From contig NC_019697.1 in the NCBI RefSeq assembly GCF_000317145.1, positions 4,102,886-4,166,885 on the forward strand: a DNA stretch of 64,000 nt, written 5' to 3'. Below, piece after piece: positions 1 through 64,000 of this stretch. Positions within the stretch are counted from its first letter, which is position 1, and every line of letters starts with the position of its first letter. Both the position numbers and the translations under genes were made by a program. Source of the DNA: Chamaesiphon minutus PCC 6605. Its GTDB lineage: Bacteria > Cyanobacteriota > Cyanobacteriia > Cyanobacteriales > Chamaesiphonaceae. The notes beneath the pieces were generated by a model. That model ran no database searches. It had not been told where the DNA came from and worked only from the letters and a program-made list of their open reading frames with translations.

Positions 1-838
1 AAGGCGTCATGTCGCGCATCAAGACCACCGCACCCAGCTTTATGCCAGTAGGGCTATAGATCGCCGTAGCGTTTGCCAACAGCGATCGAGCCATGCCATC
101 TTTAGGGGCGATCGTCATTTCTTGACCGACGACCGCTTCGCCTTGCAACGCCCGAAACAATGGAATCTCAGACTTAGTTAAAGGTCTAGTGCCATCGCCA
201 TCGTAGAGATCGTAATATTTAGCCCACTCTTCTGGTGCGAGCGGTTCGGGTGGCAGCCCATGAAAGTTTTGTGCCATCTGGTTAAATAATACCAATCGAC
301 CATCGGCATCGCACGCCACGATTCCGTCCGAAGCATAAGCCAGCAAAGCTTCGAGAAACTGAGTAGATTGCTGCCGTCCGGGGATAGCTGCCTCCCCACC
401 CAGCCGCATCGCCGTACCAATCCAGATCGTCGTTCCATCTGGCTGCACGTCTGGCTCTAGTTCGACCTGAAACCACTCCCAATTCCCTAGATTACCAATC
501 AGTCTTAGCTTGAGTTCTAACGGCTCCTGCCGCCTAATTGCCACCACCCATGTACTCGCGAACCGCTCGCGCTCCTGAGGGGACAATAGATCTGTAAATC
601 TCTGGGGGCACAGATAGGATGTCGGTAACGGCTTGTCTTCAGCACTGACAAGATCGCTGCGATCGTTGTTAATGGTCTCATCACCACTAGATCGCCCGAT
701 ATATACAGACCACAAATTATTGACGCATAAAACCTCTCCCTCTTCGCTCATCAACCACGCCACATGAGGGATTCGTTCTAATAGTTTTTGAGAGCTAACA
801 TTTACGGATGCTGATAAAACTTGCCCTGTATCTACTGT
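1..838 (-). CDS. PAS-domain sensor protein, N-terminal part; the gene runs off the window at position 1
   Basis: The minus-strand ATG is the reverse complement of 836-838. Translation gives MTVDTGQVLSASVNV...GIVACDADGRLVLFNQMAQNFHGL..., i.e. two PAS-like folds with no stop before the window edge. The 178..438 and 282..482 ORFs in the track are wrong-frame fragments of this gene. Confidence 0.55.
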
Positions 839-1053
839 CATAAGCGGGTGCCGCTAATCTAATGCTTCGTGAATAGCTCAACCTATTCATTATAAGTCAT
901 TAGTTATGGATTTTTTACCGCAGCACGAGATTATAGCAGATAACAGCTATATTTCAATTTTGCTTAACAATAGTTTAACAATTATGTAGCATGACATAGC
1001 CAAAGGAGACGGGGACAAAGGTCTAAGACCTAAATGTCGATTGACAGCATCAA

Positions 1054-1251
1054 TTAGTAGACGTAGGACTCAAACCAATCATAAATGCGATCGAGTTGGG
1101 ATAATGTCACCAACCCATATTGCCAAAGCACGATCGGTAAACTGCCGCGATTGGATTGAGACTGTTTGAGAGCTAGTTCTACTGATTCGTCGGGCAAGCT
1201 GAGATCTTGACGGAGAAAGCGGATGACCTGGAAAGTAGTTTGGTCTGACAT
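1054..1251 (-). CDS. Small cyanobacterial protein, DUF2949-like
   Basis: 65 aa with a ...LPIVLWQYGLVTLSQLDRIYDWFE motif typical of this short cyanobacterial family. Confidence 0.4.
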   Translation of the reverse strand: MSDQTTFQVIRFLRQDLSLPDESVELALKQSQSNRGSLPIVLWQYGLVTLSQLDRIYDWFESYVY

Positions 1252-1494
1252 GTGATTATTTTGAATATTAACTAAGTTTTAAAGTTGTAATTTAGAGATA
1301 AAATCCAGTCTCAATAAAAAGCGACCGGATTGCAAATAATTTAAAAAGCGGGGTTTAAAAAGTTTTTAAAAATCGAACCAGACAGCGGACTAACTTAGTG
1401 ATAACTCGTGCTTAAAGCATCAACCAAAGAAACAAGTTTAAAAGTGGCGATCGATCCTCAAACTTGCTTCTTCGGGCAGAGTCAACCGCTGCGA

Positions 1495-2124
1495 CTACGC
1501 TTCATTCCACAGTTCGCGGACGCCATCTTCGGGCAACCAGCTAGCGATTTCGGCAATGCGCTCGGCTGAAAGTTCGCGCTTAGTGGCAGTAAATACCGCT
1601 TTAACTGCATGTTTGCGTTGGCCGTCTTCATCATCGGGACTGCGTTCTAGTCCGCCTTCATTAGCCGCCCGAAAGAAGAACCGATCGGAATCGATCTTAA
1701 AAACGCCAGGGCCTTGCCAAGGTGGACGTACCCGACTCAGGAATCCCACAATGGGATTGCTATCCTTCCATAGGTCTGTGACTTCCAGTTGGAGTGCCTT
1801 TTCATCAGTCGGCATCATCTGCTCGTGTAGCTCGTCAGCGACCCGATCTGCGGCTTCAGTCGTCATTAAATCCCGCATAATCCGGAACACGACTTCGGTA
1901 AAATCTCTGGCATCATAAGGGTCGGCAAAACCACCCTCAACCATTACATACTCTAAAAACGATCGATCTCGATCGGCAAACATCGCACGGGGATCTTCAA
2001 TTTCGGTCGGGTCCACTTCTGGGGTGCGTTGCTTGGTTTCATCAGCATTAATTGCTGGTTCCTCTACTCCCGTTCTGGAAGCTTCTATCTCCGCTGCCGC
2101 TTTACTCGTAGTTTTATCTACCAT
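1495..2124 (-). CDS. DUF2267-like protein, probably stress-associated
   Basis: 209 aa, acidic, with repeated helical DUF2267-like segments (...[30 protein letters not shown]... and ...[25 protein letters not shown]). Confidence 0.4.
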
Positions 2125-2416
2125 AATTATTTCCGATCTGCTTCGATCGAGCTTGCTTTCTGATTTCTAATAAGATTCTACGCAAGCCAAACCTCTGGCA
2201 CATCCTTCATTAGGTAGAGACTCACTCTAACGAAAGACACACGATCGACGCCAATTCGGGTTAAGAATTGCTCTTTGAAGCCATTCTTGGAGTGGTGCTT
2301 GGAGAACCCCCAGATCCGAGTTCTCCAAGCACCAGTAATCAGCGCAACCCACAAATTAAATAATTCGAGAGCTGCTAGTAGAGTAATGCCTCAAACACCC
2401 CCCACTAGCACCCAAA

Positions 2417-4585
2417 CTACGCCGAAGCGCGCTCCATCTGCTGCATCATCAACTTTTCAGCCTCAGCTTCAACCGAAGCAGTCCCCGGGATCGGACGCGT
2501 CCAGAACCGATGTTCCTTAATCGCATCGATAAACGCCGTTGCAAACTTACCCATCTCCGAAACATCGCGGCTGGCAATTACACCCAACTGCGCGCTCATC
2601 TTACCATTCACCTGAGCCGCATCGATCCCTTTGAGATCTGCCTGCATCAGTAAGTCAACACCCTCACCAGAACCCGCGATCGGTTTAAAATGCTTGAATG
2701 CCTCATGAATGAAAGTTAAAGCCTCACCGTGAGCCTTTAAAGCCTCGATGCTCTGAGATCCACCGGGCACATAGACTGCATCGTAAAGTACCGAAGCTGT
2801 CGTTAAGAACGTCTTATCGACTTCGATCGACGAATTACCGTCAGCACTGGCGATCGTGCCACCCATTTTCGATACGATATCTGCGGAGATACTCATCGCA
2901 CTTAAGGCGTGCTTGAGCGTTGCCAACTGTGCGCCATCTACGCCATCGGCGGCTAAGATTGCGACATGACGACCTTTAGCAGTCTTGGTGGTGTTTTCTT
3001 GGCTCAGGGCTGCCGACGAGCGACCGTGGTTTTCGGTGGCGGGAGCGGCGGGTGCGGGCATTCCCAAACCGATGGCAACGCGCTTGGCTAACTCATGGTC
3101 TACGTTGTTGAAACGCTCGATCATCCGCGCCTGGACTTCTTTATTCTTGACTTTACCCAGCTCGAAGTGACTGGCTTCGACGAGGCGATCTTTCTCGCCT
3201 TTAGAAAGACTGTTCCAGAACAGAGTCGCTTGTGAGAAGTGGTCGGAGAAGCTCGGACTGCGTTCGCGAATCTTATGCCCTTCGACGCGCTCTGGGTAAG
3301 TCACAAAACCACCATCTTCGGGCGCAACGGGCGCGGGGAGATTGCCGCCGAGCGAGTTGGGCGAGTAATTCACCCGACTGGTTTTAATATCCATCTGCAT
3401 CCGTCCGTCTTGATTGTTGTTACTAAACGGACAAACGGGACGGTTGATGGGCAAATGAACGAAGTTGGGACTGCCCAAGCGATGTAGTTGCGTGTCGTGG
3501 TAGGACATCAAACGACCCTGCAACAGTGGGTCGTCGCTAAAGTCAATCCCTGGCACCACATTTGATGGTTGGTAAGCAACTTGTTCGGTTTCGGCGAAGA
3601 AGTTATCGGGGTTACGGTTGAGTACCATTTTACCGATCGGGCGAACTGGCACCAATTCTTCGGGAATCATTTTTGTCGAATCCAAAATGTCGAAGTCAAA
3701 CTTGTGTTCGTCTTCTTCTTCAACAATCTGGACGCCTAATTCGTACTCAGGATAGTTACCTTTTTCGATCGATTCCCATAACGTCCGGCGTTGGAAATCG
3801 GGATCTTTACCTGCAATCTTTTGGGCTTCATCAAAAACGTTGGAGTGTACGCCCGCTAATGGTTTCCAGTGGTACTTCACAAAGCGGGACTTGCCTTCTT
3901 TGTTGACCCAGCGGAATGTATGCACTCCAAAGCCTTGCATGGTGCTGAAATTACGCGGTAATGTCCGATCGGATAGCAACCACATAATCATGTGCATCGA
4001 TTCTGGCACTAAGGAAATAAAGTCCCAGAAGCTTGGATGCGCGGTTGATGCCTGGGGCATCTCATTATCGGGTTCGGGTTTCACCGCATGGATGATATCG
4101 GGAAACTTAATGGCATCCTGAATAAAGAACACCGGAATGTTATTGCCGACGATGTCATAGTTGCCATCTTCGGTGTAAAACTTCACCGAAAACCCCCGCA
4201 CGTCGCGGACGGCATCCGCAGAACCGCGCGAGCCGCCAACGGTCGAGAACCGCACGAATACAGGCGTTTTGACGGCTGGGTCTCCTAAAAACTTGGCTTT
4301 GGTAAATTCGGCCATCGACTCATATGGCTCGAAGTATCCGTGTGCGCCCGCACCGCGTGCGTGAACCACCCGCTCGGGGATGCGCTCGCGATCGAATGCT
4401 GACAACTTTTGTTGAAAGTGAAAATCTTCGAGCAGTGTCGGCCCGCGCCCACCAGCTTTGAGCGAATCATCTGTGTTGCTAAGTGGATGACCCTCATCGG
4501 TAGTTAGTTTTTGACCGGGTTCTACGCGATAGTTTTCTAGGCTTCGATCTTTGCTTTGCTCGTTAACTGGATGTTGCTCGCTCAT
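2417..4585 (-). CDS. katE: Large-subunit monofunctional heme catalase (HPII type) with C-terminal DJ-1/PfpI-like domain
   Basis: 722 aa. Contains the catalase signature FDRERIPERVVHARGAGAHGYFE and the proximal-Tyr region RLFSYxD-like (RLMSYHDTQ). The C-terminal roughly 150 aa look like the flavodoxin/DJ-1 fold of large catalases. Confidence 0.9.
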   Translation of the reverse strand: MSEQHPVNEQSKDRSLENYRVEPGQKLTTDEGHPLSNTDDSLKAGGRGPTLLEDFHFQQKLSAFDRERIPERVVHARGAGAHGYFEPYESMAEFTKAKFLGDPAVKTPVFVRFSTVGGSRGSADAVRDVRGFSVKFYTEDGNYDIVGNNIPVFFIQDAIKFPDIIHAVKPEPDNEMPQASTAHPSFWDFISLVPESMHMIMWLLSDRTLPRNFSTMQGFGVHTFRWVNKEGKSRFVKYHWKPLAGVHSNVFDEAQKIAGKDPDFQRRTLWESIEKGNYPEYELGVQIVEEEDEHKFDFDILDSTKMIPEELVPVRPIGKMVLNRNPDNFFAETEQVAYQPSNVVPGIDFSDDPLLQGRLMSYHDTQLHRLGSPNFVHLPINRPVCPFSNNNQDGRMQMDIKTSRVNYSPNSLGGNLPAPVAPEDGGFVTYPERVEGHKIRERSPSFSDHFSQATLFWNSLSKGEKDRLVEASHFELGKVKNKEVQARMIERFNNVDHELAKRVAIGLGMPAPAAPATENHGRSSAALSQENTTKTAKGRHVAILAADGVDGAQLATLKHALSAMSISADIVSKMGGTIASADGNSSIEVDKTFLTTASVLYDAVYVPGGSQSIEALKAHGEALTFIHEAFKHFKPIAGSGEGVDLLMQADLKGIDAAQVNGKMSAQLGVIASRDVSEMGKFATAFIDAIKEHRFWTRPIPGTASVEAEAEKLMMQQMERASA

Positions 4586-5065
4586 AAAAATGTTGTGGGG
4601 TGCTGTTTTGAGCTGGTTGTATCGATCGCGCTTGGATTGACTTTAAATGGAATGAAGGTAAATCGCGATCCTAAAGTCATCAGGATCTACTCGCTATCTA
4701 AATCTAAGCAAAATCGACTTTTTTAAGCTCTGTCTTTAGATAGAGATATCTTAACTATTGCTGCTGTAGATGTAGCTGTTGTGTTAACTTTTAGATTATA
4801 TTTTTGCTTAAGCTGCTGGTGTTTTCTTCACCTTGTTATTATAAGTATCGTGTATTTGACAAAGCAAAAATTAAACCCAGCATAACTTGAAATACTTGCT
4901 CATTGAAGTGTTTTTTCTGTGATTAATAAAAATTCTTGAATTGAGATCGTAAATTAGGGGAGATATCTACGGATATCTCCCCTAGCTATTTGTAAAATTA
5001 GATAAGATTTTTTGTGCCTCCATACAACAGTTTTAACTAAAATAGAAATCGGATATCTCGCTCGA

Positions 5066-5314
5066 CTAAGGACTCGTTGTCGGACTAGCAGAAGGTTTAG
5101 TTGTCGAATTCGGACTTGGGCTAGTTTTGGAATTTGTGCCAGGAGGATTTGTCGTTCCCGTACCAGTACCCGGACTAGTTGTCGGGCTAGTTGTCGGGCT
5201 TGTCGTGCCCGTACCAGTTCCATTTCCAGTGCCGCCAGTACCAGATGGCGAACAGGAACTAATCAGTATTGAAACACTAGCCACTAAAGTTAATAGCAAA
5301 CCAATTTTCTTCAT
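5066..5314 (-). CDS. Small putative lipoprotein with Thr/Ser/Pro/Gly-rich repeats
   Basis: Signal peptide plus lipobox (MKKIGLLLTLVASVSILISSC), followed by TSPTTSPTTSP and GTGTG low-complexity sequence. Confidence 0.35.
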   Translation of the reverse strand: MKKIGLLLTLVASVSILISSCSPSGTGGTGNGTGTGTTSPTTSPTTSPGTGTGTTNPPGTNSKTSPSPNSTTKPSASPTTSP

Positions 5315-6058
5315 AACTCCTCGCTTAAATAGAACAAGGTGCTACCGACAAATAAAACGTCATAGTGCTAGCCGACTTTTGGTAGATCGAGTAAGTTAGC
5401 TACAGTCACCAGATCGTCCTATCAATAAAATTGCGGGCGAATCTTTCGCTCGACAAGACTAGATAACATCTGATGCTGCCTAACTCATTCACTAGCACTA
5501 ATAACGATCTCAATTCTCAGTTACATCCTTAACTACATACGTTAAGGAGCGAGCTAGTTTAAAACCTCTGTCGATCGAGAGATATCTGTAGTGTAAAAGT
5601 TGCTGACTGGCAAATATTATGATAAGTCTGCTGACGATCGGTCGAGTGCCAAAACTATTTAATTAAATCAAATAGTATCTATCTAAAGATAGATATTTGG
5701 TAGCAATGAATCTTCTCGATCGAGCTGAGAATGGATTCCCCAACCTCAAGATTTTGATGCCCTGAATCTAATCGATACCTGCTACCATGGGGTAAATAAA
5801 ACTTCAACTCTGGCATTCTATTTGACGCCAAGATCGCACCATCACAGGTAGCCAACGACTCAGATCGGTCGCTCGGCAAGAATTTTTAGTTGCGAGCGAT
5901 TGACAGATTGCGTCTGAGATCGACGCTACAAGCGAACCCGTCCAATTCACAACATTTGCACGCAAACATTCTGGATGGTAATCGTATCGACCTAGACGCA
6001 ATAATTAGCTGGCACCGGGCAACATTTATATCTGCAAAATTCAAACTTTGAAACCGAA

Positions 6059-8473
6059 ATGACTTCTTCAGATCTCATCTCTCAAGTTAATCGATCGATC
6101 GCGATGCTGACAGATCCGAAACTCGCATCCTCAGAGTTAGGACTGACCAATTGCGATCGCGAACCGATACATATTCCCAATGCCATTCAAGCTCATGGCG
6201 TCTTATTGACATTTACTCAAACAGATCTGAAAATTTTGCAAATCAGTCAAAACTGTGATGTATTGCTCGGTCGATCTGCTGCTGCTTTTTTGGGACAACC
6301 GCTATTGGTATTGATGGCACCAAGCCAGATTGCCAAGATCGAAAGCTGTCTGAATGATGACTTTGAGAATGTCAATCCGCTACGACTATCGTTACAAGTA
6401 GATGGCAAATCGCAGGGATTTGAAGGGATCTTACATCGCGCCGATGGGGTAATTGTCCTAGAAATCGAGCAATTGGCGATCGCCGAAGATCCCGCACAGG
6501 CTGATGCTCGAACTGTGAACTTTTTTGACTTTTATAAATTTGTCAAAGCACCGATGGCGCGGATTCAGAATACCCAAACCCTCGCCGAACTCGCGCAGCA
6601 AACTGTCACCACCATTCGCACGCTGACTGGTTTCGATCGCGTCATGCTATATCGGTTTGCTGAAGATGGTTCGGGCAATGTAATTGCCGAAGCCAAAGCC
6701 GATTTCCTCGATTCTTTTTTGGGTTTGCATTACCCCGCTAGCGATATTCCCAGACAAGCCAAAGAACTCTATCGACTCAATTTGTTGCGGATTATTCCCG
6801 ATGCCTCCTACACGCCATCACAACTAGAACCACAACTCAACCCAATTACGGGCGAACCGCTCGATCTGAGCCTGTCGGTGCTGCGGAGCGTATCGCCAAT
6901 GCATACTGAATATCTCGCCAACATGGGCGTCCAGGCATCGATGTCGATCTCATTGTTGTCTGCTGGTGGAGCCTCCCCCTCTGACAGTCGGCAATTATGG
7001 GGATTGATTGCCTGTCATCATGACAGTCCCAAACAGCTCTCCTACGAGACGCGGACGATTTGTGAATTTCTCGGACAGGCGATCTCTTTTGAGGTTGGCT
7101 CTAAAGCCGATGCTGAAGATTTGGACTACAAAATACAACTTCAAACCGCTCAGGCACGATTTATCAATACGATCGCTAATTGTCAAAGTCTGGGCGATGG
7201 TTTTGCCCAAAATCCTGACGATCTGACTGCACTTGTGGGAGCCACTGGTGCTGTTTTTTGCGAACGCAGCCAGGTGACTGCTTTTGGGAGTACGCCACCC
7301 TCAGCATCGATCGCCGATTTAATCACTTGGATCGACACCCAGATCGGCGAAGATGCTGTGTTTAGCACCAATACTCTGGTGAGCGAATACCCCCCCATGG
7401 TACCTCATAAAGATGTCGCTAGCGGGCTATTAGCATTGCGGATATCGCGCATTCAGAAGACCTATCTCCTGTGGTTCCGCCCCGAAGTACTGCAAACCAT
7501 CGACTGGGGTGGGCAACCAAATAAACCAGTAGAGGTTGAGGAAGACCACACGCTGCGGCTGACACCCCGCAAATCCTTCGATTTGTGGAAAGAGACGGTA
7601 CAGCTCAAATCGCTACCCTGGAAGCCTTGCGAAATCGAAGCTGCACTAGAACTGCGGAGTCGAATTATCGGCATCGTCCTTCAAAAAGCTGACGAATTAG
7701 CCGTATTAAATGCCGAGCTAGAGCGCAGTAATATCGAGCTAGATTCATTTGCCTATGTTGCATCTCACGATCTTAAAGAACCACTGCGCGGCATTCACAA
7801 CTATTCCACCTTCTTGATTGAAGATTATGGTGACAAGTTGGGCGAAGATGGCACCCACAAACTAGCAACGCTAATGCGGTTGACCCAACGGATGGAAGAT
7901 CTGATCGAATCCTTGCTGCACTATTCGCGCTGCGGTCGAGCCGAACTGCTATTTCAGTCGGTGAATTTGGCACAAGTGCTCGATAACGTGCTAGATACGA
8001 TTAAGATCGGTCACCCGTCGATCGCTGCTGAGTTTGAGCTCCCGCGACCGCTACCCGTCGTCAAATGCGATCGCACCCAGCTTAGGGAGCTATTTACCAA
8101 CCTGATTAGTAATGCCATCAAGTATAACGATCGCGACCCCAAAAAGATCGAGATTGGCTATATCTTGCCAAATGAAAGTCACGACTCGGTACCCGCAGAT
8201 CTCGATCTCGATCGATCTCAGACGATCTTTTATGTCAAAGATAATGGCATCGGCATTCGTGCCAAACATCTCGAAAATATCTTCAAAATCTTTAAGCGGC
8301 TCCACCCAGCAAATAAGTATGGGGGTGGAACTGGCGCAGGCTTGACGATCGCCCGCAAGATTGTCGAACGTCATGGCGGCACTCTAACTGTAGCATCTAC
8401 TTTTGGCGAAGGCAGCACTTTTTACTTTACATTAGGGTCGCGATCGCGTAGCGTCTCCCTCGGAGGATTGTGA
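6059..8473 (+). CDS. cphB: Bacteriophytochrome-type sensor histidine kinase (PAS-GAF-PHY-HisKA-HATPase), CphB/BphP class
   Basis: N-terminal Cys in the motif NCDREPIHIPNAIQAHGVLL (biliverdin-type attachment). The canonical GAF Cys is absent (SPMHTEYLANMG). HisKA motif ASHDLKEPLRGI, and HATPase G-boxes (DNGIGI, GGTGAGL). Confidence 0.85.
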   Translation: MTSSDLISQVNRSIAMLTDPKLASSELGLTNCDREPIHIPNAIQAHGVLLTFTQTDLKILQISQNCDVLLGRSAAAFLGQPLLVLMAPSQIAKIESCLNDDFENVNPLRLSLQVDGKSQGFEGILHRADGVIVLEIEQLAIAEDPAQADARTVNFFDFYKFVKAPMARIQNTQTLAELAQQTVTTIRTLTGFDRVMLYRFAEDGSGNVIAEAKADFLDSFLGLHYPASDIPRQAKELYRLNLLRIIPDASYTPSQLEPQLNPITGEPLDLSLSVLRSVSPMHTEYLANMGVQASMSISLLSAGGASPSDSRQLWGLIACHHDSPKQLSYETRTICEFLGQAISFEVGSKADAEDLDYKIQLQTAQARFINTIANCQSLGDGFAQNPDDLTALVGATGAVFCERSQVTAFGSTPPSASIADLITWIDTQIGEDAVFSTNTLVSEYPPMVPHKDVASGLLALRISRIQKTYLLWFRPEVLQTIDWGGQPNKPVEVEEDHTLRLTPRKSFDLWKETVQLKSLPWKPCEIEAALELRSRIIGIVLQKADELAVLNAELERSNIELDSFAYVASHDLKEPLRGIHNYSTFLIEDYGDKLGEDGTHKLATLMRLTQRMEDLIESLLHYSRCGRAELLFQSVNLAQVLDNVLDTIKIGHPSIAAEFELPRPLPVVKCDRTQLRELFTNLISNAIKYNDRDPKKIEIGYILPNESHDSVPADLDLDRSQTIFYVKDNGIGIRAKHLENIFKIFKRLHPANKYGGGTGAGLTIARKIVERHGGTLTVASTFGEGSTFYFTLGSRSRSVSLGGL

Positions 8474-8946
8474 AAGACCAGTCTCACTCACCAACCTTAC
8501 TCATTGTCGAAGATAGCGATGAATACTTTGAAGTATTGAGTCGGATTATTATGGATATCAGCGATCGGCCACTATCGATTCATCGCTGTATCGATGGCGA
8601 TGACGCACTCGACTATCTCAATCATGAAGGAATTTATCATACTACTGGCGAGCATTCCAACCCCGATCTGGTTCTCTTAGATCTCAATTTACCAGGTACC
8701 GATGGCCGAGAAGTGCTGGTGACGATCGATGCTTCCAAGCATCTCAAAACCATCCCCATCGTCGTGCTCACCACCTCTTCAAATCCCAAGGATATTCAAA
8801 CCTGCTACGAGTCTGGCGTCAACAGCTACCTACTCAAACCGATGAAAATCGACGAGTTACGCTATCTCATCCGAGTCCTCCTCGATTATTGGTTTAAAGT
8901 CGCAATCCTACCAACGACAAGTAAGGTAGAGGGTAGAGAGTATTGA
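8470..8946 (+). CDS. rcpB: Single-domain response regulator (CheY-like) cognate to the phytochrome
   Basis: REC domain (LLIVEDSDEY...DLVLLDLNLPGTDG...LKP). GTG start with a 4-nt GTGA overlap on the cphB stop, suggesting translational coupling. Confidence 0.8.
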   Translation: MKDQSHSPTLLIVEDSDEYFEVLSRIIMDISDRPLSIHRCIDGDDALDYLNHEGIYHTTGEHSNPDLVLLDLNLPGTDGREVLVTIDASKHLKTIPIVVLTTSSNPKDIQTCYESGVNSYLLKPMKIDELRYLIRVLLDYWFKVAILPTTSKVEGREY

Positions 8947-9152
8947 GAAAAATTCTCCTCGTCTCCCCGCTCCCACATCCCCACTCTCCTCACAATCAAT
9001 CTCCTAAAGTGCGTTAACATAGAAGAGTGGCGGGTATAGCTAGATGCTTAATAAGACGCTATACCCATCTGAAAATTTATTAAACTTCCCGCGCTATTTT
9101 AGTCTCCATCAAAGGTCGATCGGAACATTCTTGTTTTATCGGGGTTGTTACC

Positions 9153-10928
9153 TTGTCAATGATTGCCATTAGTAATAAATATATCAGTGTAGATGACGTA
9201 GAACCGTTAAGCTGCAACATTTTAATCGTAGACGATTCAGAAACCGATCGAGCGACCTATCGGCGGTACCTAGAGTCGGGAAATGAGATTGGGTATCAGA
9301 TCTGTGATTGCGAGACGGGAGAGGATGCCCTGGACTTTTGCGATCGCCATTGCCCGGACGTCATCTTACTAGATTACTTACTTCCAGATACAGATGGGCT
9401 GCAATTTCTCGAGGAACTGACCGAGCGGATCGGTAAGCTACCGCCAATTGTGATGCTAACTGGTCAGGGAAATGAGGCGATAGCTGTAGAGGCGATGAAA
9501 CACGGTGTCAGAGATTATCTCGTCAAAGGACAACTCACACCTCAGAGGTTAGTAAACTCAGTGACCAATGCCTTGACCGCACAAAAGCTCCAATCCCAGA
9601 TCGACAGTCAAAAGCGACAGAGCAATTTACTCGCCAGTATCATGTTAAAAGTCGGTCACTCGATCGATTTAGCAGAGATTCTCCAAGCTGGAGTCGATGG
9701 CGCGCGCGAACTTTTAGAATGCGATCGGACGATGGTGTATAAATTGAATCCTGACCTGAGTGGCACGATCGTCTCAGAGTCGGTATTACCACAGTGGTCG
9801 CCATCGTTGGGACAGAAGATCGAGGAAAATTGCTTTCAGGGCGAGCATTCGCACTCGATCTCAAAATATTTAAACGGTCACAAAGTGGCGATCTCCAATA
9901 TTCGGGCGGCGGAGCTATCCCCTTGCTATGTGGAAATGCTGGAGCGTTTTCAAGTTAAGGCTGTATTAGTAGTGCCGATCTTGTTACGAGAGGTGTCGCC
10001 AGCGAGCGCGCCGACCGTCTGGGGACTACTAATCGCCCATCACTGCAAGACTGCGCGAGAGTGGAAAGCCGACGAGCTGAATTTACTCGATGAAATGTCT
10101 GTACAAATGGAGGTCGCGATTCAAAAGGCAGAACTAGTCTTAGATCTCCAGCAGACATTAGCCAAACAACAAGCTGTCGATCGGCAATTACGCGATCGAG
10201 TTATCGAAATCGAGCAAACTAATTTGCGGTTATCTTTAGCAACTAACTTACTCGAAAAACGCAATCAAGAATTAGACGAATTTGCTTGTATCGCCTCCCA
10301 CGATTTGCAAGCACCCTTACGCGGCATTTCCAATCTTGCCGATTGGCTCGCCAAAGATCTCGACGACAAACTCCCGGTTGAAAATCAACAGCAACTCAAC
10401 CTAATTCAGTCCCGAGTCCAGCAAATGAATGCGTTGATTAATGGCCTACTTCTATATGCCCGTGTCGGTCGCGAAAATGTCGATCCCACGACTGTAAATA
10501 TCAGTGAAATATTGAGAGAAGTCATCGAAACGATCGACCCGCCAGCCGATTTCAAGGTGCATTTTGCTAGCCACTTGCCCACTCTAACAACTCAAGCTTT
10601 ACTACTCAAACAAGTTTTTGCTAATTTAATTGGTAATGCCATTAAATATCACGATCGCACTGATGGCACGGTAGAAATCTTAGTCAAAGATCGAGACTAT
10701 TTCTGGCAATTTACAGTTGTCGATGATGGCCCAGGTATTGCCCCAGAGCATCACAAAAATATCTTTGGCATCTTCCAAACTTTAATGGGCAGAGATAGTA
10801 ATAAAGGCTCAGGCATCGGTCTAGCGATCGTCCAAAAGATTGTCGAAAGTCGCGGTGGCTCAGTGTGGTTAGAATCAGCTTTAGGTGAGGGCAGTGCGTT
10901 CTCTTTTACTTGGCCAAAAATACTTTAA
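9153..10928 (+). CDS. Hybrid REC-GAF-histidine kinase
   Basis: N-terminal REC (ILIVDDSETDR...VILLDYLLPDTDG), a central GAF, HisKA motif CIASHDLQAPLRGISNLADW, and HATPase (VVDDGPGIAP...GSGIGLAIV). Confidence 0.85.
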   Translation: MSMIAISNKYISVDDVEPLSCNILIVDDSETDRATYRRYLESGNEIGYQICDCETGEDALDFCDRHCPDVILLDYLLPDTDGLQFLEELTERIGKLPPIVMLTGQGNEAIAVEAMKHGVRDYLVKGQLTPQRLVNSVTNALTAQKLQSQIDSQKRQSNLLASIMLKVGHSIDLAEILQAGVDGARELLECDRTMVYKLNPDLSGTIVSESVLPQWSPSLGQKIEENCFQGEHSHSISKYLNGHKVAISNIRAAELSPCYVEMLERFQVKAVLVVPILLREVSPASAPTVWGLLIAHHCKTAREWKADELNLLDEMSVQMEVAIQKAELVLDLQQTLAKQQAVDRQLRDRVIEIEQTNLRLSLATNLLEKRNQELDEFACIASHDLQAPLRGISNLADWLAKDLDDKLPVENQQQLNLIQSRVQQMNALINGLLLYARVGRENVDPTTVNISEILREVIETIDPPADFKVHFASHLPTLTTQALLLKQVFANLIGNAIKYHDRTDGTVEILVKDRDYFWQFTVVDDGPGIAPEHHKNIFGIFQTLMGRDSNKGSGIGLAIVQKIVESRGGSVWLESALGEGSAFSFTWPKIL

Positions 10929-10968
10929 TAACGTAAGTTGCTAATTATTAGTAAGCCACCGACTGGAA

Positions 10969-10992
10969 GTCGTGGCTAGCGATGCAAAGTCC
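10969..10992. terminator. Hairpin after the HK gene, between convergent genes
   Basis: agccaccgac-tggaa-gtcgtggct stem-loop directly after the stop, followed by an agtccgc/gcggact repeat unit. Confidence 0.35.
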
Positions 10993-11040
10993 GCCTTCTC
11001 TACGAGACGCTACGCGAACGCGGACTAAGAATCAATTAAT

Positions 11041-11829
11041 CTAACGCGCCTGAATAAATGGCTTGGAGATAGAATTCCAACCGACCACAATTAGCGCGAT
11101 CGCGAGAATTAAACCAGTTAGTACGATTAAAGGATCGCTAATTTGCCGAATGCCAATCCCAACTAGCGTCCAAACCGTTACCAATAAATAAGCAGTATCT
11201 TGACGTTGAGTAAAGGCAACGAACGCGATCGCAGCACTAATTAACATCATAATTACCGTCCAGATTGATGGACTTAATAACCAATTGTTGCCATTAATGC
11301 TATAGAGTGTGCTGGCAATATTGACAATCGTCGCCGCCGAAATCCAACTCAAATAAATACTAATCGGAATTCGCAAAAACCATTGCTCCAGTTTGGCAAC
11401 TCGCTCGCGACCGATTCCCAACCGATCGTACATGCCAATTAGCGATAGCAAAATTCCCAGCATTGCTAAAATCGATAAAGGGAATTGACGTGCCAAAAAT
11501 AAATAAATCCACACGCATTGACACGCACACGCGATCGCCAATAAATATCCGCAACGTTGCAAGCGCGGATTGTACCGCTCCGTCGATTGAAATTGATAAA
11601 TTCCAAATGCAACCAGTCCCAAATAAATCATCCCCCAGATACTAAAAGCATAGTTAGCAGGTGTCACTCGCACATCAGCAAATATGGTATTAGCAAGCTC
11701 ACCAATATTTGCCCCACCAGGTGGAAAGATATTCGAGAGCGTATTGACAAAAATACTACCCAAAATTGCCACAGCAGTAATTAATTGTCTCCATAAATCC
11801 GCATCTGAATTTCGGTTAGAAAGTTTCAT
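11041..11829 (-). CDS. Polytopic integral membrane protein, Trp-rich (possibly TspO/MBR-like)
   Basis: 262 aa with about 7 hydrophobic helices (SIWGMIYLGLVAFGIY, SWISAATIVNIASTL). The family assignment is tentative. Confidence 0.5.
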   Translation of the reverse strand: MKLSNRNSDADLWRQLITAVAILGSIFVNTLSNIFPPGGANIGELANTIFADVRVTPANYAFSIWGMIYLGLVAFGIYQFQSTERYNPRLQRCGYLLAIACACQCVWIYLFLARQFPLSILAMLGILLSLIGMYDRLGIGRERVAKLEQWFLRIPISIYLSWISAATIVNIASTLYSINGNNWLLSPSIWTVIMMLISAAIAFVAFTQRQDTAYLLVTVWTLVGIGIRQISDPLIVLTGLILAIALIVVGWNSISKPFIQAR

Positions 11830-11917
11830 AAATTATTTATATAACTCGTTTGTGAATATTTATATTAGCTCTCTAGCAATATACAGGTCGAAAACATTCC
11901 TCTACAATCGTCCACTC

Positions 11918-12100
11918 ATAGCGACTAGTAGTCTACGGCGTAAATAAGGTTACTATTTTGCGGGGAGCGATGCGCGCACGCCTTTGTTTCCCGACGGGTT
12001 AGCGCATCAGCGACGCATCGACCTGGAGGTTCCCTCCAGGTTGTGTGCGTCAAGACAAGACAGCGGGGAAAGAAATGGTTGGTTAATTTCTGCCGCATAG
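11918..12100. repeat. MITE-like composite repeat, copy A (conserved ends, variable core)
   Basis: The 5' end tagtagtctacggcgtaaataaggttactattttgcgggg and the 3' end ggggaaagaaatggttggttaatttctgccgcatagtacta recur at 34490-34778. The core carries gacgcatcgacctggaggttccctccagg and gtgtgcgtcaagacaagacag boxes. Confidence 0.5.
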
Positions 12101-12586
12101 TACTAGCTTAATTAAGAGCCGCTCTACATATTGTTTTTTCAATCGATCGTCCGAGCATTGTGATTAATCGATCTCGTGTTTTTCTAACTTAGATACTTAC
12201 ACGATCTGCTCGTAATAGTATCTGTCTTTGGATTGAAGATTGAGAATCAATACCAACCAGCTTTCGCTGTGGAAATCGCTCGATCGGGCTGAGTCAGACC
12301 GATGTTGTCGATTGGCTTTAGACGGCGACGCTCCAGAACATTGGCATAGCAGCTAATTTGCCGATCGAGCTTGTCGCAGTCTCAGTACCAAAGAGCATCA
12401 CGCAGGCTGAAACCACGATCGATAGCGAACCTTCCTACTTGAGATACATGACTATATCTACAGTCGCCAAGTGATAAGATCTTTCGATCGAGAGACTTTA
12501 GGTATTGTAAAAAATTGTTAAAGTTTTATAATCAAAATGTAATAGCTTTTATCCTTTCCGACCCACTCTTACGGCAGTAAATTCTT

Positions 12587-13981
12587 ATGGTTTCTGGTGT
12601 TCCCCTCCGGCAAATTTTACAAGCCAAATCATCACAAATATCCGAACGAATGTATGAGTTGAATTTAGTGCGGGTCATAAAGGGGACAGCGGTAACATTG
12701 GTGGCGATGGCTTTAACTAGCTGTAATTCTGCCCCCAAAGATGGTGCTGAGGCCCAGACTAGACCTCGTGGAGCCGAACGCAACCAGGCAATAGCGGTAG
12801 ATGTGGCGATCGCCGCCACAGCCCCATTAGAAACGGTTCGCGAATACACGGGGACGACTCAACCCGTGCGAGAAGTAGCAATTCGCGCTCAAGCAGAAGG
12901 ACAATTACAACAATTGAATGTCGATGTCGGCGATCGCGTCAAGCAGGGTCAGGTATTAGCCCAAATCGACGACGCAATTTTGAGCGCGCAGACAGCCGAA
13001 GCCCAAGCCGAATTAGCCTCTAGGCGCACCGAAATCGTCCAATTAGAAGCTCAAGTCAGCGATGCCAAAACCCAAGTCGCCCAAAATCGCTACCAACTCC
13101 AGCAAGCCCAATCCGACGCGGCGCGTTATGCTTCCCTAGCTAAGTCGGGCGCGGTTTCTAAACAACAAGCCGAACAATTTCGCACCCAAGCCAACACCGC
13201 CGCCCAAGTACTGCAATCGGCACAAGCCAAAGTCCGCGCCCAACAACAAGCGATTATCGTTGCCAGAAGTAGGATTGCCGCCCAGCAAGCAGTAGTTGCC
13301 CAGCAACAACGGCGGCGCGGGTATGCAGTAGTCGCCGCCCCAATTTCAGGTGCCGTCCTCACTCGCTCTACCGAACGCGGTAACCTCGTCCAAGTCGGCA
13401 ACGAACTCCTGCGCTTGGGAGACTTCAGCCAAGCCAAAGTCAACGTCCAAGTCTCCGAACTCGACCTAGCCAAAGTCCGACTCAACGGCACCGCCAACAT
13501 CAAACTCGACGCCTTTCCCAAAGAACAATTTAGAGGCACAGTCACCCGCATCTCCCCCGCCGCAAATCCCACATCCCGACTCATACCCGTCGAAATTACC
13601 ATCCCCAATCCCACAGGCAAAGTCGGTAGCGGCTTACTCGCCCGTGCCACCTTCACCCAAACTACACTCGATCGCGTCGTCATCCCCCTCTCAGCCCTCC
13701 AAGACGATCGCGCCAATACCAAATCCCCACAACCCAATCCCAACTCCAGCCAACGCGCCCCCACCCCATCCACACCCCGCACCAATGGCACCTTATTCGT
13801 CATTACCCGCCAAGGCGAACAGACCAAAGTCACCCCCCGCACCGTCACCCTCGGCCAACAAATCGACGGCAAAGTCCAAATCCTCTCTGGTCTAAACCCC
13901 GGCGAACGCTTCGTCTCCCGCGCCAGCAGACCACTTAAAGACGGCCAACCAGTACGGCTGAGTATTTTGTCAGCGAAGTAG
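12587..13981 (+). CDS. RND efflux periplasmic adaptor (membrane fusion protein, HlyD family)
   Basis: N-terminal membrane anchor, a long Ala/Gln-rich coiled coil, beta-barrel motifs (APISGAV, GDFSQAKVNVQVSE), and a Pro/Thr-rich insert near the C-terminus. Confidence 0.85.
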   Translation: MVSGVPLRQILQAKSSQISERMYELNLVRVIKGTAVTLVAMALTSCNSAPKDGAEAQTRPRGAERNQAIAVDVAIAATAPLETVREYTGTTQPVREVAIRAQAEGQLQQLNVDVGDRVKQGQVLAQIDDAILSAQTAEAQAELASRRTEIVQLEAQVSDAKTQVAQNRYQLQQAQSDAARYASLAKSGAVSKQQAEQFRTQANTAAQVLQSAQAKVRAQQQAIIVARSRIAAQQAVVAQQQRRRGYAVVAAPISGAVLTRSTERGNLVQVGNELLRLGDFSQAKVNVQVSELDLAKVRLNGTANIKLDAFPKEQFRGTVTRISPAANPTSRLIPVEITIPNPTGKVGSGLLARATFTQTTLDRVVIPLSALQDDRANTKSPQPNPNSSQRAPTPSTPRTNGTLFVITRQGEQTKVTPRTVTLGQQIDGKVQILSGLNPGERFVSRASRPLKDGQPVRLSILSAK

Positions 13982-14249
13982 CGGAGCGGGGGAGAGGGGT
14001 AGTGGGGGCGCAGGGGAGCAGGGGAGAAGACAGGGTAAGTTAGTTGTCGAGGAAAACATCTTAAATCTTGGTGCTTAGTCATCAACCGCCCTGAAATGAA
14101 TTTTTTCGTTCCGTTCGCGTTGGCGTTGGCGTAACCTGACGTAGGCACAGCGTTTGCCTTAGCAAAAAGGCTACGCCAACGGACTAATACCAATTCTCTA
14201 AATTACTGCTACAGATCTTTACCCCTCCCAACCTCCCCTTATAAAAGGG

Positions 14250-14413
14250 CTACGGTGTATACACAAGTCTGGATAAAAGCGAAAACCCTAGAAATCCCCC
14301 TAAATCCCCCTTAAAAAGGGGGACTTCCGGATCTAGTTCCCCCCTTAAAAAGGGGGGTTAGGGGGGATTCAGATCTCGAAACGAAGTCCAACAAACTTGT
14401 GTATACACCGTAG
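14250..14413. mobile_element. MITE with perfect 19-bp terminal inverted repeats
   Basis: ctacggtgtatacacaagt at 14250-14268 matches acttgtgtatacaccgtag at 14395-14413. Internal palindromes cccccttaaaaaggggg. Partial relatives lie at 21361-21470 and 40726-40790. Confidence 0.6.
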
Positions 14414-14767
14414 TATAAAACGGAGGAGCAAATTCTAGAGCTTTATCTGTAGTCCAATTTTTTAGATTTGGTATAACAGCGAAAGTTCGCTTCAGCGAAC
14501 TAAAGTGTTTTCCCTGCAATAAGCTAAGCGTAGGGGAGGGCTTCGTGCCCAACTCACCAAACTTATCACCAGTCAAACCCTACCCCGTAGCAACTAAGTC
14601 CGAACCGACCCCATACCCCACTTAGCACCAACAACCTACATACGCAGGGGAGTTTGAGGGGCGGCGACCGAAATCGCGCTGAGGTCTCCTCAGCGTGCGT
14701 TTCGGTCAAGACGCGTCCCGCCCCTCAACGGGGGGTCTGGGGGTCGGCACCCCCAGATCCGGGTTCT

Positions 14768-14915
14768 ACAGCACCAAAAGCGATCGAAACAAAGCCCCAT
14801 CTTCCACAGCACCAAAAGCGATCGAAACAAAGTTCCATCTTCCACCGTACTAAAAGCGATCGAAAGAAAGCCCCATCTTCCACAGTACCAAAAGCGAAAC
14901 AAAGCTCCATACCCC
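14768..14915. repeat. Tandem repeat of about 38 bp, 3.9 copies, upstream of the RND pump gene
   Basis: acagcaccaaaagcgatcgaaacaaagccccatcttcc repeated head-to-tail with point variants. Each unit carries a HIP1-like gcgatcg core. Confidence 0.7.
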
Positions 14916-14973
14916 AGCTAACAAACCAAACATTCAGACCCTCCCCGCAGGGGAGCAAGCATAAATCACCACC

Positions 14974-17900
14974 ATGCAAAACCCCCCCGCCCCCACCTTC
15001 AGCCTCAGCACCCTCTCCATCCGCCAATATATCGGCACCCTCATGTTGACCCTTACCGTCATCATCGTCGGTATCTACTTCACCACCCAACTCCCCGTCG
15101 ATCTCCTCCCGTCCATCACCTACCCCCGCATCGGCGTCCGCCTCCAATCCCCAGGCATCTCCCCCGAAGTCGCCATCGACGAAATCACCCGCCCCCTCGA
15201 AGAAGCCCTCGCCACCACCGACGGCGTAGTCCAAATCTACTCCCAAACCCGCGAAGGCCAAGTCAACCTCGACCTCTACTTCAACCCCGGTAGCAACATC
15301 GACCAAGCCCTCAACGACACCACCGCCGCCTTCAACCGCAATCGCAACCAACTACCAGACTCGATCGAAGAACCCCGCCTGTTTAAAATCGACCCATCCC
15401 AACTCCCCGTCTACGAACTAGCTCTGACCGCACCTTCATTAAAGGATGTAGACCTACGCATCTTCGCTGACGAAGAACTCTCCCGCGAACTGAGTATCGT
15501 CGATGGTGTCGCTTCCGCCGATGTCTCTGGCGGCGTCCAAGAAGAAGTCCGTGTCGATATCGATCTCAATCGCCTCCAATCTTTGGGAATCAGCCTTCCC
15601 ACAGTTCTCGAACAACTCACCCAACGCAACCAAGACGTCTCTGGCGGACGCATTCGCGGCGATAGCTCCGAACCTCTCACCCGTGCCGTCGGACGCTTTC
15701 AGAATGCCAGCGAGATTCGCGATCTCGCTTTTGCTACAGGCGGACAATCGGCTGCCAGTAACACTACCCCTTCTGCGACTACCACCGCCACAACCACCCA
15801 AACTACTCCGACACAGCAAGTCTATCTGCGAGATTTTGCCACAGTCACCGATGGCACCGAAGAAGAGCGAGTACTCGTCAATCTCAACCGCCAAAAAGCA
15901 GTCAAAATCAGCGTTCAGAAACAGTCTGATGCCAATACAGTATCGGTCGTCGATGCTGTCAAAGCCAAGATCGCGCAATTGCGAACATCGGGTGTCATTC
16001 CCGCCGACATGGTAATCACACCGACATTGGACGAATCGGTCTTCATTCGCAACTCGCTGGCAGATGTAATTATCTCTGGTTTATCTGGCGCGCTCCTAGC
16101 AGCAATTTCGGTATTTATCTTTTTAGGCTCGCTGCGGCAGACATTTATCATCGCCCTCACCATTCCCCTGTGTACTTTAGCAGCCGCGATCGTCATGAAG
16201 TTGAGCGGGTTCTCGCTAAATATTTTTAGTTTGGGGGGATTGGCAATTAGTGTCGGACAAGCGATCGATACTTCAGTCGTAATTCTCGAAAATGTCAGCA
16301 AACGGATCGAAACCCTCAAACTCGATCGCGAAAAAAATGGGTCTAATAGCGATTATGCCCGTGAAGCGATCGCTGCTGTCGAAGATAGCAGTCAAGAAGT
16401 CGAATCCTCCCTCGTCGCCTCCACTGCTGCCAACCTCGTCTCCGTACTCCCCTTCGTACTCGTCGGTGGTTTTATTTCCTTACTATTTAACGAGCTGATT
16501 CTGACGATTTGCTTCGCAGTAGCTGCTTCTCTAATTGTCGCCCTAACGGTCGTCCCAATGTTGTCGGCGCGGCTATTCTCGATCGAACGTACCAGCGGCT
16601 TAAATCGGCTGTGGTTCTTGCGGGCATTCGATCGACGGCTCGAAGGTGGTACGCGCATTTATGGTAATGTCCTCGCCAAAGCGATCCGCCGTCCGGCGAT
16701 CCTCGTCGTAACCGCATTCGTCCTGCTCGGTGGTAGCGGTTTTCTCATGGCAGGGCAAATTCCCCAAGAAATCCTCCCCCGCATTAGTACCGGACAAGCC
16801 AACGTCAACGTCCAATTTCCCTCCGGGACCTCACTCGCTACCAACCGTCGCGTCATGGCAGCAGTTGACGACGTACTACTCAAACAACCAGAGACACAAT
16901 ATGTGTTCACTACCGCTGGCGGTTCGCTCTTTGGCAATACCGTCTCCTCCAACCCCTCCCGCAGTACTGGTAGCGTCACTCTCAAACCCGGTAGCGACAT
17001 TCAAGACTTCACCGAACGTACCACCCGCGAACTCAATCGGCTCAACCTCGCTGGAATTCGCGTCCGGGTGTCCGCAGGTTCTGTGCGTGGCTTGATCTTA
17101 AATAACTCACCCGTGCGGGGAGCCGAAGTAGATGTCGTGCTTCAGGGGCAAAATGCCGAAGTCCTGACGCGTGCAGGACGGCAAGTATTGGCCGCTCTGG
17201 ACGATCGGGTGAAATTATCTGCTTTTCGTCCCGATGCCGACGATCGCCAGCCAGAAGTCCAAATTCGCCCCAATTGGGAGCGTGCTAACGCCCTGGGTCT
17301 GACCACTCAATCGATCGGTAGCACCATCCAAACCGCGATCGAAGGTTCCGTCCCCACCCAGTTACAACGCAACGAGCGACTAGTCGATGTCCGGGTGCAG
17401 TTGAACCAATCCCTGCTCAAACAACCCTCTCAGCTTGCACAAATCCCCCTATTTGTCAATAACAATTCCCTAGTCCGGTTGAGCGATGTCGCCACAATTT
17501 CTGAAGGACAGGCTCCCGGCGAAATTCAACGCATCAACCAACGCCCTGTCTTTATCATCGCGGGCAACCTGAATAAGGGCGCGAGTCTGGGCGCAGCTAT
17601 AGCCGAAGTCCAACAGATCGTTTCCACCCTCGATTTACCCGACGGCGTGACGTTGCTCCCTAGCTACGCCGGACAAACCAACCAAGAACTCCAAAGCGCG
17701 CTGGTATCGCTAGGCGGTTTAGCAGCCTTCTTAGTCTTCGTGGTCATGGCAGTTCAATACAACTCGATTATCGACCCGCTGGTGATTATTTTGACCGTCC
17801 CCTTGGCCTTAGTCGGGGGATTATTGGGCTTGTATATCACCCAAACTGCGATCGGGATTACCGTTGTCGTCGGTGCGGTGCTACTGGTGGGAATCGTCGT

Positions 17901-18252
17901 CAACAACGCTATCATCATGGTCGAAACTGCCAACCAAATCCGCGAAGAAGAAGGACTCGATCGACATAATGCCATCCTCAAAGCAGCCCCCCAACGCCTC
18001 CGCCCGATTCTGATGACCACTGTCACCACCGTCTTAGGACTATTCCCCCTCGCCCTCGGTATCGGCGAAGGCTCGGAATTTTTGCAACCATTAGGGATTG
18101 TTGTCTTCTCCGGCTTAACCCTCGCCACCCTACTGACGCTATTTATCATCCCCTGCTTTTACGTCCTGCTCCATGACATTTTTAAATGGGGCATGGGCAT
18201 CGGATCGCGCGATCGAAAGCATCCGTTACTCACTTCGGATCGTCATTCATAA
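14974..18252 (+). CDS. RND multidrug/heavy-metal efflux permease (AcrB/HAE1 family)
   Basis: 1092 aa with 12-TM RND architecture and conserved segments (GLSGALLAAISVFIFLGS, AVQYNSIIDPLVIILTVPLALVGG). Has a Thr-rich low-complexity insert in a periplasmic loop. Confidence 0.9.
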   Translation: MQNPPAPTFSLSTLSIRQYIGTLMLTLTVIIVGIYFTTQLPVDLLPSITYPRIGVRLQSPGISPEVAIDEITRPLEEALATTDGVVQIYSQTREGQVNLDLYFNPGSNIDQALNDTTAAFNRNRNQLPDSIEEPRLFKIDPSQLPVYELALTAPSLKDVDLRIFADEELSRELSIVDGVASADVSGGVQEEVRVDIDLNRLQSLGISLPTVLEQLTQRNQDVSGGRIRGDSSEPLTRAVGRFQNASEIRDLAFATGGQSAASNTTPSATTTATTTQTTPTQQVYLRDFATVTDGTEEERVLVNLNRQKAVKISVQKQSDANTVSVVDAVKAKIAQLRTSGVIPADMVITPTLDESVFIRNSLADVIISGLSGALLAAISVFIFLGSLRQTFIIALTIPLCTLAAAIVMKLSGFSLNIFSLGGLAISVGQAIDTSVVILENVSKRIETLKLDREKNGSNSDYAREAIAAVEDSSQEVESSLVASTAANLVSVLPFVLVGGFISLLFNELILTICFAVAASLIVALTVVPMLSARLFSIERTSGLNRLWFLRAFDRRLEGGTRIYGNVLAKAIRRPAILVVTAFVLLGGSGFLMAGQIPQEILPRISTGQANVNVQFPSGTSLATNRRVMAAVDDVLLKQPETQYVFTTAGGSLFGNTVSSNPSRSTGSVTLKPGSDIQDFTERTTRELNRLNLAGIRVRVSAGSVRGLILNNSPVRGAEVDVVLQGQNAEVLTRAGRQVLAALDDRVKLSAFRPDADDRQPEVQIRPNWERANALGLTTQSIGSTIQTAIEGSVPTQLQRNERLVDVRVQLNQSLLKQPSQLAQIPLFVNNNSLVRLSDVATISEGQAPGEIQRINQRPVFIIAGNLNKGASLGAAIAEVQQIVSTLDLPDGVTLLPSYAGQTNQELQSALVSLGGLAAFLVFVVMAVQYNSIIDPLVIILTVPLALVGGLLGLYITQTAIGITVVVGAVLLVGIVVNNAIIMVETANQIREEEGLDRHNAILKAAPQRLRPILMTTVTTVLGLFPLALGIGEGSEFLQPLGIVVFSGLTLATLLTLFIIPCFYVLLHDIFKWGMGIGSRDRKHPLLTSDRHS

Positions 18253-18459
18253 ATCCGATCGGGATTTACAGGATGAAAGGATTTGCAGGATTAGTCTTTC
18301 GGCACAACCCCCGCTCCCAACTCCCCGCTCCCCACTCCCCACTCAAATACACCAACCGACAGAATCTATGTCAAGATTGTGTAAGCAAATCTGGACGAGC
18401 GGGTCGATAATAAACACCCAATCTTCAGGCGCAAACTACCTATTTCTACATTTAGACCA

Positions 18460-19062
18460 ATGCCCGAGCGATCTCAATTATGGTTTGAACCGTTAATCTG
18501 GATGGATTTTCGATTAGCGGTAATCTTTACAGTCCTAATGCCATTGATTCTTTTAATCTGGGCATTCGCGCAAAAAACGGCTGTACTCCAGACTTTATTA
18601 ATTATTTATTGGCGGGTATCGAGTTTACTCGCAATAACGGTCTACCTGGGGATCGGTTCGCTGCCGATTACATTCTTGGCATCCTTTGTCGGTCAAACTT
18701 TAATTCCGCTCTCCCTCTGGTTTTGGGCAGATCTTAACGAAGAAATTGCCGATTTACCCGATCGTCCGCTTAAGTTGGGCTTCTTAGCTTGGCGATGGGC
18801 GACAACTGCTTATTCTACCCTCAGCGCGATCGCTTTGATCCCCTTTCTCTCCTGCGCCTTCGGCGACGCCAAATCCGATTATTGTCAAGCTTGGTTCCAA
18901 CCTTCTTGGCTGTATTATCAATTTTTTCACCCCAATTCTAAGCCAGAATTTCTCAGCTTCCTCGGCATCTTAGCTTTAGTTTTTTACGCGCTATGTCTGG
19001 GCTACTTCCTCATCGTCCGCCTCGGCAAACAAGGCCGCTCGGCAATGGCGGGAGATGAGTAG
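18460..19062 (+). CDS. Hypothetical integral membrane protein
   Basis: 200 aa with about 5 TM segments and no recognised motif. Confidence 0.45.
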   Translation: MPERSQLWFEPLIWMDFRLAVIFTVLMPLILLIWAFAQKTAVLQTLLIIYWRVSSLLAITVYLGIGSLPITFLASFVGQTLIPLSLWFWADLNEEIADLPDRPLKLGFLAWRWATTAYSTLSAIALIPFLSCAFGDAKSDYCQAWFQPSWLYYQFFHPNSKPEFLSFLGILALVFYALCLGYFLIVRLGKQGRSAMAGDE

Positions 19063-19112
19063 TTTAGGCTTTAGGTTTTAGGTTTTAGGTTTTAGGCTTT
19101 AGGCTTTAGAGG
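19063..19112. repeat. STRR heptanucleotide array (TTTAGGC/TTTAGGT), 7 copies
   Basis: tttaggctttaggttttaggttttaggttttaggctttaggctttaga. It is followed at 19128-19232 by a partial copy of the gacgcatcga...gtgtgcgtcaagacaagacag module. Confidence 0.7.
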
Positions 19113-19284
19113 ATTTTGGATTTTGCGGCTCGCGCTCTGGAGGTTCCCTCCAGATTGAGCGAGACAGCGACGCATCGAACGGGAGGTTCCCTCCCGTTTG
19201 TGTGCGTCAAGACAAGACAGGATTTTGGATTGCAACTGCTTTCCCACTCTCCCACGCTCCCCGCTCCCCGCTCCCCATCCCAAA

Positions 19285-20226
19285 TCACAACTCCCACAAG
19301 ACACTAACACCCAGATAATTCTCCAGCAACAGTTGCAAATAACGACGGGCGATCGCGGTTAGCTCGCATCTGGCAATAGCTAAATGTGGGCTTTGACGTT
19401 TAATCTCGCCAAAAATCTGACAGTAGCGATAAAATTCTAGCCAGCTTTGAGCTAGATCGATCGTCAATTTCGGCCAATTGGGAGGACGGGGGTTTACTCC
19501 CAACGAATTATTACTGTAGATTGCATCTAAAACCGCCATTAAGGTCTGAATTAGCCGCCTTTCGGCTGCAAGATCGTAAATGCTCGTTAACTGTGCTAGA
19601 AGCGGATTTGCGGAGCAATCTCTCTTTGCTACTGGAGAGCTAGCACTTGCTCTATCTGCCGTACTAATTTGCCAATCTGGGGTCAGTGCGATGATTTTCT
19701 CTCGCTCGGCTAATTTGAGTAAAGAACAACAGCGGGCATGGGTGTAAATCGCTACAGTCGGTATGGGAACTGCTCGATCGACCTGTAACTCAAGCTTGAG
19801 TGGTATATAATGAATATACTTTAGCCACCGATCGATTGCTGAATCGGCCACTTGAAAGTAAATATAGCCAGAATCGTTGTACCAGCAGGCTAATTCTAAG
19901 CCACAATGCTCGATAGACGTCTCATTCGGGACTGGCGATCGGAGATTTTCACAGATTTTTAAGGGATTTAATGATAATTTTGCGCCTAATCGGTGTGCGA
20001 TCGTGCTGACATACTGGTATTGTGTTGTTGTAACAAGCTGAATCGATCGCTCGGACTGCAACTCCCAAGACCAATCTGGCGGTAATTCAGTAGCTGCGTT
20101 GTCACAATCATGTAATAAACGTAAGTGAACTTGCTGAGCCATCAACTGTAAATAGTTGGCAATCGTGCCTGCAATTGTCGGTGCTAGTGGTAGTAGAATC
20201 GGGTCTGACACGCGAATAATCTTCAT
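19285..20226 (-). CDS. Hypothetical protein (possible DALR-like helical C-terminus)
   Basis: 313 aa with no catalytic motifs. The C-terminal ...LAIARCELTAIARRYLQLLLENYLG resembles anticodon-binding helical bundles. Tentative. Confidence 0.45.
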   Translation of the reverse strand: MKIIRVSDPILLPLAPTIAGTIANYLQLMAQQVHLRLLHDCDNAATELPPDWSWELQSERSIQLVTTTQYQYVSTIAHRLGAKLSLNPLKICENLRSPVPNETSIEHCGLELACWYNDSGYIYFQVADSAIDRWLKYIHYIPLKLELQVDRAVPIPTVAIYTHARCCSLLKLAEREKIIALTPDWQISTADRASASSPVAKRDCSANPLLAQLTSIYDLAAERRLIQTLMAVLDAIYSNNSLGVNPRPPNWPKLTIDLAQSWLEFYRYCQIFGEIKRQSPHLAIARCELTAIARRYLQLLLENYLGVSVLWEL

Positions 20227-20320
20227 AGCCCAGCCCCGACTTCCAAATTACGTAGTACATTCCAGAATAAAATAAAGTGATTAACTACATCAAAATACAT
20301 GTAGAATCATTGAGAATCAT

Positions 20321-21046
20321 GTGCCGTTCCGCTGGTTTGTTATGCATTCATCTACCCCGCCAAAAAATAATACTCGATCGTTTTCAACCTGGCATCGACT
20401 GCTAGATTGGGCGCAAGAGCATTATCGCTATCGAACATTTGCCAAAGATGCCCAGATTCCCACTCGCTCTGGTTTATTATACTTAGTCCAAAGGGGCACG
20501 ATCCGCCTCAATGGTTCGGCAGAAACCGAGCCGCCAGCCTATCCACACCAAAATATTACCCCAGCAGAGTTTCAGCTCCAAGGCGGCGATGAAACTTTTT
20601 TGGGTTTTGTCGGCGCGGGACAACCATTTGAAATTGTCGATCGATCGCCATTTACACTCCAGGCTTTTGCCCATACAGACAACACTTCAATTTTCTGGAT
20701 GTACTGGCACGATCTCGAAAACTTCCCTAGTTTCCGTCGCGAGATTTTAGATTCTTTCCGTTACCAACACCAACGGAAATTATTATGGCTCAACACCCTC
20801 GGACAACGCCACACGATCGAGCGATTGCTCGGCTATTTAACCTTACTCATCGAAGAATTTGGCGAACCTTGTAAGGAAGGTTATTTTTTACCGTTCCCGC
20901 TCACTCATGCCCAAATTGCCAGTGCCATCGGGACTACCCGCGTCACTGTCACCAGGCTGATGAAAGAATTACGCGAAGAACGCAAAGCCATATTAATCAA
21001 AGAAGATAATCTCATCTGTTTGCTTTCTCCATCGCAACCAGAATAA
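20321..21046 (+). CDS. Crp/Fnr-family transcriptional regulator (cNMP-binding-like domain plus C-terminal HTH)
   Basis: C-terminal HTH HAQIASAIGTTRVTVTRLMKELREE. An N-terminal beta-roll-like region. Confidence 0.75.
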   Translation: MPFRWFVMHSSTPPKNNTRSFSTWHRLLDWAQEHYRYRTFAKDAQIPTRSGLLYLVQRGTIRLNGSAETEPPAYPHQNITPAEFQLQGGDETFLGFVGAGQPFEIVDRSPFTLQAFAHTDNTSIFWMYWHDLENFPSFRREILDSFRYQHQRKLLWLNTLGQRHTIERLLGYLTLLIEEFGEPCKEGYFLPFPLTHAQIASAIGTTRVTVTRLMKELREERKAILIKEDNLICLLSPSQPE

Positions 21047-21137
21047 CAGCTAACTTTGCAAAACGCGATCGGCGATCGGCGATCGGTTTAAGTTAAACTA
21101 GGGAACGATAATCCATTAGTGTAACTGCGATCGCCCC

Positions 21138-21320
21138 ATGATTTTGCCAGGTTCGACCATTCGTGTCAAAAACAATAATGATATCTACTACAACTTTCAA
21201 GGCTTAGTCCAACGCATCACCGACGGGAAAGCGGCGGTGCTATTTGAAGGTGGTAACTGGGATAAAATGGTTTCTTTTCGCCTCAGCGAAATCGAACTAG
21301 TAACTCCAGCGCAAAAATAA
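21138..21320 (+). CDS. ndhS: Small SH3/KOW-fold protein, NdhS-like (NDH-1 subunit S)
   Basis: 60 aa. [12 protein letters not shown]...[37 protein letters not shown] matches my memory of the cyanobacterial Ssl0352-type family. Confidence 0.45.
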
Positions 21321-21360
21321 TTCTTTAAAGAAACCAGCAGCATTCAAGATTTCTCTGTTC

Positions 21361-21470
21361 TTTCGCATATACACAAGTCTGCCAGACTTCGTTTTAGGTT
21401 GGGTTACCCCCCAACCCCCCCTTTATAATGGGGCTGGGGTGGGGTAACACAGACTATGCAGCAACTTAAA
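21361..21470. repeat. MITE-like palindromic element related to the 14250-14413 family
   Basis: atacacaagtctgccagacttcg and ggttacccc...ggggtaac inverted segments. Confidence 0.4.
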
Positions 21471-21512
21471 CAACTCGTGTAGATACCGCTCCCCCACTCC
21501 CCGTTCACAATT

Positions 21513-22121
21513 GTGTTTGACTTACAAGGACTCAATATATACCTCATCGGCATGATGGGCTGTGGTAAGAGTACCGTCGCCCCATTACTCGCCGATCGAT
21601 TGGGTTACAATTTTCTCGATACCGACATTACGCTTGCTAAATCTTGCGCCAAACCTTTAGGCTACGATTTTGAAGATACCGATCTGAGTGAATCAGAATT
21701 AATCGCCAAAATCATTAGAGAACTGTTCCAAACCGTCGGCGAACCAGAATTTCGCGCTATTGAAACCCAAGTCCTCGCCGAAGTCTCCGCTTATACACGA
21801 CTAGTCGTTGCCACAGGCGGCGGCATCGCTATCGAGCGCGAGAACTGGAACCACCTCCATCAAGGCTTAGTCATTTGGCTCGATCCAGCAGTAGATCTCC
21901 TCGTCGAACGTCTTCAGGGAGACACCACGCGCCCCATTCTAGCCAACTCAGAAGACCTTCAGTCCAAATTAGACCAACTTCTTTCAGAACGTCGTTATAG
22001 ATACGCTGAAGCCGATATTCATCTGCCCGTTCTCCGCGATCTCACGGCTGAAGAAATCGTAGATCGGATCTTAGCCGCTATTCCTACTGTCTTAAAAACG
22101 CCGAGTATTACTCCAGATTAA
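21513..22121 (+). CDS. aroK: Shikimate kinase
   Basis: Walker A GMMGCGKSTV, and LGYNFLDTD shikimate-binding motif. Confidence 0.8.
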   Translation: MFDLQGLNIYLIGMMGCGKSTVAPLLADRLGYNFLDTDITLAKSCAKPLGYDFEDTDLSESELIAKIIRELFQTVGEPEFRAIETQVLAEVSAYTRLVVATGGGIAIERENWNHLHQGLVIWLDPAVDLLVERLQGDTTRPILANSEDLQSKLDQLLSERRYRYAEADIHLPVLRDLTAEEIVDRILAAIPTVLKTPSITPD

Positions 22122-22683
22122 AGACGATATCTTCATATATTCGATCGATGGGGAAAGTGCAATTAACACTCTTGAGTTCGACATTATCGCCTACTCCATA
22201 AGACATCAGTTCCCATCGATTGCGCTCGTTGCGTTGGTATACATCCAAACACATATCAGTCGTGCTTACCAGGACGTATTCCTGAAGATCTGGAGATCTG
22301 CGATAGATCCTAAACTTATCACCCCTGTCATACGCCTCAGTGCTAGGGGATAAAACTTCGATAATCAAACAAGGGTGACTGATAAATTTATCGGCAGTTC
22401 GATCGCGAGGATCGCAAGTGACGCTAACATCGGGATAAAAGTAAGAATTTGATGATTCTATTTGTACTTTTGCATCAGAATTTAGTACCTGACAGCCACT
22501 TCCTCGCAAATGATTTCCAAGAGCGAGGGTAAGGTTAACAGCAATTTTACTATGGTTGATGGTGCCACCCGTCATGGCATAAACGTTACCATCGATATAC
22601 TCATGGCGAAATTCCTGTGTTTCCTCCCAAGCTAGATATTCGGCTGGCGTGAGTCGCGGGAAATCTTCTTTTAAAGCAATCAT
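22108..22683 (-). CDS. Uma2-family (DUF820) putative endonuclease
   Basis: PD-(D/E)xK-like core PCLIIEVLSPSTEAYDRGDKFRIY, typical of the cyanobacterial Uma2 family. Converges on aroK with a 14-bp 3' overlap. Confidence 0.7.
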   Translation of the reverse strand: MIALKEDFPRLTPAEYLAWEETQEFRHEYIDGNVYAMTGGTINHSKIAVNLTLALGNHLRGSGCQVLNSDAKVQIESSNSYFYPDVSVTCDPRDRTADKFISHPCLIIEVLSPSTEAYDRGDKFRIYRRSPDLQEYVLVSTTDMCLDVYQRNERNRWELMSYGVGDNVELKSVNCTFPIDRIYEDIVFNLE

Positions 22684-22758
22684 CAGCTCAAGGGTATGAT
22701 GAAGTACGATTTAGAGCAATTGTACCATTTTCCTGAGTCGGTGTCGATCGATTCCAAC

Positions 22759-23247
22759 TCAGTCGATAAATTCCAACAAATCGAACTCTCTACGAATATC
22801 TAATAACGATCGATCGAGCAACGGCTCAAAGTCGAGAAACGGTAACAGCTTCTGACGGTTGCGCGTTTTAAACCAAATCGGAATTAAAGTTGGGATTAGC
22901 TTCGGCAGGACTCTCAGCACAGATCGATACAGCCACAGCGATCCCTTCTCTCGTATCATATCGTCATACATCACATCTACCGCTGGCGAATCTTTCATCT
23001 TCAGATAAGTCCCAAACGTACACTCACTAGTCCACCAGAATAGCGGTAACAGCTTAAGCTCATCGAACATACCCGTATCGCAGCCGTAGATAACGTGTCC
23101 CGCATCGTGAGCCAGCAAGATTTTGGCAAATTCCGATGGTTGGGTATGGGGATTCGTCACATGAGGATTGAATTCATAGTACTCGGCGATGCCTTCGTGT
23201 AGGGTTTGAGTGCTATTTTTGTCGAGATAGAGAGGTTGTTTAGCCAT
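22759..23247 (-). CDS. Hypothetical protein, divergent from a TetR regulator (likely its target)
   Basis: 162 aa with HDAGHVIYG and WW motifs. No confident family. Confidence 0.45.
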   Translation of the reverse strand: MAKQPLYLDKNSTQTLHEGIAEYYEFNPHVTNPHTQPSEFAKILLAHDAGHVIYGCDTGMFDELKLLPLFWWTSECTFGTYLKMKDSPAVDVMYDDMIREKGSLWLYRSVLRVLPKLIPTLIPIWFKTRNRQKLLPFLDFEPLLDRSLLDIRREFDLLEFID

Positions 23248-23254
23248 TTTCTTA

Positions 23255-23280
23255 TTTACGATACGATAATGTATCGTAAA
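23255..23280. promoter_or_regulatory. Candidate TetR operator palindrome in the divergent promoter region
   Basis: tttacgatac-gataat-gtatcgtaaa: a perfect 10-bp inverted repeat between the divergent genes. Confidence 0.5.
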
Positions 23281-23294
23281 TTATAATAACACGT

Positions 23295-23894
23295 ATGAAT
23301 AATGCTGACAAAAAACCACGCGGTAGACCTCGTAGCGATCGATCGCATCAAGCCATACTGCAAGCAACCTTAGAATTGCTAGCAGAAGTTGGCTTCGATG
23401 CCATGAGTATCGAGGCAATTGCAGCTCGTGCGGGTGTAGGTAAAACCACCATCTACCGCCGTTATCCGTCTAAAGAAGAACTGATTGCAGATGCGATCGA
23501 AAGTATTCGCCAAGAAATTGTGCTACCGGATACGGGTAATTTGGACACAGATATCGACGCGCTAATTCAAAATGCCGCCCAGATCGTACTTACCCCACTC
23601 GGACGACAGACTGTCGCAACAATCGTTAGTAGTGCCGCTCACAATCCGCAATTTGCGCGCATTTATTGGACAAAATATCTACAGCCGCGACGCCGAGATT
23701 TTGCAATTGTCATCGAACGTGCCAAAGCCAGAAATGAAATCTTACCAGACGTAGACTCAGATTTAATCTTCGATCTAATGAGTGGAATTATGCTCTATGC
23801 TTTGATTTTTCAACCCACAGCCGATTGGATTAGCTACACTCGCCGCGCCCTAGATCTCGCACTCAAAAGTATGCGAGATCTGGCGAGAGGATAG
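23295..23894 (+). CDS. TetR/AcrR-family transcriptional regulator
   Basis: N-terminal HTH FDAMSIEAIAARAGVGKTTIYRRYPSKEEL. Confidence 0.85.
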   Translation: MNNADKKPRGRPRSDRSHQAILQATLELLAEVGFDAMSIEAIAARAGVGKTTIYRRYPSKEELIADAIESIRQEIVLPDTGNLDTDIDALIQNAAQIVLTPLGRQTVATIVSSAAHNPQFARIYWTKYLQPRRRDFAIVIERAKARNEILPDVDSDLIFDLMSGIMLYALIFQPTADWISYTRRALDLALKSMRDLARG

Positions 23895-24028
23895 ATCCAA
23901 AGCTTTGTTGAACAAGTACAGGATCTCTGATGAGATCCGCTACACTCTTATGTAGATTCACGGTTGACGCTTAACGGTTAGCATAGTTAGATTAGCGATC
24001 GCGTCCTGTTAGTAGCGAGCGAGATTTT

Positions 24029-24340
24029 GTGCCAGATCCCAACAATTATCGAGAGCGAGAAGAACAGCTCCGCCAGCGCGAGCTAGATTTGAGACTGCGC
24101 GAATTAGAATCCGAGATCCATCGTGTCGAGCCGCCTTTTCATCCTACAGTGAGAGATAATCGCAGCAACAAACCCACTCGTAGTTTTAAAAGAGATTTAA
24201 TCCTAGCGGCGAAAGTTTCCGGGTTCTTCTTGACTGGTGTTGTAGTTGTATACATCTCTCAATGGCTGGCGTGGATTTCCTTCTTTGCCCTCATTGGTGC
24301 CGTTGGCTGGGCATGGTTTGAATTCGGACGCAAATCTTAA
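24029..24340 (+). CDS. Small coiled-coil protein with C-terminal TM anchor
   Basis: GTG start. Charged helical N-terminus (REREEQLRQRELDLRLRELE) and a C-terminal hydrophobic helix. Lies directly upstream of the first dynamin gene. Confidence 0.4.
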   Translation: MPDPNNYREREEQLRQRELDLRLRELESEIHRVEPPFHPTVRDNRSNKPTRSFKRDLILAAKVSGFFLTGVVVVYISQWLAWISFFALIGAVGWAWFEFGRKS

Positions 24341-24440
24341 ATCCTGGTGCTTAGTCGGCAACTGCCCTGAAATAAATTGTCTCGTTCCGAGAGGCTACGC
24401 CAACGGGCTAACGGCGAAAGTTCACTGAAGTGAACTAAGA
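24325..24440. repeat. Intergenic repeat (roughly 120-bp family also found at 14065-14190), ending in an agttcactgaagtgaact hairpin
   Basis: tcttaaatcctggtgcttagtc...ccctgaaataaatt...ggctacgccaacgggctaa is shared with the mfp-downstream region. Confidence 0.4.
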
Positions 24441-24499
24441 TATTTTGCTTTTATGACAACGATCGACCCCGCACTAGCTCCCTTTATAAAAGAGGATAA

Positions 24500-24547
24500 A
24501 ATTCCCTCCTTGGAGGGGTGCCCGTAGGGCGGGGTGGGTAGATCTCC
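24500..24547. repeat. Solo copy of the 45-bp hairpin repeat (cccctccttggagggg core) marking the left edge of the dynamin island
   Basis: tccctccttggaggggtgcccgtagggcggggtgggtagatct is nearly identical to 32771-32826. Inverted copies lie at 32950-33000, 63478-63530 and 63705-63755. Confidence 0.6.
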
Positions 24548-24579
24548 ACAGTACCCCAACAACCTCAACCCCAAATCCT

Positions 24580-26640
24580 ATGATGTCAACTGCTAAAACC
24601 AATCGTTTCCTTCAAGATTTAGATCGAGTTGCGAGAGTGCGCCAAGAAGTAGCTAGTTCCCTCAGCCGGATGGTAACCAAGCTCCAGAAATCCGAACTCG
24701 CCGCCCAGACTGGATCTGGAGAAATGGGATTCGATCGAGATTTAGCAGATCTAACCAAAGCCAGTACCAATCTCCAAAAAGGTGTCTTTCGGTTGATGGT
24801 ATTGGGCGATATGAAACGGGGCAAAAGTACGTTTCTGAATGCTTTAATCGGTGAAAATATCTTACCGAGCGATGTCAATCCCTGCACGGCATTATTGACA
24901 GTCTTGCGCTATGGCGAACAGAAAAAAGTCACCGTTCATTTCAAAGATGGTAAGCCACCAGAATCGATAGATTTTAGTACGTTTAAAACTAAATACACCA
25001 TCGATCCGGCTGAAGCTAAGAAATTGGAAGAAATTAACAAACCTGCTTTCCCTGATGTCGATTATGCCGTGGTGGAATATCCCCTAGAATTACTTTCTAA
25101 AGGGATCGAAATCATCGATAGTCCCGGCTTGAATGATACCGAAGCGCGCAATGAATTATCGCTGGGATATCTGAATAATTGCCATGCAGTTTTATTCGTC
25201 CTCAGTGCGTCTCAACCTTGCACTTTAGGCGAACGTCGCTATCTCGAAAACTATGTCAAAGATCGCGGCTTGAGCGTATTTTTTCTCATCAATGCTTGGG
25301 ATCGCGTCAAAGAATCATTAATCGATCCCGATGATGCGACAGAATTGGCAGAAGCCGAAGGCAAACTAAATCGCGTATTTAAAGCGAATTTAGCTGAATA
25401 TTGTACGGTGGATGGCTACGATCTCTACGACGAGCGCGTATTTCCCTTATCTTCGATTACCGCACTCCGAAAACGGCTCAAAGATAAAGACGCCGATCTC
25501 GTAGGGACTGGCTTTCCACCCTTTATTAATGCTCTGAATACATTTTTGACGCAAGAGCGGGCGATTGCCGAATTGCGTCAAGCACGAATTATTGCCAAAC
25601 AAACTTGTACCCACGTCAAAGAAGCAGTCGCGCGGCGAATCCCGTTATTAGATACCAATGTAGACGAACTCAAAGCCAAAATTGCCGCAGTCGAACCGCA
25701 GTTTAATCAGCTCCAGTCAATTCGCGATGGTTTTCGCGATGATATTCGCCGCGTCCGCGATCGTCAAGCTCGATCGATCGCCGATTCGATGAAAGTATAT
25801 TTAATGAAATTGGAAGATACTTTCGAGGCAGATTTTCAAGCTTATCAACCTTCAGATATCCAATTCCTGGACTTCTTTAGTGACAATAAACGCGAACAAT
25901 TCAATCAATCAGCCCAGAAAGGATTTCAACAATATATTAATGATAAGTATTCTGCTTGGACGCTCTCAGCCCAAAAAGAATTAACCACTGCTTTCAGCGA
26001 ACTAGCGGAACAAGCCAAGAAATATGGAGTAGATTATCAAAACATCACTCAAGAGATGGCGGAGAAGCTGACAGGTAAAATCCATACCCGCAATAATGCC
26101 CTCGAAGATGATGGTACGCCAGCTTGGGCAAAGTGGGCGATGGGCTTATTTTCCTTAGCGACTGGTAATTTTGGGATCGCGGCTTTGGCTGTGGGTGGCT
26201 TCAATTTTCAAAGCATCATGCTCAATGTCTTTACTACTGCGGGAATTGCACTAGTCTTTGGTGCATTACTCGGTCCGATCGGAATTATCGTCGCTAGTTT
26301 AGGTGTTGCAGCGTTCCAAGTCGATCATGCCCGAAAATATTTTAGCCAGGAAATCAAGAAACAATTAGTCGCTAAGTTACCAGAGATTTCTAGAGAACAA
26401 TGGCAACCGATTTATAGTGCAGTACAAGAGTGTTTCGATAGTTACGAACGGGAAGCGATCGAACGAATCGATGATGATATCAAAACTCGCAAAATCGAGC
26501 TACAAAATCTCGTCAAGCAGAAGGAATCTCAAGAGATCGATCGAGTTACGGAAGTCAATCGGTTACAACAGTTTGAAGCTGATGTGTTGAGTGAATCACT
26601 CTCGATCGAGAATTTTTATCAAGGCTTCTTAAATGGTTAA
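24580..26640 (+). CDS. Bacterial dynamin-like protein 1 (BDLP-type large GTPase with membrane paddle)
   Basis: G1 LGDMKRGKSTF, G3 DSPGLND, G4-like INAWD. The long helical stalk and the hydrophobic paddle GLFSLATGNFGIAALAVGGF...GIALVFGALLGPIGIIV match the NosBDLP architecture. Confidence 0.85.
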   Translation: MMSTAKTNRFLQDLDRVARVRQEVASSLSRMVTKLQKSELAAQTGSGEMGFDRDLADLTKASTNLQKGVFRLMVLGDMKRGKSTFLNALIGENILPSDVNPCTALLTVLRYGEQKKVTVHFKDGKPPESIDFSTFKTKYTIDPAEAKKLEEINKPAFPDVDYAVVEYPLELLSKGIEIIDSPGLNDTEARNELSLGYLNNCHAVLFVLSASQPCTLGERRYLENYVKDRGLSVFFLINAWDRVKESLIDPDDATELAEAEGKLNRVFKANLAEYCTVDGYDLYDERVFPLSSITALRKRLKDKDADLVGTGFPPFINALNTFLTQERAIAELRQARIIAKQTCTHVKEAVARRIPLLDTNVDELKAKIAAVEPQFNQLQSIRDGFRDDIRRVRDRQARSIADSMKVYLMKLEDTFEADFQAYQPSDIQFLDFFSDNKREQFNQSAQKGFQQYINDKYSAWTLSAQKELTTAFSELAEQAKKYGVDYQNITQEMAEKLTGKIHTRNNALEDDGTPAWAKWAMGLFSLATGNFGIAALAVGGFNFQSIMLNVFTTAGIALVFGALLGPIGIIVASLGVAAFQVDHARKYFSQEIKKQLVAKLPEISREQWQPIYSAVQECFDSYEREAIERIDDDIKTRKIELQNLVKQKESQEIDRVTEVNRLQQFEADVLSESLSIENFYQGFLNG

Positions 26641-26669
26641 TCTGTAGTAATTGCATCTGAAATATAGAT

Positions 26670-26686
26670 GGTGGGCAATGCCCACC
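26670..26686. terminator. GC hairpin ggtgggcaatgcccacc after BDLP1; an inverted twin at 27391-27407 follows the next gene
   Basis: 6-bp GC stem with a 5-nt loop. The second copy is the exact reverse complement, so the two bracket the SMI1/KNR4 gene. Confidence 0.5.
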
Positions 26687-26710
26687 CTGCACCTTTTTTA
26701 CCACTTTCTC

Positions 26711-27367
26711 ATGTCTAAACTTCTTGAAGAACTTGCATATATTTTTGAATGGCTAGAATATACAGTTCCAGACTTAGCCGATCGCTACAATCCAGGTTTG
26801 ACGCGCCAACAGATCGATAATCTAGTTAAAGATTTACCATTTAGGTTGAGCGAGGAAGTTTACGAGCTTTATCGATGGCGAAATGGAGAATCTGACTTCG
26901 GTTATTATAACGGCGAATGTATGGTAGATTTTCTATTCCCCGACCATCACATTTCAGGAAATTTATCGATACCTTTTTGGCCTTTGCAAGATGCTATTAA
27001 AACCTATTGTAAATTATGGAAGATGGAAGAATCAAATCTGAAAAATCCACCTTATGAAGGTGCCCATCTCTGGGATCGAAAATGGTTTCCAATTGCTTCA
27101 ATGGAAAACAAAAGCATGTTAATTGTTGTTGGCGATCTCAATCCATCACCCATTTATCAGATTGAGTACGTTTTTCACGATCGTCCATTAAGAGTTTACA
27201 AAAGCTTAACCAGCATGATTTCTACGATCGCAGAATGCTGTGAATCAGATTTATACAAACTTATCAGAGATGATGACGATGAAAAAGAAGAAATGTTTTT
27301 TTACATCAAGTTAGACGAGGAAAAGCAAGAAGCAGAGAAAGATACATACAAAAAATACAACTCTTGA
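26711..27367 (+). CDS. SMI1/KNR4 (SUKH-1 superfamily) protein; orphan immunity-like gene
   Basis: Likely start MSKLLEELAY (the upstream part of the track ORF spans the hairpin). Conserved YRWRNGE and WF blocks typical of SMI1/KNR4. No adjacent toxin gene. Confidence 0.65.
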   Translation: MSKLLEELAYIFEWLEYTVPDLADRYNPGLTRQQIDNLVKDLPFRLSEEVYELYRWRNGESDFGYYNGECMVDFLFPDHHISGNLSIPFWPLQDAIKTYCKLWKMEESNLKNPPYEGAHLWDRKWFPIASMENKSMLIVVGDLNPSPIYQIEYVFHDRPLRVYKSLTSMISTIAECCESDLYKLIRDDDDEKEEMFFYIKLDEEKQEAEKDTYKKYNS

Positions 27368-27616
27368 AGAGCGATATTGTCAGCTCGTAGGGTGGGCATT
27401 GCCCACCATCTTAATTAACGATCGAGCTAAATATCTAAAAGTATCTAAACCTAAACTAACAAATTACTTAACTCGATCGATCCTGGATTTGTCACCCCTC
27501 ACCCACCGATATTGGGACAGAAACTTATGTAGACCATCTATGATGGAATAATCCATATATATTTGTGGACGATGACAACGCAATTTAACCGCTCCTTACC
27601 CAAACCATCTACGAAC

Positions 27617-27931
27617 ATGAAAGTGACACTTCTGGTAGAAACTATCCAACCTGGAAAAGTTGCTGCTTCTGTCTTGGAGTTTCCCGATTCTCGGATTGAA
27701 GCTGAAACTAGAGAAAGCGCGATTTCTCAATTACAGGCTAACTTTTTAGAACGACTCAAGCGGCTAGAAGCAATTTCCTGGAATATTCCTGTCAATGCTT
27801 CAAATAACATGGGGATGGAGTTTGTGGGTGTCTTTCAAGACGATCCAGATTTTCAGGCGATATCTAGAGATCTCTTAGCCGAACGCGCCTCAGAAGACGA
27901 TTCTGAAGTCGATCCGTCGTATTATGCCTAG
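27617..27931 (+). CDS. Type II antitoxin, HicB/UPF0150-like fold
   Basis: Start MKVTLLVETIQPGKVAASVLEFPDSRIEAETRESAI, an N-terminal beta-alpha module with an acidic C-terminus. Sits 12 bp upstream of a PIN toxin. Confidence 0.5.
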   Translation: MKVTLLVETIQPGKVAASVLEFPDSRIEAETRESAISQLQANFLERLKRLEAISWNIPVNASNNMGMEFVGVFQDDPDFQAISRDLLAERASEDDSEVDPSYYA

Positions 27932-27942
27932 AGGTAGATCTC

Positions 27943-28365
27943 TTGTCTAAATATATATTGGATACCGACCATATATCGCTCATCTTATTTAACCATCCTC
28001 AAGTTACAGAAAATGCGGCAAAACATCAAATTGCGACTTCGATCGTGACAGTGCAAGAACTCTTTAACGGCTGGATTGGGCAAATTAACGATCCAGCACA
28101 AATCAATAATTTACCTGCCTTATACTCCAAACTATCTACCACTCTAAAGTACCTACAGACTGTGGAAGTTTTAGACTTTACTGTAGAAGCGGATGAGTGC
28201 TTGAAAAATCTATTAAGTGCCAATCCACCTTTACGGAAGAATCGTCTGCAAAAAGACATGCGAATTGCGGCGATCGCATTATCTTTAGATCTTACTGTTG
28301 CCACACGCAATCGTAAAGATTTTGAATTAGTACCCAATCTCAATCTCGTCGATTGGACTCAGTAA
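27943..28365 (+). CDS. vapC: PIN-domain ribonuclease toxin (VapC-like)
   Basis: ILDTDHISL (the first catalytic Asp), further acidic residues at VQELFNG and KDMRIAAIA, and a final TRNRKDF. Confidence 0.8.
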   Translation: MSKYILDTDHISLILFNHPQVTENAAKHQIATSIVTVQELFNGWIGQINDPAQINNLPALYSKLSTTLKYLQTVEVLDFTVEADECLKNLLSANPPLRKNRLQKDMRIAAIALSLDLTVATRNRKDFELVPNLNLVDWTQ

Positions 28366-28490
28366 ACTTTGTCGATTTGGTGTAGATATCTACTCACTCA
28401 AATTTCTCTGTATATAGTGAGTATAACGATCGCGACCGATAAAAAAAGCCCCATAGTTATTGCTTATTTATTTAACCCGATCGACAAGCC

Positions 28491-30167
28491 ATGAATTCCT
28501 CACTCATCACCCACCTCCAAACTGCTGCTAACAAGCTGGAAATCGACCAAAACTCTAGATTGGGTAACGATCTCAAAACGCTTGCCAGTAAAGCAGGTCG
28601 ATCGAATTATCAAATTGCCGTATTTGGCCCCTTCAATCATGGTAAATCGACATTATTGAATGCGATCTTAGGCAATAAAACATTACCGATCGATCTGATT
28701 CCGACGACGGGTGCGGCGATTAAAGTTGTCTATGGTGAAGATATTGCGACGAAAATTACCCTAACTAATGGGCAAATCATCGCGGCTAAGAATACCGATA
28801 TTTTAACTGAATTTGCGATCCTAGATAACGATCGACGGATGCGGGATGATGTGTTAGAAGTCGAGGTAAGTTTTCCCCATCCGTTTTTACAGACTGGGGT
28901 TGAATTAATCGATTTACCAGGTACGAACGATCGCGACGAGCAGGATAACTTAGTACGCGATCGATTATTGGCGGCGGATTTGGTGGTAAATGTGTTAGAT
29001 GTACGTAAATTGATGACGCTCGGCGAGCGCGAACATCTGCGGGATTGGTTAGAAAATCGTGGGATTAATACCGTGGTATTCGTGGCGAATTTTACGAATA
29101 TGTTGGAGCCAGAAGAACAAAAAGAAGTTCAACATCGCCTCCGATTTGTCGCTGAGAGTTTTCGCTCTCAATTACCACCAGGGATTAGCAACCTCTATCG
29201 AGTTGACGCGCTCCCTGCTCTACGCGCTCGCCTGAAGGGTGACGACGCGACTTTGCATACTTCGGGGTTATCCTCATTTATTTCGGCACTCCAGGCGATT
29301 GTGTCGCACCAGCGCGAGAAACTAGCCGAGGTGCGGATGCCTGTGCTGCAATCGTTGGGATTAGAAATTCAAGGATTATTACGATCGCAGATTGCCAAAT
29401 TGACGGCAGAAGTTAACGAAACTAAAGAGAAGTGCGATCGAGAATTAGCCCTCAAGCGTCAAGCGCAAACATTAATCCAATCTGGATGGGAAACCAGCCT
29501 CAAAGAAGTCGAGCAGTGGTTATATTTACCCAACCTGATTAGCTTCTATCAGTCGCCATTAACTACGGCGATTCAAAAAAATGGATTTGGGGAATGGGAA
29601 TCGAGTAACGTCCGTCCGCGATTGCAACATTCTCAGCAAGAAATTAACGATTGGGTTACTAAAGCCGAAAGCTTTTTTAATACTTCTCCAGTCGAACCCC
29701 TAAAGATCGTTTTACCCGATCCGCCTGAAGTCTTATTACCAGAATCACCAACTCAATCTCCACCAAAACCTACAACACCATCTTCAACAATCGATAATTT
29801 GGCACCCACCGCACTGGCAACTGGCTTAGGCTGGATACTCGGAGGGCCAATAGGAGCGGTCGTTGCTGGCGGTGCGAGTACGATTGCAAATAAGCGATCG
29901 GGAGATCGATCTTCGGACAACACTAGTAATAGTAAAACTCCCGATAACTCGGCAGAGATTTTAGAAGCTTATACCGATGCGGCGGCTGATTATTTATTTA
30001 GACTAAATACTGAAACGATCAAGACAATTAAAGCCTATCGCGATCGAGCGGCTGCGGCTATTAATCCAGAAATTAAGCTCGATCGCCAGGTCGATTTGCA
30101 TCAACAACAAAACTTAACAGATTTAGAACGCTGCTTGGCAGATGTATTAGCTTCAGCCTCAGCGTAA
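28491..30167 (+). CDS. Bacterial dynamin-like protein 2 (partner large GTPase)
   Basis: G1 FGPFNHGKSTL, G2/G3 PTTG and DLPGTND, NVLD. A helical stalk and a Gly-rich hydrophobic tip ALATGLGWILGGPIGAVVAGGAS. Confidence 0.8.
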   Translation: MNSSLITHLQTAANKLEIDQNSRLGNDLKTLASKAGRSNYQIAVFGPFNHGKSTLLNAILGNKTLPIDLIPTTGAAIKVVYGEDIATKITLTNGQIIAAKNTDILTEFAILDNDRRMRDDVLEVEVSFPHPFLQTGVELIDLPGTNDRDEQDNLVRDRLLAADLVVNVLDVRKLMTLGEREHLRDWLENRGINTVVFVANFTNMLEPEEQKEVQHRLRFVAESFRSQLPPGISNLYRVDALPALRARLKGDDATLHTSGLSSFISALQAIVSHQREKLAEVRMPVLQSLGLEIQGLLRSQIAKLTAEVNETKEKCDRELALKRQAQTLIQSGWETSLKEVEQWLYLPNLISFYQSPLTTAIQKNGFGEWESSNVRPRLQHSQQEINDWVTKAESFFNTSPVEPLKIVLPDPPEVLLPESPTQSPPKPTTPSSTIDNLAPTALATGLGWILGGPIGAVVAGGASTIANKRSGDRSSDNTSNSKTPDNSAEILEAYTDAAADYLFRLNTETIKTIKAYRDRAAAAINPEIKLDRQVDLHQQQNLTDLERCLADVLASASA

Positions 30168-30357
30168 CTGTGCCTAAAAAAAATAGATATTTATTTCATA
30201 CTTTTAGCTTAAATTCATCCATAAAACAAATTGTGTATGTTATATTGGAAGGTAGACATCAATAAGATTGCAGACAAATGTTCTGATTCTAGATATCTGA
30301 CTGGTGCGCCAACCTGTGGTTTGAGCGTATACCGTCACGCATGATTATTAGTCGATC

Positions 30358-30426
30358 GTGCGATTAGCTTAGTGGTAAAGCAGCCGAGGTATCGGTCGAG
30401 CCTGGGTTCGAGTCCCAGATCGCACA
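30358..30426 (+). tRNA. Degenerate tRNA-like gene (Thr-GGU-like body, 4-nt anticodon loop)
   Basis: Perfect 7-bp acceptor stem gtgcgat/atcgcac, D arm gctt-agtggta-aagc, and T arm ctggg-ttcgagt-cccag. The anticodon arm is gccga-ggta-tcggt: the loop has 4 nt, as if ct and a were deleted from ctggtaa. Confidence 0.45.
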
Positions 30427-30626
30427 GCTAGCTCGCCCACATTAGAATTGTGAGCATTGGGAATGGTTTGCATTAAAAGCCAAGTGGTTAGAAACCGCTC
30501 CTCGGAATGCAAAGTCCGCCTTCACGGACTGAGATAATAGTCCGCGAAGGCGGACTTTGCAACCCCAGGCGCGATTTTAATCGCTGGCTCCACTGGTTCC
30601 ACAATTTTAATCTGGGCGAGCTAGTA
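30426..30626. mobile_element. MITE-like insert between the two tRNA-like genes, 27-bp TIRs
   Basis: agctagctcgcccacattagaattgtg versus cacaattttaatctgggcgagctagta (24 of 27 match). It carries a perfect 12-bp nested hairpin gcaaagtccgcc...ggcggactttgc at 30509-30560. Confidence 0.5.
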
Positions 30627-30631
30627 CCTCC

Positions 30632-30707
30632 CAAAAGTTAGCTCATTAGGTAGAGCAGTTGACTATTAATCAACGTGTAACAGGTTCGATTCCTGTACTT
30701 TTCACCA
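30632..30707 (+). tRNA. tRNA-like gene with Asn-like body and an anomalous AUU anticodon; encoded CCA
   Basis: D arm gctc-attaggta-gagc. Anticodon arm gttga-CTATTAA-tcaac, so anticodon ATT at 30665-30667. Variable loop gtgta, T arm acagg-ttcgatt-cctgt, acceptor caaaagt/acttttc with a C1-C72 mismatch, then a-cca. Confidence 0.55.
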
Positions 30708-31238
30708 AATCCTCCAGCCAACGAGGTAAAAGTTAGGCGACTTCTTAGGGTGAAGTTGGCGAAAGCCAAAACCTATGCCTAAAGGTTAGATTAGGCACCC
30801 TACTCATAATAGGCGGCGCAAGCCACAAGCGGTACGAGAGAAATCTCAAAATGGTTCGAGTCCATTATTTTCAACTCTGGAAAGTTGGCGTTTTGGTAAT
30901 ATTTAGTCGCTTAGCGATCGAATATTGCAACAGATTTTGTACCGACAATCGCGTGCATCTTTAATTCGAGTATCTGCCTTCATCTGCTAGGGTTGGTATT
31001 TCTTCGGGAATACTAGTTTTAGTCGAGCGAACGCGATATTTGCTAGTTAGAGTCGATCGAGTTATCTTCGGATAGCGCGATTCGACAACTGCTAACTCAA
31101 TCCAATTTTAGATAAACCCTTCGTCCGTCACAAAGCTGTCGAAAACGCCAGCAATTACAGAGTTAACCAAAGCGAAAAAATTTCAATTCTATTCTCCATC
31201 GTAGGTTGGGTAGAGCGAAGCGAAACCCAACAAGCAAT

Positions 31239-32762
31239 ATGTTTAAAACATTCTACATCAAACCTCACGAGCGAGGTATATTATTCAACCGTAGCGATTT
31301 TAAGGCGATTTTATCACCTGGTACGCATCGTTATTTCGGCTGGGATTGGAGCGTCAAGACATACGATCTCAATCACCCAGAAGCGCAAATCGAACAATTA
31401 GAACTGCTCCTGCAAACCGATCGCGATAAACTAGAGCCACACCTGACGATCGTGCGGACGGAATTCGATCGAGTCGCTTTACTTCAAGTCAAACAAAGTT
31501 GGATCGTAGTCGCTCCTAACCAATTGCGCGCTTTTTGGAAAGGATTTATCCCCGTCGAAGTGCGGTACTTCAATCTATCCGAAAGTTTGGAATTACCACC
31601 AGATCTAGTCGAAAAAACGCGCGGATTTGCCCTCAGTGGTATCAAAAAATTTCAGGTGTCCGAATCAGAAATCGGTTTGATGTACGTCCAGCATAATTTC
31701 GTGCGTCCGTTGGGAACTGGTGAATATGCTTTTTGGTCATCGTCAAAAGATTTGCAATTTAAGACGCTCAATCGGATGATTCCGAATCCAGTATTCCCCG
31801 ATGAAGATGTCTTAATCGATCGACACCCCGAATTTATCGCGCAGTATTGCACCGTTGTCGAAACATTAGCGCAACAAGTTGGCATCGTCCGCGATAGGCA
31901 ACAACCGATCGCGATTTTACCACCCCACAGTCGCAAATTATTTTGGCAAGGCGTGACGGTAGAAACGATCGATATTAGCAACGATGCGAAACTTTCCAAT
32001 CCATTAGTTGCCGAATTAGTATCGGGGAAAGACCAGATTAAAAAGCTCGCCAATGATGCCCTCCACGTCCGTGAAGTGCCCGTCCAACATCTGGGCTTCT
32101 TGTATGTCGATCGGGTATTTCAGACGCAGCTAGAGCCAGGAATCCATGCCTGGTGGACATTCAATCGATCGTTTACATCGATCGCGATCGATATGCGCCT
32201 GCAAAATATGGAAATTTCGGGACAAGATATTCTCACCAAAGATAAAGTCCCCGTGCGGCTAAATCTCACCGCTGGCTATCGGATTAGCGATCCGTTGCAG
32301 GCGATGAATAATTTGGCAAATATCAACGGCTTTTTATACAAAGAGCTTCAGTTCGCCCTGCGTGGAGCCGTGGGCGAGCGGACTCTGGATGGAGTACTGG
32401 AAGATAAAGGCACGATCGATCGCGATATTGCCGAATATATCCGTGTCAAGACTGCCAATTATGGCTTGACAGTCGAATCTGTCGGCGTCAAAGATATCAT
32501 CCTCCCTGGGGAAATCAAAACCATCCTCAGCAAGGTAGTCGAAGCAGAGAAATCTGCGCAAGCCAACGTCGTCCGCCGTCGAGAGGAAACCGCCGCTACT
32601 AGGAGTATGCTAAATACTGCCAAAGTGATGGAAGAAAACCCCGTCGCGCTGCGATTGAAAGAGTTGGAAATCTTAGAACGCATCGCCGAAAAGATCGATC
32701 GTATCCAAGTCAATGGCAGTTTAGACAACATCCTAACCGATCTAATCAACATCAAAAAGTAA
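31239..32762 (+). CDS. SPFH/band-7 (stomatin/flotillin-like) protein with three tandem N-terminal SPFH-like modules
   Basis: Three repeats of the ..G.L.V.R.F...L.PG.H..W motif (HERGILFNRSDFKAILSPGTHRYFGW; GLMYVQHNFVRPLGTGEYAFW; GFLYVDRVFQTQLEPGIHAWW). The third continues into a full band-7 core (VKDIILPGEIKTILSKVVEAEKSAQANVV...) and a C-terminal coiled coil. Confidence 0.75.
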   Translation: MFKTFYIKPHERGILFNRSDFKAILSPGTHRYFGWDWSVKTYDLNHPEAQIEQLELLLQTDRDKLEPHLTIVRTEFDRVALLQVKQSWIVVAPNQLRAFWKGFIPVEVRYFNLSESLELPPDLVEKTRGFALSGIKKFQVSESEIGLMYVQHNFVRPLGTGEYAFWSSSKDLQFKTLNRMIPNPVFPDEDVLIDRHPEFIAQYCTVVETLAQQVGIVRDRQQPIAILPPHSRKLFWQGVTVETIDISNDAKLSNPLVAELVSGKDQIKKLANDALHVREVPVQHLGFLYVDRVFQTQLEPGIHAWWTFNRSFTSIAIDMRLQNMEISGQDILTKDKVPVRLNLTAGYRISDPLQAMNNLANINGFLYKELQFALRGAVGERTLDGVLEDKGTIDRDIAEYIRVKTANYGLTVESVGVKDIILPGEIKTILSKVVEAEKSAQANVVRRREETAATRSMLNTAKVMEENPVALRLKELEILERIAEKIDRIQVNGSLDNILTDLINIKK

Positions 32763-32765
32763 CCA

Positions 32766-33003
32766 AAAAAATCCCCTCCTTGGAGGGGTGCCCGTAGGGC
32801 GGGGTGGGTAAGATCTTCGCCGAAGTCCTTCATCCCCGATCGCCTCCATCAACGATCGGTTACAATTCTCGATCAAAGCGAGAAGGCTCTAAGATCGATC
32901 GTCACATCTAGCCAAAGTTGCTCATGCTGAGATTGTTGGTAGGCAGTGGAGATCTACCCACCCCGCCCGTTGGGCACCCCTCCAAGGAGGGGATTTTTTA
33001 GGG
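32766..33003. mobile_element. MITE-like element: inverted pair of the 45-bp hairpin repeat with a roughly 120-bp core
   Basis: Left arm atcccctccttggaggggtgcccgtagggcggggtgggtaagatct. Right arm is the reverse complement, gatctacccaccccgcccgttgggcacccctccaaggaggggat. Confidence 0.65.
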
Positions 33004-33096
33004 GATTTGGTATTTAGATAAATAACAATTGGGTTAGTTCGATCGCTTATTTAAGAAATAATATCTTAATCGAGTTATGGGAGAAATATTGTTTAG

Positions 33097-33879
33097 ATGA
33101 ATCTAGTTAAAAAATATTGCCTGCGGACGATCGCGATCGCCATCCTATTCATATTTGGATTAGGCATATCTCCATTACCAACTTTAGCAGCAGAAAGCAC
33201 GTCGCAGTGGGGTTATGAAGGCGATCTAAATCCTGATGCGTGGGGCAAGATTTCGCGCGACTTTGCGACCTGCGATTTAGGTAAATATCAGTCGCCGATC
33301 GATATTCAAGGTGCCGTAACAGGACAACCAGTGCAGATTGCCTTTAACTATAAATCATCACCTTTGAGTGTAGTGAATAACGGACATAGCATTCAAGTTA
33401 ACTATAATTCTGGCAGCACGATCTCGATCGATGGTGAAGAATATCAATTACTACAATTTCATTTTCATACCCCTAGCGAACATAAAATTGCTGGTAAAGC
33501 TGCGGCAATGGAAGTACATTTCGTTCATCGCAACGCAGCAGGCAAACTTGCTGTAGTGGGCGTAATGATGAATGAAGGCCGAGAGAATTCGATCGTCAGT
33601 AAAGTTTGGCAGGCAATTCCACCAATCGGTCAAACAAACAAGATCGATAACATCACCATCGATGCTGCCAAGCTATTGCCAAATAGTAAATCTTACTATA
33701 GTTATATCGGATCGCTGACGACACCACCTTGTAGCGAGGGCGTTAATTGGACTATTTTAACGACACCAATTACAATTTCCAGCTCGCAACTTCAGGAGTT
33801 TAAAAAGTTTTACCCGATCGATGCACGTCCGATTCACTCTACCAATGCTAGGAAAATTGAATTGCATGGGTCTATTTAA
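33097..33879 (+). CDS. ecaA: Alpha-class carbonic anhydrase, secreted
   Basis: Signal peptide. WGYEG, the QSPIDI motif, Zn ligands in HFHxPSEH...EVHFVH, and SLTTPPCSEGVNW. Confidence 0.85.
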   Translation: MNLVKKYCLRTIAIAILFIFGLGISPLPTLAAESTSQWGYEGDLNPDAWGKISRDFATCDLGKYQSPIDIQGAVTGQPVQIAFNYKSSPLSVVNNGHSIQVNYNSGSTISIDGEEYQLLQFHFHTPSEHKIAGKAAAMEVHFVHRNAAGKLAVVGVMMNEGRENSIVSKVWQAIPPIGQTNKIDNITIDAAKLLPNSKSYYSYIGSLTTPPCSEGVNWTILTTPITISSSQLQEFKKFYPIDARPIHSTNARKIELHGSI

Positions 33880-33880
33880 A

Positions 33881-34483
33881 CTAATACTTGCACTGAAAAG
33901 CTTCAGCTAAGATTTGACGTTCACGATCGTAGAGTGAGAAATCCCAAGATAGTGTTGTCTCTGGACGCTCGGCAATAACTCGATCGCGAACTTCTGCCAT
34001 CTGTTTTGAGTAATCTATAAGCTCGATTAAAAAACCTAATTCAAAGATCGCTTCAAATACACTTTCAAATAGATAGATGGTAGGATGTCCAGAAACAATG
34101 CCTAGTTGAGTAGCGACCGCATTATTACAGATTAATATTCCTCCAGTATAATTAATCGCATGACATAAATCTCGATATATCCATGGTGTACCTACCCAAG
34201 ATTTATCTATTTCTGGAGATTTACCAAGCAACGTTCTCGTGCTGCGATCGTACTTAAGTTTTAGACGATCGGACATATTTGGCGAGATATTGACGCTTGT
34301 CAAAAGTAGTTGTCGCTCTCGAATTGTATAAGCACAATGAAATCCCCGAACGCAAGCACTTGAAGCTGCTTCTGGATAAACACCATAAGCGGTAGGCTCG
34401 AACCATCCTTCCCTATTACTACATTGTTCGATCGCATATCTTCGATCGTCGATCGAGATTTCATCCCTAATTTGAGCAGTCAT
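33881..34483 (-). CDS. Hypothetical protein
   Basis: 200 aa with a good ORF and no recognised motif. Confidence 0.45.
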   Translation of the reverse strand: MTAQIRDEISIDDRRYAIEQCSNREGWFEPTAYGVYPEAASSACVRGFHCAYTIRERQLLLTSVNISPNMSDRLKLKYDRSTRTLLGKSPEIDKSWVGTPWIYRDLCHAINYTGGILICNNAVATQLGIVSGHPTIYLFESVFEAIFELGFLIELIDYSKQMAEVRDRVIAERPETTLSWDFSLYDRERQILAEAFQCKY

Positions 34484-34489
34484 TTATAA

Positions 34490-34778
34490 AATCTAGTAGT
34501 CTACGGCGTAAATAAGGTTACTATTTTGCGGGGAGCGGGGAGCGGCGGCTTTGCTGACGGGAAAGCGGATGCACCCACGCGGAGATTGGAGGAGCATATG
34601 TTGCACCAAGCAAGCGAGACAGCGACGCAGCTCCCTTCGGGAAGGCTCCCTCCCGGATTATGCGGATGCGCTCCGGTCGGGTTTCCCGACCGTGGAAGCG
34701 CACCAAGCAGCGAGACAAGACAGGGAGCGGGGAAAGAAATGGTTGATTAATTTCTGCCGCATAGTACTACCAACTTGA
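34490..34778. repeat. MITE-like composite repeat, copy B (same termini as 11918-12100)
   Basis: Shares about 45 bp at the 5' end and about 40 bp at the 3' end with copy A. The internal agcgagacaagacagg box is also present. Confidence 0.5.
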
Positions 34779-35229
34779 GTTAATAGCGATCGAATTCAGG
34801 ATTTTAAATGTAGCCTTTTTAACACTCTTTAGCCACAATGGCTAAAATTGCGTTAGCATATTTGAGAGACTTCAATCCATACGAACGATGAAGTAATAAT
34901 GCTAACATATCCATAGCTGCCGCATTTTGTCAAGTAAGTAAAAATGACGATCTTGGCTTGCAGCATAGCAATTTTAGATAAATAATCTCGACTACCTGTA
35001 TCCTAAATTTCAATAATTTACTAATTAATCGATCGATAGATCGGTAAATTTGTATCGTCACTATTTAGATAGTGACTGCTCTGTGACGGGCTAGATTTAA
35101 CAAGTTGGGATGAGATTGGCTAGTTATTAAAGTTACCAGAGAATATATAAATTGCTGGTTGCTTTGTTCGATCGGCGATCTAAAGAGCGATCGCCGAAAT
35201 TAGGTCAGCCCGATTTTAAATAGAGGAAG

Positions 35230-36519
35230 ATGACAAAACTTTTTTATGCGGTGTTAGCGAACTCGCTAGTAGCTTCGCTGACAAATTCATTCGTGTGGTT
35301 TGCGGTGACATTTTGGGTATATTTACAAACTCAGTCGGTCGTTGTGACATCGGTAATGGCCGGGATCTATCTGCTGACAGTTGCAACTTCTGGCTTTTTG
35401 CTTGGCTCTGTAGTCGATCGATATCGCAAAAAATCGGCGATGATGCTGTCGAGTATTTGTTCGTTAGTGGCCTATATTCTCGATTACATCATTTATAGAT
35501 TTACTCCAGCATCGGCATTTACCGATCCAAGTAGCGTCATGCTATGGATATTTATCGTCCTGGCATTGATTGGCGCGATCGCGGGCAATCTGCGGACGAT
35601 CTCACTGTCCACACTGGTGACATTTCTGATTCCCGAAGCAAAACGTTCTCGCGCCAACGGTTTAGTTGGCATGGCAAATGGCGTCGCCTTCTTAATCTCT
35701 TCGATTATGAGCGGACTAGCGATCGGATTTTTAGGGATATATTGGATGTTAGTCTGCGCGATCGGGCTGACCATTTTAGTTATCTGCCATTTATCCATAT
35801 TATCAATTCCCGAAACCAAGATCGTTCATACCGAATCTCATCTCGATAGTATCGATTTACGTGGCACGATCGCCGCATTAGAGTTAGTTCCTGGGCTGTT
35901 TGGACTGATTTTTTTTACCACCTTTAATAACTTTTTGGGTGGAGTGTTCATGTCGCTGATGGATGCTTATGGCTTGTCGTTGGTTTCGGTACAAGTATGG
36001 GGCATTCTGTGGGGCTGCTTGAGTTTGGGCTTCATCGCAGGTGGGTTGGTGGTTGCCAAAAAAGGTGTCGGTGCCAATCCGTTGCAAACGCTGTTTCTTG
36101 CCAATATCGTGATGTGGACGATCGCGATGTTGTTTACAATTCAGCCATCGATCGTGTTATTGACGATCGGGTTATTTAGCTATTTATGCCTGATTCCGAT
36201 CGCGGAAGCTTGCGAACAAACCATCCTCCAAAAAGTGATTCCCCCAGAACGACAGGGACGCGTGTTTGGGTTCGCTCAGAGTGTCGAGCAAGCAGCATCG
36301 CCGCTAACTGCATTTGCAATTGGGCCGATCGCACAAGTCTGGTTTATTCCGTTTATGACTACAGGTGCTGGCGTAGATCTGATTGGGGGCTGGTTTGGGA
36401 CGGGCAAGGATCGGGGCATTGCGCTGTTATTTACAGTCACTGGCGCGATCGGGCTACTGATGACGTTGCTAGCCATGCGCTCGCGATCGTATCGCAAGTT
36501 GTCGGGGTATTATCGATAA
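35230..36519 (+). CDS. MFS transporter
   Basis: 429 aa with 12 predicted TM segments and MFS-like loop motifs (GSVVDRYRKK). Confidence 0.75.
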   Translation: MTKLFYAVLANSLVASLTNSFVWFAVTFWVYLQTQSVVVTSVMAGIYLLTVATSGFLLGSVVDRYRKKSAMMLSSICSLVAYILDYIIYRFTPASAFTDPSSVMLWIFIVLALIGAIAGNLRTISLSTLVTFLIPEAKRSRANGLVGMANGVAFLISSIMSGLAIGFLGIYWMLVCAIGLTILVICHLSILSIPETKIVHTESHLDSIDLRGTIAALELVPGLFGLIFFTTFNNFLGGVFMSLMDAYGLSLVSVQVWGILWGCLSLGFIAGGLVVAKKGVGANPLQTLFLANIVMWTIAMLFTIQPSIVLLTIGLFSYLCLIPIAEACEQTILQKVIPPERQGRVFGFAQSVEQAASPLTAFAIGPIAQVWFIPFMTTGAGVDLIGGWFGTGKDRGIALLFTVTGAIGLLMTLLAMRSRSYRKLSGYYR

Positions 36520-36649
36520 TGTCGTTAAGATTGACATTCAGAGCCTTGGCTCGATCGCGATGAACTCGAACGCTCGTGGTAGCGATCGTTATTTTTTAAG
36601 TTAGTATTCAGTGAATCTTCATCTAACCTCGAACTTATAGCCTCTGTTG

Positions 36650-39600
36650 TTAGACAGAAATATTGGAGTTTTTGGGCCAAGTGAAATAGAAGGTAGCACC
36701 GTGGGGAGGCTGGGACTCTATCCAAATATTGCCACCTTCAGCTTCGACAATTTTTTTGACGATGCTCAGACCGATGCCGGAGCTGTCGTTGCGGCGTTGG
36801 GGATTGACAGCTTGGAAAATAATAAAGATCCGCTCGTGTTGTTCGGGGGCAATGCCTGGGCCATCATCGGCTACGGCAAATTCATAAAGATCGCCGCGAT
36901 CGCGACCCGAAATCTGGATCGACCCATGGTCACAGTCGTGATGTTTGATGGCGTTACTAATTAGGTTGGTCAATACTTGGGATAAAAATAGGCGTTTGGT
37001 ATTGAAAGTGGGTAAATCGGGCGCGATCGCGATTTTAAAAGTCGGCGGCGGCGCAATTGAATCGATAACCTCCGCTACTAATTGCGATACGACGACTGGC
37101 TCGATCGGGGCCACCATTCTACCGACACGGGCAAAGTCGAGCAGTCCGTCGATAGTTGCTTCCATCCGGTGGACGCGGTTGCGCAGTAAAGATGTGTGAT
37201 GTCGAACCCGATCGGCAAGTATGCTCTCTAAGTCATCTTCGATCCACTGAGCCAGATTGGCAATACCGCGCAGTGGTGCTTTGAGATCGTGGGAGACCAC
37301 ATAGACAAATGAGTCCAACTCGCGGTTGCGTTCTTCGATTTTAGCCGCCGACTCACCCAAGAGACGATTGACTCGATCGAGTTCGCGGACTTGTTGTTCG
37401 AGTGCGGCTTGGCCCTGCTGGCGTTCGGCTTCTGCTCGTTTGCGCTCGGTAATTTCTTGCACCATCACATTGACGCCCACGACGCAATCTTCAGCATCTT
37501 TTTGCGGGTAACAGCAGACTAGCCAGTGTCGTAATAGATCGGGTCGAGCGGGATGGCTCCCACTCAATTCTAGGTCGATAATTGGTTCTCCCGATTCAAT
37601 TACTTGTCGATACAGTGCCTCGATCGTCTCAGCGGCTCCAGGAAACAGCTCGCTAGGAGTCCGCCCGATATGTGCCGCGACCGGAAACCCATTAATTCGC
37701 GCTAAATACTCGTTGAGGCGAACGAATTGAAGATCGGTATTAATAAAACACAGTCCCACTGGTGCCGATCGATAGATCGCTTCGATTTCGCCTAATTGCT
37801 GTTCGACAATGGCTTGTGCCGCTCGCGTGCGTTCTTCTTCTACTCTCAAGGCTTGCGCTGCTCGCGCCCGATCGCCGATCGACCAAATCTGCCTCACCAC
37901 TGCCTGCATCAAGCCGATTTCATCCTCACGCCAGTGTCGCACTCTTTGAGTACTCACATGTAGGGTCGCCACCCAGCGACCTTCAGACAGACAGGGAATT
38001 TTGGCAACCGCTCTGGCACCAAACTGCCGATAGCTGTCGAGATAAGGTGCCAGGAGCGGCTCAGTCGTCAGATCGTCGATCGCCACTGCCTCACCTGCAA
38101 ACAGCGCAACTTGTAGCTCTGGCGGCAAAGAGCCACCGAGCGTATAGATCCCCGCTGCATCGGACAACCCCTCGCGATGCCAGTCGCGCTCGATCTTGGC
38201 TAGCCGTCGTGCCCAATCGACTTGAGACCACGTTACCCGATCGACATCTAGATATTCACCCAGACTCTTAGCCGATTCCCATTGGATTTCGTCAGCATCG
38301 GTAACTTGCCGCAGCCGTCGCGTCAGATCGTTGAGGAAGCGTTCGTTGAGTTCGGTGTTTTTGCGAGCGGTAATATCCATTAGCGTCCCCAACAGCCGCT
38401 CTGGCACATCTGTGGAGTAGCGATCGGCTCGTCCCTGTGCGAGTACCCAGCCCACCGTCCCATCGGGGTAAACGATCCGGTATTCTTCAACGTATTCCCG
38501 ATCCTCGCGAATGGCACTTTGCACGGCATCAGCGACCCGCTGGCGATCGTCGGGATGAATGAGATCTAGAGCCTGTGCCAATGTCACCGTCGCATCTGCT
38601 GGCAGCCCAAAAATTGCTTTGCAACGCTCGTCCCAAGTCAAAGTCTGGCTCTGGGTATCGATATCCCAAATTCCCTGTTTGGCAGCACGGAGGGCAAGTT
38701 GGAGACGTTCTCTACTCGATCGCATCCGAGTAGCCGAGCGCACTCGATCGTAATCGAGCCGATTGAGAATACCCGCATTGATTCTAATTTGTCCCAACCA
38801 GATCGCCGTTAAGGAGATCGACATCAGCGACAGGGCAACGTTAACGTTGTATAAATTGGCTTGCAGACCTTGCAAAATCAGCCAACCAACGATCGCTGGT
38901 GCCAAAATTGCCGCTGGCATAAATCGCCGCGCGCTCTGACCGCCCATCAGCTCCGTAGTAATCGCTCGCATAAAGCCGCGATCGCTCCTCAGTCCCAAAA
39001 TGCCTACACTCAAGGTCAAAAAAGTGATGGTGGTATGCAGTGCCATCGAAGTCATCACTGTATTGAGCCGCACATTATATGCATAGCTGACGCTCGCTTG
39101 CATGGCGATCGAACCCGCCACTACGGCCATAATTTGGGCGATCGTTACCCCATCTACTTGGACTTGGTGTTGGGGTTGCTTTGACGAGCGTCGCTCTGGG
39201 CTATTTATCAGTAATAGTGCCGCACCTATCAAGCAAAAGCTCACGGCGGTATTGATGCCCATCAGATCGGAATCGACAGTACCGATCGCCTTAAAATCTC
39301 CCAACCATCGATCGTCAGCACCTATCTGCCAGCCAAATAGATATTCACAAATAGTCAATAGAGGAATGACAATCGCGCTAAGCGCAAAGCCGCTGGCCAT
39401 TTTCTCTCCCCGCGCACTCTGCGGTTGATGAGTTTTTAGCAGCAGCGAGATTCCCGCCAACACAAAACAAATAGCCGTATTTACCTTCATCGACACCCCA
39501 CCAGGGATGGCACTCTTGAGGACTGCAATATCTAATTGCCAACCAATTAATACCAGCACTCCGATGGCGATCGCGCTCTTACTGGCAATTCCAGCGAGAT

Positions 39601-39682
39601 GCTGCCCGCTCTGCTCTAGACGATTGGTATTTGGTGGAGAGAATCGTTGCTTAGATCTGATAAATGACGGCGAGTGCTGCAT
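36650..39682 (-). CDS. Sensor histidine kinase: N-terminal polytopic membrane sensor (MASE1-like) plus PAS/GAF modules plus HisKA-HATPase
   Basis: 1010 aa. Eight or more TM helices at the N-terminus and several PAS-like blocks. HisKA motif SFVYVVSHDLKAPLRGIANLAQWIEDD, and HATPase (VADDGPGIAP, SSGIGLSIVKKIVE). Confidence 0.85.
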   Translation of the reverse strand: MQHSPSFIRSKQRFSPPNTNRLEQSGQHLAGIASKSAIAIGVLVLIGWQLDIAVLKSAIPGGVSMKVNTAICFVLAGISLLLKTHQPQSARGEKMASGFALSAIVIPLLTICEYLFGWQIGADDRWLGDFKAIGTVDSDLMGINTAVSFCLIGAALLLINSPERRSSKQPQHQVQVDGVTIAQIMAVVAGSIAMQASVSYAYNVRLNTVMTSMALHTTITFLTLSVGILGLRSDRGFMRAITTELMGGQSARRFMPAAILAPAIVGWLILQGLQANLYNVNVALSLMSISLTAIWLGQIRINAGILNRLDYDRVRSATRMRSSRERLQLALRAAKQGIWDIDTQSQTLTWDERCKAIFGLPADATVTLAQALDLIHPDDRQRVADAVQSAIREDREYVEEYRIVYPDGTVGWVLAQGRADRYSTDVPERLLGTLMDITARKNTELNERFLNDLTRRLRQVTDADEIQWESAKSLGEYLDVDRVTWSQVDWARRLAKIERDWHREGLSDAAGIYTLGGSLPPELQVALFAGEAVAIDDLTTEPLLAPYLDSYRQFGARAVAKIPCLSEGRWVATLHVSTQRVRHWREDEIGLMQAVVRQIWSIGDRARAAQALRVEEERTRAAQAIVEQQLGEIEAIYRSAPVGLCFINTDLQFVRLNEYLARINGFPVAAHIGRTPSELFPGAAETIEALYRQVIESGEPIIDLELSGSHPARPDLLRHWLVCCYPQKDAEDCVVGVNVMVQEITERKRAEAERQQGQAALEQQVRELDRVNRLLGESAAKIEERNRELDSFVYVVSHDLKAPLRGIANLAQWIEDDLESILADRVRHHTSLLRNRVHRMEATIDGLLDFARVGRMVAPIEPVVVSQLVAEVIDSIAPPPTFKIAIAPDLPTFNTKRLFLSQVLTNLISNAIKHHDCDHGSIQISGRDRGDLYEFAVADDGPGIAPEQHERIFIIFQAVNPQRRNDSSGIGLSIVKKIVEAEGGNIWIESQPPHGATFYFTWPKNSNISV

Positions 39683-40194
39683 ATCGCTCCGATAATTGTA
39701 AGTTATGGGTCGAGCGCGATCCTATGCAGTAAAGTATGAACTAGAAAGCTCTACAATACTGGATGACAAGTATCGATCGGGTGTCAGGCTGCCATGCGAG
39801 CGACGTATATTACTACCGCGTCACATACAGACATTTTTCAATAGAAAGGCTAGATGACAGAGCCGACGACTGACTACAACACTTAATTTAGATAAATGTA
39901 TCGATCGAATTTTTTATGTTTCATTGATTTTATCAAAAACTAAATATTTTTTCTAGCTTGTTCTCATAGGTCGATCGATCGGGCTTTATGCAGTTATAGA
40001 GCCAATTCTACTGGCGTTTATCTATTTTTTAGTAACAAATAAAAGTCAAAAATATCACAATTTTTAACAGCCATTTAAAAAATCGATTGCTAGATAACTG
40101 CTTAATTCAACGATCTACCTTTGGGTAGAAGCGATATAGAAGTGCTTCTGCCATGCTGAAGATACAGTATTAAAACTTAGGTAACCAGATTTTC

Positions 40195-40689
40195 ATGGCA
40201 AACTTACACGACATTGTTGAAGGCGTTCAAGATGCTTTGGGCAACCTGACACCCACCCCAGTCATTCTGCAAGAAGAATCGACCGCCCACGACCTCAAAA
40301 AACGGTTGGAATGGGCCGAACCAGCCCTATCGATTATCGATATTCGCGATCGGGAAGCTTTTAACCAAGGACGCATCACCGGGGCAATGTCGATGCCGAT
40401 GGAGCAACTCGACGAGATGAAATCTACCCTTCAACCCGAACACGATATTTATATCTATGCGGAGTCTGACGAGCGAGCGCACGAAGCCGCTGAAATGCTC
40501 AGAGCTGCTGGCTTTAAAGCCGTCACCCACATCATGGGCGGTTTAGATGCTTGGCACGAAATTGGCGGCCCCACCGAAGGCATCCAAGAAGATGGCATTC
40601 CACCCGAAGCTAATGCCTATAACGTCGTCTCTCGACTCAAAACCGAGCACGACGTTCAAGAAGCTGGCAAAGCGCAACAGGCTAATTAA
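40195..40689 (+). CDS. Rhodanese-like domain protein
   Basis: Rhodanese-fold signature (SIIDIRDREAFNQGRITGAMSMP...IYIYAESDERAHEAAEMLRAAGFKAVTHIMGG). The active-site loop appears to lack Cys, so it is probably non-catalytic. Confidence 0.6.
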   Translation: MANLHDIVEGVQDALGNLTPTPVILQEESTAHDLKKRLEWAEPALSIIDIRDREAFNQGRITGAMSMPMEQLDEMKSTLQPEHDIYIYAESDERAHEAAEMLRAAGFKAVTHIMGGLDAWHEIGGPTEGIQEDGIPPEANAYNVVSRLKTEHDVQEAGKAQQAN

Positions 40690-40902
40690 CCAATCGCACA
40701 ATTAGCCCGTAAACGAAGTCAACCATACTTGTGCGTACACCGTAGCCTTAAACAGGGGGAACCAGATCCGAAAGTCCCCCTGCTTGGTGCGTTTCAAAAG
40801 CGTGGGTGACCCGCGCGGAGCGTTGCAGTGTGGTTGGGAAACCCGACCACACTGCGATACGAGCGTCAATATGACTGAGAATGGCTGGGAAACAAATTAT
40901 TT

Positions 40903-41634
40903 ATGATTGTCAATCTGACTGATGAGGGCTGGGAAATAATTTATCATCGCGCTCACGCACTACTAGCGGCACAAATTGCGGGGTATTGGCAGACACCTGA
41001 CGATACTACCCGCTTGGTAGATACGATCGCCGCGATCGCTCATCATGACGATCTCGAACGTGAGTGGGAAGGCGACCACCTAACCAAATCCGGTGCTCCA
41101 CTCGACTTTACGCTGGGCAACGGGGAGGATTTGGCAGTGCCGCCACTATATAAGCATGTGGAAGAAGCACTCTATCGGGGGCGATGGGTGGCATTGTTAG
41201 TGTCGATGCACATGAGTTTCTTGCTAGAAGGACGGCGGGGCGAGCTGTCCGAACTCGACGAGTTTTTGGACAAACAAATCGAGCTGCGACAGACTTGGTG
41301 CGACAGCTTAGGTATCAGTGAAACTGATGCCGAAAAAGCTTATGCCAAGATGCAGTGCTGCGATCGACTCTCATTAATCTTATGTCAACGTCAAATTCCT
41401 GACGGCGAAAGGTTTTTAGAAATCGCCAAGGGGCCAGGAGGCGAGCGACACGACTTGCTGCAACGTGGTGACAAGACGCTGACTGTTAAGCCGTGGCCGT
41501 TTAAAGATGAAAAATTCACCGTGCGGGTCGATGCTTCCCTACTGACGCAAATGCAGTTCGATAGCGACGAAGAATTAATTGCATCGCTCCAACAAGCACC
41601 GATAAGTTCGCTCGAATGGACTTTTGCAGCCTAA
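40903..41634 (+). CDS. Hypothetical protein (DUF3891-like)
   Basis: 243 aa, conserved among cyanobacteria as far as I recall. No catalytic motif identified. Confidence 0.4.
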   Translation: MIVNLTDEGWEIIYHRAHALLAAQIAGYWQTPDDTTRLVDTIAAIAHHDDLEREWEGDHLTKSGAPLDFTLGNGEDLAVPPLYKHVEEALYRGRWVALLVSMHMSFLLEGRRGELSELDEFLDKQIELRQTWCDSLGISETDAEKAYAKMQCCDRLSLILCQRQIPDGERFLEIAKGPGGERHDLLQRGDKTLTVKPWPFKDEKFTVRVDASLLTQMQFDSDEELIASLQQAPISSLEWTFAA

Positions 41635-41666
41635 ATAAACTTAAGTAATTAATCCAATCGAAATCG

Positions 41667-41969
41667 ATGAATAATACCTGGTTCGATAATTTTTTCCGAA
41701 ATAGTAATGGTGAAGTTGTCATCGGTCAAATGCCCAATATCCCGATTATTGTTTGGGTATTGGCGACATTATTAAAAGTTGTCTACAAAACAGGACAAGT
41801 CAATATTGGCTTAGATTTATTAGCTTCTAGTGCCCTATTTGTGTGGGCGATTGGTGAGTTATTTCAAGGTGAAAGTCATTTCCGCCAATGGCTGGGTCTG
41901 CTCGTGCTCATTGCTTTAATGACGACCAAAATTCAGCAAGTCAGTATCGCTAATAATCGAGTTGGATAG
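41667..41969 (+). CDS. Small membrane protein
   Basis: 100 aa with 2-3 hydrophobic helices. Confidence 0.35.
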   Translation: MNNTWFDNFFRNSNGEVVIGQMPNIPIIVWVLATLLKVVYKTGQVNIGLDLLASSALFVWAIGELFQGESHFRQWLGLLVLIALMTTKIQQVSIANNRVG

Positions 41970-42060
41970 TGGATAGTGGATAGTGGATAGTGAGTAGAGA
42001 TGGGAACTGCGTTCCCTCACCTATCCACCCATCTACCCATCCACCCATTTACTTTTCCCT
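41965..42060. repeat. Inverted STRR heptamer arrays (GTGGATA x4 followed by CCATCTA/CCCATCC copies)
   Basis: gtggatagtggatagtggatagtggatagtgagtag ... cctatccacccatctacccatccacccat. Capable of forming a long hairpin. Confidence 0.6.
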
Positions 42061-42143
42061 GCCACAAACCTAGATTGCAGCTACTTAAAGCTTTGAACTA
42101 AGATTAACGAATATATCTATAAGCACCGAGTGTCATTGTCATA

Positions 42144-45100
42144 ATGTCTTCAGACCAAAAAATAGCTGCGAGTAGCATTTTTGTCAAGGGTAGCGCAATG
42201 GCCGATTTAATGTGCGAGTATGATTGGTCACAGACTCCGCTAGGCGATTCTTCTGGCTGGTCTCAGAGCTTAAAAACAGTATTGAGTATTCTGTTGACTT
42301 CACAGCACCCAATTTTTTTATGGTGGGGTGAAAGTCTCATTCAGTTTTATAACGATGCCTACCGTCCGATTTTGGGCACTACTAAGCATCCCCAAGCACT
42401 AGGACAACAGGGACGCGAGTGCTGGCAGGAAATTTGGCATATTATCGAACCCACGATCGAAGCTGTGATGCAACGCGGTGAGGCGACGCGGATTCAAGAT
42501 GGGTTGCTGTTGCTCGAACGCAATGGCTATTTGGAAGAATGTTATTTTAACTACGCCTACAGTCCCATCAGAAATGAGGCGGGGGATGTCGGCGGCATTT
42601 TTTGTGCCTGCGATGAAACTACCAAACGCGTAGTCGGCGAGCGACAGCTCAAAACCCTGTGCGAATTAGCAGCGCAAGCATTGGTAGCTAAAACCGTCCG
42701 GGAAGCGGGCGAACTGTGCATGAGCGCGCTCGCCAAGAATCCGGCGGATATCCCGTTGGCATTGTTATACCTGATGGATGACGATCGAGACGAGTCGGCG
42801 TGCCTCATGGGTACTGCTGGTATCGCACCGGGCACGAGTGCCAGTCCCGAACGGATCGATCTAGCAACTCACCCCTGGAATTTGGATCGAGTTCAGCGCA
42901 CCGAGCAAGCCGAATACATCCCCAATTTAACCGCCCGATTTAACTCGCTACCCAATACGATCTGGGATGTGCCGCCACAGTCGGCGATCGTGTTACCGCT
43001 GGAACGATCGAGACAATCGCAGATATCGGGGTTTCTAATTTTGGCAATTAGTCCTCGCCGTGCCTTTGATGAGGACTATCGCGGCTTTTTGGAAGTTGTC
43101 GCCAGTCAGGTGGAAACTGCCATCGGTAATGCGCGCGCCCATGAAGAAGAACGCCAACGGATCGAGGCTCTAGCCGCACTCGATCGCGCGAAAACCGAGT
43201 TCTTTAGCAATGTATCTCACGAATTTAGGACGCCGCTAACGCTGATGCTATCGCCGTTGGCAGAGACGATTGCCAATCTCGATGGCACCATTTCCCCGCA
43301 AGATCGCGATCGACTCAAACTGATTCAGCGCAATGGCAATCGGTTGCTCAAACTCGTCAACAGTCTCCTGGACTTTTCGCGGCTCGAAGCAGGCAAAGAG
43401 CACGTTAGCTACGAAGCTGTCGATTTAGCTAGTTATACCGCCGAACTCGCTAGTACCTTTCGATCGACGATCGAGCAAGCAGGTTTATCGTTAGTTATAG
43501 AATGTCCCACCCTACCCGCAGCGGTCTGGATCGATCGGCAAATGTGGGAGAAGATCGTCCTCAATTTGCTCTCTAATGCCTTCAAATTTACCCTAGAAGG
43601 CACGATCTATGTGCACCTGGAGTACTCAGGCGATCGAGTGAAATTAACCATCTCTGACACGGGGGTGGGCATCCCAGAGCCGGAATTACCACGCTTATTC
43701 GATCGCTTCCATCGGGTCGAAAATTCGCAAGGACGCAGTTTTGAAGGTTCGGGCATCGGCTTATCGCTCGTGCAGGAATTCATCAAATTGCAGGGCGGCA
43801 CGATCGCGGTGACGAGTACGGTAGGGGCGGGCAGTAGTTTCGTAGTGACAATGCCCACGGGACACGATCGATTCCCCCCGCTCGATAATTCCCATCACAC
43901 AACGGCAACACCGTCCGATCCGTTGCCATATATCGAAGAAGCGCGCAGTTGGCTGCCAGAAACTAGTCTCGCGCTACCCCCCACCCAAACCCCGCCAGCC
44001 GATCGTCCGACAATTCTACTGGCTGATGATAATGCGGATGTGCGCGATTACGTTCGGCGATTATTAAGCAGATCTTATCAGGTAGAAACAGTAGCCGATG
44101 GCGTGGCGGCAATGGAGTCGATCTACCGCCAGCAGCCGGATTTAGTTTTGACAGATGTAATGATGCCCCGCATGGATGGGTGCGAGTTGCTGCGAGTGCT
44201 GCGCTCTAGTCCCACTACGGCAGAGATCCCGATCGTGTTATTATCCGCCCGCGCTGGAGAAGAAGCTCGGATTGAAGGACTCGCAACTGGTGCAGATGAT
44301 TACCTAATCAAGCCATTTTCCGCTCGTGAATTAGTCGCGCGGGTAGAAGCAACCATCAAATTAGCCCAACTCCGCCGCACCGAACGCGATCGCGCCTTGC
44401 AAAAAGAAACCGACATAGCTGAAGCCAATCTCGATCGGATCGTGTCGAGCCTGCGCGATGGCTTTGCGACCTTCGATCGGCAATGGCGATACACCTATGT
44501 CAATAATCGCCTGCTGGACATCATCAATCTGCCCCGTGAAGCAGTGCTGGGGCAATACTCTTGGAATGTATTTCCTCATCAAGTAGGGGTTGAGTTTTAC
44601 GATCTGTTAAATCGGGCCATGACCGAACAGGTGGAGGCGCAGTTCGAGTTTTACTACTCATTGGTAGATGCCTGGGTAGAACATCGCGTCTATCCCACCA
44701 GCGATGGCTTGGCGATTCTGATGGCAGATATCAGCGATCGCAAACGGGCAGAACTCCTGCTAGTCGAGCAAAAACGACTGTTAGAGTTAGTCGCGGCTGG
44801 CGAACCGCTAGCAGATTGTCTAGCTGCCGTCTGCGCCTCCGTGTCCAATCTGAGCTTGGGCGTTCGCGCCTGCATTTTACCCACCGATGCCCAGCGACAA
44901 ACATTTCCCTACCTTATTACCCCAGAATTTCCGCCATCCTTCGCGACTGGCTTACAAAATACACCCATAAATGAGCTGCTCGGAACTTGCGCGATCGCGG
45001 TCGATGCCGGAAAATCAGTAACTTGCGCCGACATTAGCGAAGAAGGATCGCCCTCATGGCGAGATCTCTGCGTAGCTCATGGCGTCCTGGGTTGCCATTC

Positions 45101-46781
45101 TGCGCCGATCGTGGGTGCGGACGACCTACCGCTAGGGTCATTGATGTTATGTTTCGATCGATCCCGCCTGCCGACCGAGTGGGAGTACCAATTAGCCGAA
45201 TTTGGCACCAATATCGCCAGCATCGTCTTCGATCGCGAGCGCGCTAGCCTTGCCCTCCAGACATCTGAAGCCAAATACCGAATGTTGTTCGAGTCGATGG
45301 ATCGAGGCTTCTGTATCTGCGAAATGTTATTTGACGAGCATGGCGTACCAGTTGACTATCTGTTTCTCGAAGTCAATTCAATCTTCGGCAGTTTGACGGG
45401 ATTGGAAGGATCTGTAGGTAAAACAGCACGGGAACTAGTGCCCGATCTCGAAGCCCGTTGGTTTGAGATTTACGGTCGAGTCGTCCAGACAGGCGAACCG
45501 ATTCGGTTTGAAGATGGATCGAGCGTCATGAACCGCTGGTTCAATGTCAACGCTTTTGCCACTGGTACGCCAGGTAGCAACCAGTTTGCCATTTTATTTA
45601 CTAACATCACCGAGCGCAAACAGGCCGAAGAAGCATTACGAGAAAGTGAGGCGCGGCTGCGGTTCATGTTGGATGCTACCCAAATCGGCCTGTGGGATCT
45701 CGACCTAACCACCCAACAGCACACAGCTACTCGATCGCTCCGGCACGACCAAATCTTTGGCTATGAGTCGCTGTTGCCAGAATGGAGCTACGAAATCTTT
45801 TTGACCCACGTCCATCCTGAAGATCGCGGCGCAGTGGATGAGAAGTTTCAACAAACGATCTCAACCAACGCCGATTGGAACTTTGAATGTCGAATTATCC
45901 ACGCCGATGGCGGCATTCATTGGATTTGGGTGCGCAGTAGTGTTTATTGTAACGCTGACGAGCGGCCAACGCGGCTATTGGGCATGGTGATGGATGCGAC
46001 CGATCGCAAACAAGCTGAAGCAACCCTTGCAGATCGCGCTCGCGAACTCGCCGATCTCAACACTCGCCTTGCCCAAGCCGCCAGCCAGCTCCAGGAGCGC
46101 AATCAAGAACTCGATAGCTTCGTCTACATCGTCTCCCACGATCTCAAAGCACCCCTGCGCGCGATCTCCAATCTCTCTGGATGGATCGAAGAAGACTTTG
46201 ACGGCTCGCTGACCGCACACACCACAGAGCAGATGAACATGCTCCGCAGCCGCGTCCATCGGATGGAAGGCATGATCGACGGACTGCTCCAATATGCCCG
46301 TGCCAGCCGCAAAGATAGCCAGCTAGAACTAGTTTGCGTTGCCGACTTACTCGCCGAAGTCATCGAATCGATCGATCCACCATCGATATTCACGGTGAGC
46401 ATCGCTACCGAGATGCCCACTTTAGAAGCCAAGCGATTGTTGTTGTTCCAAGTATTTGCCAACCTCATTAGCAATGCCTTCAAACATCACGATCGTTCGG
46501 ATGGCTGCATTCGCATTTCCTGTCGCGCCCAAAGCGATTTTTATGAATTTGCCGTAGCCGACGACGGCCCAGGCATCGACCCAGTCTATCACGATCGGAT
46601 CTTTATCATTTTCCAAGCCGCCAACCCGCAAAAAAATTCCGACAGCACGGGTGTCGGTCTGAGCATCGTCAAAAAAATTGTCGAAACAGCCGGAGGTCAG
46701 ATTTGGCTGGAGTCAGAGCTAGGCAAAGGAACGACATTCTACTTTACCTGGCCGAGGCTATTATCAAGCGCGAAATCTTAA
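42144..46781 (+). CDS. Giant hybrid sensor kinase with two complete kinase cores (PAS-GAF-HisKA-HATPase-REC-PASx3-GAF-PAS-HisKA-HATPase)
   Basis: First core SHEFRTPLTLM plus DTGVGIPE...GSGIGLSLV. REC ILLADDNADVRDY...DLVLTDVMMPRMDG. Second core SFVYIVSHDLKAPLRAISNLSGW plus DDGPGIDP...GVGLSIVKKIVE. Confidence 0.9.
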   Translation: MSSDQKIAASSIFVKGSAMADLMCEYDWSQTPLGDSSGWSQSLKTVLSILLTSQHPIFLWWGESLIQFYNDAYRPILGTTKHPQALGQQGRECWQEIWHIIEPTIEAVMQRGEATRIQDGLLLLERNGYLEECYFNYAYSPIRNEAGDVGGIFCACDETTKRVVGERQLKTLCELAAQALVAKTVREAGELCMSALAKNPADIPLALLYLMDDDRDESACLMGTAGIAPGTSASPERIDLATHPWNLDRVQRTEQAEYIPNLTARFNSLPNTIWDVPPQSAIVLPLERSRQSQISGFLILAISPRRAFDEDYRGFLEVVASQVETAIGNARAHEEERQRIEALAALDRAKTEFFSNVSHEFRTPLTLMLSPLAETIANLDGTISPQDRDRLKLIQRNGNRLLKLVNSLLDFSRLEAGKEHVSYEAVDLASYTAELASTFRSTIEQAGLSLVIECPTLPAAVWIDRQMWEKIVLNLLSNAFKFTLEGTIYVHLEYSGDRVKLTISDTGVGIPEPELPRLFDRFHRVENSQGRSFEGSGIGLSLVQEFIKLQGGTIAVTSTVGAGSSFVVTMPTGHDRFPPLDNSHHTTATPSDPLPYIEEARSWLPETSLALPPTQTPPADRPTILLADDNADVRDYVRRLLSRSYQVETVADGVAAMESIYRQQPDLVLTDVMMPRMDGCELLRVLRSSPTTAEIPIVLLSARAGEEARIEGLATGADDYLIKPFSARELVARVEATIKLAQLRRTERDRALQKETDIAEANLDRIVSSLRDGFATFDRQWRYTYVNNRLLDIINLPREAVLGQYSWNVFPHQVGVEFYDLLNRAMTEQVEAQFEFYYSLVDAWVEHRVYPTSDGLAILMADISDRKRAELLLVEQKRLLELVAAGEPLADCLAAVCASVSNLSLGVRACILPTDAQRQTFPYLITPEFPPSFATGLQNTPINELLGTCAIAVDAGKSVTCADISEEGSPSWRDLCVAHGVLGCHSAPIVGADDLPLGSLMLCFDRSRLPTEWEYQLAEFGTNIASIVFDRERASLALQTSEAKYRMLFESMDRGFCICEMLFDEHGVPVDYLFLEVNSIFGSLTGLEGSVGKTARELVPDLEARWFEIYGRVVQTGEPIRFEDGSSVMNRWFNVNAFATGTPGSNQFAILFTNITERKQAEEALRESEARLRFMLDATQIGLWDLDLTTQQHTATRSLRHDQIFGYESLLPEWSYEIFLTHVHPEDRGAVDEKFQQTISTNADWNFECRIIHADGGIHWIWVRSSVYCNADERPTRLLGMVMDATDRKQAEATLADRARELADLNTRLAQAASQLQERNQELDSFVYIVSHDLKAPLRAISNLSGWIEEDFDGSLTAHTTEQMNMLRSRVHRMEGMIDGLLQYARASRKDSQLELVCVADLLAEVIESIDPPSIFTVSIATEMPTLEAKRLLLFQVFANLISNAFKHHDRSDGCIRISCRAQSDFYEFAVADDGPGIDPVYHDRIFIIFQAANPQKNSDSTGVGLSIVKKIVETAGGQIWLESELGKGTTFYFTWPRLLSSAKS

Positions 46782-46826
46782 TTAACTGAAATTAGGGAGC
46801 GGCACATTGCCAAAATCACAGGTAGA

Positions 46827-46860
46827 GGTAATTCATGAATTACCCCTACCGAGGGTTTCA
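46827..46860. terminator. Palindromic hairpin between convergent genes
   Basis: ggtaattcatgaattacc is a perfect 18-bp palindrome, flanked by partial extension. Confidence 0.4.
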
Positions 46861-46898
46861 CCCCTTACAGCTAGCGACGCCCGAAAATTTGCTATTTC

Positions 46899-47711
46899 CT
46901 ACAACTCTTCAGATGGATTAGATTGACCGAGGACGGGAGTTAGATAAGCAACCAATACCCCGATCGCAAATCCAGAGCAATTCCGCAATAACGGTACCCA
47001 TTCTGATGTACGGGTAATCACAGGTGCGATGCCGAAGGCGATGAATAAAATCCCCCACAATGGCGAAAAAATCAACGCCCATTGCCAAGCAAAACCGCCG
47101 TCAGGTTTGCGATATTGTCCGGCAAATCCACAAATTACGCCACCGATAACCGAGCTAATCAGGGTGAGCAACCACTGTTCTTTGGGCAATCCTGGCACCA
47201 CATTACAACCACCCTTAACCAAGCAAGTTTTAACTGCTTCTAGAGAGTCTGTAATAGCACTGTCCTCGCCGTTCTCGCGAACATAGTACATATTTCCAAA
47301 TCTGGTTTGCAGCTCGATCCAGAAGGTTCTAGGCATGAGTTTGTACACATCATCGCCAACCCGAAAATTGAGGGTATTACCACCGCGAGAATCAGAGACA
47401 ACAAGGACGCTTTTCTCATCGAGTCCCCAGTACTTACTCACCGCACGTCCGGGAGTGCGATCGTATTGTGTCAAGACGCGCAGCTTCCAACCAGTTTCGG
47501 CTTCAAAGGTATCGATATCTTTGACAAGCTTCTGTTCTTGGATTGCGGTGAAAGTTTTCGCTAAATCGATAACGGGGGTCTGCTCTTTGGGCAAGAGTTC
47601 GGGATTGTCATAAGCTTGGGCGGATGGGGCGATCGACCATAGCGATATACTTAACACTACGGCAATTGCAGATCCGAGCAGGCGGCGGAAGATCGTGTTC
47701 GATGAGGGCAT
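46899..47711 (-). CDS. TPM-domain (TLP18.3/Psb32-like) membrane-anchored protein
   Basis: Signal/anchor, a TPM-like fold (VIDLAKTFTAIQEQKLVKDI...VLVVSDSRGGNTL), and C-terminal TM helices. Confidence 0.55.
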   Translation of the reverse strand: MPSSNTIFRRLLGSAIAVVLSISLWSIAPSAQAYDNPELLPKEQTPVIDLAKTFTAIQEQKLVKDIDTFEAETGWKLRVLTQYDRTPGRAVSKYWGLDEKSVLVVSDSRGGNTLNFRVGDDVYKLMPRTFWIELQTRFGNMYYVRENGEDSAITDSLEAVKTCLVKGGCNVVPGLPKEQWLLTLISSVIGGVICGFAGQYRKPDGGFAWQWALIFSPLWGILFIAFGIAPVITRTSEWVPLLRNCSGFAIGVLVAYLTPVLGQSNPSEEL

Positions 47712-47924
47712 TTTCTACTAAGCTCGTTGGGTCGATGCTAAGGCAAATCGGAGATCGGCATTCATCAGTACCGATATTGCGACTGTCTCGATCGATATAA
47801 ATTAATCTATTATTAATTTACTTTACAATACTTTACGAGAAAACGGGGCGATCCGATCGGATGCGGAGCGAGTTGGGAGCGAGGGACAGGGAGAAGGGGA
47901 AACGGGGAAACGGGGTTGAGCCAT

Positions 47925-48686
47925 TTATGAGTCGAAGCGGCAGGATCTTGGTTTGACGGGGCAGTCTTTTTCTTCGAGTTGATTGTGGCTCAGATAAAGG
48001 TCGGTTAAATTTTTCAAACTCGCCAGGGGTTTGACATCACTAATTTGATTTCGAGAAAGTTTTAGCTCGGTTAAATTTTTCAAACTCGCTAGAGGCTTGA
48101 TATCGCTGATTTGATTAGAATTGAGGTCGAGTCCAGTTAAATTTTTCAAACTCGCCAGGGGTTTGATATCGCTAATTTGATTGGCATGAAATTCGAGATA
48201 GACTAAATCTTTTAAACTAGTGATGGGCTTAACGTTTTCGATCTGATTGGCATTGAGAAAAAGTGTCTTCAAATTAGTCAAACTAGCTAAAGGTTTCAGA
48301 TCGCTAATTTGATTGGAATTGAGGTCGAGTCCTCTTAAATTAGTCAAACTAGCTAACGGTTTTAGATCGCTAATTTGATTGGAATTAAGGAAAAGTGCTT
48401 TCAAATTTGTCAAGCTAGCTAAAGGTTTTAAATCTTTAAGGCGATCGCCACTGAGGTATAGTTCCGACAGACTTTTAAGTTTAGTATCGGCTTGTTGACA
48501 ATCTTTAGTACCTGCTTTTTGCAGCATTGCATCGATCGTCCGTTTAGTATCCGCAGAGGCAGAATTTCGCTCCTGACACCAGGTCGCGAAACTTTTAACA
48601 TTTGCTTGCTGTGCTGAAACCCCGATCGGAGCTATTCCTGAGAATAATAATATTGAAATGCTGGTTAGTGTAAAAGGAATTTTCAT
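47925..48686 (-). CDS. Secreted leucine-rich-repeat protein (internalin-like LRR, 22-residue repeats)
   Basis: Likely start MKIPFTLTSISILLFSG (signal peptide). Eight or more repeats LxxLxxLxLxxNQISDLKPLASLTNL. Confidence 0.75.
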   Translation of the reverse strand: MKIPFTLTSISILLFSGIAPIGVSAQQANVKSFATWCQERNSASADTKRTIDAMLQKAGTKDCQQADTKLKSLSELYLSGDRLKDLKPLASLTNLKALFLNSNQISDLKPLASLTNLRGLDLNSNQISDLKPLASLTNLKTLFLNANQIENVKPITSLKDLVYLEFHANQISDIKPLASLKNLTGLDLNSNQISDIKPLASLKNLTELKLSRNQISDVKPLASLKNLTDLYLSHNQLEEKDCPVKPRSCRFDS

Positions 48687-48902
48687 AAAATAGACGCCCA
48701 CCAAGATCCTGAGGATTATGCATTCGCTAGCATCTACAATCACAAATGTCCCCAATCCGCAAACGATCGCTAAAAAAATATCCGCACAATAGCAATATTG
48801 CGCAAATATTAAGTTACTAATACCTTTGTTTGTCGAAAAATAATTAGGTAGAGGTGCGATCTCGATCGAGATTAACTCACCTCTTGCACCACCAGATAAA
48901 GA

Positions 48903-49009
48903 CTAGTGCTTGGTGTAGATCTGGTGGGCACCCACAAGGGACACCCCCCACACAATCAACCTGTAGGGGTGCCCCTTGTGGGTACCCCAGGTCTACACTA
49001 AGCACTAGT
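48903..49009. repeat. Long imperfect inverted repeat (about 45-bp arms) between the LRR gene and ppx
   Basis: actagtgcttggtgtagatctggtgggcacccacaagggacacccc versus ggggtgccccttgtgggtaccccaggtctacactaagcactagt. Confidence 0.6.
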
Positions 49010-49027
49010 TAATTAAACCCAAAACTA

Positions 49028-50653
49028 CTAGCCTTTGGTCGTGGATAATTTGAGATTGAACTCAGTTTCAAAAATCGGCTTTTTATAATCCAAACTCCAA
49101 CATTCCAACACGCACGCATCGGTAGGATCGGTGGGGAAAAATGTTAGATGGCACTCGCGACTAGTCAAATCGCAGTTGAGACGAACATCCTTAATCGCTC
49201 CGATCCTGCGCCTGTCGAGAGCGACAGCTACTCTTAAGATCGCACTGAGTTGGGAGACGATCGATCTTTGCTCTTTGGAGAGATTTTGTAAATTCTGATG
49301 TTTCTTTTTGGGTGGGCTTTTGCGATGGTAGCGCGCTACATTGGCAATGATATCGATTTCGGATTCGCTAAAGCCTAGCAGTTCGCCATACCTAATCAGA
49401 TAATAAGAATGCTTGTGGTGGGCATCGTGACTGACAAAGTGACCGCTATTGTGTAAAATTGCCGCACTCCAGAGTAACTGTCGAATCGATTTATCCCAAG
49501 TATGTATCTGTCCGTAGGTTTGGTCGAAGAGACTCAAAGCTAGTTCGGCGACGCGCTCTGAATGGGGGAGATCTACGCCATATTTACCAGCAATTTTGAG
49601 GGTACTGCGTTCGCGAATCGAACCTTGGTACTTGAGTCGATCTTCAATCAGTCCCTGTGTCAGCATCCAGTCAACGATTACCCCTTCGCGAAGACTGCGC
49701 TCGCAGACAGATAGATGTTGCATCCCTAGTAGTGTCATCGCTTCTTGGAGCACGACGGCACCTGCGACGATAATTTCGGCACGTCGCTCGGAAATGCCTT
49801 CAATTGCCGTCCGCTCAGCAACAGTCATGCGGCGGAGGCGATTGATGAGATTGCGTAATTCAGCTAGATGAATGCCCGAACCATGGACGCGATCGGGGAC
49901 GTGACCATTTTTCTCTAAACTAAGGATCGTCGCTAGTGTTTCGATCGTGCCGGAAGTCCCAATCATTTTGGGCATTTCCCCCGGCTGGAGATTAGCTTTA
50001 ATCTCATCGATGGCGCGTTCCAATTGTCCGCGCACGAAGGCTTGGAGATAGAGTAAAGCTCGATCGCTAACAGGATTATTGGGGATAAATTCACCCGTCA
50101 GCCGCACGGCACCGATTTTGGTACTGCTGAGGGTGCGCGGCTCGTGCGTATCGCCCAAGATTAGCTCGGTGGAACCGCCACCAATGTCGATAATAATATG
50201 CGGCGTATTGTTAAACTCGACTCCCGATAAAACGCCCAGATAAATCCGCCGCGCTTCTTCTTGTCCCGAAATAATATTGACGGCTAATCCCAATTCTGCC
50301 TCGATCGATCTGACAAATTCATGTCCGTTGGGAGCTTCGCGTACCGCGCTAGTAGCCACGGCAAAGATCTGTCGAACGTTGAGACTTTTGGCAACTTCCT
50401 GACATCGTTTGAGGGCACCAAAGGCTCGCTCGATCGCCTCTGGGGTGAGGTTACCCGTCAGGGGGTCGCGATCGCCCAAACGCACGGTTTCCTTCTCACG
50501 AGCGATCGTACTAAAGGCTGGTAACGAGGTGACTATCCGCACTATCACCATATGAATCGAATTGGTGCCAATATCGATCGCGGCAATAATCGGATCGTTG
50601 GATGCTCGATCGCCATCGATCGTGGCTGAAGCTTCTAATACCACATTTACCAT
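49028..50653 (-). CDS. ppx: Exopolyphosphatase / guanosine pentaphosphate phosphohydrolase (Ppx/GppA) with C-terminal HD domain
   Basis: ASKHA-fold motifs (AAIDIGTNSIHMVIV, IIDIGGGSTEL) and a C-terminal HD-like region (HNSGHFVSHDAHHKHSYYLI). Confidence 0.85.
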   Translation of the reverse strand: MVNVVLEASATIDGDRASNDPIIAAIDIGTNSIHMVIVRIVTSLPAFSTIAREKETVRLGDRDPLTGNLTPEAIERAFGALKRCQEVAKSLNVRQIFAVATSAVREAPNGHEFVRSIEAELGLAVNIISGQEEARRIYLGVLSGVEFNNTPHIIIDIGGGSTELILGDTHEPRTLSSTKIGAVRLTGEFIPNNPVSDRALLYLQAFVRGQLERAIDEIKANLQPGEMPKMIGTSGTIETLATILSLEKNGHVPDRVHGSGIHLAELRNLINRLRRMTVAERTAIEGISERRAEIIVAGAVVLQEAMTLLGMQHLSVCERSLREGVIVDWMLTQGLIEDRLKYQGSIRERSTLKIAGKYGVDLPHSERVAELALSLFDQTYGQIHTWDKSIRQLLWSAAILHNSGHFVSHDAHHKHSYYLIRYGELLGFSESEIDIIANVARYHRKSPPKKKHQNLQNLSKEQRSIVSQLSAILRVAVALDRRRIGAIKDVRLNCDLTSRECHLTFFPTDPTDACVLECWSLDYKKPIFETEFNLKLSTTKG

Positions 50654-50906
50654 AGGGATTTTCAGCCAAGTGAGAGGACGATTGTTATTGTAGATAAGTC
50701 AATTGTGAAAACACTACCAACAGAATCTAATTTACCTTGATGGCGGACTTTGATACAAGCGTTACTAATCCATTACAATCTGTTTTTTACTCTGCCAACG
50801 AGCGCAATCATGCGGCGATCGCTCGAATCCAGAAATTATCCATTTACAGATCCGCCGATCTCAACCTCGAATCGAGTGGATTTGTTCCGCTCCAGCACTG
50901 CGTTTA

Positions 50907-51203
50907 TTAGGGATTGGCACTTGGCTGTTTGTTAAATGCCACTTGAATAGCCAGTAGAATCAACCCGATTGCAATAATCCCAAATACTGCCGCACCCAAG
51001 GCTGTAGAACCCACAACCAGAGTGCGCAACGCCGTGGCAATATTTACTGCCATATTAGTCTTTTGAACCATCGGTTTGGTGGCAAACGTCGTGGCAATCT
51101 TACTAGTCATCATATACATCGCGATCGACATTGCGCCAGCAATCAGCGAACCAGTCAAACAACGCAAGGGACTGGGGAGAGTGGTTTCGGGAGGGGTAGT
51201 CAT
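50907..51203 (-). CDS. Small membrane protein
   Basis: 98 aa with two long hydrophobic helices. Confidence 0.35.
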   Translation of the reverse strand: MTTPPETTLPSPLRCLTGSLIAGAMSIAMYMMTSKIATTFATKPMVQKTNMAVNIATALRTLVVGSTALGAAVFGIIAIGLILLAIQVAFNKQPSANP

Positions 51204-51345
51204 TTTGGATTTTGGATTTTGGATTGAATACTGGTTATTAAAGTTGAGTAGCTGACAAGCAATGTGTTAGAAAAAGACAATTGGTATTTTTACCTTTAAC
51301 CTTTAACCTTTCCCCCTTCCTACACTAAAATTTCTCCCATACTCA

Positions 51346-52287
51346 CTAAACCACCCTGACGCCTCGATCGCAAAATTGAGTGACAAATAACTCTAAATCT
51401 GGATCGGAAAGAGCGGCACGGACTTGATGATAGATGGTATCAGCTTGCTCCCGCGAGGCTGCTAAACTAAATACCGTTGGCCCCGAACCAGACATCATCG
51501 TCCCTAAGTTGGGATGACGTTGAAATTCTGCCCGTAATTCGCCCACTTGTGGATAAGCAGGCAATACCACTTTTTCTAGATCGTTATACAAACGCTGTCC
51601 AATTTTAACGGCATCTTTAGCCGCGATCGCGCGAACTAAGTCTCCAGAATGTACGCGATGAGATCGATCTATTAAAGCCGTAGGCTCGCGTGCGTACTCA
51701 TGCTCGAATTCTCGTTGATAGGTTTTATAAGCCCAAGGGGTGGATACCTCTAAGCTCTGATATTTACCCAGCACCACATAGATCCCCGCTAAGCTAGGTA
51801 GGGGCGAGATTACCTCCCCTCTTCCGGTGGCAATGGCAGTTCCCCCCGAAATACAAAAGGGCACGTCAGAACCCAATTTTGCCCCCAATGCTTGCAAGTC
51901 GCTTTGAGTCAGTCCCAATTCCCACAATAAATCGATGCCAACCAGCACGGCGGCGGCATTCCCCGATCCGCCAGCCAATCCCGCCGCGATCGGGATATGT
52001 TTGTGTAAGGTGATTTCGACACCACCAGATTCGAGAAAAGCATCGGGAAATTCTTGTTGCATCAATTCAGCCGCTCGATAGGCTAAATTAGTCCGATCGA
52101 GTGGTACTTTGGGGTTACCGCAGTGCAGGATAATGTTATCGTTACTCACAGATCGAATATCTACTCGATCGGCCAATTCGACTGTCTGCATTACCATCAC
52201 TAGTTCGTGATAATTGTCAGGTCTGATCCCGAGAATTTCTAGATGGAGATTGATTTTGGCTGGGGCAATGAGCGTGTAAGATTTCAT
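51346..52287 (-). CDS. ispE: 4-diphosphocytidyl-2-C-methyl-D-erythritol kinase
   Basis: GHMP kinase motifs: APAKINLHLEI, and the ATP loop PIAAGLAGGSGNAAAVL. Confidence 0.85.
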   Translation of the reverse strand: MKSYTLIAPAKINLHLEILGIRPDNYHELVMVMQTVELADRVDIRSVSNDNIILHCGNPKVPLDRTNLAYRAAELMQQEFPDAFLESGGVEITLHKHIPIAAGLAGGSGNAAAVLVGIDLLWELGLTQSDLQALGAKLGSDVPFCISGGTAIATGRGEVISPLPSLAGIYVVLGKYQSLEVSTPWAYKTYQREFEHEYAREPTALIDRSHRVHSGDLVRAIAAKDAVKIGQRLYNDLEKVVLPAYPQVGELRAEFQRHPNLGTMMSGSGPTVFSLAASREQADTIYHQVRAALSDPDLELFVTQFCDRGVRVV

Positions 52288-52436
52288 CTAAATTTGTGGG
52301 TGACAAACCAATGTTATATTGGTGTTAATTTCGCGATTGAGTTCGATCGGCAGATTTCGATCGCCGATTGAGGATTGCGACGCTCGATCGAATTTGATGG
52401 AGACAGATCGCTAATATCTTTCGATCGCCAGCAATT

Positions 52437-53258
52437 CTAAATGTCATCGGGATCGATCCCTAAATCCCGCAGTTTGGTGGCTAATCTGTTAGCTCGCTCT
52501 TGCGCCCGTTGGGATTCAGCTTGTGCTTGTTGAGACTCTGCTTGCGCCCGTTGGGATTCAGCTTGCGCCCGTTGGGACTCTGCTTGCGCCCGTTGAAACT
52601 CTGCTTGCGCCTCCCTGGTTTTGGCAATTTCTAGCTTTGTTCGTTGCTGCTCTAACTTTACCCATTCAGTTGGTGTGGGATAACGCTGGTTATTTTCGTC
52701 ATACCAATACAGCCACTCTCTAGTTATACCGCCGTAGTCGCCCCGCTCGTAGCCGATACCCAATCCAAGTTCTGGCATCCATAAGGGATTACTAGTTTGT
52801 AACTCATAGATGCCATTTATCAGTTTGTAGATCTCTAATTTAGGTTTGCGCCGCCGTTGGGAATTATAAATTACATAGTAGAGAATCCCTAGCTCGGCAT
52901 ATCGATCTAGCTTGGTGGTATATTCCTGTCGATAAGTAGCTGAGACGATTTCAATCGCGAGGCTGGGTACCACCAACTCATCCCATAGTACATAACTGGG
53001 CTGCAGTTCTTCGTCGTAGCATCTTTCTACGCCCAAGCTGAGGAAACCATCGGGTACGATTGGCGGTAAATCTGGATCGAAATAAATTGCCATATCGATG
53101 CCAAACAGCCAATCCATGCGCTGTGCCCACAAAATCAGTAGGATTGATTTTAATAATCCAGGGATTAATTCTTGGAGTTCGCTATCCACAGGGGTGTCGT
53201 CGGAGCAGGGCAATTCTTCGGCAGAGGGTAGGCATCTGCGCAGTTCGGATTGGAACAT
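52437..53258 (-). CDS. Uma2-family (DUF820) putative endonuclease with C-terminal AQAESQR heptad repeats
   Basis: Core PSLAIEIVSATYRQEYTTKLDRYAELGILYYVIY. The C-terminus has five copies of QAESQRA, encoded by 21-bp DNA tandem repeats at 52495-52600. Confidence 0.7.
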   Translation of the reverse strand: MFQSELRRCLPSAEELPCSDDTPVDSELQELIPGLLKSILLILWAQRMDWLFGIDMAIYFDPDLPPIVPDGFLSLGVERCYDEELQPSYVLWDELVVPSLAIEIVSATYRQEYTTKLDRYAELGILYYVIYNSQRRRKPKLEIYKLINGIYELQTSNPLWMPELGLGIGYERGDYGGITREWLYWYDENNQRYPTPTEWVKLEQQRTKLEIAKTREAQAEFQRAQAESQRAQAESQRAQAESQQAQAESQRAQERANRLATKLRDLGIDPDDI

Positions 53259-53466
53259 GGCTACTATACCAAACTAGATAAGTGTATTTTAGCAAGGCTC
53301 GATCGACAATTATATTAATTTAGATTTTTGAACCACAGAGGCACAGCGATTTGCGAAAAGTCTAGTTCCCCGACAGTTTACGAGCAGAGCGGGACAGAGG
53401 CACACAGATCGCACAGACAATCAAAGATATTAACGCCATTCCGCTACCCAACCTACAAATCTATCT

Positions 53467-54321
53467 TCATTGAGAAGGATTATCTTCGATCGGGAAATCT
53501 GGCTCGCCCTTACGATCGCCTACCAAATTAGATAACTTTATCCACTGCTCGATACTAAGATCTTCAGCACGAGCTTCATCACTGATATTTAATGATGCGA
53601 GAAGTTCGACGAGTGATTCTCGATCGATCGCGCTTTGGAGATTATTTCTCAACATCTTCCGCCGCGTACTAAAACCCAATCTTACTAAATTATTTAATAA
53701 TTTTGGATTATTAGCAGTCAACTCCAACCTTCTCGGTGTCAGTCTAATCACGGCAGAATCAACCTTTGGTGGCGGCGAAAAGTCGCGAGCGGGCACGGGA
53801 CAAATTAATTCGCAGTGAGCTAAATATTGTACGCGAATCGATAAAGCTCCAAAAGCTTTGGTGCTGGGTTTTGCAAACAATCTGTCACCGACTTCTTTTT
53901 GAACTAATAACACGATCGAATCAAATGGTCGCTCTGCGGGATGGACGATATTACCTAAAAGTTTTTCGAGGATCGGCCCTGTAATATTATAAGGAATATT
54001 TGCAACGACTTTATTAGCTTGTTGAAATTTAGGAAAAGCGGTTAAATTACCATCGACATCGAGGTTGAGAAAGTCATTTTCTAATAAAATAAAATTATCG
54101 AGATGACCCATTTTTTTAACCAATAGCGCACTCAAATCCCGATCGATCTCCACTGCTACCACCGCACTTGCCGCTGCCACCAGCCGACGGGTGAGAATGC
54201 CAGTACCAGGGCCGATTTCCAGAATGCGATCGGTAGGAGCGATCTTCGCGGCGGTGATAATTCGATCGAGTACTTGTTCGTTACGCAACCAGTGTTGTCC
54301 GAATTGTTTCTTGGTCTTCAT
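53467..54321 (-). CDS. rsmA: 16S rRNA (adenine1518/1519-N6)-dimethyltransferase
   Basis: FGQHWLRNEQVLDRII, and the SAM motif ILEIGPGTGILT. Confidence 0.85.
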   Translation of the reverse strand: MKTKKQFGQHWLRNEQVLDRIITAAKIAPTDRILEIGPGTGILTRRLVAAASAVVAVEIDRDLSALLVKKMGHLDNFILLENDFLNLDVDGNLTAFPKFQQANKVVANIPYNITGPILEKLLGNIVHPAERPFDSIVLLVQKEVGDRLFAKPSTKAFGALSIRVQYLAHCELICPVPARDFSPPPKVDSAVIRLTPRRLELTANNPKLLNNLVRLGFSTRRKMLRNNLQSAIDRESLVELLASLNISDEARAEDLSIEQWIKLSNLVGDRKGEPDFPIEDNPSQ

Positions 54322-54626
54322 CTAGGGGATAGAGGGTAGAGGGTAGAGGGTAGAAAGAAATTCTTACCCTTTAATCTTTGTTTGTAATATTCAAACTTCA
54401 GATCGATCGACTGCATAGCAATCCTCGATCCATTACTGTTCGGTTAGACAGCTAGACAGCGGTTTCAACCGTCGCTAACGTTGCCAAGTCCGCTTTCTCT
54501 GCGAGACACTACACGAACGCGGACTAAAACTAGAGCAAATACTTGCTTAACCGAACGGTATCGATCCTCGATCGACTACTATAAAATCTCCGAAACCATT
54601 TCTTCTTCAATCACTACCCTCTACCT

Positions 54627-55385
54627 GTGCTACTTACCCTCAACTCACTACTGGCTGCACTGACATTTTATACCTGCTTTCCGATCTCGCCGAAGCTTCA
54701 ATTGGATTTCACCAGAATCGCTCGATGGGCACCTGCAATCGGGTTGTTATTGGGTGGAGGATTGGGATTGGTAGATCTGGGCTTAGATTGGCTACAAATG
54801 CCCATATCGATTCGATCGGGTATGATCGTGGTGTTATGGATTTGGTGGACGGGCGGATTGCATCTCGATGGGGCAATGGATAGTGCCGATGGCTTGGCAG
54901 TCCAAGATCCCGACAGAAGGTTGACGGTGATGTCAGATAGCGTTACTGGCGCATTTGGGGCGATGGTAGCGGTAGTTATCATCTTACTCAAAACTTGCGC
55001 CCTAACTGCAATTACTGGCGATCGAATCTGGATTTTACCGTTAGTTGCAGGCTGGAGTCGCTGGGGACAAGTACTTTCGATCGGTTTGTATCCCTATCTC
55101 AAAATCCAAGGCAAGGGCGCATTTCACCGCAAAGGACTAAATATACCTAATGACATCTTACTGGGACTGTTCTTTGTCTTGGCTGTAACTGGATGCCAGA
55201 TCTATTTACAACCCGCAAATTGGTTGGCGATCGGGATAAGATCGATCGCTAGTTGTGGGATTGCCGTTTTAGTTGGGTATTATTTTCATCGCCGTTTGGG
55301 CGGACATACTGGCGATACCTATGGTGCAGTTGTGGAGTGGTCAGAAACATTTATCTTGTGTCTGTGTACGATTCCAATCTCCTAG
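54627..55385 (+). CDS. cobS: Adenosylcobinamide-GDP ribazoletransferase (cobalamin synthase)
   Basis: Polytopic membrane protein with a GGHTGDTYGA motif near the C-terminus. Confidence 0.7.
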   Translation: MLLTLNSLLAALTFYTCFPISPKLQLDFTRIARWAPAIGLLLGGGLGLVDLGLDWLQMPISIRSGMIVVLWIWWTGGLHLDGAMDSADGLAVQDPDRRLTVMSDSVTGAFGAMVAVVIILLKTCALTAITGDRIWILPLVAGWSRWGQVLSIGLYPYLKIQGKGAFHRKGLNIPNDILLGLFFVLAVTGCQIYLQPANWLAIGIRSIASCGIAVLVGYYFHRRLGGHTGDTYGAVVEWSETFILCLCTIPIS

Positions 55386-55440
55386 TTCGGGATAAGAATA
55401 CTGCTCCGTTCGGGCATTGCCCTCAAATGAATTAGTTGCT

Positions 55441-55500
55441 CAGAGCGAAAGTCCACTTCAGTGGACTGAAGAATCTGGCAGTCCACTTCAGTGGACTTCT
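55441..55500. repeat. Two tandem hairpins agtccacttcagtggact (a possible cobS terminator)
   Basis: gaaagtccacttcagtggactgaag...cagtccacttcagtggacttc. Same family as the agttcgcttcagcgaact hairpins at 14478 and 24417. Confidence 0.5.
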
Positions 55501-55783
55501 ACTCTTAGCCCGTTGGCGAAGCCTATCCGAAGGCTACACTTATAGTTCAGGGCGGTGATAGAACGAAGCTAACAATTTTTGAATGGAGAGAGATCCTTAA
55601 ACCCGAACTCAGGTCTTCTCAGTCCGCGATTTCGATCGCAGGCACTCGACTTTGTGTAATATTCTCCGAAAATTTGTTATTATTAGAAGGTTGTCTAAAA
55701 ATTCGCACATTCAGGAATTCGGGTGTTTCACAACGAAATACAGCCTGGATGGAGGATAAACCCGATTAGGAGTAAAGAATCTT

Positions 55784-56575
55784 ATGCCAGTAGTAACCTT
55801 GGCGCAAATGATGGAGTCTGGCGTCCACTTCGGACACCAAACCAGACGTTGGAACCCCAAAATGGCTCCATACATCTTCACTGCGCGCAACGGCGTACAC
55901 ATTATCGACTTGGTGCAAACCGCCCAGTTGATGGAAGAAGCCTATACGTATATGCGGACAGCCGCAGAACAAGGCAAACGGTTTCTGTTTGTCGGTACCA
56001 AACGTCAAGCAGCAGGTATCATCGCACAAGAAGCGAGTCGGTGTGGTGCAGCGTACATCAACCAACGGTGGTTGGGGGGAATGCTTACCAACTGGACGAC
56101 GATCAAAAGTCGGGTCGAACGCTTGAAAGATCTCGAACGTCGTGAAGCCAGCGGCGCGCTAGATTTGTTACCCAAGAAAGAAGCTTCCGTACTGCGACGG
56201 GAAATGGCTAAACTCCAGAAATATCTGGGTGGGATCAAGAATATGCGCAAGGTACCCGATATCGTCATTGTTGTCGATCAACGACGGGAATATAACGCGA
56301 TGTTGGAATGCCAAAAGCTAAACATTCCGATTGTCTCGCTACTAGATACCAACTGCGACCCCGACTTGGTTGATGTAGCTATCCCCGCGAATGACGATGC
56401 AATTCGTTCCGTCAAACTAATCCTCGGCAAACTCGCCGATGCGATTTATGAAGGTCGTCACGGTCAACTTGAAGGTGCCGATATCGATCCTTACGATGGC
56501 TATGAAGACGTTGAAGACGACTTCGATGAAGAAGGAGAATTTGCTGAAGCTGCTGATGAAGGCAGCGAAGGCTAA
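55784..56575 (+). CDS. rpsB: 30S ribosomal protein S2
   Basis: [32 protein letters not shown], with an acidic C-terminal tail. Confidence 0.95.
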
Positions 56576-56725
56576 AATTAGGGAATAGGGATTAGGGATT
56601 GTTGCAGCAATTATTTAGTTAATTGTGAGGCTGGGGGAAAGGGGAAAGGGAAAAGGGGAAAGGGATGAATGCATCATGTAATTTACCCCTTACCCTTTAC
56701 CCCTTACCCTTTACCCCTTGACCTT
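56576..56725. repeat. Inverted STRR heptamer arrays in the rpsB-tsf spacer
   Basis: gggaatagggattagggatt...ggggaaaggggaaagggaaaaggggaaaggg followed by ccccttaccctttaccccttaccctttacccct. The two arrays are complementary. Confidence 0.6.
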
Positions 56726-56767
56726 TACCCCTCTACCAAAAACCATCTCGAACACAGATAAAGGAAA

Positions 56768-57712
56768 ATGGCTGAAATAACTGCAAAGATGGTTCAAGAA
56801 CTGCGCCGCCAGACGGGTGCAGGTATGATGGACTGTAAAAAAGCTTTAGGCGAAACTGAAGGCGATTTGACCAAAGCGTCAGAATGGCTGCGTCAAAAAG
56901 GCATGGTTGCTGCTGGCAAAAAAAGTGACAGAGTAACTGCTGAAGGCTTAGTCGATAACTATATTCAAGCCGACGGCAAAACTGGCGTGTTAATCGAAGT
57001 CAACTGTCAAACAGACTTTGTGGCACGCAACGATGCTTTCAAAGAATTAGTCCAAAGTCTGGCACACCAAGCGATTACTGCCGATAGCGTCGATGCACTT
57101 TTGACTCAACCCTATGCGGCTGACAGTAGCATCAAAGTATCAGAAGCAATTGTCCAATCGATCGCCAAAATTGGTGAAAATCTCAACGTGCGTCGCTTAG
57201 CTAACTATCACGTTGCTGATGATACTCAAGGTGCTGTTGATTGCTACATCCACACTGGTGGCAGAGTCGGCGTATTGTTAGAAGTCGGGTGTACTTCTGC
57301 AAAAGTGGCAGACAGCGATGATTTCAAAGTATTAGCCAGGAACTTGGCAATGCAAGTTGCTGCCTGTCCTAATGTCGAGTATATCAACGTCTCCGAAATT
57401 CCTGAAGCGATCGCAGCTAAGGAAAAAGAAATCGAAATGGGACGCGACGATATTGCCAATAAACCCGACAATATCAAAGAAAAGATCGTCCAAGGACGTA
57501 TCGACAAACGCCTTAAAGAAATGACCTTAGTAGATCAACCCTACATTAAGGATCAAAATATCACGGTAACTGAGTTGATCGCTCAAACTACCAAACAGTT
57601 GGGCGAAGATATTACAGTCCGCCGTTTCACTCGCTTTATCCTCGGCGAAGGGATCGAGAAAGTCGAATCTGATTTCGCTGCTGAAGTTGCAGCTCAAATG
57701 GGCAAAGCCTAA
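56768..57712 (+). CDS. tsf: Elongation factor Ts (long cyanobacterial form)
   Basis: [27 protein letters not shown], a UBA-like N-terminus plus a duplicated core. Confidence 0.95.
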
Positions 57713-57725
57713 GTTATTAGGTAAT

Positions 57726-57762
57726 ATCAATAAAAAAGATAGGTCTAAATTTAGACCTATCT
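57726..57762. terminator. Bidirectional rho-independent terminator
   Basis: aaaaagataggtctaaatttagacctatcttttt: a perfect 13-bp stem with T/A tracts on both sides, between convergent tsf and the DUF1611-like gene. Confidence 0.7.
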
Positions 57763-57823
57763 TTTTTATTGATAGGTCGAAGGTACAATTCCTACAAATT
57801 CATTTATCGATTTAGCAAGATAT

Positions 57824-58861
57824 TTAAATCAATAATTCTGATAATTGTTTGAGATTGCAATCGATGTTATTGAAAACGGGGATATCAGTAAATTCAGCTA
57901 ACTCTCGTAGAAATAATGGCGAACTAGAACACACACCCGAAATAGCATCTGGAACTAGGCCAAATTCCTGCTTGAGGACATTTAAGCCCCCGATCGCACC
58001 AAAAGTATCATGAGCGGCAAATATCAGCTTGTGAATCCGCGATCGCACGTCTGGAGACTTCAATAATAGTGCTGTTTCTCGTTGTAAAATTCCGTCTGCT
58101 AATTCAACACACCAATAATTTTTAGGATTATTAGCATACTTAAGATCGAGATCGTTAAATATTTTCACTACTTCTTTTTCTTCTAAAAGGTAAGTAGATG
58201 GAAATCCAAAATGTGTAAAGTCATTAACGATCGAAGCTCCCGCATCTTGCATGTGCAAAATATCTTTAAGACTAGCAGTACCCGTCACCTTAGAAGCACG
58301 AACATCATATCCCATGGTAGTCAACGCCCAACAACAAGCTGTCGCACTAGTACTCTTACCAGAGTTCATACTAGTCCCGATAAATAGAATTAATTTGGAT
58401 CTATCTTCTTTTTTCTCCGTTTTCTTGGGTTGAATTAACGGATAGTTACGGGTATTAACAACTTCACCAGTGGAATCACAAATATAACCTAATATTTTGA
58501 TCTGAGTAGGTTCTTTAACCGATGAGTTTTTAACTTGGACATTGCCAATAATACCCGATCGAGCCAACAGATCGACCTTATTTGTCATCGTTAGCGGGAT
58601 AGTTCCTTCATAAAAATCCGGCGCATAGCGATTCCCAAATACAAAGATCGCTGTCGAGCCTTCATTGAGCCTGTGAATTCTTCCCGATTTATTCTCTAGT
58701 TCGACATGTTGCCCGAGTCTAGTAACTTTCCCATAGACAACATCACCATTTTCTGGTTGTTTTTCTAGAAAATTATAATATTTAATTTGCTTTCTACTAA
58801 TCGTGTATGCAGCACTAGGAAGAATATACCAGTCAGGAATCTTGTGCATATGAATCATCAC
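57824..58861 (-). CDS. DUF1611-like protein with P-loop-like motif
   Basis: 345 aa. GTSMNSGKSTSA plus a Rossmann-like C-terminal half. AT-rich coding sequence. The DUF1611 family assignment is from memory. Confidence 0.45.
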   Translation of the reverse strand: MMIHMHKIPDWYILPSAAYTISRKQIKYYNFLEKQPENGDVVYGKVTRLGQHVELENKSGRIHRLNEGSTAIFVFGNRYAPDFYEGTIPLTMTNKVDLLARSGIIGNVQVKNSSVKEPTQIKILGYICDSTGEVVNTRNYPLIQPKKTEKKEDRSKLILFIGTSMNSGKSTSATACCWALTTMGYDVRASKVTGTASLKDILHMQDAGASIVNDFTHFGFPSTYLLEEKEVVKIFNDLDLKYANNPKNYWCVELADGILQRETALLLKSPDVRSRIHKLIFAAHDTFGAIGGLNVLKQEFGLVPDAISGVCSSSPLFLRELAEFTDIPVFNNIDCNLKQLSELLI

Positions 58862-59009
58862 GAACGATTTACACTATTTTCCTGCCACTCGATCGATCCA
58901 CGCTGTGCTATTTTATGCAATCTGCAATAACTTTTCTAAAGGATCGCGCTTTTTATCACGATTACGGTGTGTTATCGCGCCAGCCTAACGCACCAGAACT
59001 AATAAAATA

Positions 59010-59222
59010 TCACGATCGATCTAAATCTTTCGCCGCCAATATACGCGGTACAACAATCAAAAAATAAGTCCACCACAGCACAATTAATGCCCCTACTGGC
59101 ACAGTTAACCAAAAAGTATGAAATACCAGCCAACTACCTGCAATGATAATTATCCCAGTCAAGATAATCGTCCACGGCTGACACCACCAAGGCTTAGATT
59201 CCCAAAGGTTTGTCTTGCTCAC
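59010..59222 (-). CDS. Small 2-TM membrane protein
   Basis: 70 aa with two hydrophobic helices and a Trp-rich segment. Confidence 0.3.
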   Translation of the reverse strand: MSKTNLWESKPWWCQPWTIILTGIIIIAGSWLVFHTFWLTVPVGALIVLWWTYFLIVVPRILAAKDLDRS

Positions 59223-59329
59223 GATTTAATTAATTATTTTACTTAGATTAATCATAGTGCTAAACTCGATCGAGAAATATTAACTCAGCGCAAACAATGT
59301 TTAGGGAACGCACTAGATCTGGGACAGCA

Positions 59330-59623
59330 TTAAGGTTGGCGATTTTTCCAGTAATTTGGTTTGCGACTACAGTGCATCACGGCGATGATGAGAAGATAGT
59401 CTTGCTCGATCGAATATAGAATTGCATACGGAAATTTACGAGTCATACATCGGCGCACATCTTCATCAATCTCAGGATAGCGAGTAGCAGATTCTCGAAT
59501 TCGGTAAACTGCATCCTCGATCGAATTAATAAAGGCTTGAGCAATCTCCCTATTTTGATTTGCATAGTATTTAACCGCTTCACCATACTCAGCTAAAGCG
59601 TCTGGATGAAATACATATTTCAT
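59330..59623 (-). CDS. Type II toxin, ParE/RelE superfamily
   Basis: 97 aa with a basic C-terminus (RKFPYAILYSIEQDYLLIIAVMHCSRKP). Has a 4-bp overlap with the upstream antitoxin ORF. Confidence 0.65.
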   Translation of the reverse strand: MKYVFHPDALAEYGEAVKYYANQNREIAQAFINSIEDAVYRIRESATRYPEIDEDVRRCMTRKFPYAILYSIEQDYLLIIAVMHCSRKPNYWKNRQP

Positions 59624-59850
59624 AGATCGATCGAGTTCCGAACCTGTGCTAGTGCATCATCGCCAGGAATAGCCCGCACAGATCCATCCCGCACCTCATC
59701 TCGGCGTTTTTTTGCTTCTGAACTCCAAGCGGATTGAATATCGGTGTCGATGTCAAACTCTAGGCTCTCAATTAGCTTGTCTGCGAGGATTGCTCTGGAT
59801 GCACTAGGCAAGGATAAGATTTCTGCTGTCAATCGATCGAGTGATATCAT
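59620..59850 (-). CDS. Antitoxin (putative addiction-module component) paired with the ParE/RelE toxin
   Basis: Likely start MISLDRLTAEILSLPSASRAILADKLIESLE, with a helical C-terminal region. The stop overlaps the toxin start (ATGA). Confidence 0.55.
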   Translation of the reverse strand: MISLDRLTAEILSLPSASRAILADKLIESLEFDIDTDIQSAWSSEAKKRRDEVRDGSVRAIPGDDALAQVRNSIDL

Positions 59851-60069
59851 ACTTATTTTTCCAGGTGTTAACCATACCTCCATTTTAGCAAAAGCGTCAA
59901 CAGAAGGATCGATCGATCGAACACCCTCATTTTAGCTTGGGGAGTCATCAACTCGGTTTTTCTAGGAAAATAACGAAATCGCGAAGATCGATCGAACATT
60001 TATCATTATTTCCCATAAAAATGAAACGTCGATCTAAAGTATTAGTCAAACATCAGCACATCACCCACT

Positions 60070-60738
60070 TTATCGCCTTACGAGCTTAACTTCATCCTCC
60101 GACCAAAGAGGGAAAGACCAAAAACCATTGTACCCTTCTTCTATCCATATTGGCGATGGTGATTGTGCCGCTAATTCTGGGGTATAAGACGGACAATATT
60201 TGGCTGTGCCGAAATCTTCGCTTGTAATAAAGTTATCTTCACGAAACCATTTACCATTCGATCTGATTAGTGAGAAAATAAAATTGCCACTAGCCTCATA
60301 TATTTCCCAACCTGTAATACCATTGTCCCACCCGTCATCAACATAACCTTCAATATACACAGCAAAAGTCTCAAGATTAGCAACATGAAACTTTACGACA
60401 TGAATCTCCGTTAAACAGTATCTGGAATACCAAATATGACGATTAAAAGACTCAATTACCGATACTGGTACTTTGCTTGAATCTAGCCTTTTAATCTTAA
60501 TTGCATCTGGAAGCCACTTAACTTTTGGAAACCCTTCCCGATGATATCGATCGATATCATCGGAGATATTTGTAGATGGGAATTGTGTTTCAAATTCTAA
60601 ATTACTGTACTCATCGGCGAGAGTAACATAACCAATACTAATACTAGAAAGAAACCGCCGAATACGCCCACCACTGCTTTCTTCCATTTGCCGTCCATAA
60701 AATTTTTTGATGGACGATAGATCTTGCTTCGTCAGCAT
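60070..60738 (-). CDS. Hypothetical protein (orphan, AT-rich)
   Basis: 222 aa, Trp/Tyr-rich, with no recognised motif. Confidence 0.45.
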   Translation of the reverse strand: MLTKQDLSSIKKFYGRQMEESSGGRIRRFLSSISIGYVTLADEYSNLEFETQFPSTNISDDIDRYHREGFPKVKWLPDAIKIKRLDSSKVPVSVIESFNRHIWYSRYCLTEIHVVKFHVANLETFAVYIEGYVDDGWDNGITGWEIYEASGNFIFSLIRSNGKWFREDNFITSEDFGTAKYCPSYTPELAAQSPSPIWIEEGYNGFWSFPLWSEDEVKLVRR

Positions 60739-60880
60739 TATTTACAAGTTTATTGATTTAATTTGAACATTTATAGATAGGGTACGACTTCGCCCGTACC
60801 AGCCAGTGGTATATTCATTGTGCATTTAGACTAAATGGTAACTTAAAATAGAACAACCTAGATACAGAAGCTAAATCCAG

Positions 60881-63463
60881 ATGTTAGAAGCATATCGCCA
60901 ACATACAGCCGATCGAGCCGCATTGGGAATTCCCCCATTACCGCTCGATGCCGAACAAACCAGTGCCCTCTGCGAACTGTTACAACATCCACCAGCAGGT
61001 GAAGAGGCTAACTTAATAGCATTATTGCGAGACAGGGTTCCACCTGGAGTAGATCCGGCTGCTTATGTCAAAGCTGGCTTCCTGACTAGCATTACTACGG
61101 GTAAAGTTAATTGTCCCCTGATTAACAAGATCGAATCGATCGAGTTATTAGGTACGATGTTAGGTGGTTATAATGTTCGATCGCTCATTGACCTTCTCGA
61201 ATCCGATCGTACCGAACTTGCTACAGCCGCAGTCAAAGCACTGAGTAAAATCGTCCTAGTTTACGACGCATTTAACGACGTGTGGGAACTCTCCCAAACC
61301 AACCCCTACGCCAAACAAGTCATCGATGCCTGGGCGAATGCTGAGTGGTTCACATCTCGCCCCACCCTGCCCGAAACCATTACCGTCACCGTCTTCAAAG
61401 TCCCTGGTGAAACCAACACCGACGACTTATCTCCTGCAACAGAAGCTACCAGTCGCCCCGATATTCCTCTCCATGCCCTGGCGATGCTAGAAACTCGCCA
61501 GCCTGGGAGTTTGGCAACTATCGCTGAATTGAAACAAAAGGGACACTCGATCGCCTACGTCGGCGATACAATCGGTACGGGTTCCTCGCGGAAATCGGCG
61601 ATTAATTCCGTTCTCTGGTATATCGGCGCAGATATTCCCTGCGTCCCGAATAAGCGCACGGGTGGTTATATTTTGGGTAGTAAAATCGCGCCGATTTTCT
61701 TTAATACTGCTGAAGATTCGGGGAGTTTACCGATCGAGTGTGATATTACCATGCTCGAAACTGGTATGGTCATCACCATCCATCCCTATGCTGGCAAAAT
61801 TACCAATGAAGCAGGCGAAACCCTCTCCACCTTCAGCCTCAAACCCGACACCATTCTCGATGAAGTCCGCGCTGGTGGTCGAATTCCCCTCCTCATCGGG
61901 CGCACCCTCACCGACAAAACCCGCATCGCATTGGGATTACCCCCCAGCACCATCTTTACCCGCCCCACACAACCCACCGATACAGGCAAAGGCTACACCC
62001 TCGCCCAAAAAATGGTCGGCAAAGCCTGCGGATTATCCGGCGTGCGCCCTGGCATGTCCTGTGAACCCTTAATGACCACCGTTGGTTCCCAAGATACCAC
62101 GGGGCCGATGACTCGCGACGAACTCAAAGAACTCGCCTGTCTGGGTTTCAGTGCCGATTTAGTCATGCAGAGCTTCTGTCACACCGCCGCCTATCCCAAA
62201 CCAGTAGACATCAAAACCCACGAAGAACTACCCGACTTCTTCGCCCAACGCGGTGGCGTTGCCCTTCGCCCTGGCGATGGCATCATCCACTCCTGGCTAA
62301 ATCGGATGCTCCTCCCCGATACCGTCGGCACGGGCGGTGACTCCCACACCCGTTTCCCCCTGGGCATTTCCTTCCCCGCAGGATCTGGTTTAGTCGCCTT
62401 CGCCGCCGCTCTGGGTGCGATGCCCTTAGATATGCCCGAATCTGTCTTAGTGCGCTTCACAGGCGAATTACAGCCCGGAGTTACCCTCCGCGATATCGTC
62501 AATGCGATTCCCTACGTCGCCATGCAAAAAGGCTTACTCACCAACGACAAACAAAATAAACTCAACGTCTTCTCTGGGCGGATTATGGAAATCGAAGGCT
62601 TACCAGACCTCAAAGTCGAACAAGCCTTTGAACTCACCGATGCCACCGCAGAGCGTTCCTGCGCTGGCTCGACGATTAAACTCAGCGAAACCACCGTCAC
62701 CGAATATATCCGCTCCAACGTCGCCCTACTCAAAAACATGGTCGCACGCGGTTATGGCGATCCTCGCACCATTTTACGTCGCGTCGCCCAGATGGAAGCT
62801 TGGCTGGCTAATCCCGTATTAATGTCCGCCGATGCCGATGCCGAATACGCAGAAATCATCGAGATCGATCTTAATACAATTACCGAACCGATCGTCGCCG
62901 CTCCCAACGACCCCGACAATATCAAACTCCTGAGCGAAGTCGCAGGCGATAAAATCGATGAAGTCTTCGTCGGCTCCTGCATGACTAATATCGGACACTA
63001 CCGCGCCACCGCCAAAGTCCTCGACGGCGAACCCGCAGTCACTACCCAATTGTGGATTTGTCCCCCCACCCGCATGGACGAATCCCAACTCAAAGCCGAA
63101 GGCATGTACGCGATCTTCGATGCCGCTGGCGCACGGACAGAAATGCCCGGATGCAGTCTCTGTATGGGCAATCAAGCCCGCACCGCCGATAATGCTACGG
63201 TATTCTCGACATCCACCCGCAATTTCAATAACCGGATGGGTAAAGGTGCCCAAGTCTATCTCGGTTCGGCAGAATTAGCGGCGGTATGTTCGCTGTTGGG
63301 ACGGATTCCGACGGTACCGGAATATCTGGATTTGATGAGTAAGAAAATCAATCCGTTTGCTGGGGATCTGTATCGCTATCTCAATTTCGATCAGATTTCT
63401 GGTTTTGAAGATGAGGGTCGAACTATCTCGGTGGATGAGGTGAGAAAGCTGGCCGAAGTCTAA
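60881..63463 (+). CDS. acnB: Aconitate hydratase B (bifunctional aconitase 2 / 2-methylisocitrate dehydratase)
   Basis: 860 aa, colinear with AcnB (VTVFKVTGETNTDDLSP, SQDTTGPMTRDELKELACLGFSADLVMQSFCHTAAYPKP, CSLCMGNQAR). Confidence 0.92.
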   Translation: MLEAYRQHTADRAALGIPPLPLDAEQTSALCELLQHPPAGEEANLIALLRDRVPPGVDPAAYVKAGFLTSITTGKVNCPLINKIESIELLGTMLGGYNVRSLIDLLESDRTELATAAVKALSKIVLVYDAFNDVWELSQTNPYAKQVIDAWANAEWFTSRPTLPETITVTVFKVPGETNTDDLSPATEATSRPDIPLHALAMLETRQPGSLATIAELKQKGHSIAYVGDTIGTGSSRKSAINSVLWYIGADIPCVPNKRTGGYILGSKIAPIFFNTAEDSGSLPIECDITMLETGMVITIHPYAGKITNEAGETLSTFSLKPDTILDEVRAGGRIPLLIGRTLTDKTRIALGLPPSTIFTRPTQPTDTGKGYTLAQKMVGKACGLSGVRPGMSCEPLMTTVGSQDTTGPMTRDELKELACLGFSADLVMQSFCHTAAYPKPVDIKTHEELPDFFAQRGGVALRPGDGIIHSWLNRMLLPDTVGTGGDSHTRFPLGISFPAGSGLVAFAAALGAMPLDMPESVLVRFTGELQPGVTLRDIVNAIPYVAMQKGLLTNDKQNKLNVFSGRIMEIEGLPDLKVEQAFELTDATAERSCAGSTIKLSETTVTEYIRSNVALLKNMVARGYGDPRTILRRVAQMEAWLANPVLMSADADAEYAEIIEIDLNTITEPIVAAPNDPDNIKLLSEVAGDKIDEVFVGSCMTNIGHYRATAKVLDGEPAVTTQLWICPPTRMDESQLKAEGMYAIFDAAGARTEMPGCSLCMGNQARTADNATVFSTSTRNFNNRMGKGAQVYLGSAELAAVCSLLGRIPTVPEYLDLMSKKINPFAGDLYRYLNFDQISGFEDEGRTISVDEVRKLAEV

Positions 63464-63477
63464 AAAACATGGCTTGT

Positions 63478-63755
63478 AAAATCCCCTCCGAGGAGGGGTG
63501 CCCGAAGGGCGGGGTGGGTCAGATCTACGCTAATTACTAGAGATCACGATCGATCGTGGGTACACTAAATCTGTAATTTGATTATCCGATCGATGTCAGA
63601 GCCGAAATTAGAAGATTGCGATCGATCTGAGCAGTTAGAATTAGAAGACTCGATCGACAGTATGCCACCTAATCCCAAACATTCGGGTTTTATGAGTGCA
63701 AGCGGAGATCTACCCACCCCGCCCGCTGGGCACCCCTCCGAGGAGGGGATTTTTC
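63478..63755. mobile_element. MITE-like element, second full copy of the 45-bp hairpin-repeat inverted pair
   Basis: Arms aaaatcccctccgaggaggggtgcccgaagggcggggtgggtcagatct and gagatctacccaccccgcccgctgggcacccctccgaggaggggattttt. The hairpin loop differs from the 32.8-kb copy (ga versus tt) with the stem conserved. Confidence 0.6.
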
Positions 63756-63787
63756 GGAGGCGGGAGATTATTGGGTATGAGCGGTAT

Positions 63788-64000
63788 TTGAAGGAGTTGG
63801 CGCGGAAGTTACGGCAGAATATGACTTTGGGTGAGGTGTTGTTGTGGCAACGCTTGAAACGGAAGCAGATGCGGGGTTATGATTTTGACAGGCAACGTCC
63901 GATTGATCGATATATTGTCGATTTCTATTGCAAGGATTTAAAGTTAGCGATTGAAATTGATGGCAGCAGTCACGATGGCGAGGAAGCAAAGGTTAATGAT
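63788..64000 (+). CDS. DUF559 (Vsr-like endonuclease-fold) protein, 5' region abuts the MITE; truncated at the window end
   Basis: ...LARKLRQNMTLGEVLLWQRLKRKQMRGYDFDRQRPIDRYIVDFYCKDLKLAIEIDGSSHD. The frame stays open back into the MITE arm with no in-frame ATG, so the start (TTG or ATT) is uncertain. Confidence 0.55.
   Translation, partial: MKELARKLRQNMTLGEVLLWQRLKRKQMRGYDFDRQRPIDRYIVDFYCKDLKLAIEIDGSSHDGEEAKVND

Follow-up and report, generated by a model that had tools for sequence, protein, structure and literature searches.

Several systems are known in which bacterial dynamin-like GTPases are paired or fused, such as DLP1/DLP2 of Campylobacter jejuni, the fused DynA of B. subtilis and the LeoABC/'Dynamins' operons; these are thought to be heterotypic membrane-tethering or repair units, some of which are reported to protect against phage. 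For the cyanobacterial pair, we know of no experimental link with phage defence. A tandem arrangement of dynamin-like genes in cyanobacteria has been described (PMC5827413; PMC6104087), and Jilly et al. 2018 classed such GTPases as tandem partners, 'Tandem A/Tandem B' (PMC5827413). In most cyanobacteria the second, divergent gene adjoins the orthologue of the gene that we call BDLP1. In the 64-kb stretch of Chamaesiphon minutus DNA analysed here (the window), by contrast, 1,850 bp and three unrelated genes separate the two, and the 2-35 bp spacing of many relatives' pairs has been lost.

A preliminary description of this DNA had offered two explanations, a secondary insertion or a deliberate nesting of abortive-infection genes inside a membrane-surveillance module. 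The comparative data, based on loci (L numbers) that are mostly metagenome-assembled contigs, favour secondary insertion into the locus of the dynamin pair. We consider it quite likely that an ancestral adjacent pair, with a spacer that became a hotspot, received at least two insertions, and that the inserted genes are accessory cassettes and not parts of the dynamin machine. An ORF check found the five plus-strand genes where the preliminary description had put them. The features are:

24580..26640, plus strand: BDLP1, 686 aa (Pfam Dynamin_N 1.7e-32; PF21808 3.9e-161)
26661..26688, no strand: REP-like palindromic hairpin, copy 1 (core GGTGGGCAATGCCCACC at 26670-26686)
26698..27442, plus strand: 745-bp segment with SMI1 and the second hairpin, missing in the otherwise collinear L090
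26711..27367, plus strand: SMI1/KNR4 (SUKH-1) gene, 218 aa (PF09346, 29.7 bits against a cut-off of 25.4)
27386..27416, no strand: REP-like hairpin, copy 2 (GTAG tag, then core GGTGGGCATTGCCCACC at 27391-27407)
27408..27482, plus strand: remnant of the ancestral BDLP1-BDLP2 spacer, found right before the BDLP2 start codon in L004 and L008
27464..27507, plus strand: left copy of the duplicated BDLP2 5' end (upstream region and codons 1-8)
27572..27931, plus strand: antitoxin-like gene, 119 aa (probable ATG 27572; alternative start 27617)
27943..28365, plus strand: PIN-domain VapC-type toxin, 140 aa (PIN E 7.8e-4, NCBIfam VapC 2.7e-10, both below cut-off)
28468..28515, plus strand: right, functional copy of the BDLP2 5' end (ribosome-binding region and codons 1-8)
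28491..30167, plus strand: BDLP2, 558 aa (Dynamin_N 1.2e-23; 2J68 E 8.7e-22)

The two GTPases and their pairing

BDLP1 aligned end to end with the Nostoc punctiforme BDLP of PDB 2J68 (E 9e-279, residues 2-683 against 2-688) and shares with that protein (PDB 2J68/2J69/2W6D) the arrangement of GTPase, helical and paddle regions. It carries the motifs G1 GDMKRGKS and G3 DSPG, the bacterial DLP helical domain (PF21808), and a 'paddle' of 63 hydrophobic, uncharged residues (519-581), so that the NosBDLP-like layout first proposed for it was borne out. Judged by its sequence, BDLP1 is a full-length orthologue of the Nostoc protein, that is, a 'Tandem B' type dynamin-like GTPase. BDLP2 is probably the partner of the 'Tandem A' type; the Gly-rich region noticed in it earlier corresponds to an uncharged segment with 25% Gly (residues 436-467). 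The similarity to DLP1/DLP2, DynA and LeoABC/'Dynamins' is distant (E 1e-8 to 1e-17).

We observed a BDLP2 orthologue downstream of a BDLP1 orthologue in 57 cyanobacterial loci from many genera. The two are at most 361 bp apart in 47 of these (median 183 bp), in agreement with the earlier view that the pair is normally adjacent, and 47 of the 57 have no gene between them. Chamaesiphon L006 has them 2 bp apart, and in Microcoleus, Nostoc, Tychonema, Acaryochloris and others the distance is often 32-35 bp. These two bacterial dynamin-like GTPases, BDLP1 and BDLP2, belong together as a cognate pair and may still act jointly on membranes. Purifying selection acts on all five genes of the locus, which are intact and have dN/dS values of 0.05-0.20 (BDLP1 0.05-0.09, SMI1 0.08-0.17, antitoxin 0.10-0.20, toxin 0.06-0.16, BDLP2 0.10-0.13).

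Contents and composition of the spacer

The 11 Chamaesiphon-type loci, including the window, showed ten distinct spacer states:

L006: empty
L089 and L086: vapBC alone
L090: vapBC and an 81-aa reverse-strand gene
Window: SMI1 and vapBC
L087: IS630 DDE_3 transposase and vapBC; BDLP2 gone
L003: truncated antitoxin and other genes
L004: Unstab_antitox/ParE pair
L002: Unstab_antitox/ParE pair as in L004, and a 196-aa protein
L008: two unknown genes
L001: NucS-like gene; BDLP2 gone

The spacer is a well-documented local hotspot at which the Chamaesiphon lineage has gained, lost and exchanged small accessory genes; outside the Chamaesiphon-type loci, unrelated cargo lies between the GTPase genes in 6 of 50 loci. 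The intervening genes of the window are absent from the locus in the outgroups L007 and L014 (77% identity) and in all other genera. The vapBC pair occupies an identical site in five of the 11 loci (window, L086, L087, L089 and L090), in L086, L089 and L090 without SMI1. The preliminary description had named relatives with the same genes at similar composition as counter-evidence to an insertion; four relatives do share the low-GC vapBC cassette (∼960 bp), but these carriers form one sub-clade, and the remaining relatives have other cargo or none.

The intervening DNA was rightly described as more AT-rich than either GTPase gene, with a GC content of 39.1% (26641-28490) against 43.8% for BDLP1, 45.5% for BDLP2 and 47.2% for the window, which places it in the bottom 1% of equal-sized sliding windows. 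SMI1, at 37.1%, has the lowest GC of the 44 ORFs in the window. Composition alone is not decisive, because GC3 values (0.35-0.40) are just ∼1-1.4 sd under the window mean. Low GC is intrinsic to the SMI1 and toxin-antitoxin families at whatever locus they occur. Apart from the low GC, a foreign character of the cassette is suggested by its dS of 0.16-0.25, against 0.47-0.79 for the flanking GTPase genes, a difference that could partly reflect codon and composition constraints in short AT-rich genes and not recent exchange.

At least two probable insertions between the GTPase genes

The earlier text treated the 1.85 kb as a single insert holding an SMI1/KNR4 gene and a vapBC-like pair. Both elements are present, but they are the product of at least two separate events. 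The toxin-antitoxin cassette resembles type II VapBC modules in that a small antitoxin gene is followed, 11 nt past its stop codon, by a 140-aa PIN-domain gene with four acidic residues (D7, E39, D105 and D126, by sequence reading), although the PIN match stays under curated cut-offs. Like these modules, the pair is low in GC, and in cyanobacteria it is both widespread and mobile. The toxin has 675 homologues, among them a 100% identical protein labelled VapC family toxin of Chamaesiphon minutus. The antitoxin has 59, some labelled HicB family by JGI, which share contigs with VapC homologues; since most of them are 119 aa long, ATG 27572 is its probable start. In contrast to VapBC antitoxins, it had no Pfam match, including none to AbrB, RHH or PHD DNA-binding domains. 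In an AF2 model (pLDDT 70), whose best Foldseek matches were HicB N-domains with weak E-values, the N-terminal domain looks HicB-like; the C-terminal tail is acidic and conserved. The term 'vapBC-like' therefore has to be qualified, as the antitoxin appears to be HicB-N-like and not a classical VapB.

The cassette is bracketed by a ∼45-nt duplication of the BDLP2 start. Local alignment of the left and right copies gave a score of 34, against 16.9 ± 2.3 for shuffled sequences, and none of 1000 shuffles reached 34. The ATG of the left copy has decayed to CTG at 27483, whereas it is intact in the relics of L003 and L090. With blastn, window positions 27392-27507 matched L008 12875-12990 and positions 27428-27479 matched L004 3660-3710, both of which abut BDLP2; the alignment of relatives resumes at about 28459-28472, near the right copy. 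Because a relic of the BDLP2 start stands upstream of the cassette, BDLP2 once began there.

The SMI1 segment is a clean 745-bp indel relative to L090, as the blastn alignment breaks at 26697/27443 and L090 5495/5497 are contiguous. None of the related BDLP loci contains SMI1; at this site, only the present genome has it. Its closest homologues (76-85% aa identity) belong to a MatE-DUF3885-SMI1 locus in other Chamaesiphon, and its nucleotide homology is confined to 26704-27383, ending at the hairpins. Parsimony and these homologues elsewhere point to an insertion here and not a deletion in L090. Since homologues are 215-219 aa long, ATG 26711 (218 aa) is probably the true start. SUKH-1 (SMI1/KNR4) proteins confer immunity in polymorphic toxin systems (Zhang, Iyer & Aravind 2011, PMC3113570), and this one is likewise a small stand-alone cytoplasmic protein with an SMI1_KNR4 domain above cut-off. 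Unlike in those systems, no toxin gene stands beside it, so that it is an orphan copy; family membership suggests an immunity-type function.

The hairpins flanking SMI1 resemble GTAG-tagged REPs, which occur in cyanobacteria (Di Nocera et al. 2013, PMC3733652): a GTAG stands before a GC-rich stem of 7 bp that closes a 3-nt loop, and the element is intergenic, dispersed in related genomes, and has compensatory stem variants in other genera. Copy 1, with CTGC right of the core (taken as the reverse complement of the tag), folds at -13.9 kcal/mol in a 51-nt context, and this element also lies 3' of BDLP1 in L003, L004, L007, L014 and L090. Copy 2 has the opposite orientation to copy 1 (inverted repeat I1, 28 nt, 93% complementary), folds at -20.2 kcal/mol (z -3.7) and was flagged as terminator-like. 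Only these two copies occur in the window, against 0 expected. REP-like elements can act as insertion targets (Tobes & Pareja 2006, PMC1525189), and cargo here sits between two copies, a position from which a role in the insertions may be proposed. In a difference from known REPs, neither a RAYT nor an IS was found next to the hairpins here. Neither cassette in the window is accompanied by an integrase, a transposase or recognisable terminal repeats.

We propose that BDLP1 and BDLP2 were originally adjacent and probably co-translated, and that their short spacer, bearing a GTAG-tagged REP-like hairpin, became a hotspot in Chamaesiphon. A ∼960-bp type II cassette (HicB-N-like antitoxin and PIN/VapC) would then have entered the extreme 5' end of BDLP2, leaving the ribosome-binding region and first eight codons duplicated over ∼45 nt on both sides; the upstream copy would have decayed while the downstream copy still starts BDLP2. 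This integration could have involved a Campbell-type single crossover, att-like integration or REP-associated recombination. Presumably later, the 745-bp orphan SMI1/KNR4 segment would have been inserted beside the REP hairpin, which would thereby have become an inverted pair around SMI1. These genes would be selfish or accessory cassettes outside the dynamin machine, tolerated because they are co-oriented and left both GTPase genes intact. Transcription of BDLP2 may now depend on read-through or on a promoter that lies in the cassette.

Alternative readings of the locus

Another reading is that the toxin-antitoxin pair, perhaps with SMI1, was recruited into the dynamin operon; membrane damage or phage attack sensed via the BDLP promoter would then also control an abortive-infection-type RNase. 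Alternatively, the autoregulated toxin-antitoxin promoter would now set BDLP2 dosage. The five genes are indeed co-oriented with short gaps, the duplication preserved the BDLP2 start region, and vapBC (dN/dS 0.06-0.20) is kept in one site and orientation in at least five lineages whose flanking genes differ by a dS of about 0.5-0.8, which would also fit a function selected in this setting. Both BDLPs also gave weak LeoA/LeoBC PADLOC matches (E 1e-11 to 1e-17), and anti-phage roles have been reported for dynamin-like pairs and B. subtilis DynA (10.1101/2022.05.11.491447). Against this, the cargo is not kept beyond the Chamaesiphon sub-clade and most pairs have none; vapBC is degraded in L003, while L002, L004 and L008 have ParE-type pairs or unknown genes in its place. 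In L087 it is intact although BDLP2 is lost; L001 has lost BDLP2 too. A VapC homologue with 83% identity resides at an unrelated locus, the insert genes had no significant PADLOC matches, and the terminator-like hairpin separates SMI1 from the cassette. The neighbourhood consists of housekeeping genes, and a defence-island context like that of the LeoABC/'Dynamins' operons was not found around the pair. With no cargo kept across the family and such surroundings, deliberate nesting is not supported, and we regard recruitment as rather unlikely. As the spot is so variable among close relatives, the split of the pair is ordinary accessory-gene traffic and not a designed module.

It is very unlikely that the Chamaesiphon locus had the intervening genes from the start, with the window as the original arrangement and the other states arising by deletion and replacement. 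Hairpin pairs could mediate deletions, vapBC is present in five of the 11 loci, and the indel polarity relative to L090 is not directly observable; however, the outgroups and all other genera have none of these genes at the locus, the BDLP2-start relic lies upstream of the cassette, SMI1 has its homologues at another conserved locus, and cassette dS is below that of the flanks. That the GTPases are unrelated neighbours, so that nothing was split, is hardly credible: their identity is only about 25-29%, over the GTPase half, and BDLP1 lacks a BDLP2 within 10 kb in a group of Leptolyngbya, Stenomitos and Pantanalinema loci, but the synteny of the 57 loci and the literature on tandem partners (PMC5827413) contradict it.

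The surroundings of the pair are shared with relatives on both sides:

24029..24340, plus strand: small membrane protein (weak DUF3040 match, Pfam E 1.1e-4, below cut-off)
31206..32762, plus strand: SPFH/Band-7 (flotillin/HflK-like) gene (Band_7 9.5e-30)

The former, directly upstream of BDLP1, is kept in L001, L003-L005, L007, L008 and L014 (tblastn), and the latter, downstream of the GTPase pair, has an equal position in L002, L086, L089 and L090.

The dynamin-like pair and its usual adjacency

For membrane remodelling in bacteria, the BDLP pair of cyanobacteria serves as a model. The preliminary description had reported that the two dynamin-like GTPase genes of this pair, BDLP1 and BDLP2, are split here by AT-rich DNA, and this was correct: the spacer between them measures 1,850 bp, holds three genes and has a GC content of 39.1%, compared with 43.8% for BDLP1, 45.5% for BDLP2 and 47.2% for the window.

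Genes listed at 24.0-32.8 kb of the window
24029-24340, + strand, small membrane protein
24580-26640, + strand, BDLP1
26651 (open reading frame; likely ATG start at 26711) to 27367, + strand, SMI1/KNR4 gene
27572-27931 (likely), + strand, antitoxin-like gene
27943-28365, + strand, PIN/VapC gene
28491-30167, + strand, BDLP2
30358-30426 and 30632-30707, + strand, two tRNA-like genes between BDLP2 and the SPFH gene
31206-32762, + strand, SPFH/Band-7 gene

The criteria applied for a dynamin-like protein (DLP) were a G1 motif GxxxxGKS/T with a G3 motif DxxG, a helical neck/trunk, and a hydrophobic membrane-inserting paddle at the trunk tip. BDLP1 contains the Pfam domain Dynamin_N (1.7e-32) with GDMKRGKS (G1) at residue 76 and DSPG (G3) at residue 180, covers the bacterial DLP helical domain PF21808 over model positions 1-373 of 373 (3.9e-161), and has an uncharged hydrophobic run at residues 519-581 (63 residues, Kyte-Doolittle maximum 2.43) as its paddle. 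With the crystal structure of the Nostoc punctiforme BDLP (2J68) it aligned end to end, residues 2-683 against 2-688 (E 9e-279), and the full Nostoc-type layout with a paddle that had been proposed was thereby confirmed. By sequence, on its GTPase, helical-domain and paddle features alike, BDLP1 is a bacterial dynamin-like protein of the Nostoc BDLP type. BDLP2 also has Dynamin_N (1.2e-23), with the motifs GPFNHGKS (residue 46) and DLPG (residue 141), and its match to 2J68 (E 8.7e-22) extends over the GTPase and neck. The Gly-rich segment described earlier was found at residues 436-467, as a 32-residue uncharged stretch with 25% glycine. From the precedent of C. jejuni DLP1/2 (PMC6104087), we infer that BDLP2 would form a heterotypic complex with BDLP1.

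We scanned one genome per species for BDLP1 relatives, which gave 80 loci, and searched these with the window proteins by tblastn. The closest BDLP1 relatives (83-92% amino acid identity) were Chamaesiphon MAGs. A BDLP2 orthologue (44-89%) lies directly 3' of the BDLP1 orthologue in 57 loci from many genera, with a median gap of 183 bp and a gap of at most 361 bp in 47 of the 57, so the expectation that the partners are adjacent elsewhere was borne out. The gap is 32-35 bp in many Microcoleus, 241 and 59 bp in two more distant relatives (L007 and L014, 77% identity), and 2 bp in the Chamaesiphon locus L006, where the junction reads TAA-CT-ATG. No match to SMI1 or VapC was found by tblastn in any of the 80 loci. 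This adjacency is in line with the 'Tandem A/Tandem B' classification in the literature, which gives the Nostoc BDLP a divergent DLP as its neighbour (PMC5827413), and with the generalisation that DLPs of bacteria are usually found as adjacent pairs in operons (PMC6104087).

The pairing is not universal, since in a Leptolyngbya/Stenomitos/Pantanalinema-like group (L009, L010, L012, L013, L018, L019, L021, L023 and L077; BDLP1 orthologue at 63-64% amino acid identity) no BDLP2 was present within 6.6-10 kb 3' of BDLP1 (6.6 kb covered in L021, 9.1 kb in L013 and 10 kb in the others). Many Oscillatoriales loci carry one more dynamin-like gene directly 5' of BDLP1 and paralogous to it (49-58% amino acid identity), so that three DLP genes stand in a row (L020, L024, L030, L032, L035, L042, L044, L047, L054, L064 and L067). 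Such rows are consistent with the multi-DLP operons reported in Nostoc.

Content and history of the spacer

Eleven Chamaesiphon-type loci, the window included, showed ten different states of the spacer.

Spacer content in the window and in compared loci of relatives
L006: empty
L086 and L089: antitoxin and VapC, nothing else
L090: antitoxin and VapC, also an 81-aa reverse-strand gene
Window: SMI1 and the antitoxin/VapC pair
L087: IS630-type DDE_3 transposase, 110-aa gene, antitoxin/VapC pair, then unrelated genes; without BDLP2
L003: 102-aa reverse-strand gene, truncated window-type antitoxin (89% nucleotide identity over 27384-27833), reversed gene pair
L004: Unstab_antitox/ParE toxin-antitoxin pair
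L002: Unstab_antitox/ParE pair as in L004, and a 196-aa protein
L008: two genes without assigned family
L001: 416-aa NucS_C-like protein; BDLP2 not found within 4.7 kb

An assembly artefact was rejected, as the vapBC arrangement occurs on four independent contigs and the window matches a 6.28-Mb C. minutus contig. The secondary insertion that had been proposed was supported, although not as a single insert: the comparison points to a hotspot, marked by hairpins, where genes were repeatedly inserted, replaced and lost, the window having undergone at least two events. These events can be reconstructed because the junctions are clean, with a duplicated gene start and hairpin pairs flanking the cargo.

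One event concerns SMI1. Compared with L090, the window has an extra segment with clean ends at 26698-27442 (745 bp), which carries SMI1 and the second copy of a palindrome, while window positions 24512-26697 and 27443-28378 align to contiguous positions of L090. The SMI1 protein scores 29.7 bits with PF09346 (cut-off 25.4), and nearly all of its 56 homologues have this domain; a SUKH-1-type toxin linkage was not seen, no toxin-type gene lying beside SMI1 in the window. In other Chamaesiphon, its closest homologues (76-85% amino acid identity) lie 3' of MatE and DUF3885 genes, and their nucleotide homology to the window is limited to 26704-27383, stopping at the hairpins.

REP-like hairpins flanking SMI1
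26661-26688, copy 1, core GGTGGGCAATGCCCACC; also 3' of BDLP1 in several relatives
27386-27416, copy 2, GTAG in front; inverted relative to copy 1 (28 nt, 93% complementary)

The element can be written as GTAG-GGTGGGCAnTGCCCACC. In copy 2 the tag and stem-loop read cGTAG-GGTGGGCATTGCCCACC (27386-27407), and copy 1, in reverse orientation at 26670-26690, has the variant tag GCAG. Folded in context, both hairpins are stable, at -13.9 (copy 1) and -20.2 kcal/mol (copy 2), and copy 2 was flagged as terminator-like. Only two copies occur in the 64-kb window, with none expected by chance, and five in the 15-kb locus L003; copies or stem variants were found in ~20 further loci, and the variants of other genera keep their pairing (GGTGTGCA..TGCACACC and GGTGCGCA..TGCGCACC). 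Cargo likewise lies between two hairpin copies in L003 and L008. The design of a GTAG tag followed by a GC-rich stem-loop matches, at the sequence level, that of the GTAG-tagged REPs reported in cyanobacteria (PMC3733652), and REPs are known insertion targets (PMC1525189).

Another event brought in the toxin-antitoxin cassette. In L004 and L008, the counterpart of the ~75 nt 3' of hairpin copy 2 lies directly before the start codon of BDLP2. In the window, these nt are followed by a relic of the initial 25 nt of BDLP2 (27483-27507, CTGGATTTGTCACCCCTCACCCACC, against 28491-28515, ATGAATTCCTCACTCATCACCCACC). The score of this duplication (27464-27507 against 28468-28515) was reached by none of 1000 shuffles and was far above them, and in L003 and L090 the relic still has its ATG intact. 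Since the ancestral pre-start sequence and the relic lie upstream, the ~960-bp cassette entered at the 5' end of BDLP2, leaving a ~45-nt direct repeat on both sides. Such a repeat would be the outcome of a single crossover with a circular intermediate or of att-type integration. We also considered the duplicated segment as an integron attC site, and rejected this: an RYYYAAC-like heptamer is present, but chance alone would produce so short and degenerate a motif, and integron features are lacking. The ParE-type cassette of L002 and L004 lies at a different point within the spacer and thus represents a further independent event.

The predicted toxin has a PIN match of E 7.8e-4 (20.5 bits, cut-off 23.6) and an NCBIfam VapC match of 2.7e-10 (40.6 bits, cut-off 140), with acidic residues D7, E39, D105 and D126 as read from sequence. 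NCBI gives the name VapC family toxin, Chamaesiphon minutus, to a 100% identical protein encoded on a contig of 6,284,095 bp. The antitoxin gene ends 11 nt before vapC; homologues of the two share contigs and are adjacent in L086, L087, L089 and L090. The antitoxin gave no Pfam or NCBIfam match, and none of the VapB-type DNA-binding domains looked for (AbrB, RHH, PHD) was found in it. Some of its 59 homologues, mostly of 119 aa, are labelled HicB family by JGI. In the AlphaFold model (pLDDT 70; 85-90 at residues 20-64) the N-domain consists of three strands and a helix, and the top PDB matches of a fold search were HicB N-domains (6g1c, probability 0.99, E 0.08), all with E >0.001; the model is therefore only suggestive of a HicB-like N-domain. 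For the predicted pair, the most fitting description is a PIN toxin together with a HicB-N-like antitoxin. A 13-nt inverted repeat (28369-28381 / 28475-28487, TTGTCGATTTGGT / ACCCGATCGACAA) closes the 125-nt VapC-BDLP2 spacer as a long-range stem, and this spacer folds at an MFE of -27.4 kcal/mol (z -3.2 against shuffles). This repeat may mark a cassette end, or else form a structure that regulates BDLP2.

A 103-aa metagenomic protein (P0235) is 85% identical to part of the window-type antitoxin and also has the PF09720 'addiction module component' domain, which suggests that the two cassette types of this spacer have recombined.

Composition, possible exchange and the relation of the cargo to the GTPases

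Among sliding windows of equal size, just 1% match the spacer in low GC content, and SMI1 has the lowest GC content among the 44 ORFs of the window. Since the GC3 of the inserted genes is just ~1-1.4 sd below the window mean, composition supports a foreign origin and does not prove it; composition alone was rejected as proof also because the GTPase genes themselves are below average. Low GC is intrinsic to both families wherever they occur (SMI1 homologues 36-38% in loci of 43-47%; VapC homologues 39-42%). All five genes, BDLP1 to BDLP2, are intact, with pairwise dN/dS against relatives of 0.05-0.09 (BDLP1), 0.10-0.13 (BDLP2), 0.06-0.16 (VapC), 0.10-0.20 (antitoxin) and 0.08-0.17 (SMI1).

Among the window, L086, L087 and L090, dS was 0.16-0.25 in the cassette compared with 0.47-0.79 in the flanking genes. 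By BDLP1 distance the window is as far from L086, L087 and L090 as L089 is, and by the cassette it clusters with those three. This is suggestive of exchange of the cassette among lineages at the same site, with the caveat that the genes are short and their composition is biased.

All components belong to known families, the locus by itself reveals no new system, and the five-gene arrangement is a lineage-specific mosaic and not part of the dynamin machine. A functional link between the inserted genes and the dynamin pair may nevertheless exist, given that five lineages retain the vapBC pair at one site and that anti-phage roles have been reported for dynamin-like pairs (10.1101/2022.05.11.491447). 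A stronger version would make the spacer a dedicated, hairpin-marked cassette-exchange site that places captured toxin-antitoxin and immunity genes under a membrane-stress- or phage-responsive dynamin operon, as one composite defence unit, with the GTPase pair as sensor/repair arm and the captured RNase toxin as abortive-infection arm. The position of vapBC, at the same nucleotide in at least five diverged lineages, would fit this, as would the apparent inter-lineage exchange of the cassette (dS below that of the flanks) and the preponderance of toxin-antitoxin cargo in Chamaesiphon; even so, we regard such a unit as very improbable. PADLOC gave no meaningful match for SMI1, the antitoxin or VapC, and the LeoABC-like 'Dynamins' defence system was not recovered: the LeoA/LeoBC matches of the GTPases were weak (E 9e-17 to 3e-17) and to partial models, and the neighbours are housekeeping genes. 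The deliberate nesting of abortive-infection genes inside a membrane-surveillance module, which had been offered as the alternative to insertion, was not supported.

Toxin-antitoxin pairs predominate among the cargo in Chamaesiphon, which otherwise shares no function. Six loci outside the genus have unrelated cargo, in which Pfam and PADLOC scans found TPR proteins, DUF559, a 1,194-aa opposite-strand WD40 protein and an IS630 transposase; with no common theme there, the idea of the spacer as a specific collector of defence genes was not upheld.

As a hypervariable intergenic site between two conserved partner genes, the locus is compact and well resolved, and its value lies mainly in annotation and experiment design, for example where operons are inferred from Chamaesiphon. 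It may lend itself as a natural test of the movement of small recombinase-less cassettes in cyanobacteria, and of whether separating a tightly spaced pair changes subunit stoichiometry.

Expression signals and surroundings of the pair

Loss of the tight spacing seen in L006 could shift the BDLP1:BDLP2 ratio in the window. A promoter scan gave 13 sites compared with 14.4 in shuffled sequence, none of them 5' of the antitoxin gene or BDLP2, and Rfam matched nothing within the insert, yielding just the two tRNA-like genes and spurious weak matches 3' of BDLP2.

The flanks of the locus are of housekeeping type (Crp-type regulator, shikimate kinase, TetR, carbonic anhydrase, MFS). The SPFH/Band-7 (flotillin/HflK-like) gene 3' of the pair is kept in the window, L002, L086, L089 and L090, and might work together with the dynamin pair in membrane-domain organisation. 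The upstream side is likewise variable: L086 and L090 lack ~1.9 kb (22108-23894) that in the window separates the shikimate kinase gene from the gene of the small membrane protein and carries a Uma2 gene (restriction-endonuclease-like), an ORF of 162 aa and a TetR regulator. A second dispersed repeat, AAAAT(T/C)CCCTCCTTGGAGGGGTGCCCGTAGGGCGGGGTGGGTA, at 24498-24567, 32763-32810 and 32928-33002, brackets the entire block from BDLP1 to SPFH; identity between its copies is 98% for direct and 86-92% for inverted repeats, and L087 has additional copies, as do L086 and L090 5' of BDLP1.

The two tRNA-like genes (30358-30426 and 30632-30707, + strand) score 56.9 and 60.1 bits with the Rfam tRNA model and ARAGORN reads their anticodons abnormally, leaving one undetermined in type (a 2-nt 'gt' at position 32) and giving Asn with ATT for the other. 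They abut directly in L002, L086 and L090. In the window they are separated by a ~203-bp palindromic MITE-like element (30427-30629) with terminal inverted repeats at 30428-30452 and 30600-30624 (92%) and an inner hairpin pairing 30492-30530 with 30539-30577. The element is missing in the relatives, whose alignments break exactly at 30426/30630, and it is the source of the spurious Rfam matches (MIR4374, CRISPR-DR28).

What the first reader, a model, noticed from the sequence alone, without database searches (positions are those of the whole stretch)
26651..28470. Orphan SUKH/SMI1-KNR4 immunity-like gene bracketed by mirror-image hairpins, plus a HicB-fold/PIN toxin-antitoxin pair
SMI1/KNR4 (SUKH) proteins are typically immunity proteins of polymorphic toxin / contact-dependent inhibition systems, yet no toxin gene is nearby. 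The gene is bracketed by ggtgggcaatgcccacc (26670-26686) and its exact reverse complement (27391-27407). The pairing of a HicB/UPF0150-fold antitoxin with a PIN toxin is a non-canonical TA combination.
Basis: partly seen in the sequence, partly recalled or inferred. Interest (0 to 1): 0.55.

Follow-up and report, generated by a model that had tools for sequence, protein, structure and literature searches.

The report
SUKH gene between two REP hairpins
A small accessory islet (one SMI1/KNR4-type gene plus a PIN toxin-antitoxin pair) has lodged between two normally adjacent dynamin-like genes of a Chamaesiphon-like cyanobacterium. The "mirror-image hairpins" are two copies of a widespread GTAG-tagged repetitive extragenic palindrome, so every component is of a known kind.

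Summary
GGTGGGCAATGCCCACC (26670-26686) and GGTGGGCATTGCCCACC (27391-27407) bracket an ORF that passes the Pfam SMI1_KNR4 threshold. A HicB-like/VapC-like pair follows.

The interpretation needs correcting in three ways:
- **Hairpins.** The 17-mer is a palindrome, and the two copies differ only at the central base. It belongs to a dispersed GTAG-tagged REP family found in many cyanobacterial genera and in other phyla. 81% of 135 exact copies carry GTAG/CTAC, and most doublets are REPIN-like. One copy sits 37 nt from a RAYT-type Y1 transposase gene. The window pair is a "tail-tail" REP dimer whose spacer holds the gene.
- **Locus variability.** The closest relatives carry, at the same site, the two hairpins 85 nt apart with no gene, or SUKH, or an unrelated 223-aa gene. 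A more distant relative has no such hairpins and adjacent dynamin genes.
- **TA pair.** It sits inside a ~45-nt duplication of the 5' end of the second dynamin gene. PIN+HicB pairings are already catalogued in Synechocystis.

Isolated SUKH genes are an established concept. Verdict: an ordinary variable islet, of modest interest. REP dimers acting as cassette boundaries remains an unproven possibility.

The parts
24580..26640 (+). First bacterial dynamin-like gene (BDLP1), the conserved left border of the islet
   Evidence: Pfam Dynamin_N 113 bits and Dynamin-like_hel_bact 537 bits. Orthologues at 90-92% identity were used to find the sister loci.
26661..26690 (.). Left REP copy. Core palindrome 26670-26686, inner tag CTGC 26687-26690 (a variant of CTAC), outer flank AATATAGAT.
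   Evidence: The orthologous copy in L128 reads GGTGGGCATTGCCCACC-CTAC, and L124 has CTAC. It forms a 7-bp stem with a 3-nt loop as RNA.
26711..27367 (+). SMI1/KNR4 (SUKH-1) family gene, 218 aa. The start is ATG 26711, not TTG 26651.
   Evidence: Pfam PF09346 30.1 bits, above the 25.4 cut-off. 56 homologues, mostly 212-219 aa, with M1 and S2 nearly invariant. Model matches the Knr4 core at TM up to 0.69. GC falls to 0.36-0.39, against 0.44-0.47 in the flanking genes.
27368..27416 (.). Conserved SUKH 3' UTR (AGAGCGATATTGTCAGCTC), GTAG tag at 27387-27390, right REP core at 27391-27407, outer flank ATCTTAATT.
   Evidence: The same UTR plus GTAG follows the SUKH gene in L128. A degenerate form follows it at a different locus in L121. 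It is also present without the gene in L142.
27408..27507 (+). Relic of the ancestral region upstream of BDLP2, ending in a dead copy of the BDLP2 start (ATG changed to CTG). 27464-27507 is the left copy of a ~45-nt direct repeat.
   Evidence: It aligns with the stretch from the right hairpin to the BDLP2 start in L124 and L126. Direct repeats D1 and D13.
27508..27571 (+). Upstream region of the TA pair, with a 5-bp inverted repeat ATGGA-ATAA-TCCAT at 27543-27556. This is a candidate promoter/operator (inferred).
   Evidence: Conserved in L142-L145 in front of the same TA pair, and left as a remnant in L128.
27572..27931 (+). Antitoxin, 119 aa (alternative start 27617, 104 aa). HicB-like N-domain plus an acidic C-terminal tail.
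   Evidence: 59 homologues, those with a source name all cyanobacterial, typically 119 aa. Beta-beta-beta-alpha core with HicB/UPF0150 as the best but weak fold matches. Residues 81-119 are 85% identical to the C-terminus of a PF09720 antitoxin.
27943..28365 (+). VapC-like PIN-domain toxin, 140 aa, TTG start 11 nt after the antitoxin stop
   Evidence: 91% identical to the partner gene in L142.
28366..28467 (+). 3' flank of the TA cassette
   Evidence: Conserved with L142 downstream of its PIN gene.
28468..28515 (+). Right copy of the ~45-nt direct repeat. It holds the live BDLP2 start codon at 28491.
28491..30167 (+). Second dynamin-like gene (BDLP2), the right border of the islet
   Evidence: Pfam Dynamin_N 84 bits. 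It lies 166-230 nt after BDLP1 in L137 and L124.

Best explanation
The region is a small variable islet that has built up in the intergenic space of a two-gene dynamin-like (BDLP1-BDLP2) locus in a Chamaesiphon-like cyanobacterium.

**Hairpins.** They are two copies of a GTAG-tagged repetitive extragenic palindrome (REP), arranged tail-to-tail with the GTAG tags facing inward. This element class is spread by RAYT-type Y1 transposases. As RNA it forms stable 3' hairpins. The SUKH gene lies in the spacer of this REP dimer.

**SUKH expression.** Only 24 nt separate the left hairpin from the start codon. The gene is therefore most likely transcribed by read-through from BDLP1. The left hairpin would act as an intercistronic attenuator or mRNA-stabilising hairpin, and the right hairpin would mark the 3' end.

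**SUKH function.** The protein is most likely a binding and neutralising protein kept as 'orphan' immunity against toxins delivered by other bacteria.

**TA pair.** It was inserted separately into the first ~25 nt of BDLP2, duplicating ~45 nt. Its VapC-type PIN RNase is held in check by the acidic C-terminal tail of a HicB-like antitoxin, and the pair probably stabilises the islet.

**Shown versus inferred.**
- Shown: family memberships, REP identity and distribution, presence/absence polymorphism at the orthologous site, the duplication.
- Inferred: transcription pattern, immunity role, addiction role, and whether SUKH arrived by insertion or was lost by deletion in relatives.
For: **REP identity**
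These come from many cyanobacterial genera and also planctomycetes, Desulfobacterota, gammaproteobacteria, Poribacteria and Scalindua.
- Of 135 exact copies with full flanks, 109 (81%) carry GTAG 5' or CTAC 3'.
- Close doublets are mostly heads-out and REPIN-like: 24 HH, 5 TT, 5 HT.
- No protein family recurs next to the copies.
- In L028 a Y1_Tnp/RAYT-like ORF (DHIH...YIHYNP) ends 37 nt from an exact copy plus CTAC.
- Di Nocera et al. 2013 define GTAG-tagged REPs in Cyanobacteria and Planctomycetes. They describe HH and TT dimers, variable TT spacers, and DNA inserted between dimer partners (PMC3733652).
- Cyanobacterial RAYT subclasses with 5' GT[AG]G REPs are described in PMC6006769.

**Islet**
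- L137 has the same synteny (DUF3040-BDLP1-BDLP2-Band_7) with a 166-nt gap and no such hairpins.
- L124 has both hairpins in the same orientation, 85 nt apart, followed by BDLP2.
- L128 has hairpin-CTAC, SUKH, then GTAG.
- L126 has an unrelated 223-aa gene between hairpin copies, and a different TA pair (Unstab_antitox/ParE) after the BDLP2 start.
- L142-L144 have the SUKH 3' UTR without the gene, followed by the same TA pair and BDLP2.
- GC dips over the islet.

**TA pair**
- Alignment A5 shows the relic BDLP2 start and the duplication.
- Catalytic-column alignment to VapC.
- PIN+HicB pairs are catalogued in Synechocystis.

**Hairpin stability:**
Against: - The source genome could not be retrieved. 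REP copy number and the presence of a RAYT in this genome are therefore unknown, and only two copies lie in the 64 kb.
- The left copy has CTGC instead of CTAC.
- Neither hairpin has a U-run directly after the stem. The left one has U6 seven nt downstream, so a terminator role is not established.
- The direction of events (insertion vs deletion of SUKH) is not resolved. The 85-nt spacer of L124 shows no significant similarity to the SUKH cassette, whereas L142 keeps the SUKH 3' UTR, which argues for deletion there.
- The SUKH gene carries REP remnants at a second locus too (after MatE: L121, L123). This fits co-movement of gene and hairpins better than chance.
- There is no functional evidence for immunity. 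By fold the protein is closer to yeast Knr4 than to the bacterial immunity protein YobK.
Confidence: 0.7

Rival explanations
1. REP-bounded mobile cassette. The unit [left REP - SUKH - right REP] moves, or is exchanged, as a block. This could happen through RAYT action on the hairpins or through recombination between REP copies. REP tail-tail dimers would then act as docking sites where alternative cargo genes are swapped.
For: - Three states occur at the same orthologous site: an 85-nt spacer, SUKH, and an unrelated 223-aa gene flanked by hairpin-containing repeats.
- The SUKH gene with its conserved 3' UTR plus a (degenerate) GTAG hairpin also lies after MatE in L121. L123 keeps half of the left hairpin with a similar outer flank.
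- A 46%-identical homologue in L130 is also followed by a GTAG hairpin.
- The two window copies share extra flank similarity beyond the palindrome.
Against: - No transposase lies in or near the unit, and there is no target-site duplication around it.
- The tags face inward, unlike REPINs and unlike the REP next to the RAYT in L028.
- SUKH homologues in L129, L132 and L135 have no hairpins.
- L142 shows an imprecise loss that leaves the 3' UTR behind.
- Genes bracketed by this REP elsewhere are unrelated housekeeping-type genes such as DinB_2 and L-PSP. That pattern is expected simply from REPs lying in intergenic regions.
Confidence: 0.15
2. The hairpins are locus-specific regulatory sites, either operator sites of a GGGnnnnnCCC-binding regulator such as HetR or dedicated intrinsic terminators, rather than repeat elements.
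For: - The 17-mer is the core of the 'low-affinity HetR-binding consensus' GCTTATGGTGGGCAATGCCCACCATAATA quoted from Videau 2014 in PMC7476756. HetR needs GGGnnnnnCCC (PMC4192349).
- The terminator scan flags both hairpins when they are read outward.
- Different relatives carry some hairpin after BDLP1.
Against: - The element is dispersed next to unrelated genes and in phyla that are not known to carry HetR (own knowledge).
- The GTAG tagging, REPIN-like doublets and RAYT adjacency are not explained by an operator role.
- There is no U-tract directly after either stem.
Confidence: 0.08
3. The SUKH protein is a functional partner of the dynamin-like proteins, for example in an envelope or membrane-stress module, and is not an immunity protein.
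For: - It lies directly after BDLP1 in the window and in L128, and is probably co-transcribed.
- Its model matches the full core of yeast Knr4, a cell-wall-integrity hub, better than it matches bacterial YobK.
Against: - It is absent from the same locus in L124, L137 and L142.
- Close homologues sit after MatE, after a response-regulator histidine kinase, and elsewhere.
- The low GC suggests an accessory origin.
Confidence: 0.07

Closest known systems
GTAG-tagged REP elements and their HH/TT dimers (Di Nocera, De Gregorio & Rocco 2013, PMC3733652); REPIN-RAYT systems (Bertels & Rainey 2011, PMC3116915)
   Same: - A short GC-rich palindrome with an unpaired GTAG at one end.
- Dispersed in intergenic regions of Cyanobacteria and Planctomycetes.
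- Frequent inverted doublets, and one copy beside a Y1/RAYT gene.
- The window pair fits the definition of a TT dimer (tags inside), a type said to have variable spacers and sometimes inserted DNA.
   Different: - The spacer is 704 nt and contains a whole gene, against the usual 20-100 nt.
- The left tag is CTGC rather than CTAC.
- I could not assign the element to family GTAG-12, -15 or -16, because the consensus sequences appear only in figures that are not held.
- It is not a REPIN, which has tags outside and a short spacer.
Isolated (orphan) SUKH immunity genes of polymorphic toxin systems (Zhang, Iyer & Aravind 2011, PMC3113570)
   Same: - SMI1_KNR4 domain.
- Small stand-alone protein with no adjacent toxin.
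- Variable presence among close relatives, and tandem paralogues in L130.
   Different: - No toxin link has been shown for any member of this cyanobacterial subfamily.
- The protein is a long form (N- and C-terminal helices) that superposes best on the yeast Knr4 core.
VapBC-type type II TA modules with HicB (COG1598) antitoxins in cyanobacteria, e.g. Synechocystis ssl7007/sll7006, slr5116/ssr5117, sll0624/sll0624a (Kopfmann et al. 2016, PMC4963859)
   Same: - A PIN toxin paired with a HicB-like antitoxin.
- A two-gene unit that is chromosomal and accessory.
   Different: - The order here is antitoxin first. The three Synechocystis examples are listed as toxin first.
- The antitoxin has no recognisable DNA-binding domain.
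- Its C-terminal tail is shared with a PF09720 antitoxin.
Low-affinity HetR binding site of Anabaena PCC 7120 (Videau et al. 2014, as quoted in PMC7476756)
   Same: Identical 17-nt core GGTGGGCAATGCCCACC.
   Different: - The published site has TTAT/ATAA flanks, not GTAG.
- No HetR link is shown for this organism.
- The element also occurs in phyla that are not known to carry HetR (own knowledge; not tested here).

Membership tests
SMI1/KNR4 (SUKH-1) superfamily | Sequence match to PF09346 above the curated threshold | tested here: met
   30.1 bits against a 25.4 cut-off, covering profile positions 1-123 of 125. Most homologues carry a precomputed PF09346 hit.
SMI1/KNR4 (SUKH-1) superfamily | SUKH alpha+beta fold | tested here: met
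   Model pLDDT 86.6, pTM 0.86. Foldseek hits: Knr4 core E 7e-7 and TM 0.69, FBXO3, BF1740, YobK, Syd.
Polymorphic-toxin immunity protein (cognate pair) | Gene directly downstream of, or next to, a toxin gene or toxin C-terminal domain | tested here: not met
   The neighbours are BDLP1 and a TA pair. The large ORFs of the window are AcrB and histidine kinases. Homologue contexts (MatE, DUF3885, WD40, kinases) show no toxin.
Polymorphic-toxin immunity protein (cognate pair) | Neutralises a specific toxin | not testable with these tools
   Needs co-expression or competition assays.
GTAG-tagged REP | Short palindromic stem-loop with an unpaired GTAG at one end | tested here: met
   The right copy is GTAG-GGTGGGCATTGCCCACC. 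The left copy reads GCAG on the other strand, and its orthologues read CTAC. 81% of 135 copies elsewhere are tagged.
GTAG-tagged REP | Many dispersed, mostly intergenic copies per genome | tested here: inconclusive
   The element is dispersed in other genomes, several of which contribute multiple loci, and no neighbouring gene recurs. In this window there are only 2 copies, and the source genome is not available. The close relative L128 has a further copy at another site.
GTAG-tagged REP | Occurrence as HH / TT dimers | tested here: met
   24 HH, 5 TT and 5 HT doublets within 150 nt. L124 has a TT dimer with an 85-nt spacer at the orthologous site.
REP-RAYT system | Cognate RAYT (Y1 HUH transposase) gene flanked by the REP | tested here: inconclusive
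   There is one case. The L028 Y1_Tnp-like ORF scores 21.5 bits on a truncated ORF, with an exact REP 37 nt after its stop. No HUH...YxxxNP ORF lies in the window. The rest of the source genome could not be tested.
REPIN | Two inverted REPs with tags outside and a short conserved spacer, forming one long hairpin | tested here: not met
   The window pair has tags inside and a 704-nt spacer.
Intrinsic (Rho-independent) terminator | GC-rich stem directly followed by a U-tract | tested here: inconclusive
   The stems are stable, and a lenient scan flags both when they are read outward. On the sense strand the left hairpin is followed by CUGCACC before U6, and the right one by AUCUUAAUUAA.
VapC / PIN-domain toxin | PIN domain with four conserved acidic residues | tested here: met
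   Pfam PIN is below threshold (20.5 vs 23.6) and NCBIfam VapC is far below its cut-off. Against that, there are full-length alignments to solved VapCs (E 1e-4). D7, E39, D105 and D126 fall in the columns of the catalytic D/E/D/E. The residue roles come from my own knowledge of Shigella VapC.
Type II toxin-antitoxin module | Two small adjacent co-oriented genes that travel together | tested here: met
   The gap is 11 nt. The same pair (antitoxin 88% identical, toxin 91% identical) occurs with the same spacing in L142-L144.
Type II toxin-antitoxin module | Toxicity of one protein and neutralisation by the other | not testable with these tools
   Needs expression assays.
HicB / UPF0150 antitoxin fold | Partial RNase-H-like beta-beta-beta-alpha-beta N-domain | tested here: inconclusive
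   No Pfam, NCBIfam or PDB sequence hit. The model core (residues 20-64) has pLDDT 81-86 and is beta-beta-beta-alpha. The top fold hits are HicB 6g1c, 2yzt, 6u0i, 6g1n and 2dsy, but with E of 0.05 or higher and TM 0.35-0.58. JGI annotation agrees.

The most novel reading that the evidence does not exclude
Tail-to-tail dimers of this GTAG-REP act as recurrent docking or exchange sites for single-gene cassettes. On this reading, [REP - gene - REP] units such as the SUKH cassette are captured, swapped and moved between loci by the REP machinery (RAYT) or by REP-REP recombination. That would be a hairpin-bounded cassette system in cyanobacteria, loosely analogous to integron cassettes. The observations behind it are the three alternative fillings of the same REP pair in sister genomes, and REP remnants accompanying the SUKH gene at a second locus.
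Probability: 0.12. Interest if true: 0.6.

Novelty: new member of a known kind. Interest (0 to 1): 0.3.

Why it matters
As it stands, this is a tidy example of how an intergenic REP dimer, an orphan SUKH gene and a TA module pile up inside a conserved two-gene dynamin-like locus and differ between near-identical genomes. That is useful for annotation, because the hairpins should be labelled REP elements and not cassette ends or dedicated terminators.

Two side points could matter more:
- The published 'low-affinity HetR site' of Anabaena has the same 17-nt core as this widely dispersed REP. Genome-wide scans for HetR targets that use this motif may therefore partly be counting REP copies.
- If REP tail-tail dimers really are preferred sites of gene gain and loss, that would give REPs a role in accessory-genome turnover.

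Tried and rejected
- **Source contig.** Exact-sequence look-ups of the SUKH protein and BDLP1 found nothing, so the source genome could not be examined.
- **Metagenome scan.** A scan with the SUKH alignment gave only 3 loci.
- **Literature gaps.** Videau 2014 is not held. The Di Nocera supplements contain none of the searched strings (the 8-nt REP half-sites, GTAG-12, GTAG-16), so the element could not be assigned to GTAG-12, -15 or -16.
- **Neighbouring genes.** Clustering all ORFs within 600 nt of the hairpin in 120 loci found no recurrent family. This rejects the idea of a gene-linked hairpin.
- **L124 spacer.** Aligning the 85-nt spacer of L124 to the SUKH cassette gave no convincing similarity, so deletion versus insertion remains open.
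- **L126 gene.** The 223-aa gene is unrelated to SUKH and has no Pfam or PADLOC hit.
- **Defence and structure searches.** PADLOC gave only a weak hit for SUKH (PDC-M40A, E 0.002) and nothing for the TA proteins. A profile search of PDB sequences with the SUKH alignment found nothing, and only the fold search worked.
- **Upstream start.** The TTG 26651 start (238 aa) would make the left hairpin coding. It was rejected because homologues start at the MS(K/E)L motif.
- **'Generic terminator of this genome'.** Rejected for this window, which has only two copies, both here, while other hairpin families occupy other intergenic regions.
Full report
**What is there**

The 26.6-28.5 kb stretch lies between two dynamin-like GTPase genes. 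BDLP1 (24580-26640) has Dynamin_N plus the bacterial dynamin-like helical domain at 537 bits. BDLP2 (28491-30167) has Dynamin_N. Between them, all on the + strand, lie in order:
- a hairpin at 26670-26686;
- a 218-aa ORF at 26711-27367;
- a hairpin at 27391-27407;
- a 119-aa ORF at 27572-27931;
- a 140-aa ORF at 27943-28365.

The two 17-mers are exact and are the only copies in the window, even with two mismatches allowed. None was found in 100 shuffles.

**Checking the observation**

The 17-mer is GGTGGGCA-N-TGCCCACC, a perfect palindrome around one base. 'Exact reverse complement' therefore amounts to a one-base difference (A vs T) at the centre. In the orthologous left copy of a relative (L128) the central base is T instead of A, so the loop base is not tied to position.

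The inverted orientation is nevertheless real, because the asymmetric flanks are inverted too. The arms extend to 28 nt (26661-26688 / 27389-27416) and are 93% complementary. AGAT lies outside and CTGC / GTAG inside. Each hairpin forms a 7-bp, 3-nt-loop stem as RNA.

**The proteins**

*SUKH.* The 218-aa ORF passes the Pfam SMI1_KNR4 threshold (30.1 vs 25.4 bits).
- It has 56 homologues, those with a source name all cyanobacterial. The closest named one is from Chamaesiphon at 76%, and unnamed metagenomic ones reach 85%.
- The conserved N-terminus fixes the start at ATG 26711.
- An AlphaFold model (pLDDT 86.6) superposes over its full length on the yeast Knr4 core (TM 0.63-0.69, E about 1e-6). 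It matches bacterial SUKH proteins YobK, BF1740 and Syd less well.

*PIN toxin.* The 140-aa ORF is below the Pfam PIN cut-off (20.5 vs 23.6 bits) and far below the NCBIfam VapC cut-offs.
- It aligns end to end with three solved VapC proteins.
- D7, E39, D105 and D126 fall in the columns of the acidic active-site residues.

*Antitoxin.* The 119-aa ORF has no sequence-family hit.
- Its 59 homologues, where named, are cyanobacterial, and JGI calls several of them 'RNase H-like HicB family'.
- Its model has a confident beta-beta-beta-alpha core. The best PDB matches are HicB N-domains and UPF0150 proteins, at weak E-values.
- Its last 39 residues are 85% identical to the C-terminus of a PF09720 (Unstab_antitox) protein. 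This points to a shared toxin-binding tail on exchangeable N-domains.

**What the hairpins are**

Most are from many cyanobacterial genera. Others are from Pirellulales, Tepidisphaeraceae, Phycisphaerae, Desulfatitalea, gammaproteobacteria, Poribacteria and Scalindua.

A random 17-mer would be expected roughly 70 times in 596 Gb on both strands (my arithmetic). Raw counts therefore prove little, but the flanks do:
- Of 135 exact copies with full flanks, 104 carry GTAG on the 5' side or CTAC on the 3' side, and 5 carry both. That is 81%, against under 1% expected by chance.
- Close doublets are mainly heads-out with 8-60-nt spacers (24 HH, 5 TT, 5 HT). This is the REPIN arrangement.
- No protein family recurs next to the copies.
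- In Nostoc parmelioides (L028), an ORF with the HUH and YIHYNP motifs of REP-associated tyrosine transposases ends 37 nt before an exact copy plus CTAC. The ORF scores 21.5 bits against Pfam Y1_Tnp on a truncated sequence.

This matches the GTAG-tagged REP superfamily of Di Nocera et al. 2013. They report such elements in Cyanobacteria and Planctomycetes, and they name dimers with tags outside HH and tags inside TT. They also note that TT spacers are variable and that DNA can be inserted between partners (PMC3733652). RAYT subclasses with GT[AG]G REPs in cyanobacteria are described in PMC6006769.

The window pair is thus a TT dimer with a 704-nt spacer. I could not assign it to a numbered GTAG family, because the consensus sequences are not in the held text.

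**The orthologous locus in relatives**

BDLP1 orthologues at 90-92% identity give the history.

| Locus | Arrangement after BDLP1 |
|---|---|
| L137 | Same synteny as the window (DUF3040-BDLP1-BDLP2-Band_7). 166-nt gap, a different hairpin, and none of this REP. |
| L124 | Hairpin-CTAC, 85 nt, GTAG-hairpin, then the BDLP2 upstream region and BDLP2. This is the same TT dimer without a gene. |
| L128 | Hairpin-CTAC, SUKH, the same 3' UTR and GTAG. Then another repeat element, and a remnant of the window's TA upstream region. |
| L126 | A hairpin, an unrelated 223-aa gene, a degenerate hairpin, the BDLP2 upstream region and the first ~50 nt of BDLP2. Then a different TA pair (Unstab_antitox/ParE). 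|
| L142-L144 | BDLP1 stop, then the SUKH 3' UTR and a degenerate hairpin but no SUKH. Then the same TA pair (antitoxin 88% and toxin 91% identical) and BDLP2. |

The site is therefore a small hot spot of gain and loss, bounded by two conserved genes. GC falls from 0.44-0.47 in the BDLP genes to 0.36-0.39 over SUKH.

**The TA insertion**

Window 27408-27507 aligns with the stretch that in L124 and L126 runs from the right hairpin to the start of BDLP2. It ends in a dead start (CTG for ATG) and ...CACCCACC. The live copy is at 28468-28515. The ~960-nt TA cassette therefore sits inside a ~45-nt duplication of the BDLP2 5' end. Its upstream region, with a 5-bp inverted repeat at 27543-27556, and its 3' flank are conserved with L142.

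**Is the SUKH gene tied to the hairpins?**

Partly.
- *With hairpins.* At a second locus (after MatE) the gene keeps the GATATTGTCA 3' UTR and a degenerate tagged hairpin (L121) or half of the left hairpin (L123). A 46%-identical homologue in L130, the second of two tandem SUKH genes, is also followed by GTAG-GGTAGGCACTGCCCAC.
- *Without hairpins.* Homologues in L129, L132 and L135 have none.
- *Elsewhere.* Genes bracketed by this REP in other genomes are unrelated (DinB_2, L-PSP, unknowns).

Co-movement of gene and hairpins is therefore possible but not demonstrated. I keep it as the main rival and as the 'novel case'.

**How it most likely works**

- *Shown:* family memberships, REP nature, locus polymorphism, the duplication.
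- *Inferred from established knowledge of REPs:* only 24 nt lie between the left hairpin and the SUKH start. SUKH is therefore probably expressed by read-through from BDLP1. The left hairpin would then act as an intercistronic attenuator or 3'-exonuclease block, and the right one as the transcript end. Neither hairpin is a canonical terminator.
- *Inferred from Zhang et al. 2011 (PMC3113570):* an isolated SUKH gene most plausibly provides immunity to non-self toxins.
- *Inferred from VapBC biology:* the PIN RNase is neutralised by the antitoxin's C-terminal tail, and the pair stabilises the islet.

**Comparison with what is known, and novelty**

- PIN+HicB pairs are already listed three times in Synechocystis 6803 (PMC4963859).
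- Isolated SUKH genes are an established idea.
- GTAG-REP TT dimers, including those with inserted DNA, are described.

The finding is a new member of known kinds. One side observation may be worth following up. The 17-nt core equals the 'low-affinity HetR site' quoted for Anabaena (PMC7476756; PMC4192349), so that motif may largely mark REP copies.

**Limits**

- The source genome was not retrievable. Genome-wide REP number, the presence of a RAYT, and any distant cognate toxin are untested.
- The direction of SUKH gain or loss is unresolved.

Noticed in passing
window 26670-26686 and 27391-27407; literature: The 17-mer is the core of the 'low-affinity HetR-binding consensus' GCTTATGGTGGGCAATGCCCACCATAATA quoted for Anabaena PCC 7120 (PMC7476756, citing Videau 2014). 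The same core is a dispersed GTAG-tagged REP in many phyla, so such HetR sites may be REP copies.
   Followed up: partly
L028 7531-7998 (Nostoc parmelioides FACHB-3921): A RAYT-like Y1 transposase ORF (DHIH...YIHYNP, Pfam Y1_Tnp 21.5 bits on a truncated ORF) ends 37 nt before an exact REP copy followed by CTAC. This is the only direct REP-transposase link I found.
   Followed up: partly
L096 2200-3160: A second RAYT gene (Y1_Tnp 23.9 bits) is flanked by a different tagged palindrome, GTAGGGTGCATCAGA. It shares the GTAGGGTG head with the REP studied here.
   Followed up: no
L126 8915-9642: In a sister genome, a different TA pair (Unstab_antitox/ParE) lies after the first ~50 nt of BDLP2. This is close to where the window's HicB-like/PIN pair lies, and the rest of BDLP2 is missing. 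The 5' end of BDLP2 seems to be a repeated insertion point.
   Followed up: partly
window 27812-27931 (antitoxin residues 81-119); P0235: The antitoxin's C-terminal 39 residues are 85% identical to the C-terminus of a PF09720 (Unstab_antitox) protein. The N-terminal domains differ, which suggests modular exchange of antitoxin domains around one toxin-binding tail.
   Followed up: partly
window 32773-32992 and 63483-63748: Two inverted pairs of AAAAATCCCCTCCnnGGAGGGGTGCCCG, about 200-250 nt apart. They look like two copies of a small MITE-like element.
   Followed up: no
window 12023, 19137, 19180; 14306, 14340; 55451, 55481: Other short hairpin repeat families occur in the window: CTGGAGGttcCCTCCAG, CCCCCTTaaaAAGGGGG and GTCCACTtcAGTGGAC. 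The genome therefore carries several palindromic repeat types.
   Followed up: no
L128 8815-8915; L137 7070-7105: Another tagged repeat, GTAGGTTGGGT...ACCCAACCTAC, replaces the right REP in L128. A related GTTGGGT...ACCCAAC hairpin follows BDLP1 in L137.
   Followed up: no
L142 1695-3986 and 5071-6688 (also L143, L144): In these contigs both dynamin-like genes are called as two pieces each (Dynamin_N separate from the helical part). This could reflect frameshifts, pseudogenes or assembly errors at the locus that carries the same TA pair.
   Followed up: no
window 26711-27367: The predicted SUKH structure superposes over its whole length on the yeast Knr4 core (TM up to 0.69). The match to bacterial immunity-type SUKH proteins such as YobK is much weaker (TM 0.44).
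   Followed up: partly
L130 1-800; L121 5513-6823: SUKH homologues occur as a tandem pair (L130) and directly after a DUF3885 gene (L121). This resembles the arrays of immunity-like genes described for SUKH proteins.
   Followed up: no

What the first reader, a model, noticed from the sequence alone, without database searches (positions are those of the whole stretch)
30358..30707. Two anomalous tRNA-like genes (4-nt anticodon loop; Asn-like with AUU anticodon) flanking a MITE
Both fold as tRNAs, with perfect acceptor and T arms and GGTTCGAnTCC T-loops, but neither looks decodable as a normal tRNA. The first has anticodon arm gccga-ggta-tcggt, i.e. a 4-nt loop (a Thr-GGU-like body with 3 nt missing). 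The second has loop cuAUUaa (A34; no standard bacterial tRNA uses AUU), a C1-C72 mismatch and an encoded CCA. A 200-bp MITE with 27-bp TIRs lies exactly between them. Degenerate tRNAs inside an island are classic integration scars, or they could be decoys or have non-canonical roles.
Basis: seen in the sequence. Interest (0 to 1): 0.6.

Follow-up and report, generated by a model that had tools for sequence, protein, structure and literature searches.

The report
Band-7-associated tRNA mimics, not scars
The two odd tRNA-like genes are real, but they are conserved, non-decoding tRNA look-alikes that travel with a particular SPFH/Band-7 protein gene from cyanobacteria to Pseudomonas and Burkholderia, a predicted but functionally untested RNA class called b7a-tRNA that is linked to RNA repair.

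Summary
ARAGORN and Rfam call two tRNA-like genes at 30358-30426 (4-nt anticodon loop) and 30632-30707 (AUU, C1·C72, encoded CCA), separated by a 197-bp inverted-repeat element.

The "degenerate scar in an island" reading does not hold. Homologues of the downstream SPFH/Band-7 gene (31206-32762) in 75 of 78 informative loci carry one or two tRNA-like genes just upstream on the same strand. These loci span Chamaesiphon, other cyanobacteria, Pseudomonas, Burkholderia, Methylococcaceae and others.

The cloverleaf stems covary (94-95% paired; 15-16 of 21 pairs compensatory), while the anticodon loop is free: 4-7 nt, often GNRA or UUCG tetraloops, and at least 9 different "anticodons". In proteobacteria the module sits behind a sigma-54 promoter between divergent rtcR and rtcB.

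[quoted passage not shown] The P. aeruginosa member (PA4581.1) is expressed.

The window adds local detail:
- a stand-alone cyanobacterial module with no RtcB or RtcR within 64 kb;
- a conserved leader helix;
- a third T-loop domain;
- a repeat element inserted into the first tRNA-like's 3' acceptor strand.

Verdict: a new member of a known, poorly studied kind, of moderate interest.

The parts
30238..30246 (+). Predicted extended -10 promoter box (TG-n-TATATT). The transcription start is inferred at about 30253-30255, roughly 100 nt upstream of the first tRNA-like.
   Evidence: TGnTAnnnT is kept at the same distance in all cyanobacterial loci aligned by eye. The generic sigma-70 scan found nothing on the + strand, so this rests on conservation only and is inferred.
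30280..30333 (+). Conserved leader RNA. It has a P0 hairpin (30280-30301, with a T-loop-like UUCUA loop) and a P1 helix GGUGCGC/GCGUAUACC (30303-30309 with 30325-30333) that has a 2-nt bulge and encloses a small hairpin.
   Evidence: Box A and box B were found in 64 of 81 loci, including the RtcR-linked proteobacterial ones. RNAalifold on 25 sequences gave 9 of 15 pairs with compensatory changes, 6 of them in P0. No Rfam family matches it.
30358..30426 (+). t1, the distal tRNA-like gene. It is a full cloverleaf with an intact D-loop/T-loop elbow and an anticodon arm GCCGA-GGUA-UCGGU (4-nt loop).
   Evidence: The distal-copy alignment of 22 sequences is 95.2% paired against 32-42% in the slid controls, with 16 of 21 pairs compensatory. 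Only 1 of 23 distal copies has a 7-nt loop.
30428..30624 (.). MITE-like palindromic element inserted into the 3' acceptor strand of t1. It is shared only with L001 (95% identical).
   Evidence: Terminal repeats. Junction comparison: relatives without the element read ...ATCGTAC-T-CC|CAAAAGT, whereas the window reads ATCG-CAC-AG[CTAG...CTAG]TAC-CTCC|CAAAAGT. Partial copies of its core hairpin lie elsewhere in L006 and L004.
30625..30631 (+). Displaced original 3' end of t1 (TACCTCC), now abutting t2.
   Evidence: Alignment of t1/t2 junctions across 13 Chamaesiphon loci.
30632..30707 (+). t2, the proximal tRNA-like gene (b7a-tRNA proper). It has a tRNA-Lys-like body, loop CUAUUAA, an unpaired C1·C72, discriminator A73 and an encoded CCA.
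   Evidence: The proximal-copy alignment of 46 sequences is 94.3% paired against 30-43% slid, with 15 of 21 pairs compensatory, an invariant D-stem, and 1:72 unpaired in 35 of 46. The closest canonical relative is E. coli tRNA-Lys(UUU).
30708..30771 (+). A 64-nt partial tandem duplication of the start of the third domain, present only in the window, L001 and L002.
   Evidence: Alignment A3.
30772..30893 (+). Third structured domain. It contains an anticodon-arm-like hairpin with a 7-nt loop CUCAUAA (~30798-30813), GGC-GCAA-GCC (30815-30824), GAGA-GAAA-UCUC (30836-30847) and a T-loop hairpin AAUGG-UUCGAGU-CCAUU (30850-30866).
   Evidence: Invariant blocks across 13 Chamaesiphon loci. RNAalifold found compensatory changes in the anticodon-like and GNRA hairpins. 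The GGC-GNRA-GCC and T-loop hairpins are also present in L016.
31142..31165 (+). 3' strand of a long-range helix that pairs with 30873-30893 and closes the roughly 250-nt stretch before the SPFH start codon.
   Evidence: Inverted repeat I12. Both strands are conserved in alignment A3. RNAduplex gives -24.0 kcal/mol. Covariation was not formally tested.
31206..32762 (+). SPFH/Band-7 protein gene, the constant partner of the tRNA-likes. The ORF finder starts at TTG 31206; the conserved ATG at 31239 is the likelier start. No transmembrane segment is predicted.
   Evidence: Pfam Band_7, 9.5e-30. 38-47% identical to the SPFH genes in RtcR/RtcB operons. The ATG is conserved. Maximum 19-residue Kyte-Doolittle score is 1.13.

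Best explanation
[quoted passage not shown] These are tRNA-Lys-derived tRNA mimics that do not decode and that are inherited and transcribed together with one soluble SPFH/Band-7 protein.

Shown:
- The RNAs keep the acceptor, D and T arms, and therefore the L-shape and elbow, under purifying selection, while the anticodon loop drifts or is replaced by a tetraloop.
- They sit on the same strand just upstream of the SPFH gene in almost every homologous locus.
- In proteobacteria the unit lies downstream of a sigma-54 box, between divergent rtcR and rtcB.

Inferred:
- In Chamaesiphon one transcript starts about 100 nt upstream of t1 and runs through the leader helix, t1, t2, a third T-loop domain and the SPFH ORF.
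- tRNA-processing enzymes (RNase P and the 3' end-processing enzymes) recognise the cloverleafs and release stable tRNA-sized RNAs.
- These RNAs then work with the SPFH protein as an RNA-protein cofactor or scaffold in the response to tRNA/RNA damage, as Y RNA (YrlA) does with Ro60 in the Salmonella rsr-yrlBA-rtcBA operon. They could present a tRNA-shaped surface to repair or processing enzymes, or compete with real tRNA-Lys-type substrates for anticodon nucleases.

The repeat element is a tolerated secondary insertion. A CAC next to its left end, possibly a copy of the target TAC, keeps t1's acceptor stem intact.
For: Association: 72 of 80 loci by ARAGORN plus 3 more by covariance model, giving 75 of 78 informative loci. 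tRNA-call density is 0.86 per kb in the 1.2 kb upstream on the same strand, against 0.003 per kb-strand elsewhere in the same loci.

Selection on structure.

Free anticodon loop: 37 of 73 proximal copies have tetraloops (GAAA, GCAA, GCGA, UUCG), and 27 have 7-nt loops with at least 9 different anticodons.

Rtc context: RtcR, RtcB, zf_Tbcl and RlaP by Pfam. RtcR and RtcB each occur in 60 of 64 non-cyanobacterial loci. A sigma-54 box TGGCACG-N4-TCGCT occurs in 58 loci, about 190 nt upstream of the tRNA-like.

Shared family-specific leader between the window and RtcR-linked loci.

Literature: a Band-7 protein plus the predicted b7a-tRNA next to RtcB, stated as not experimentally validated. P. aeruginosa PaFlo8 lies in the rtc locus. 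PA4581.1, the odd tRNA between rtcR and the rtc cluster, lacks CCA and is detected by qRT-PCR at about 50% of canonical tRNA levels. It was strongly up-regulated in a late CF isolate.

Link to Y RNA: the Rfam YrlA model aligns across the t1 T-arm, the junction and the t2 D-arm in L021 (42 bits, E = 3.5e-8).
Against: There is no RtcB, RtcR or RlaP within the 64-kb window, nor within +-8 kb in any of the 16 cyanobacterial-type loci. The link to RNA repair is therefore by homology of the SPFH partner, not by local context.

A covariance model built only from RtcR-linked members does not separate the family from real tRNA-Lys. Window t2 scores 64.7 bits, against 75 for E. coli tRNA-Lys(UUU) and 64.5 for Burkholderia tRNA-Lys(CUU).

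There is no expression, processing or protein-binding data for this organism. Binding to the SPFH protein has never been shown for any member. The primary 2016 paper could not be read, so its definition is taken second-hand.
Confidence: 0.8

Rival explanations
1. Purely cis-acting leader. On this view the tRNA-like folds, leader helix and third domain are 5'-UTR elements of the SPFH mRNA. They would act as processing sites (RNase P cuts define the mRNA 5' end), stabilisers or translational regulators, with no function as separate RNAs.
For: They are always on the same strand and inside the same transcription unit, with the sigma-54 box upstream of them. No terminator-like site lies between t2 and the SPFH start. 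The spacer is conserved and structured, with a long-range helix ending about 75 nt before the ATG. In E. coli only the leader and a T-arm hairpin remain upstream of the slipin gene.
Against: In P. aeruginosa, PA4581.1 RNA levels were similar in two strains even though the Rtc proteins were strongly induced in one of them. That suggests a stable RNA uncoupled from the mRNA. Strict conservation of the whole elbow and acceptor, and an encoded CCA in 8 of 14 cyanobacterial proximal copies, goes beyond what a cleavage signal needs. This view also overlaps the best explanation: co-transcription followed by release.
Confidence: 0.12
2. Working decoder tRNAs. On this view t2 is a tRNA-Lys-type tRNA with anticodon AUU that inserts Lys (or Asn) at AAU codons, and t1 is a specialised or frameshift-type tRNA.
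For: t2 has a canonical 7-nt loop with U33 and A37, keeps U35, U36 and A73 (LysRS identity elements, from established knowledge), and has an encoded CCA. Its body is 84% identical to E. coli tRNA-Lys(UUU) over 62 nt.
Against: Orthologous copies at the same position carry CAU, UAU, GAU, AAU, GUU, UGU, ACG or ACA, or 3-6-nt loops and tetraloops. No codon assignment is conserved. The 1:72 pair is unpaired in 35 of 46 copies. t1's 4-nt loop cannot present an anticodon. Most proteobacterial members lack CCA.
Confidence: 0.04
3. Decaying tRNA pseudogenes or integration-site remnants in a genomic island, with no function.
For: The anticodon loops are abnormal. A repeat element is inserted in the locus. 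A toxin-antitoxin pair and other variable genes lie nearby. Flanking genes differ between species.
Against: Both are full-length cloverleafs. 15-16 of 21 pairs show compensatory change with 94-95% pairing across cyanobacteria and alpha-, beta- and gamma-proteobacteria. Position relative to the SPFH gene is fixed in 75 of 78 loci. No integrase is adjacent. The D-stem and T-loop are invariant.
Confidence: 0.02
4. They are Y RNAs of the YrlA type, serving a Ro60/Rsr protein encoded elsewhere in the genome.
For: YrlA's consensus T-arm and D-arm sequences are nearly the same as the family's invariant arms. The YrlA model gives a sub-threshold hit across a tandem junction in Pseudomonas. The literature notes occasional swaps of partners between b7a-tRNA/Band-7 and YrlA/Rsr.
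Against: No YrlA hit at E <= 1 in window 30000-31200. The best hit anywhere is 42 bits against a gathering score of 69. None of the flanking genes is a TROVE/Ro60 protein. The RNAs are ordinary, unpermuted cloverleafs.
Confidence: 0.02

Closest known systems
b7a-tRNA (band 7-associated tRNA), predicted by Burroughs & Aravind, Nucleic Acids Res 2016; 44:8525. Known here only through Wang et al. 2018, bioRxiv 10.1101/312249.
   Same: [quoted passage not shown] The window's SPFH protein is 38-47% identical over its length to those in RtcR/RtcB operons, and the tRNA-likes occupy the same position and strand.
   Different: There is no RtcB, RtcR or RlaP nearby in the window or in any cyanobacterial-type locus. 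Here there are two full cloverleafs in tandem plus a third T-loop domain. I could not check whether the 2016 paper describes the tandem copies, the leader helix or the stand-alone modules.
YrlA / bacterial Y RNA with Ro60 (Rsr) in the rsr-yrlBA-rtcBA operon (Chen et al. 2014, RNA 20:1715; Hughes et al. 2020, Cell Rep)
   Same: A tRNA-mimicking ncRNA encoded beside a proposed scaffold protein in RtcR-controlled RNA-repair operons. The D-arm and T-arm consensus sequences are near-identical. Neither has a decoding function.
   Different: As the Rfam consensus structure shows, YrlA is a permuted tRNA-like domain: T-arm, then a loop-closed acceptor-like hairpin, then D-arm, enclosed by outer helices. 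From memory, those outer helices form the Ro60-binding stem. The window RNAs are unpermuted cloverleafs, the partner is SPFH rather than TROVE, and the Rfam YrlA model fails its threshold.
PA4581.1 ('tRNA-Arg4') of Pseudomonas aeruginosa (PMC13637947; PMC8743555)
   Same: A family member by context: it lies between rtcR and the SPFH gene PA4582 / PaFlo8. L024, from P. paraeruginosa, has the same layout. It is an odd tRNA lacking CCA, and it is expressed.
   Different: It is a single ARAGORN-detectable copy with loop CCACGAA, annotated as a normal tRNA-Arg, and it lies in an Rtc operon under sigma-54 control. Those papers do not connect it to b7a-tRNA.
Canonical tRNA-Lys(UUU)
   Same: It is the best canonical match to t2: 84% over 62 nt, with an almost identical anticodon stem. 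The family model scores E. coli tRNA-Lys highest among the real tRNAs tested.
   Different: In t2, U34 is A, 1:72 is unpaired, the acceptor stem is A/U-rich, and the anticodon is not conserved among orthologues.
tRNA-Other, the pseudo-tRNA of Bacillus cereus (Ataide, Rogers, Ibba and colleagues; from memory, not checked here)
   Same: A chromosomally encoded tRNA-like RNA with a non-standard anticodon region and a regulatory rather than decoding role.
   Different: Different lineage, different partner (LysRS1/2) and different context. No SPFH or Rtc link. Recalled from memory only.

Membership tests
b7a-tRNA (band 7-associated tRNA) | A tRNA-like cloverleaf recognised by general tRNA models | tested here: met
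   ARAGORN. Rfam tRNA 56.9 and 60.1 bits against a gathering score of 29. The MFE structure is a cloverleaf.
b7a-tRNA (band 7-associated tRNA) | Encoded immediately upstream, on the same strand, of a Band-7/SPFH gene of the subfamily found in RtcB operons | tested here: met
   Band_7 at 9.5e-30. The SPFH protein retrieves 64 non-cyanobacterial homologues, 60 of them flanked by RtcR and RtcB. tRNA-likes lie at the same place in 75 of 78 loci.
b7a-tRNA (band 7-associated tRNA) | Neighbourhood contains the RtcB RNA ligase (with RtcR, RlaP or a treble-clef zinc finger) | tested here: not met
   tblastn with RtcR, RtcB, zf_Tbcl and RlaP finds nothing in the 64-kb window or in L001-L016. This is typical of the class, but the name defines it by the Band-7 partner. 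The rest of the genome was not available.
b7a-tRNA (band 7-associated tRNA) | Shares flanking RNA signature with RtcB-linked members (leader P0 hairpin plus bulged P1 helix). This is my own criterion, not a published one. | tested here: met
   Box A and box B in 64 of 81 loci, including window 30301-30340. Consensus fold with compensatory changes.
b7a-tRNA (band 7-associated tRNA) | A sequence/structure model of RtcB-linked members recognises it better than it recognises real tRNAs | tested here: inconclusive
   Model R1: t2 64.7 bits, t1 46.1. Against that, E. coli tRNA-Lys(UUU) 75, tRNA-Lys(CUU) 64.5, tRNA-Thr about 61, Val 54, Gly 48.
b7a-tRNA (band 7-associated tRNA) | Expressed as an RNA and bound by, or acting with, the Band-7 protein | not testable with these tools
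   Only indirect evidence exists: P. aeruginosa PA4581.1 is detected by qRT-PCR and RNA-seq. No binding data exist for any member.
Canonical decoding tRNA | 7-nt anticodon loop with U33 and a purine at 37 | tested here: not met
   t1 has a 4-nt loop, GGUA. t2 alone meets this (CUAUUAA).
Canonical decoding tRNA | Anticodon conserved among orthologues | tested here: not met
   At least 9 anticodons and many tetraloops occur at the orthologous position.
Canonical decoding tRNA | Paired 1:72 in an elongator tRNA | tested here: not met
   C1·C72 in t2. Unpaired in 35 of 46 proximal copies. t1 does have G1-C72.
YrlA / Y RNA | Reaches the Rfam YrlA (RF02553) gathering score | tested here: not met
   No hit at E <= 1 in window 30000-31200. 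The best hit in related loci is 42 bits against 69.
YrlA / Y RNA | Adjacent Ro60/Rsr (TROVE) gene | tested here: not met
   Nine flanking ORFs were scanned with Pfam and none is TROVE. The rest of the genome was not tested.
tRNA-gene integration scar | A partial tRNA 3' fragment duplicated at an island boundary, with an integrase nearby | tested here: not met
   Both genes are full length. No integrase among the neighbours. The locus is conserved across phyla.
MITE (for the 30428-30624 element) | Terminal inverted repeats, target-site duplication and multiple genomic copies | tested here: inconclusive
   Terminal repeats met: 25 nt, 92%. A possible 3-bp duplication, CAC/TAC, is imperfect and not flush with the repeats. 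Only partial copies of the core hairpin were found in other loci, and none elsewhere in the window.

The most novel reading that the evidence does not exclude
The whole stretch of about 950 nt from roughly 30253 to the SPFH start could be one multi-domain tRNA-mimicking RNA. Its parts would be a bulged leader helix, two cloverleafs, a third T-loop/anticodon-arm domain and a long-range closing helix. It would be the RNA component of a soluble SPFH-protein particle, a Ro-Y-RNA-like or vault-like RNP. In cyanobacteria this particle would act without a linked RtcB ligase, for example as a tRNA-Lys-shaped decoy or sensor against anticodon nucleases. The repeated T-loop hairpins, the one feature retained even in the reduced E. 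coli version, would be what the protein recognises.
Probability: 0.2. Interest if true: 0.75.

Novelty: new member of a known kind. Interest (0 to 1): 0.45.

Why it matters
b7a-tRNAs were predicted by comparative genomics in 2016 and, as far as the searchable literature shows, have never been characterised. Annotation pipelines either call them ordinary tRNAs (P. aeruginosa 'tRNA-Arg4') or leave them as oddities.

This locus shows that the tRNA-like plus SPFH pair persists as a self-contained module in cyanobacteria with no adjacent RtcB or RtcR. That argues the RNA-protein pair, not the ligase, is the functional core.

The comparative data also show which parts are under selection: the elbow, the acceptor, the T-loops and a leader helix. 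The anticodon loop is not. This tells an experimenter what to mutate and what to expect. It gives a concrete entry point into how SPFH scaffolds and tRNA mimics take part in RNA-damage responses, parallel to Ro60 and Y RNA. It also flags a source of false tRNA calls and misleading 'anticodon' assignments in genome annotation.

Tried and rejected
1. Thr-GGU origin of t1 and Asn identity of t2. Rejected: orthologous loops do not restore a Thr loop, and t2's body is tRNA-Lys-like.
2. Integration scar or island. Rejected, as set out under the rival explanations.
3. A defence-system role for the SPFH gene. PADLOC gave no hit for it, and NCBIfam gave only weak sub-threshold HflK/HflC hits.
4. Phage origin. 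tblastn of the SPFH protein against 50,697 phage records found nothing.
5. Generic sigma-70 and terminator scan. Uninformative.
6. My first sigma-54 regular expression was too strict and found nothing. A pattern based on the observed TGGCACG-N4-TCGCT found 58 loci.
7. The first neighbour-gene clustering was confounded by spurious overlapping ORFs in high-GC genomes. I redid it with non-overlapping ORFs and tblastn.
8. Family-specific covariance model as a membership test. It does not separate the family from tRNA-Lys.
9. The Rfam matches of the repeat element to MIR4374 and CRISPR-DR28 are far below threshold. I regard them as hairpin look-alikes.
10. The primary 2016 paper could not be retrieved by DOI or PMC id.
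11. Conservation of the upstream dynamin-like genes. They are present only in the two closest relatives, so they are not part of the module.
Full report
OBSERVATION. ARAGORN calls two genes on the + strand: 30358-30426 ('tRNA-???', a two-base 'anticodon' in a 4-nt loop) and 30632-30707 ('tRNA-Asn', anticodon att). Rfam's tRNA model scores them 56.9 and 60.1 bits against a gathering score of 29. Its alignment shows 4 nt in place of the 7-nt anticodon loop in the first, and a non-standard 1:72 pair in the second. Each folds into a cloverleaf as its minimum-free-energy structure (-26.5 kcal/mol, z = -3.0; -15.7 kcal/mol, z = -1.9). Between them lies a 197-bp element with 25-nt terminal inverted repeats (92% complementary) and an inner hairpin with 39-nt arms. 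I call the genes t1 and t2.

CONTEXT IN THE WINDOW. The window comes from a Chamaesiphon cyanobacterium; the downstream gene is 96% identical to one in C. polymorphus CCALA 037. Upstream lie two dynamin-like GTPase genes, with a SUKH-family gene and a PIN-toxin pair between them. Downstream lie an SPFH/Band-7 protein gene (31206-32762), a carbonic anhydrase gene and an MFS transporter gene. No integrase is adjacent.

THE KEY RESULT: A CONSERVED PARTNERSHIP. I used the SPFH protein to fetch 80 homologous loci from species-representative genomes and scanned them for tRNAs.
- Fifteen of the 16 cyanobacterial-type loci have the same tandem pair 380-640 nt upstream of the SPFH gene on the same strand. 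In all but L001 the two genes abut, 0-3 nt apart. The sixteenth, L004, is cut by a contig end.
- The more distant loci also have one or two odd tRNA-like genes 170-330 nt upstream on the same strand. These come from Burkholderia, Paraburkholderia, Pseudomonas, Ralstonia, Methylococcaceae, Gallionellaceae, Rhodocyclaceae, a Thiotrichaceae and a Rhodobacteraceae.
- Adding copies found with a covariance model, 75 of 78 informative loci carry a cloverleaf there.
- ARAGORN calls are about 280 times denser in that 1.2-kb stretch than elsewhere in the same loci.

SELECTION ON STRUCTURE, NOT ON THE ANTICODON. In an alignment of 46 proximal copies, 94.3% of cells form standard pairs, against 30-43% when partners are slid. 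Fifteen of 21 pairs show compensatory changes, the D-stem GCUC/GAGC and the T-loop are invariant, and the 1:72 position is unpaired in 35 of 46. Twenty-two distal copies give 95.2% pairing, with 16 of 21 pairs compensatory.

The anticodon loop, by contrast, is unconstrained.
- Among 73 proximal copies, 37 have 4-nt loops: GAAA 19, GCAA 11, GCGA 4, UUCG 2 and CUCG 1.
- Another 27 have 7-nt loops with at least nine different 'anticodons': CAU is commonest, and UAU, AUU, GAU, AAU, GUU, UGU, ACG and ACA also occur.
- Only 1 of 23 distal copies has a 7-nt loop.

The window's GGUA loop recurs in four other assemblies and its AUU loop in two, so neither is an assembly error. These are not decaying pseudogenes and they are not decoders.

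WHAT THE MODULE BELONGS TO. In the proteobacterial loci, the divergent upstream gene is RtcR (PF06956 plus a sigma-54 AAA+ domain). Downstream of the SPFH gene come a treble-clef zinc-finger protein, the RNA ligase RtcB and the RlaP nucleotidyltransferase. RtcR and RtcB are each present in 60 of 64 non-cyanobacterial loci, and RlaP in 32. A sigma-54-type -24/-12 box (TGGCACG-N4-TCGCT) lies about 190 nt upstream of the tRNA-like in 58 loci. That places the tRNA-likes inside the RtcR-dependent transcription unit.

[quoted passage not shown] The primary paper is not in the library. Two further points from the literature:
- A 2026 survey of P. aeruginosa SPFH proteins notes that PaFlo8 is embedded in the rtc locus.
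- The P. aeruginosa tRNA-like is annotated as 'tRNA-Arg4' (PA4581.1). It lacks CCA, is detected by qRT-PCR at about half the level of canonical tRNAs, and its level did not follow Rtc induction. It was among the most up-regulated genes in a late cystic-fibrosis isolate. Neither paper connects it to b7a-tRNA.

HOW THE WINDOW DIFFERS. None of the 16 cyanobacterial-type loci has RtcR, RtcB or RlaP within +-8 kb, and the 64-kb window has none either. The dynamin-like genes are shared only with the two closest relatives. In these organisms the tRNA-like pair plus the SPFH gene is therefore a self-contained module that keeps together while its surroundings change. The SPFH protein has no predicted membrane segment, which from my knowledge is unusual for this superfamily. 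It has no specific model in PADLOC or NCBIfam and no homologue in 50,697 phage records.

EXTENDED ANATOMY.
(a) Promoter. An extended -10 box (TGnTAnnnT; window 30238-30246) is conserved in all cyanobacterial loci, about 110 nt before t1. It is inferred to be the promoter.

(b) Leader. A leader RNA precedes the tRNA-likes in 64 of 81 loci, from cyanobacteria to beta- and gamma-proteobacteria. It has a hairpin P0 (window 30280-30301) and a bulged helix P1 (GGUGCGC with GCGUAUACC, 30303-30309 and 30325-30333). Its consensus fold has 9 of 15 pairs with compensatory changes. Rfam has no family for it.

(c) A third domain after t2. After t2 comes a conserved domain (30772-30893) with an anticodon-arm-like hairpin, two GNRA-capped hairpins (one of which covaries) and a T-loop hairpin AAUGG-UUCGAGU-CCAUU. 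A 64-nt partial duplication (30708-30771) is limited to the window, L001 and L002. A long-range helix pairs 30873-30893 with 31142-31165 (-24 kcal/mol).

(d) Reduced forms of the distal copy. In Burkholderia and several other lineages the distal copy is reduced to an acceptor/T-arm 'minihelix'. In E. coli, where a slipin plus nucleotidyltransferase locus is complete in 1,629 of 5,426 genomes, only the sigma-54 box, the leader and one T-arm hairpin remain.

(e) SPFH start codon. The real SPFH start is probably the conserved ATG at 31239.

THE REPEAT ELEMENT. Relatives without it read ...ATCGTAC-T-CC|CAAAAGT across the t1/t2 junction. The window and L001 read ...ATCG-CAC-AG[CTAG...CTAG]TAC-CTCC|CAAAAGT. 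The element is therefore inserted inside t1's 3' acceptor strand. The CAC to its left, possibly an imperfect copy of the target TAC, restores a perfect 7-bp acceptor stem. The original 3' end (TACCTCC, 30625-30631) now sits next to t2. The element is 95% identical in L001, and partial copies of its core hairpin occur elsewhere in L006 and L004. It is a secondary, tolerated insertion and not part of the system.

RELATION TO REAL tRNAs AND TO Y RNA. t2's best canonical match is E. coli tRNA-Lys(UUU): 84% over 62 nt, with a near-identical anticodon stem. A covariance model built only from RtcR-linked proteobacterial copies gives these scores:
- window t2: 64.7 bits
- window t1: 46.1 bits
- E. coli tRNA-Lys(UUU): 75 bits
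- Burkholderia tRNA-Lys(CUU): 64.5 bits
- tRNA-Thr: about 61 bits
- tRNA-Val: 54 bits
- tRNA-Gly: 48 bits

The family therefore looks like a tRNA-Lys derivative, and sequence alone cannot define membership. Context and the shared leader do.

The Rfam YrlA (Y RNA-like) model gives a sub-threshold hit (42 bits against 69; E = 3.5e-8) that runs from t1's T-arm through the t1/t2 junction into t2's D-arm in Pseudomonas. YrlA's consensus arms match the family's invariant arms. This links the class to the tRNA-mimic domain of YrlA, but it does not make these RNAs Y RNAs.

MECHANISM. Shown:
- conserved L-shape-forming arms with a free anticodon loop;
- obligatory linkage to one SPFH subfamily, on the same strand;
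- placement inside RtcR/sigma-54 RNA-repair operons in proteobacteria;
- expression of one family member.

Inferred:
- co-transcription from about 30253;
- recognition of the cloverleafs by tRNA-processing enzymes, releasing tRNA-sized RNAs;
- action together with the soluble SPFH protein as a scaffold, cofactor or decoy in the response to tRNA/RNA damage, by analogy with Ro60 and YrlA.

RtcR in Salmonella is activated by damaged tRNA fragments, and YrlA has been suggested as a possible competitive inhibitor of the anticodon nuclease. From my knowledge, tRNA-Lys is a classic anticodon-nuclease target (PrrC), which makes a nuclease-proof tRNA-Lys look-alike an attractive decoy or sensor. This is speculation.

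I put 0.8 on 'b7a-tRNA-class non-decoding tRNA mimics functionally tied to the SPFH gene', and much less, about 0.4, on the specific RNP/decoy mechanism. The rivals are a purely cis-acting leader (0.12), real decoders (0.04), pseudogenes or scars (0.02) and Y RNAs (0.02).

VERDICT. The scar/island interpretation is not supported, but the 'non-canonical role' alternative is. The feature is a new member, a stand-alone cyanobacterial version, of a known but experimentally untouched class. Interest is moderate, at 0.45.

Noticed in passing
window 30280-30333 (and 64 of 81 related loci): A conserved leader RNA upstream of the tRNA-likes: a P0 hairpin with a T-loop-like loop, plus a bulged P1 helix (CUGGUGCGC ... 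GCGUAUGCCGCC). It is shared from cyanobacteria to beta- and gamma-proteobacteria and is absent from Rfam. I could not tell whether it has been described before.
   Followed up: partly
window 30772-30893, with partial duplicate 30708-30771: A third structured domain after t2, containing an anticodon-arm-like hairpin (loop CUCAUAA), GGC-GCAA-GCC, a covarying GNRA hairpin and a T-loop hairpin. It may be a heavily remodelled third tRNA-like. The GGC-GNRA-GCC and T-loop hairpins also occur in L016.
   Followed up: partly
window 30873-30893 with 31142-31165: A long-range complementarity (17 bp, -24 kcal/mol) encloses the last ~250 nt of the leader and ends about 75 nt before the conserved ATG at 31239. 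Both strands are conserved in Chamaesiphon. Covariation was not tested.
   Followed up: partly
L021 7619-7723 (Pseudomonas putida): The Rfam YrlA (Y RNA-like) model gives a sub-threshold hit (42 bits; gathering score 69) spanning the 3' half of the first tRNA-like and the 5' half of the second. This suggests an evolutionary link between tandem b7a-tRNAs and the permuted tRNA-like domain of YrlA.
   Followed up: partly
L018, L019, L027, L037, L039, L044, L047, L067, L077: about 50 nt immediately upstream of the proximal tRNA-like: In Burkholderia and several other lineages the distal tRNA-like is reduced to an acceptor-stem plus T-arm 'minihelix' (for example GGGCGC...CCCGGGTTCGAATCCCGGGGCGCCCACC) that tRNA finders miss.
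   Followed up: no
L082 3180-3330 (E. coli, between the DUF3811 gene and lysC): A slipin (SPFH) plus nucleotidyltransferase locus, complete in 1,629 of 5,426 complete E. coli genomes. It keeps the sigma-54 box, a leader hairpin with box A/B-like sequence and a lone T-arm hairpin (TGGGTTCGATTCCCA), but has no full tRNA-like. No RNA feature appears among the annotated features listed under the match in five complete RefSeq genomes.
   Followed up: partly
window 24580-26640 and 28491-30167: Two bacterial dynamin-like GTPase genes with weak PADLOC matches to LeoA/LeoBC of the Eleos defence system. A SUKH-family gene and a PIN-toxin pair (26651-28365) sit between them. The GTPase genes are conserved only in the two closest relatives.
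   Followed up: partly
L006 5913-6010 and L004 3275-3326: Partial copies (about 80% identical) of the core hairpin of the window's 30428-30624 element lie at unrelated positions in other Chamaesiphon contigs. The palindromic core is therefore a dispersed repeat.
   Followed up: partly
L016 19-2313: In the contig labelled as a Deinococcus MAG, the leader / tRNA-like pair / SPFH module lies directly downstream of a valyl-tRNA synthetase gene.
   Followed up: no
window 12001-16000: A stretch with higher G+C (0.52-0.53) and strongly negative GC skew (down to -0.24) compared with the rest of the window. It overlaps long ORFs at 12587-13981 and 14974-18252.
   Followed up: no
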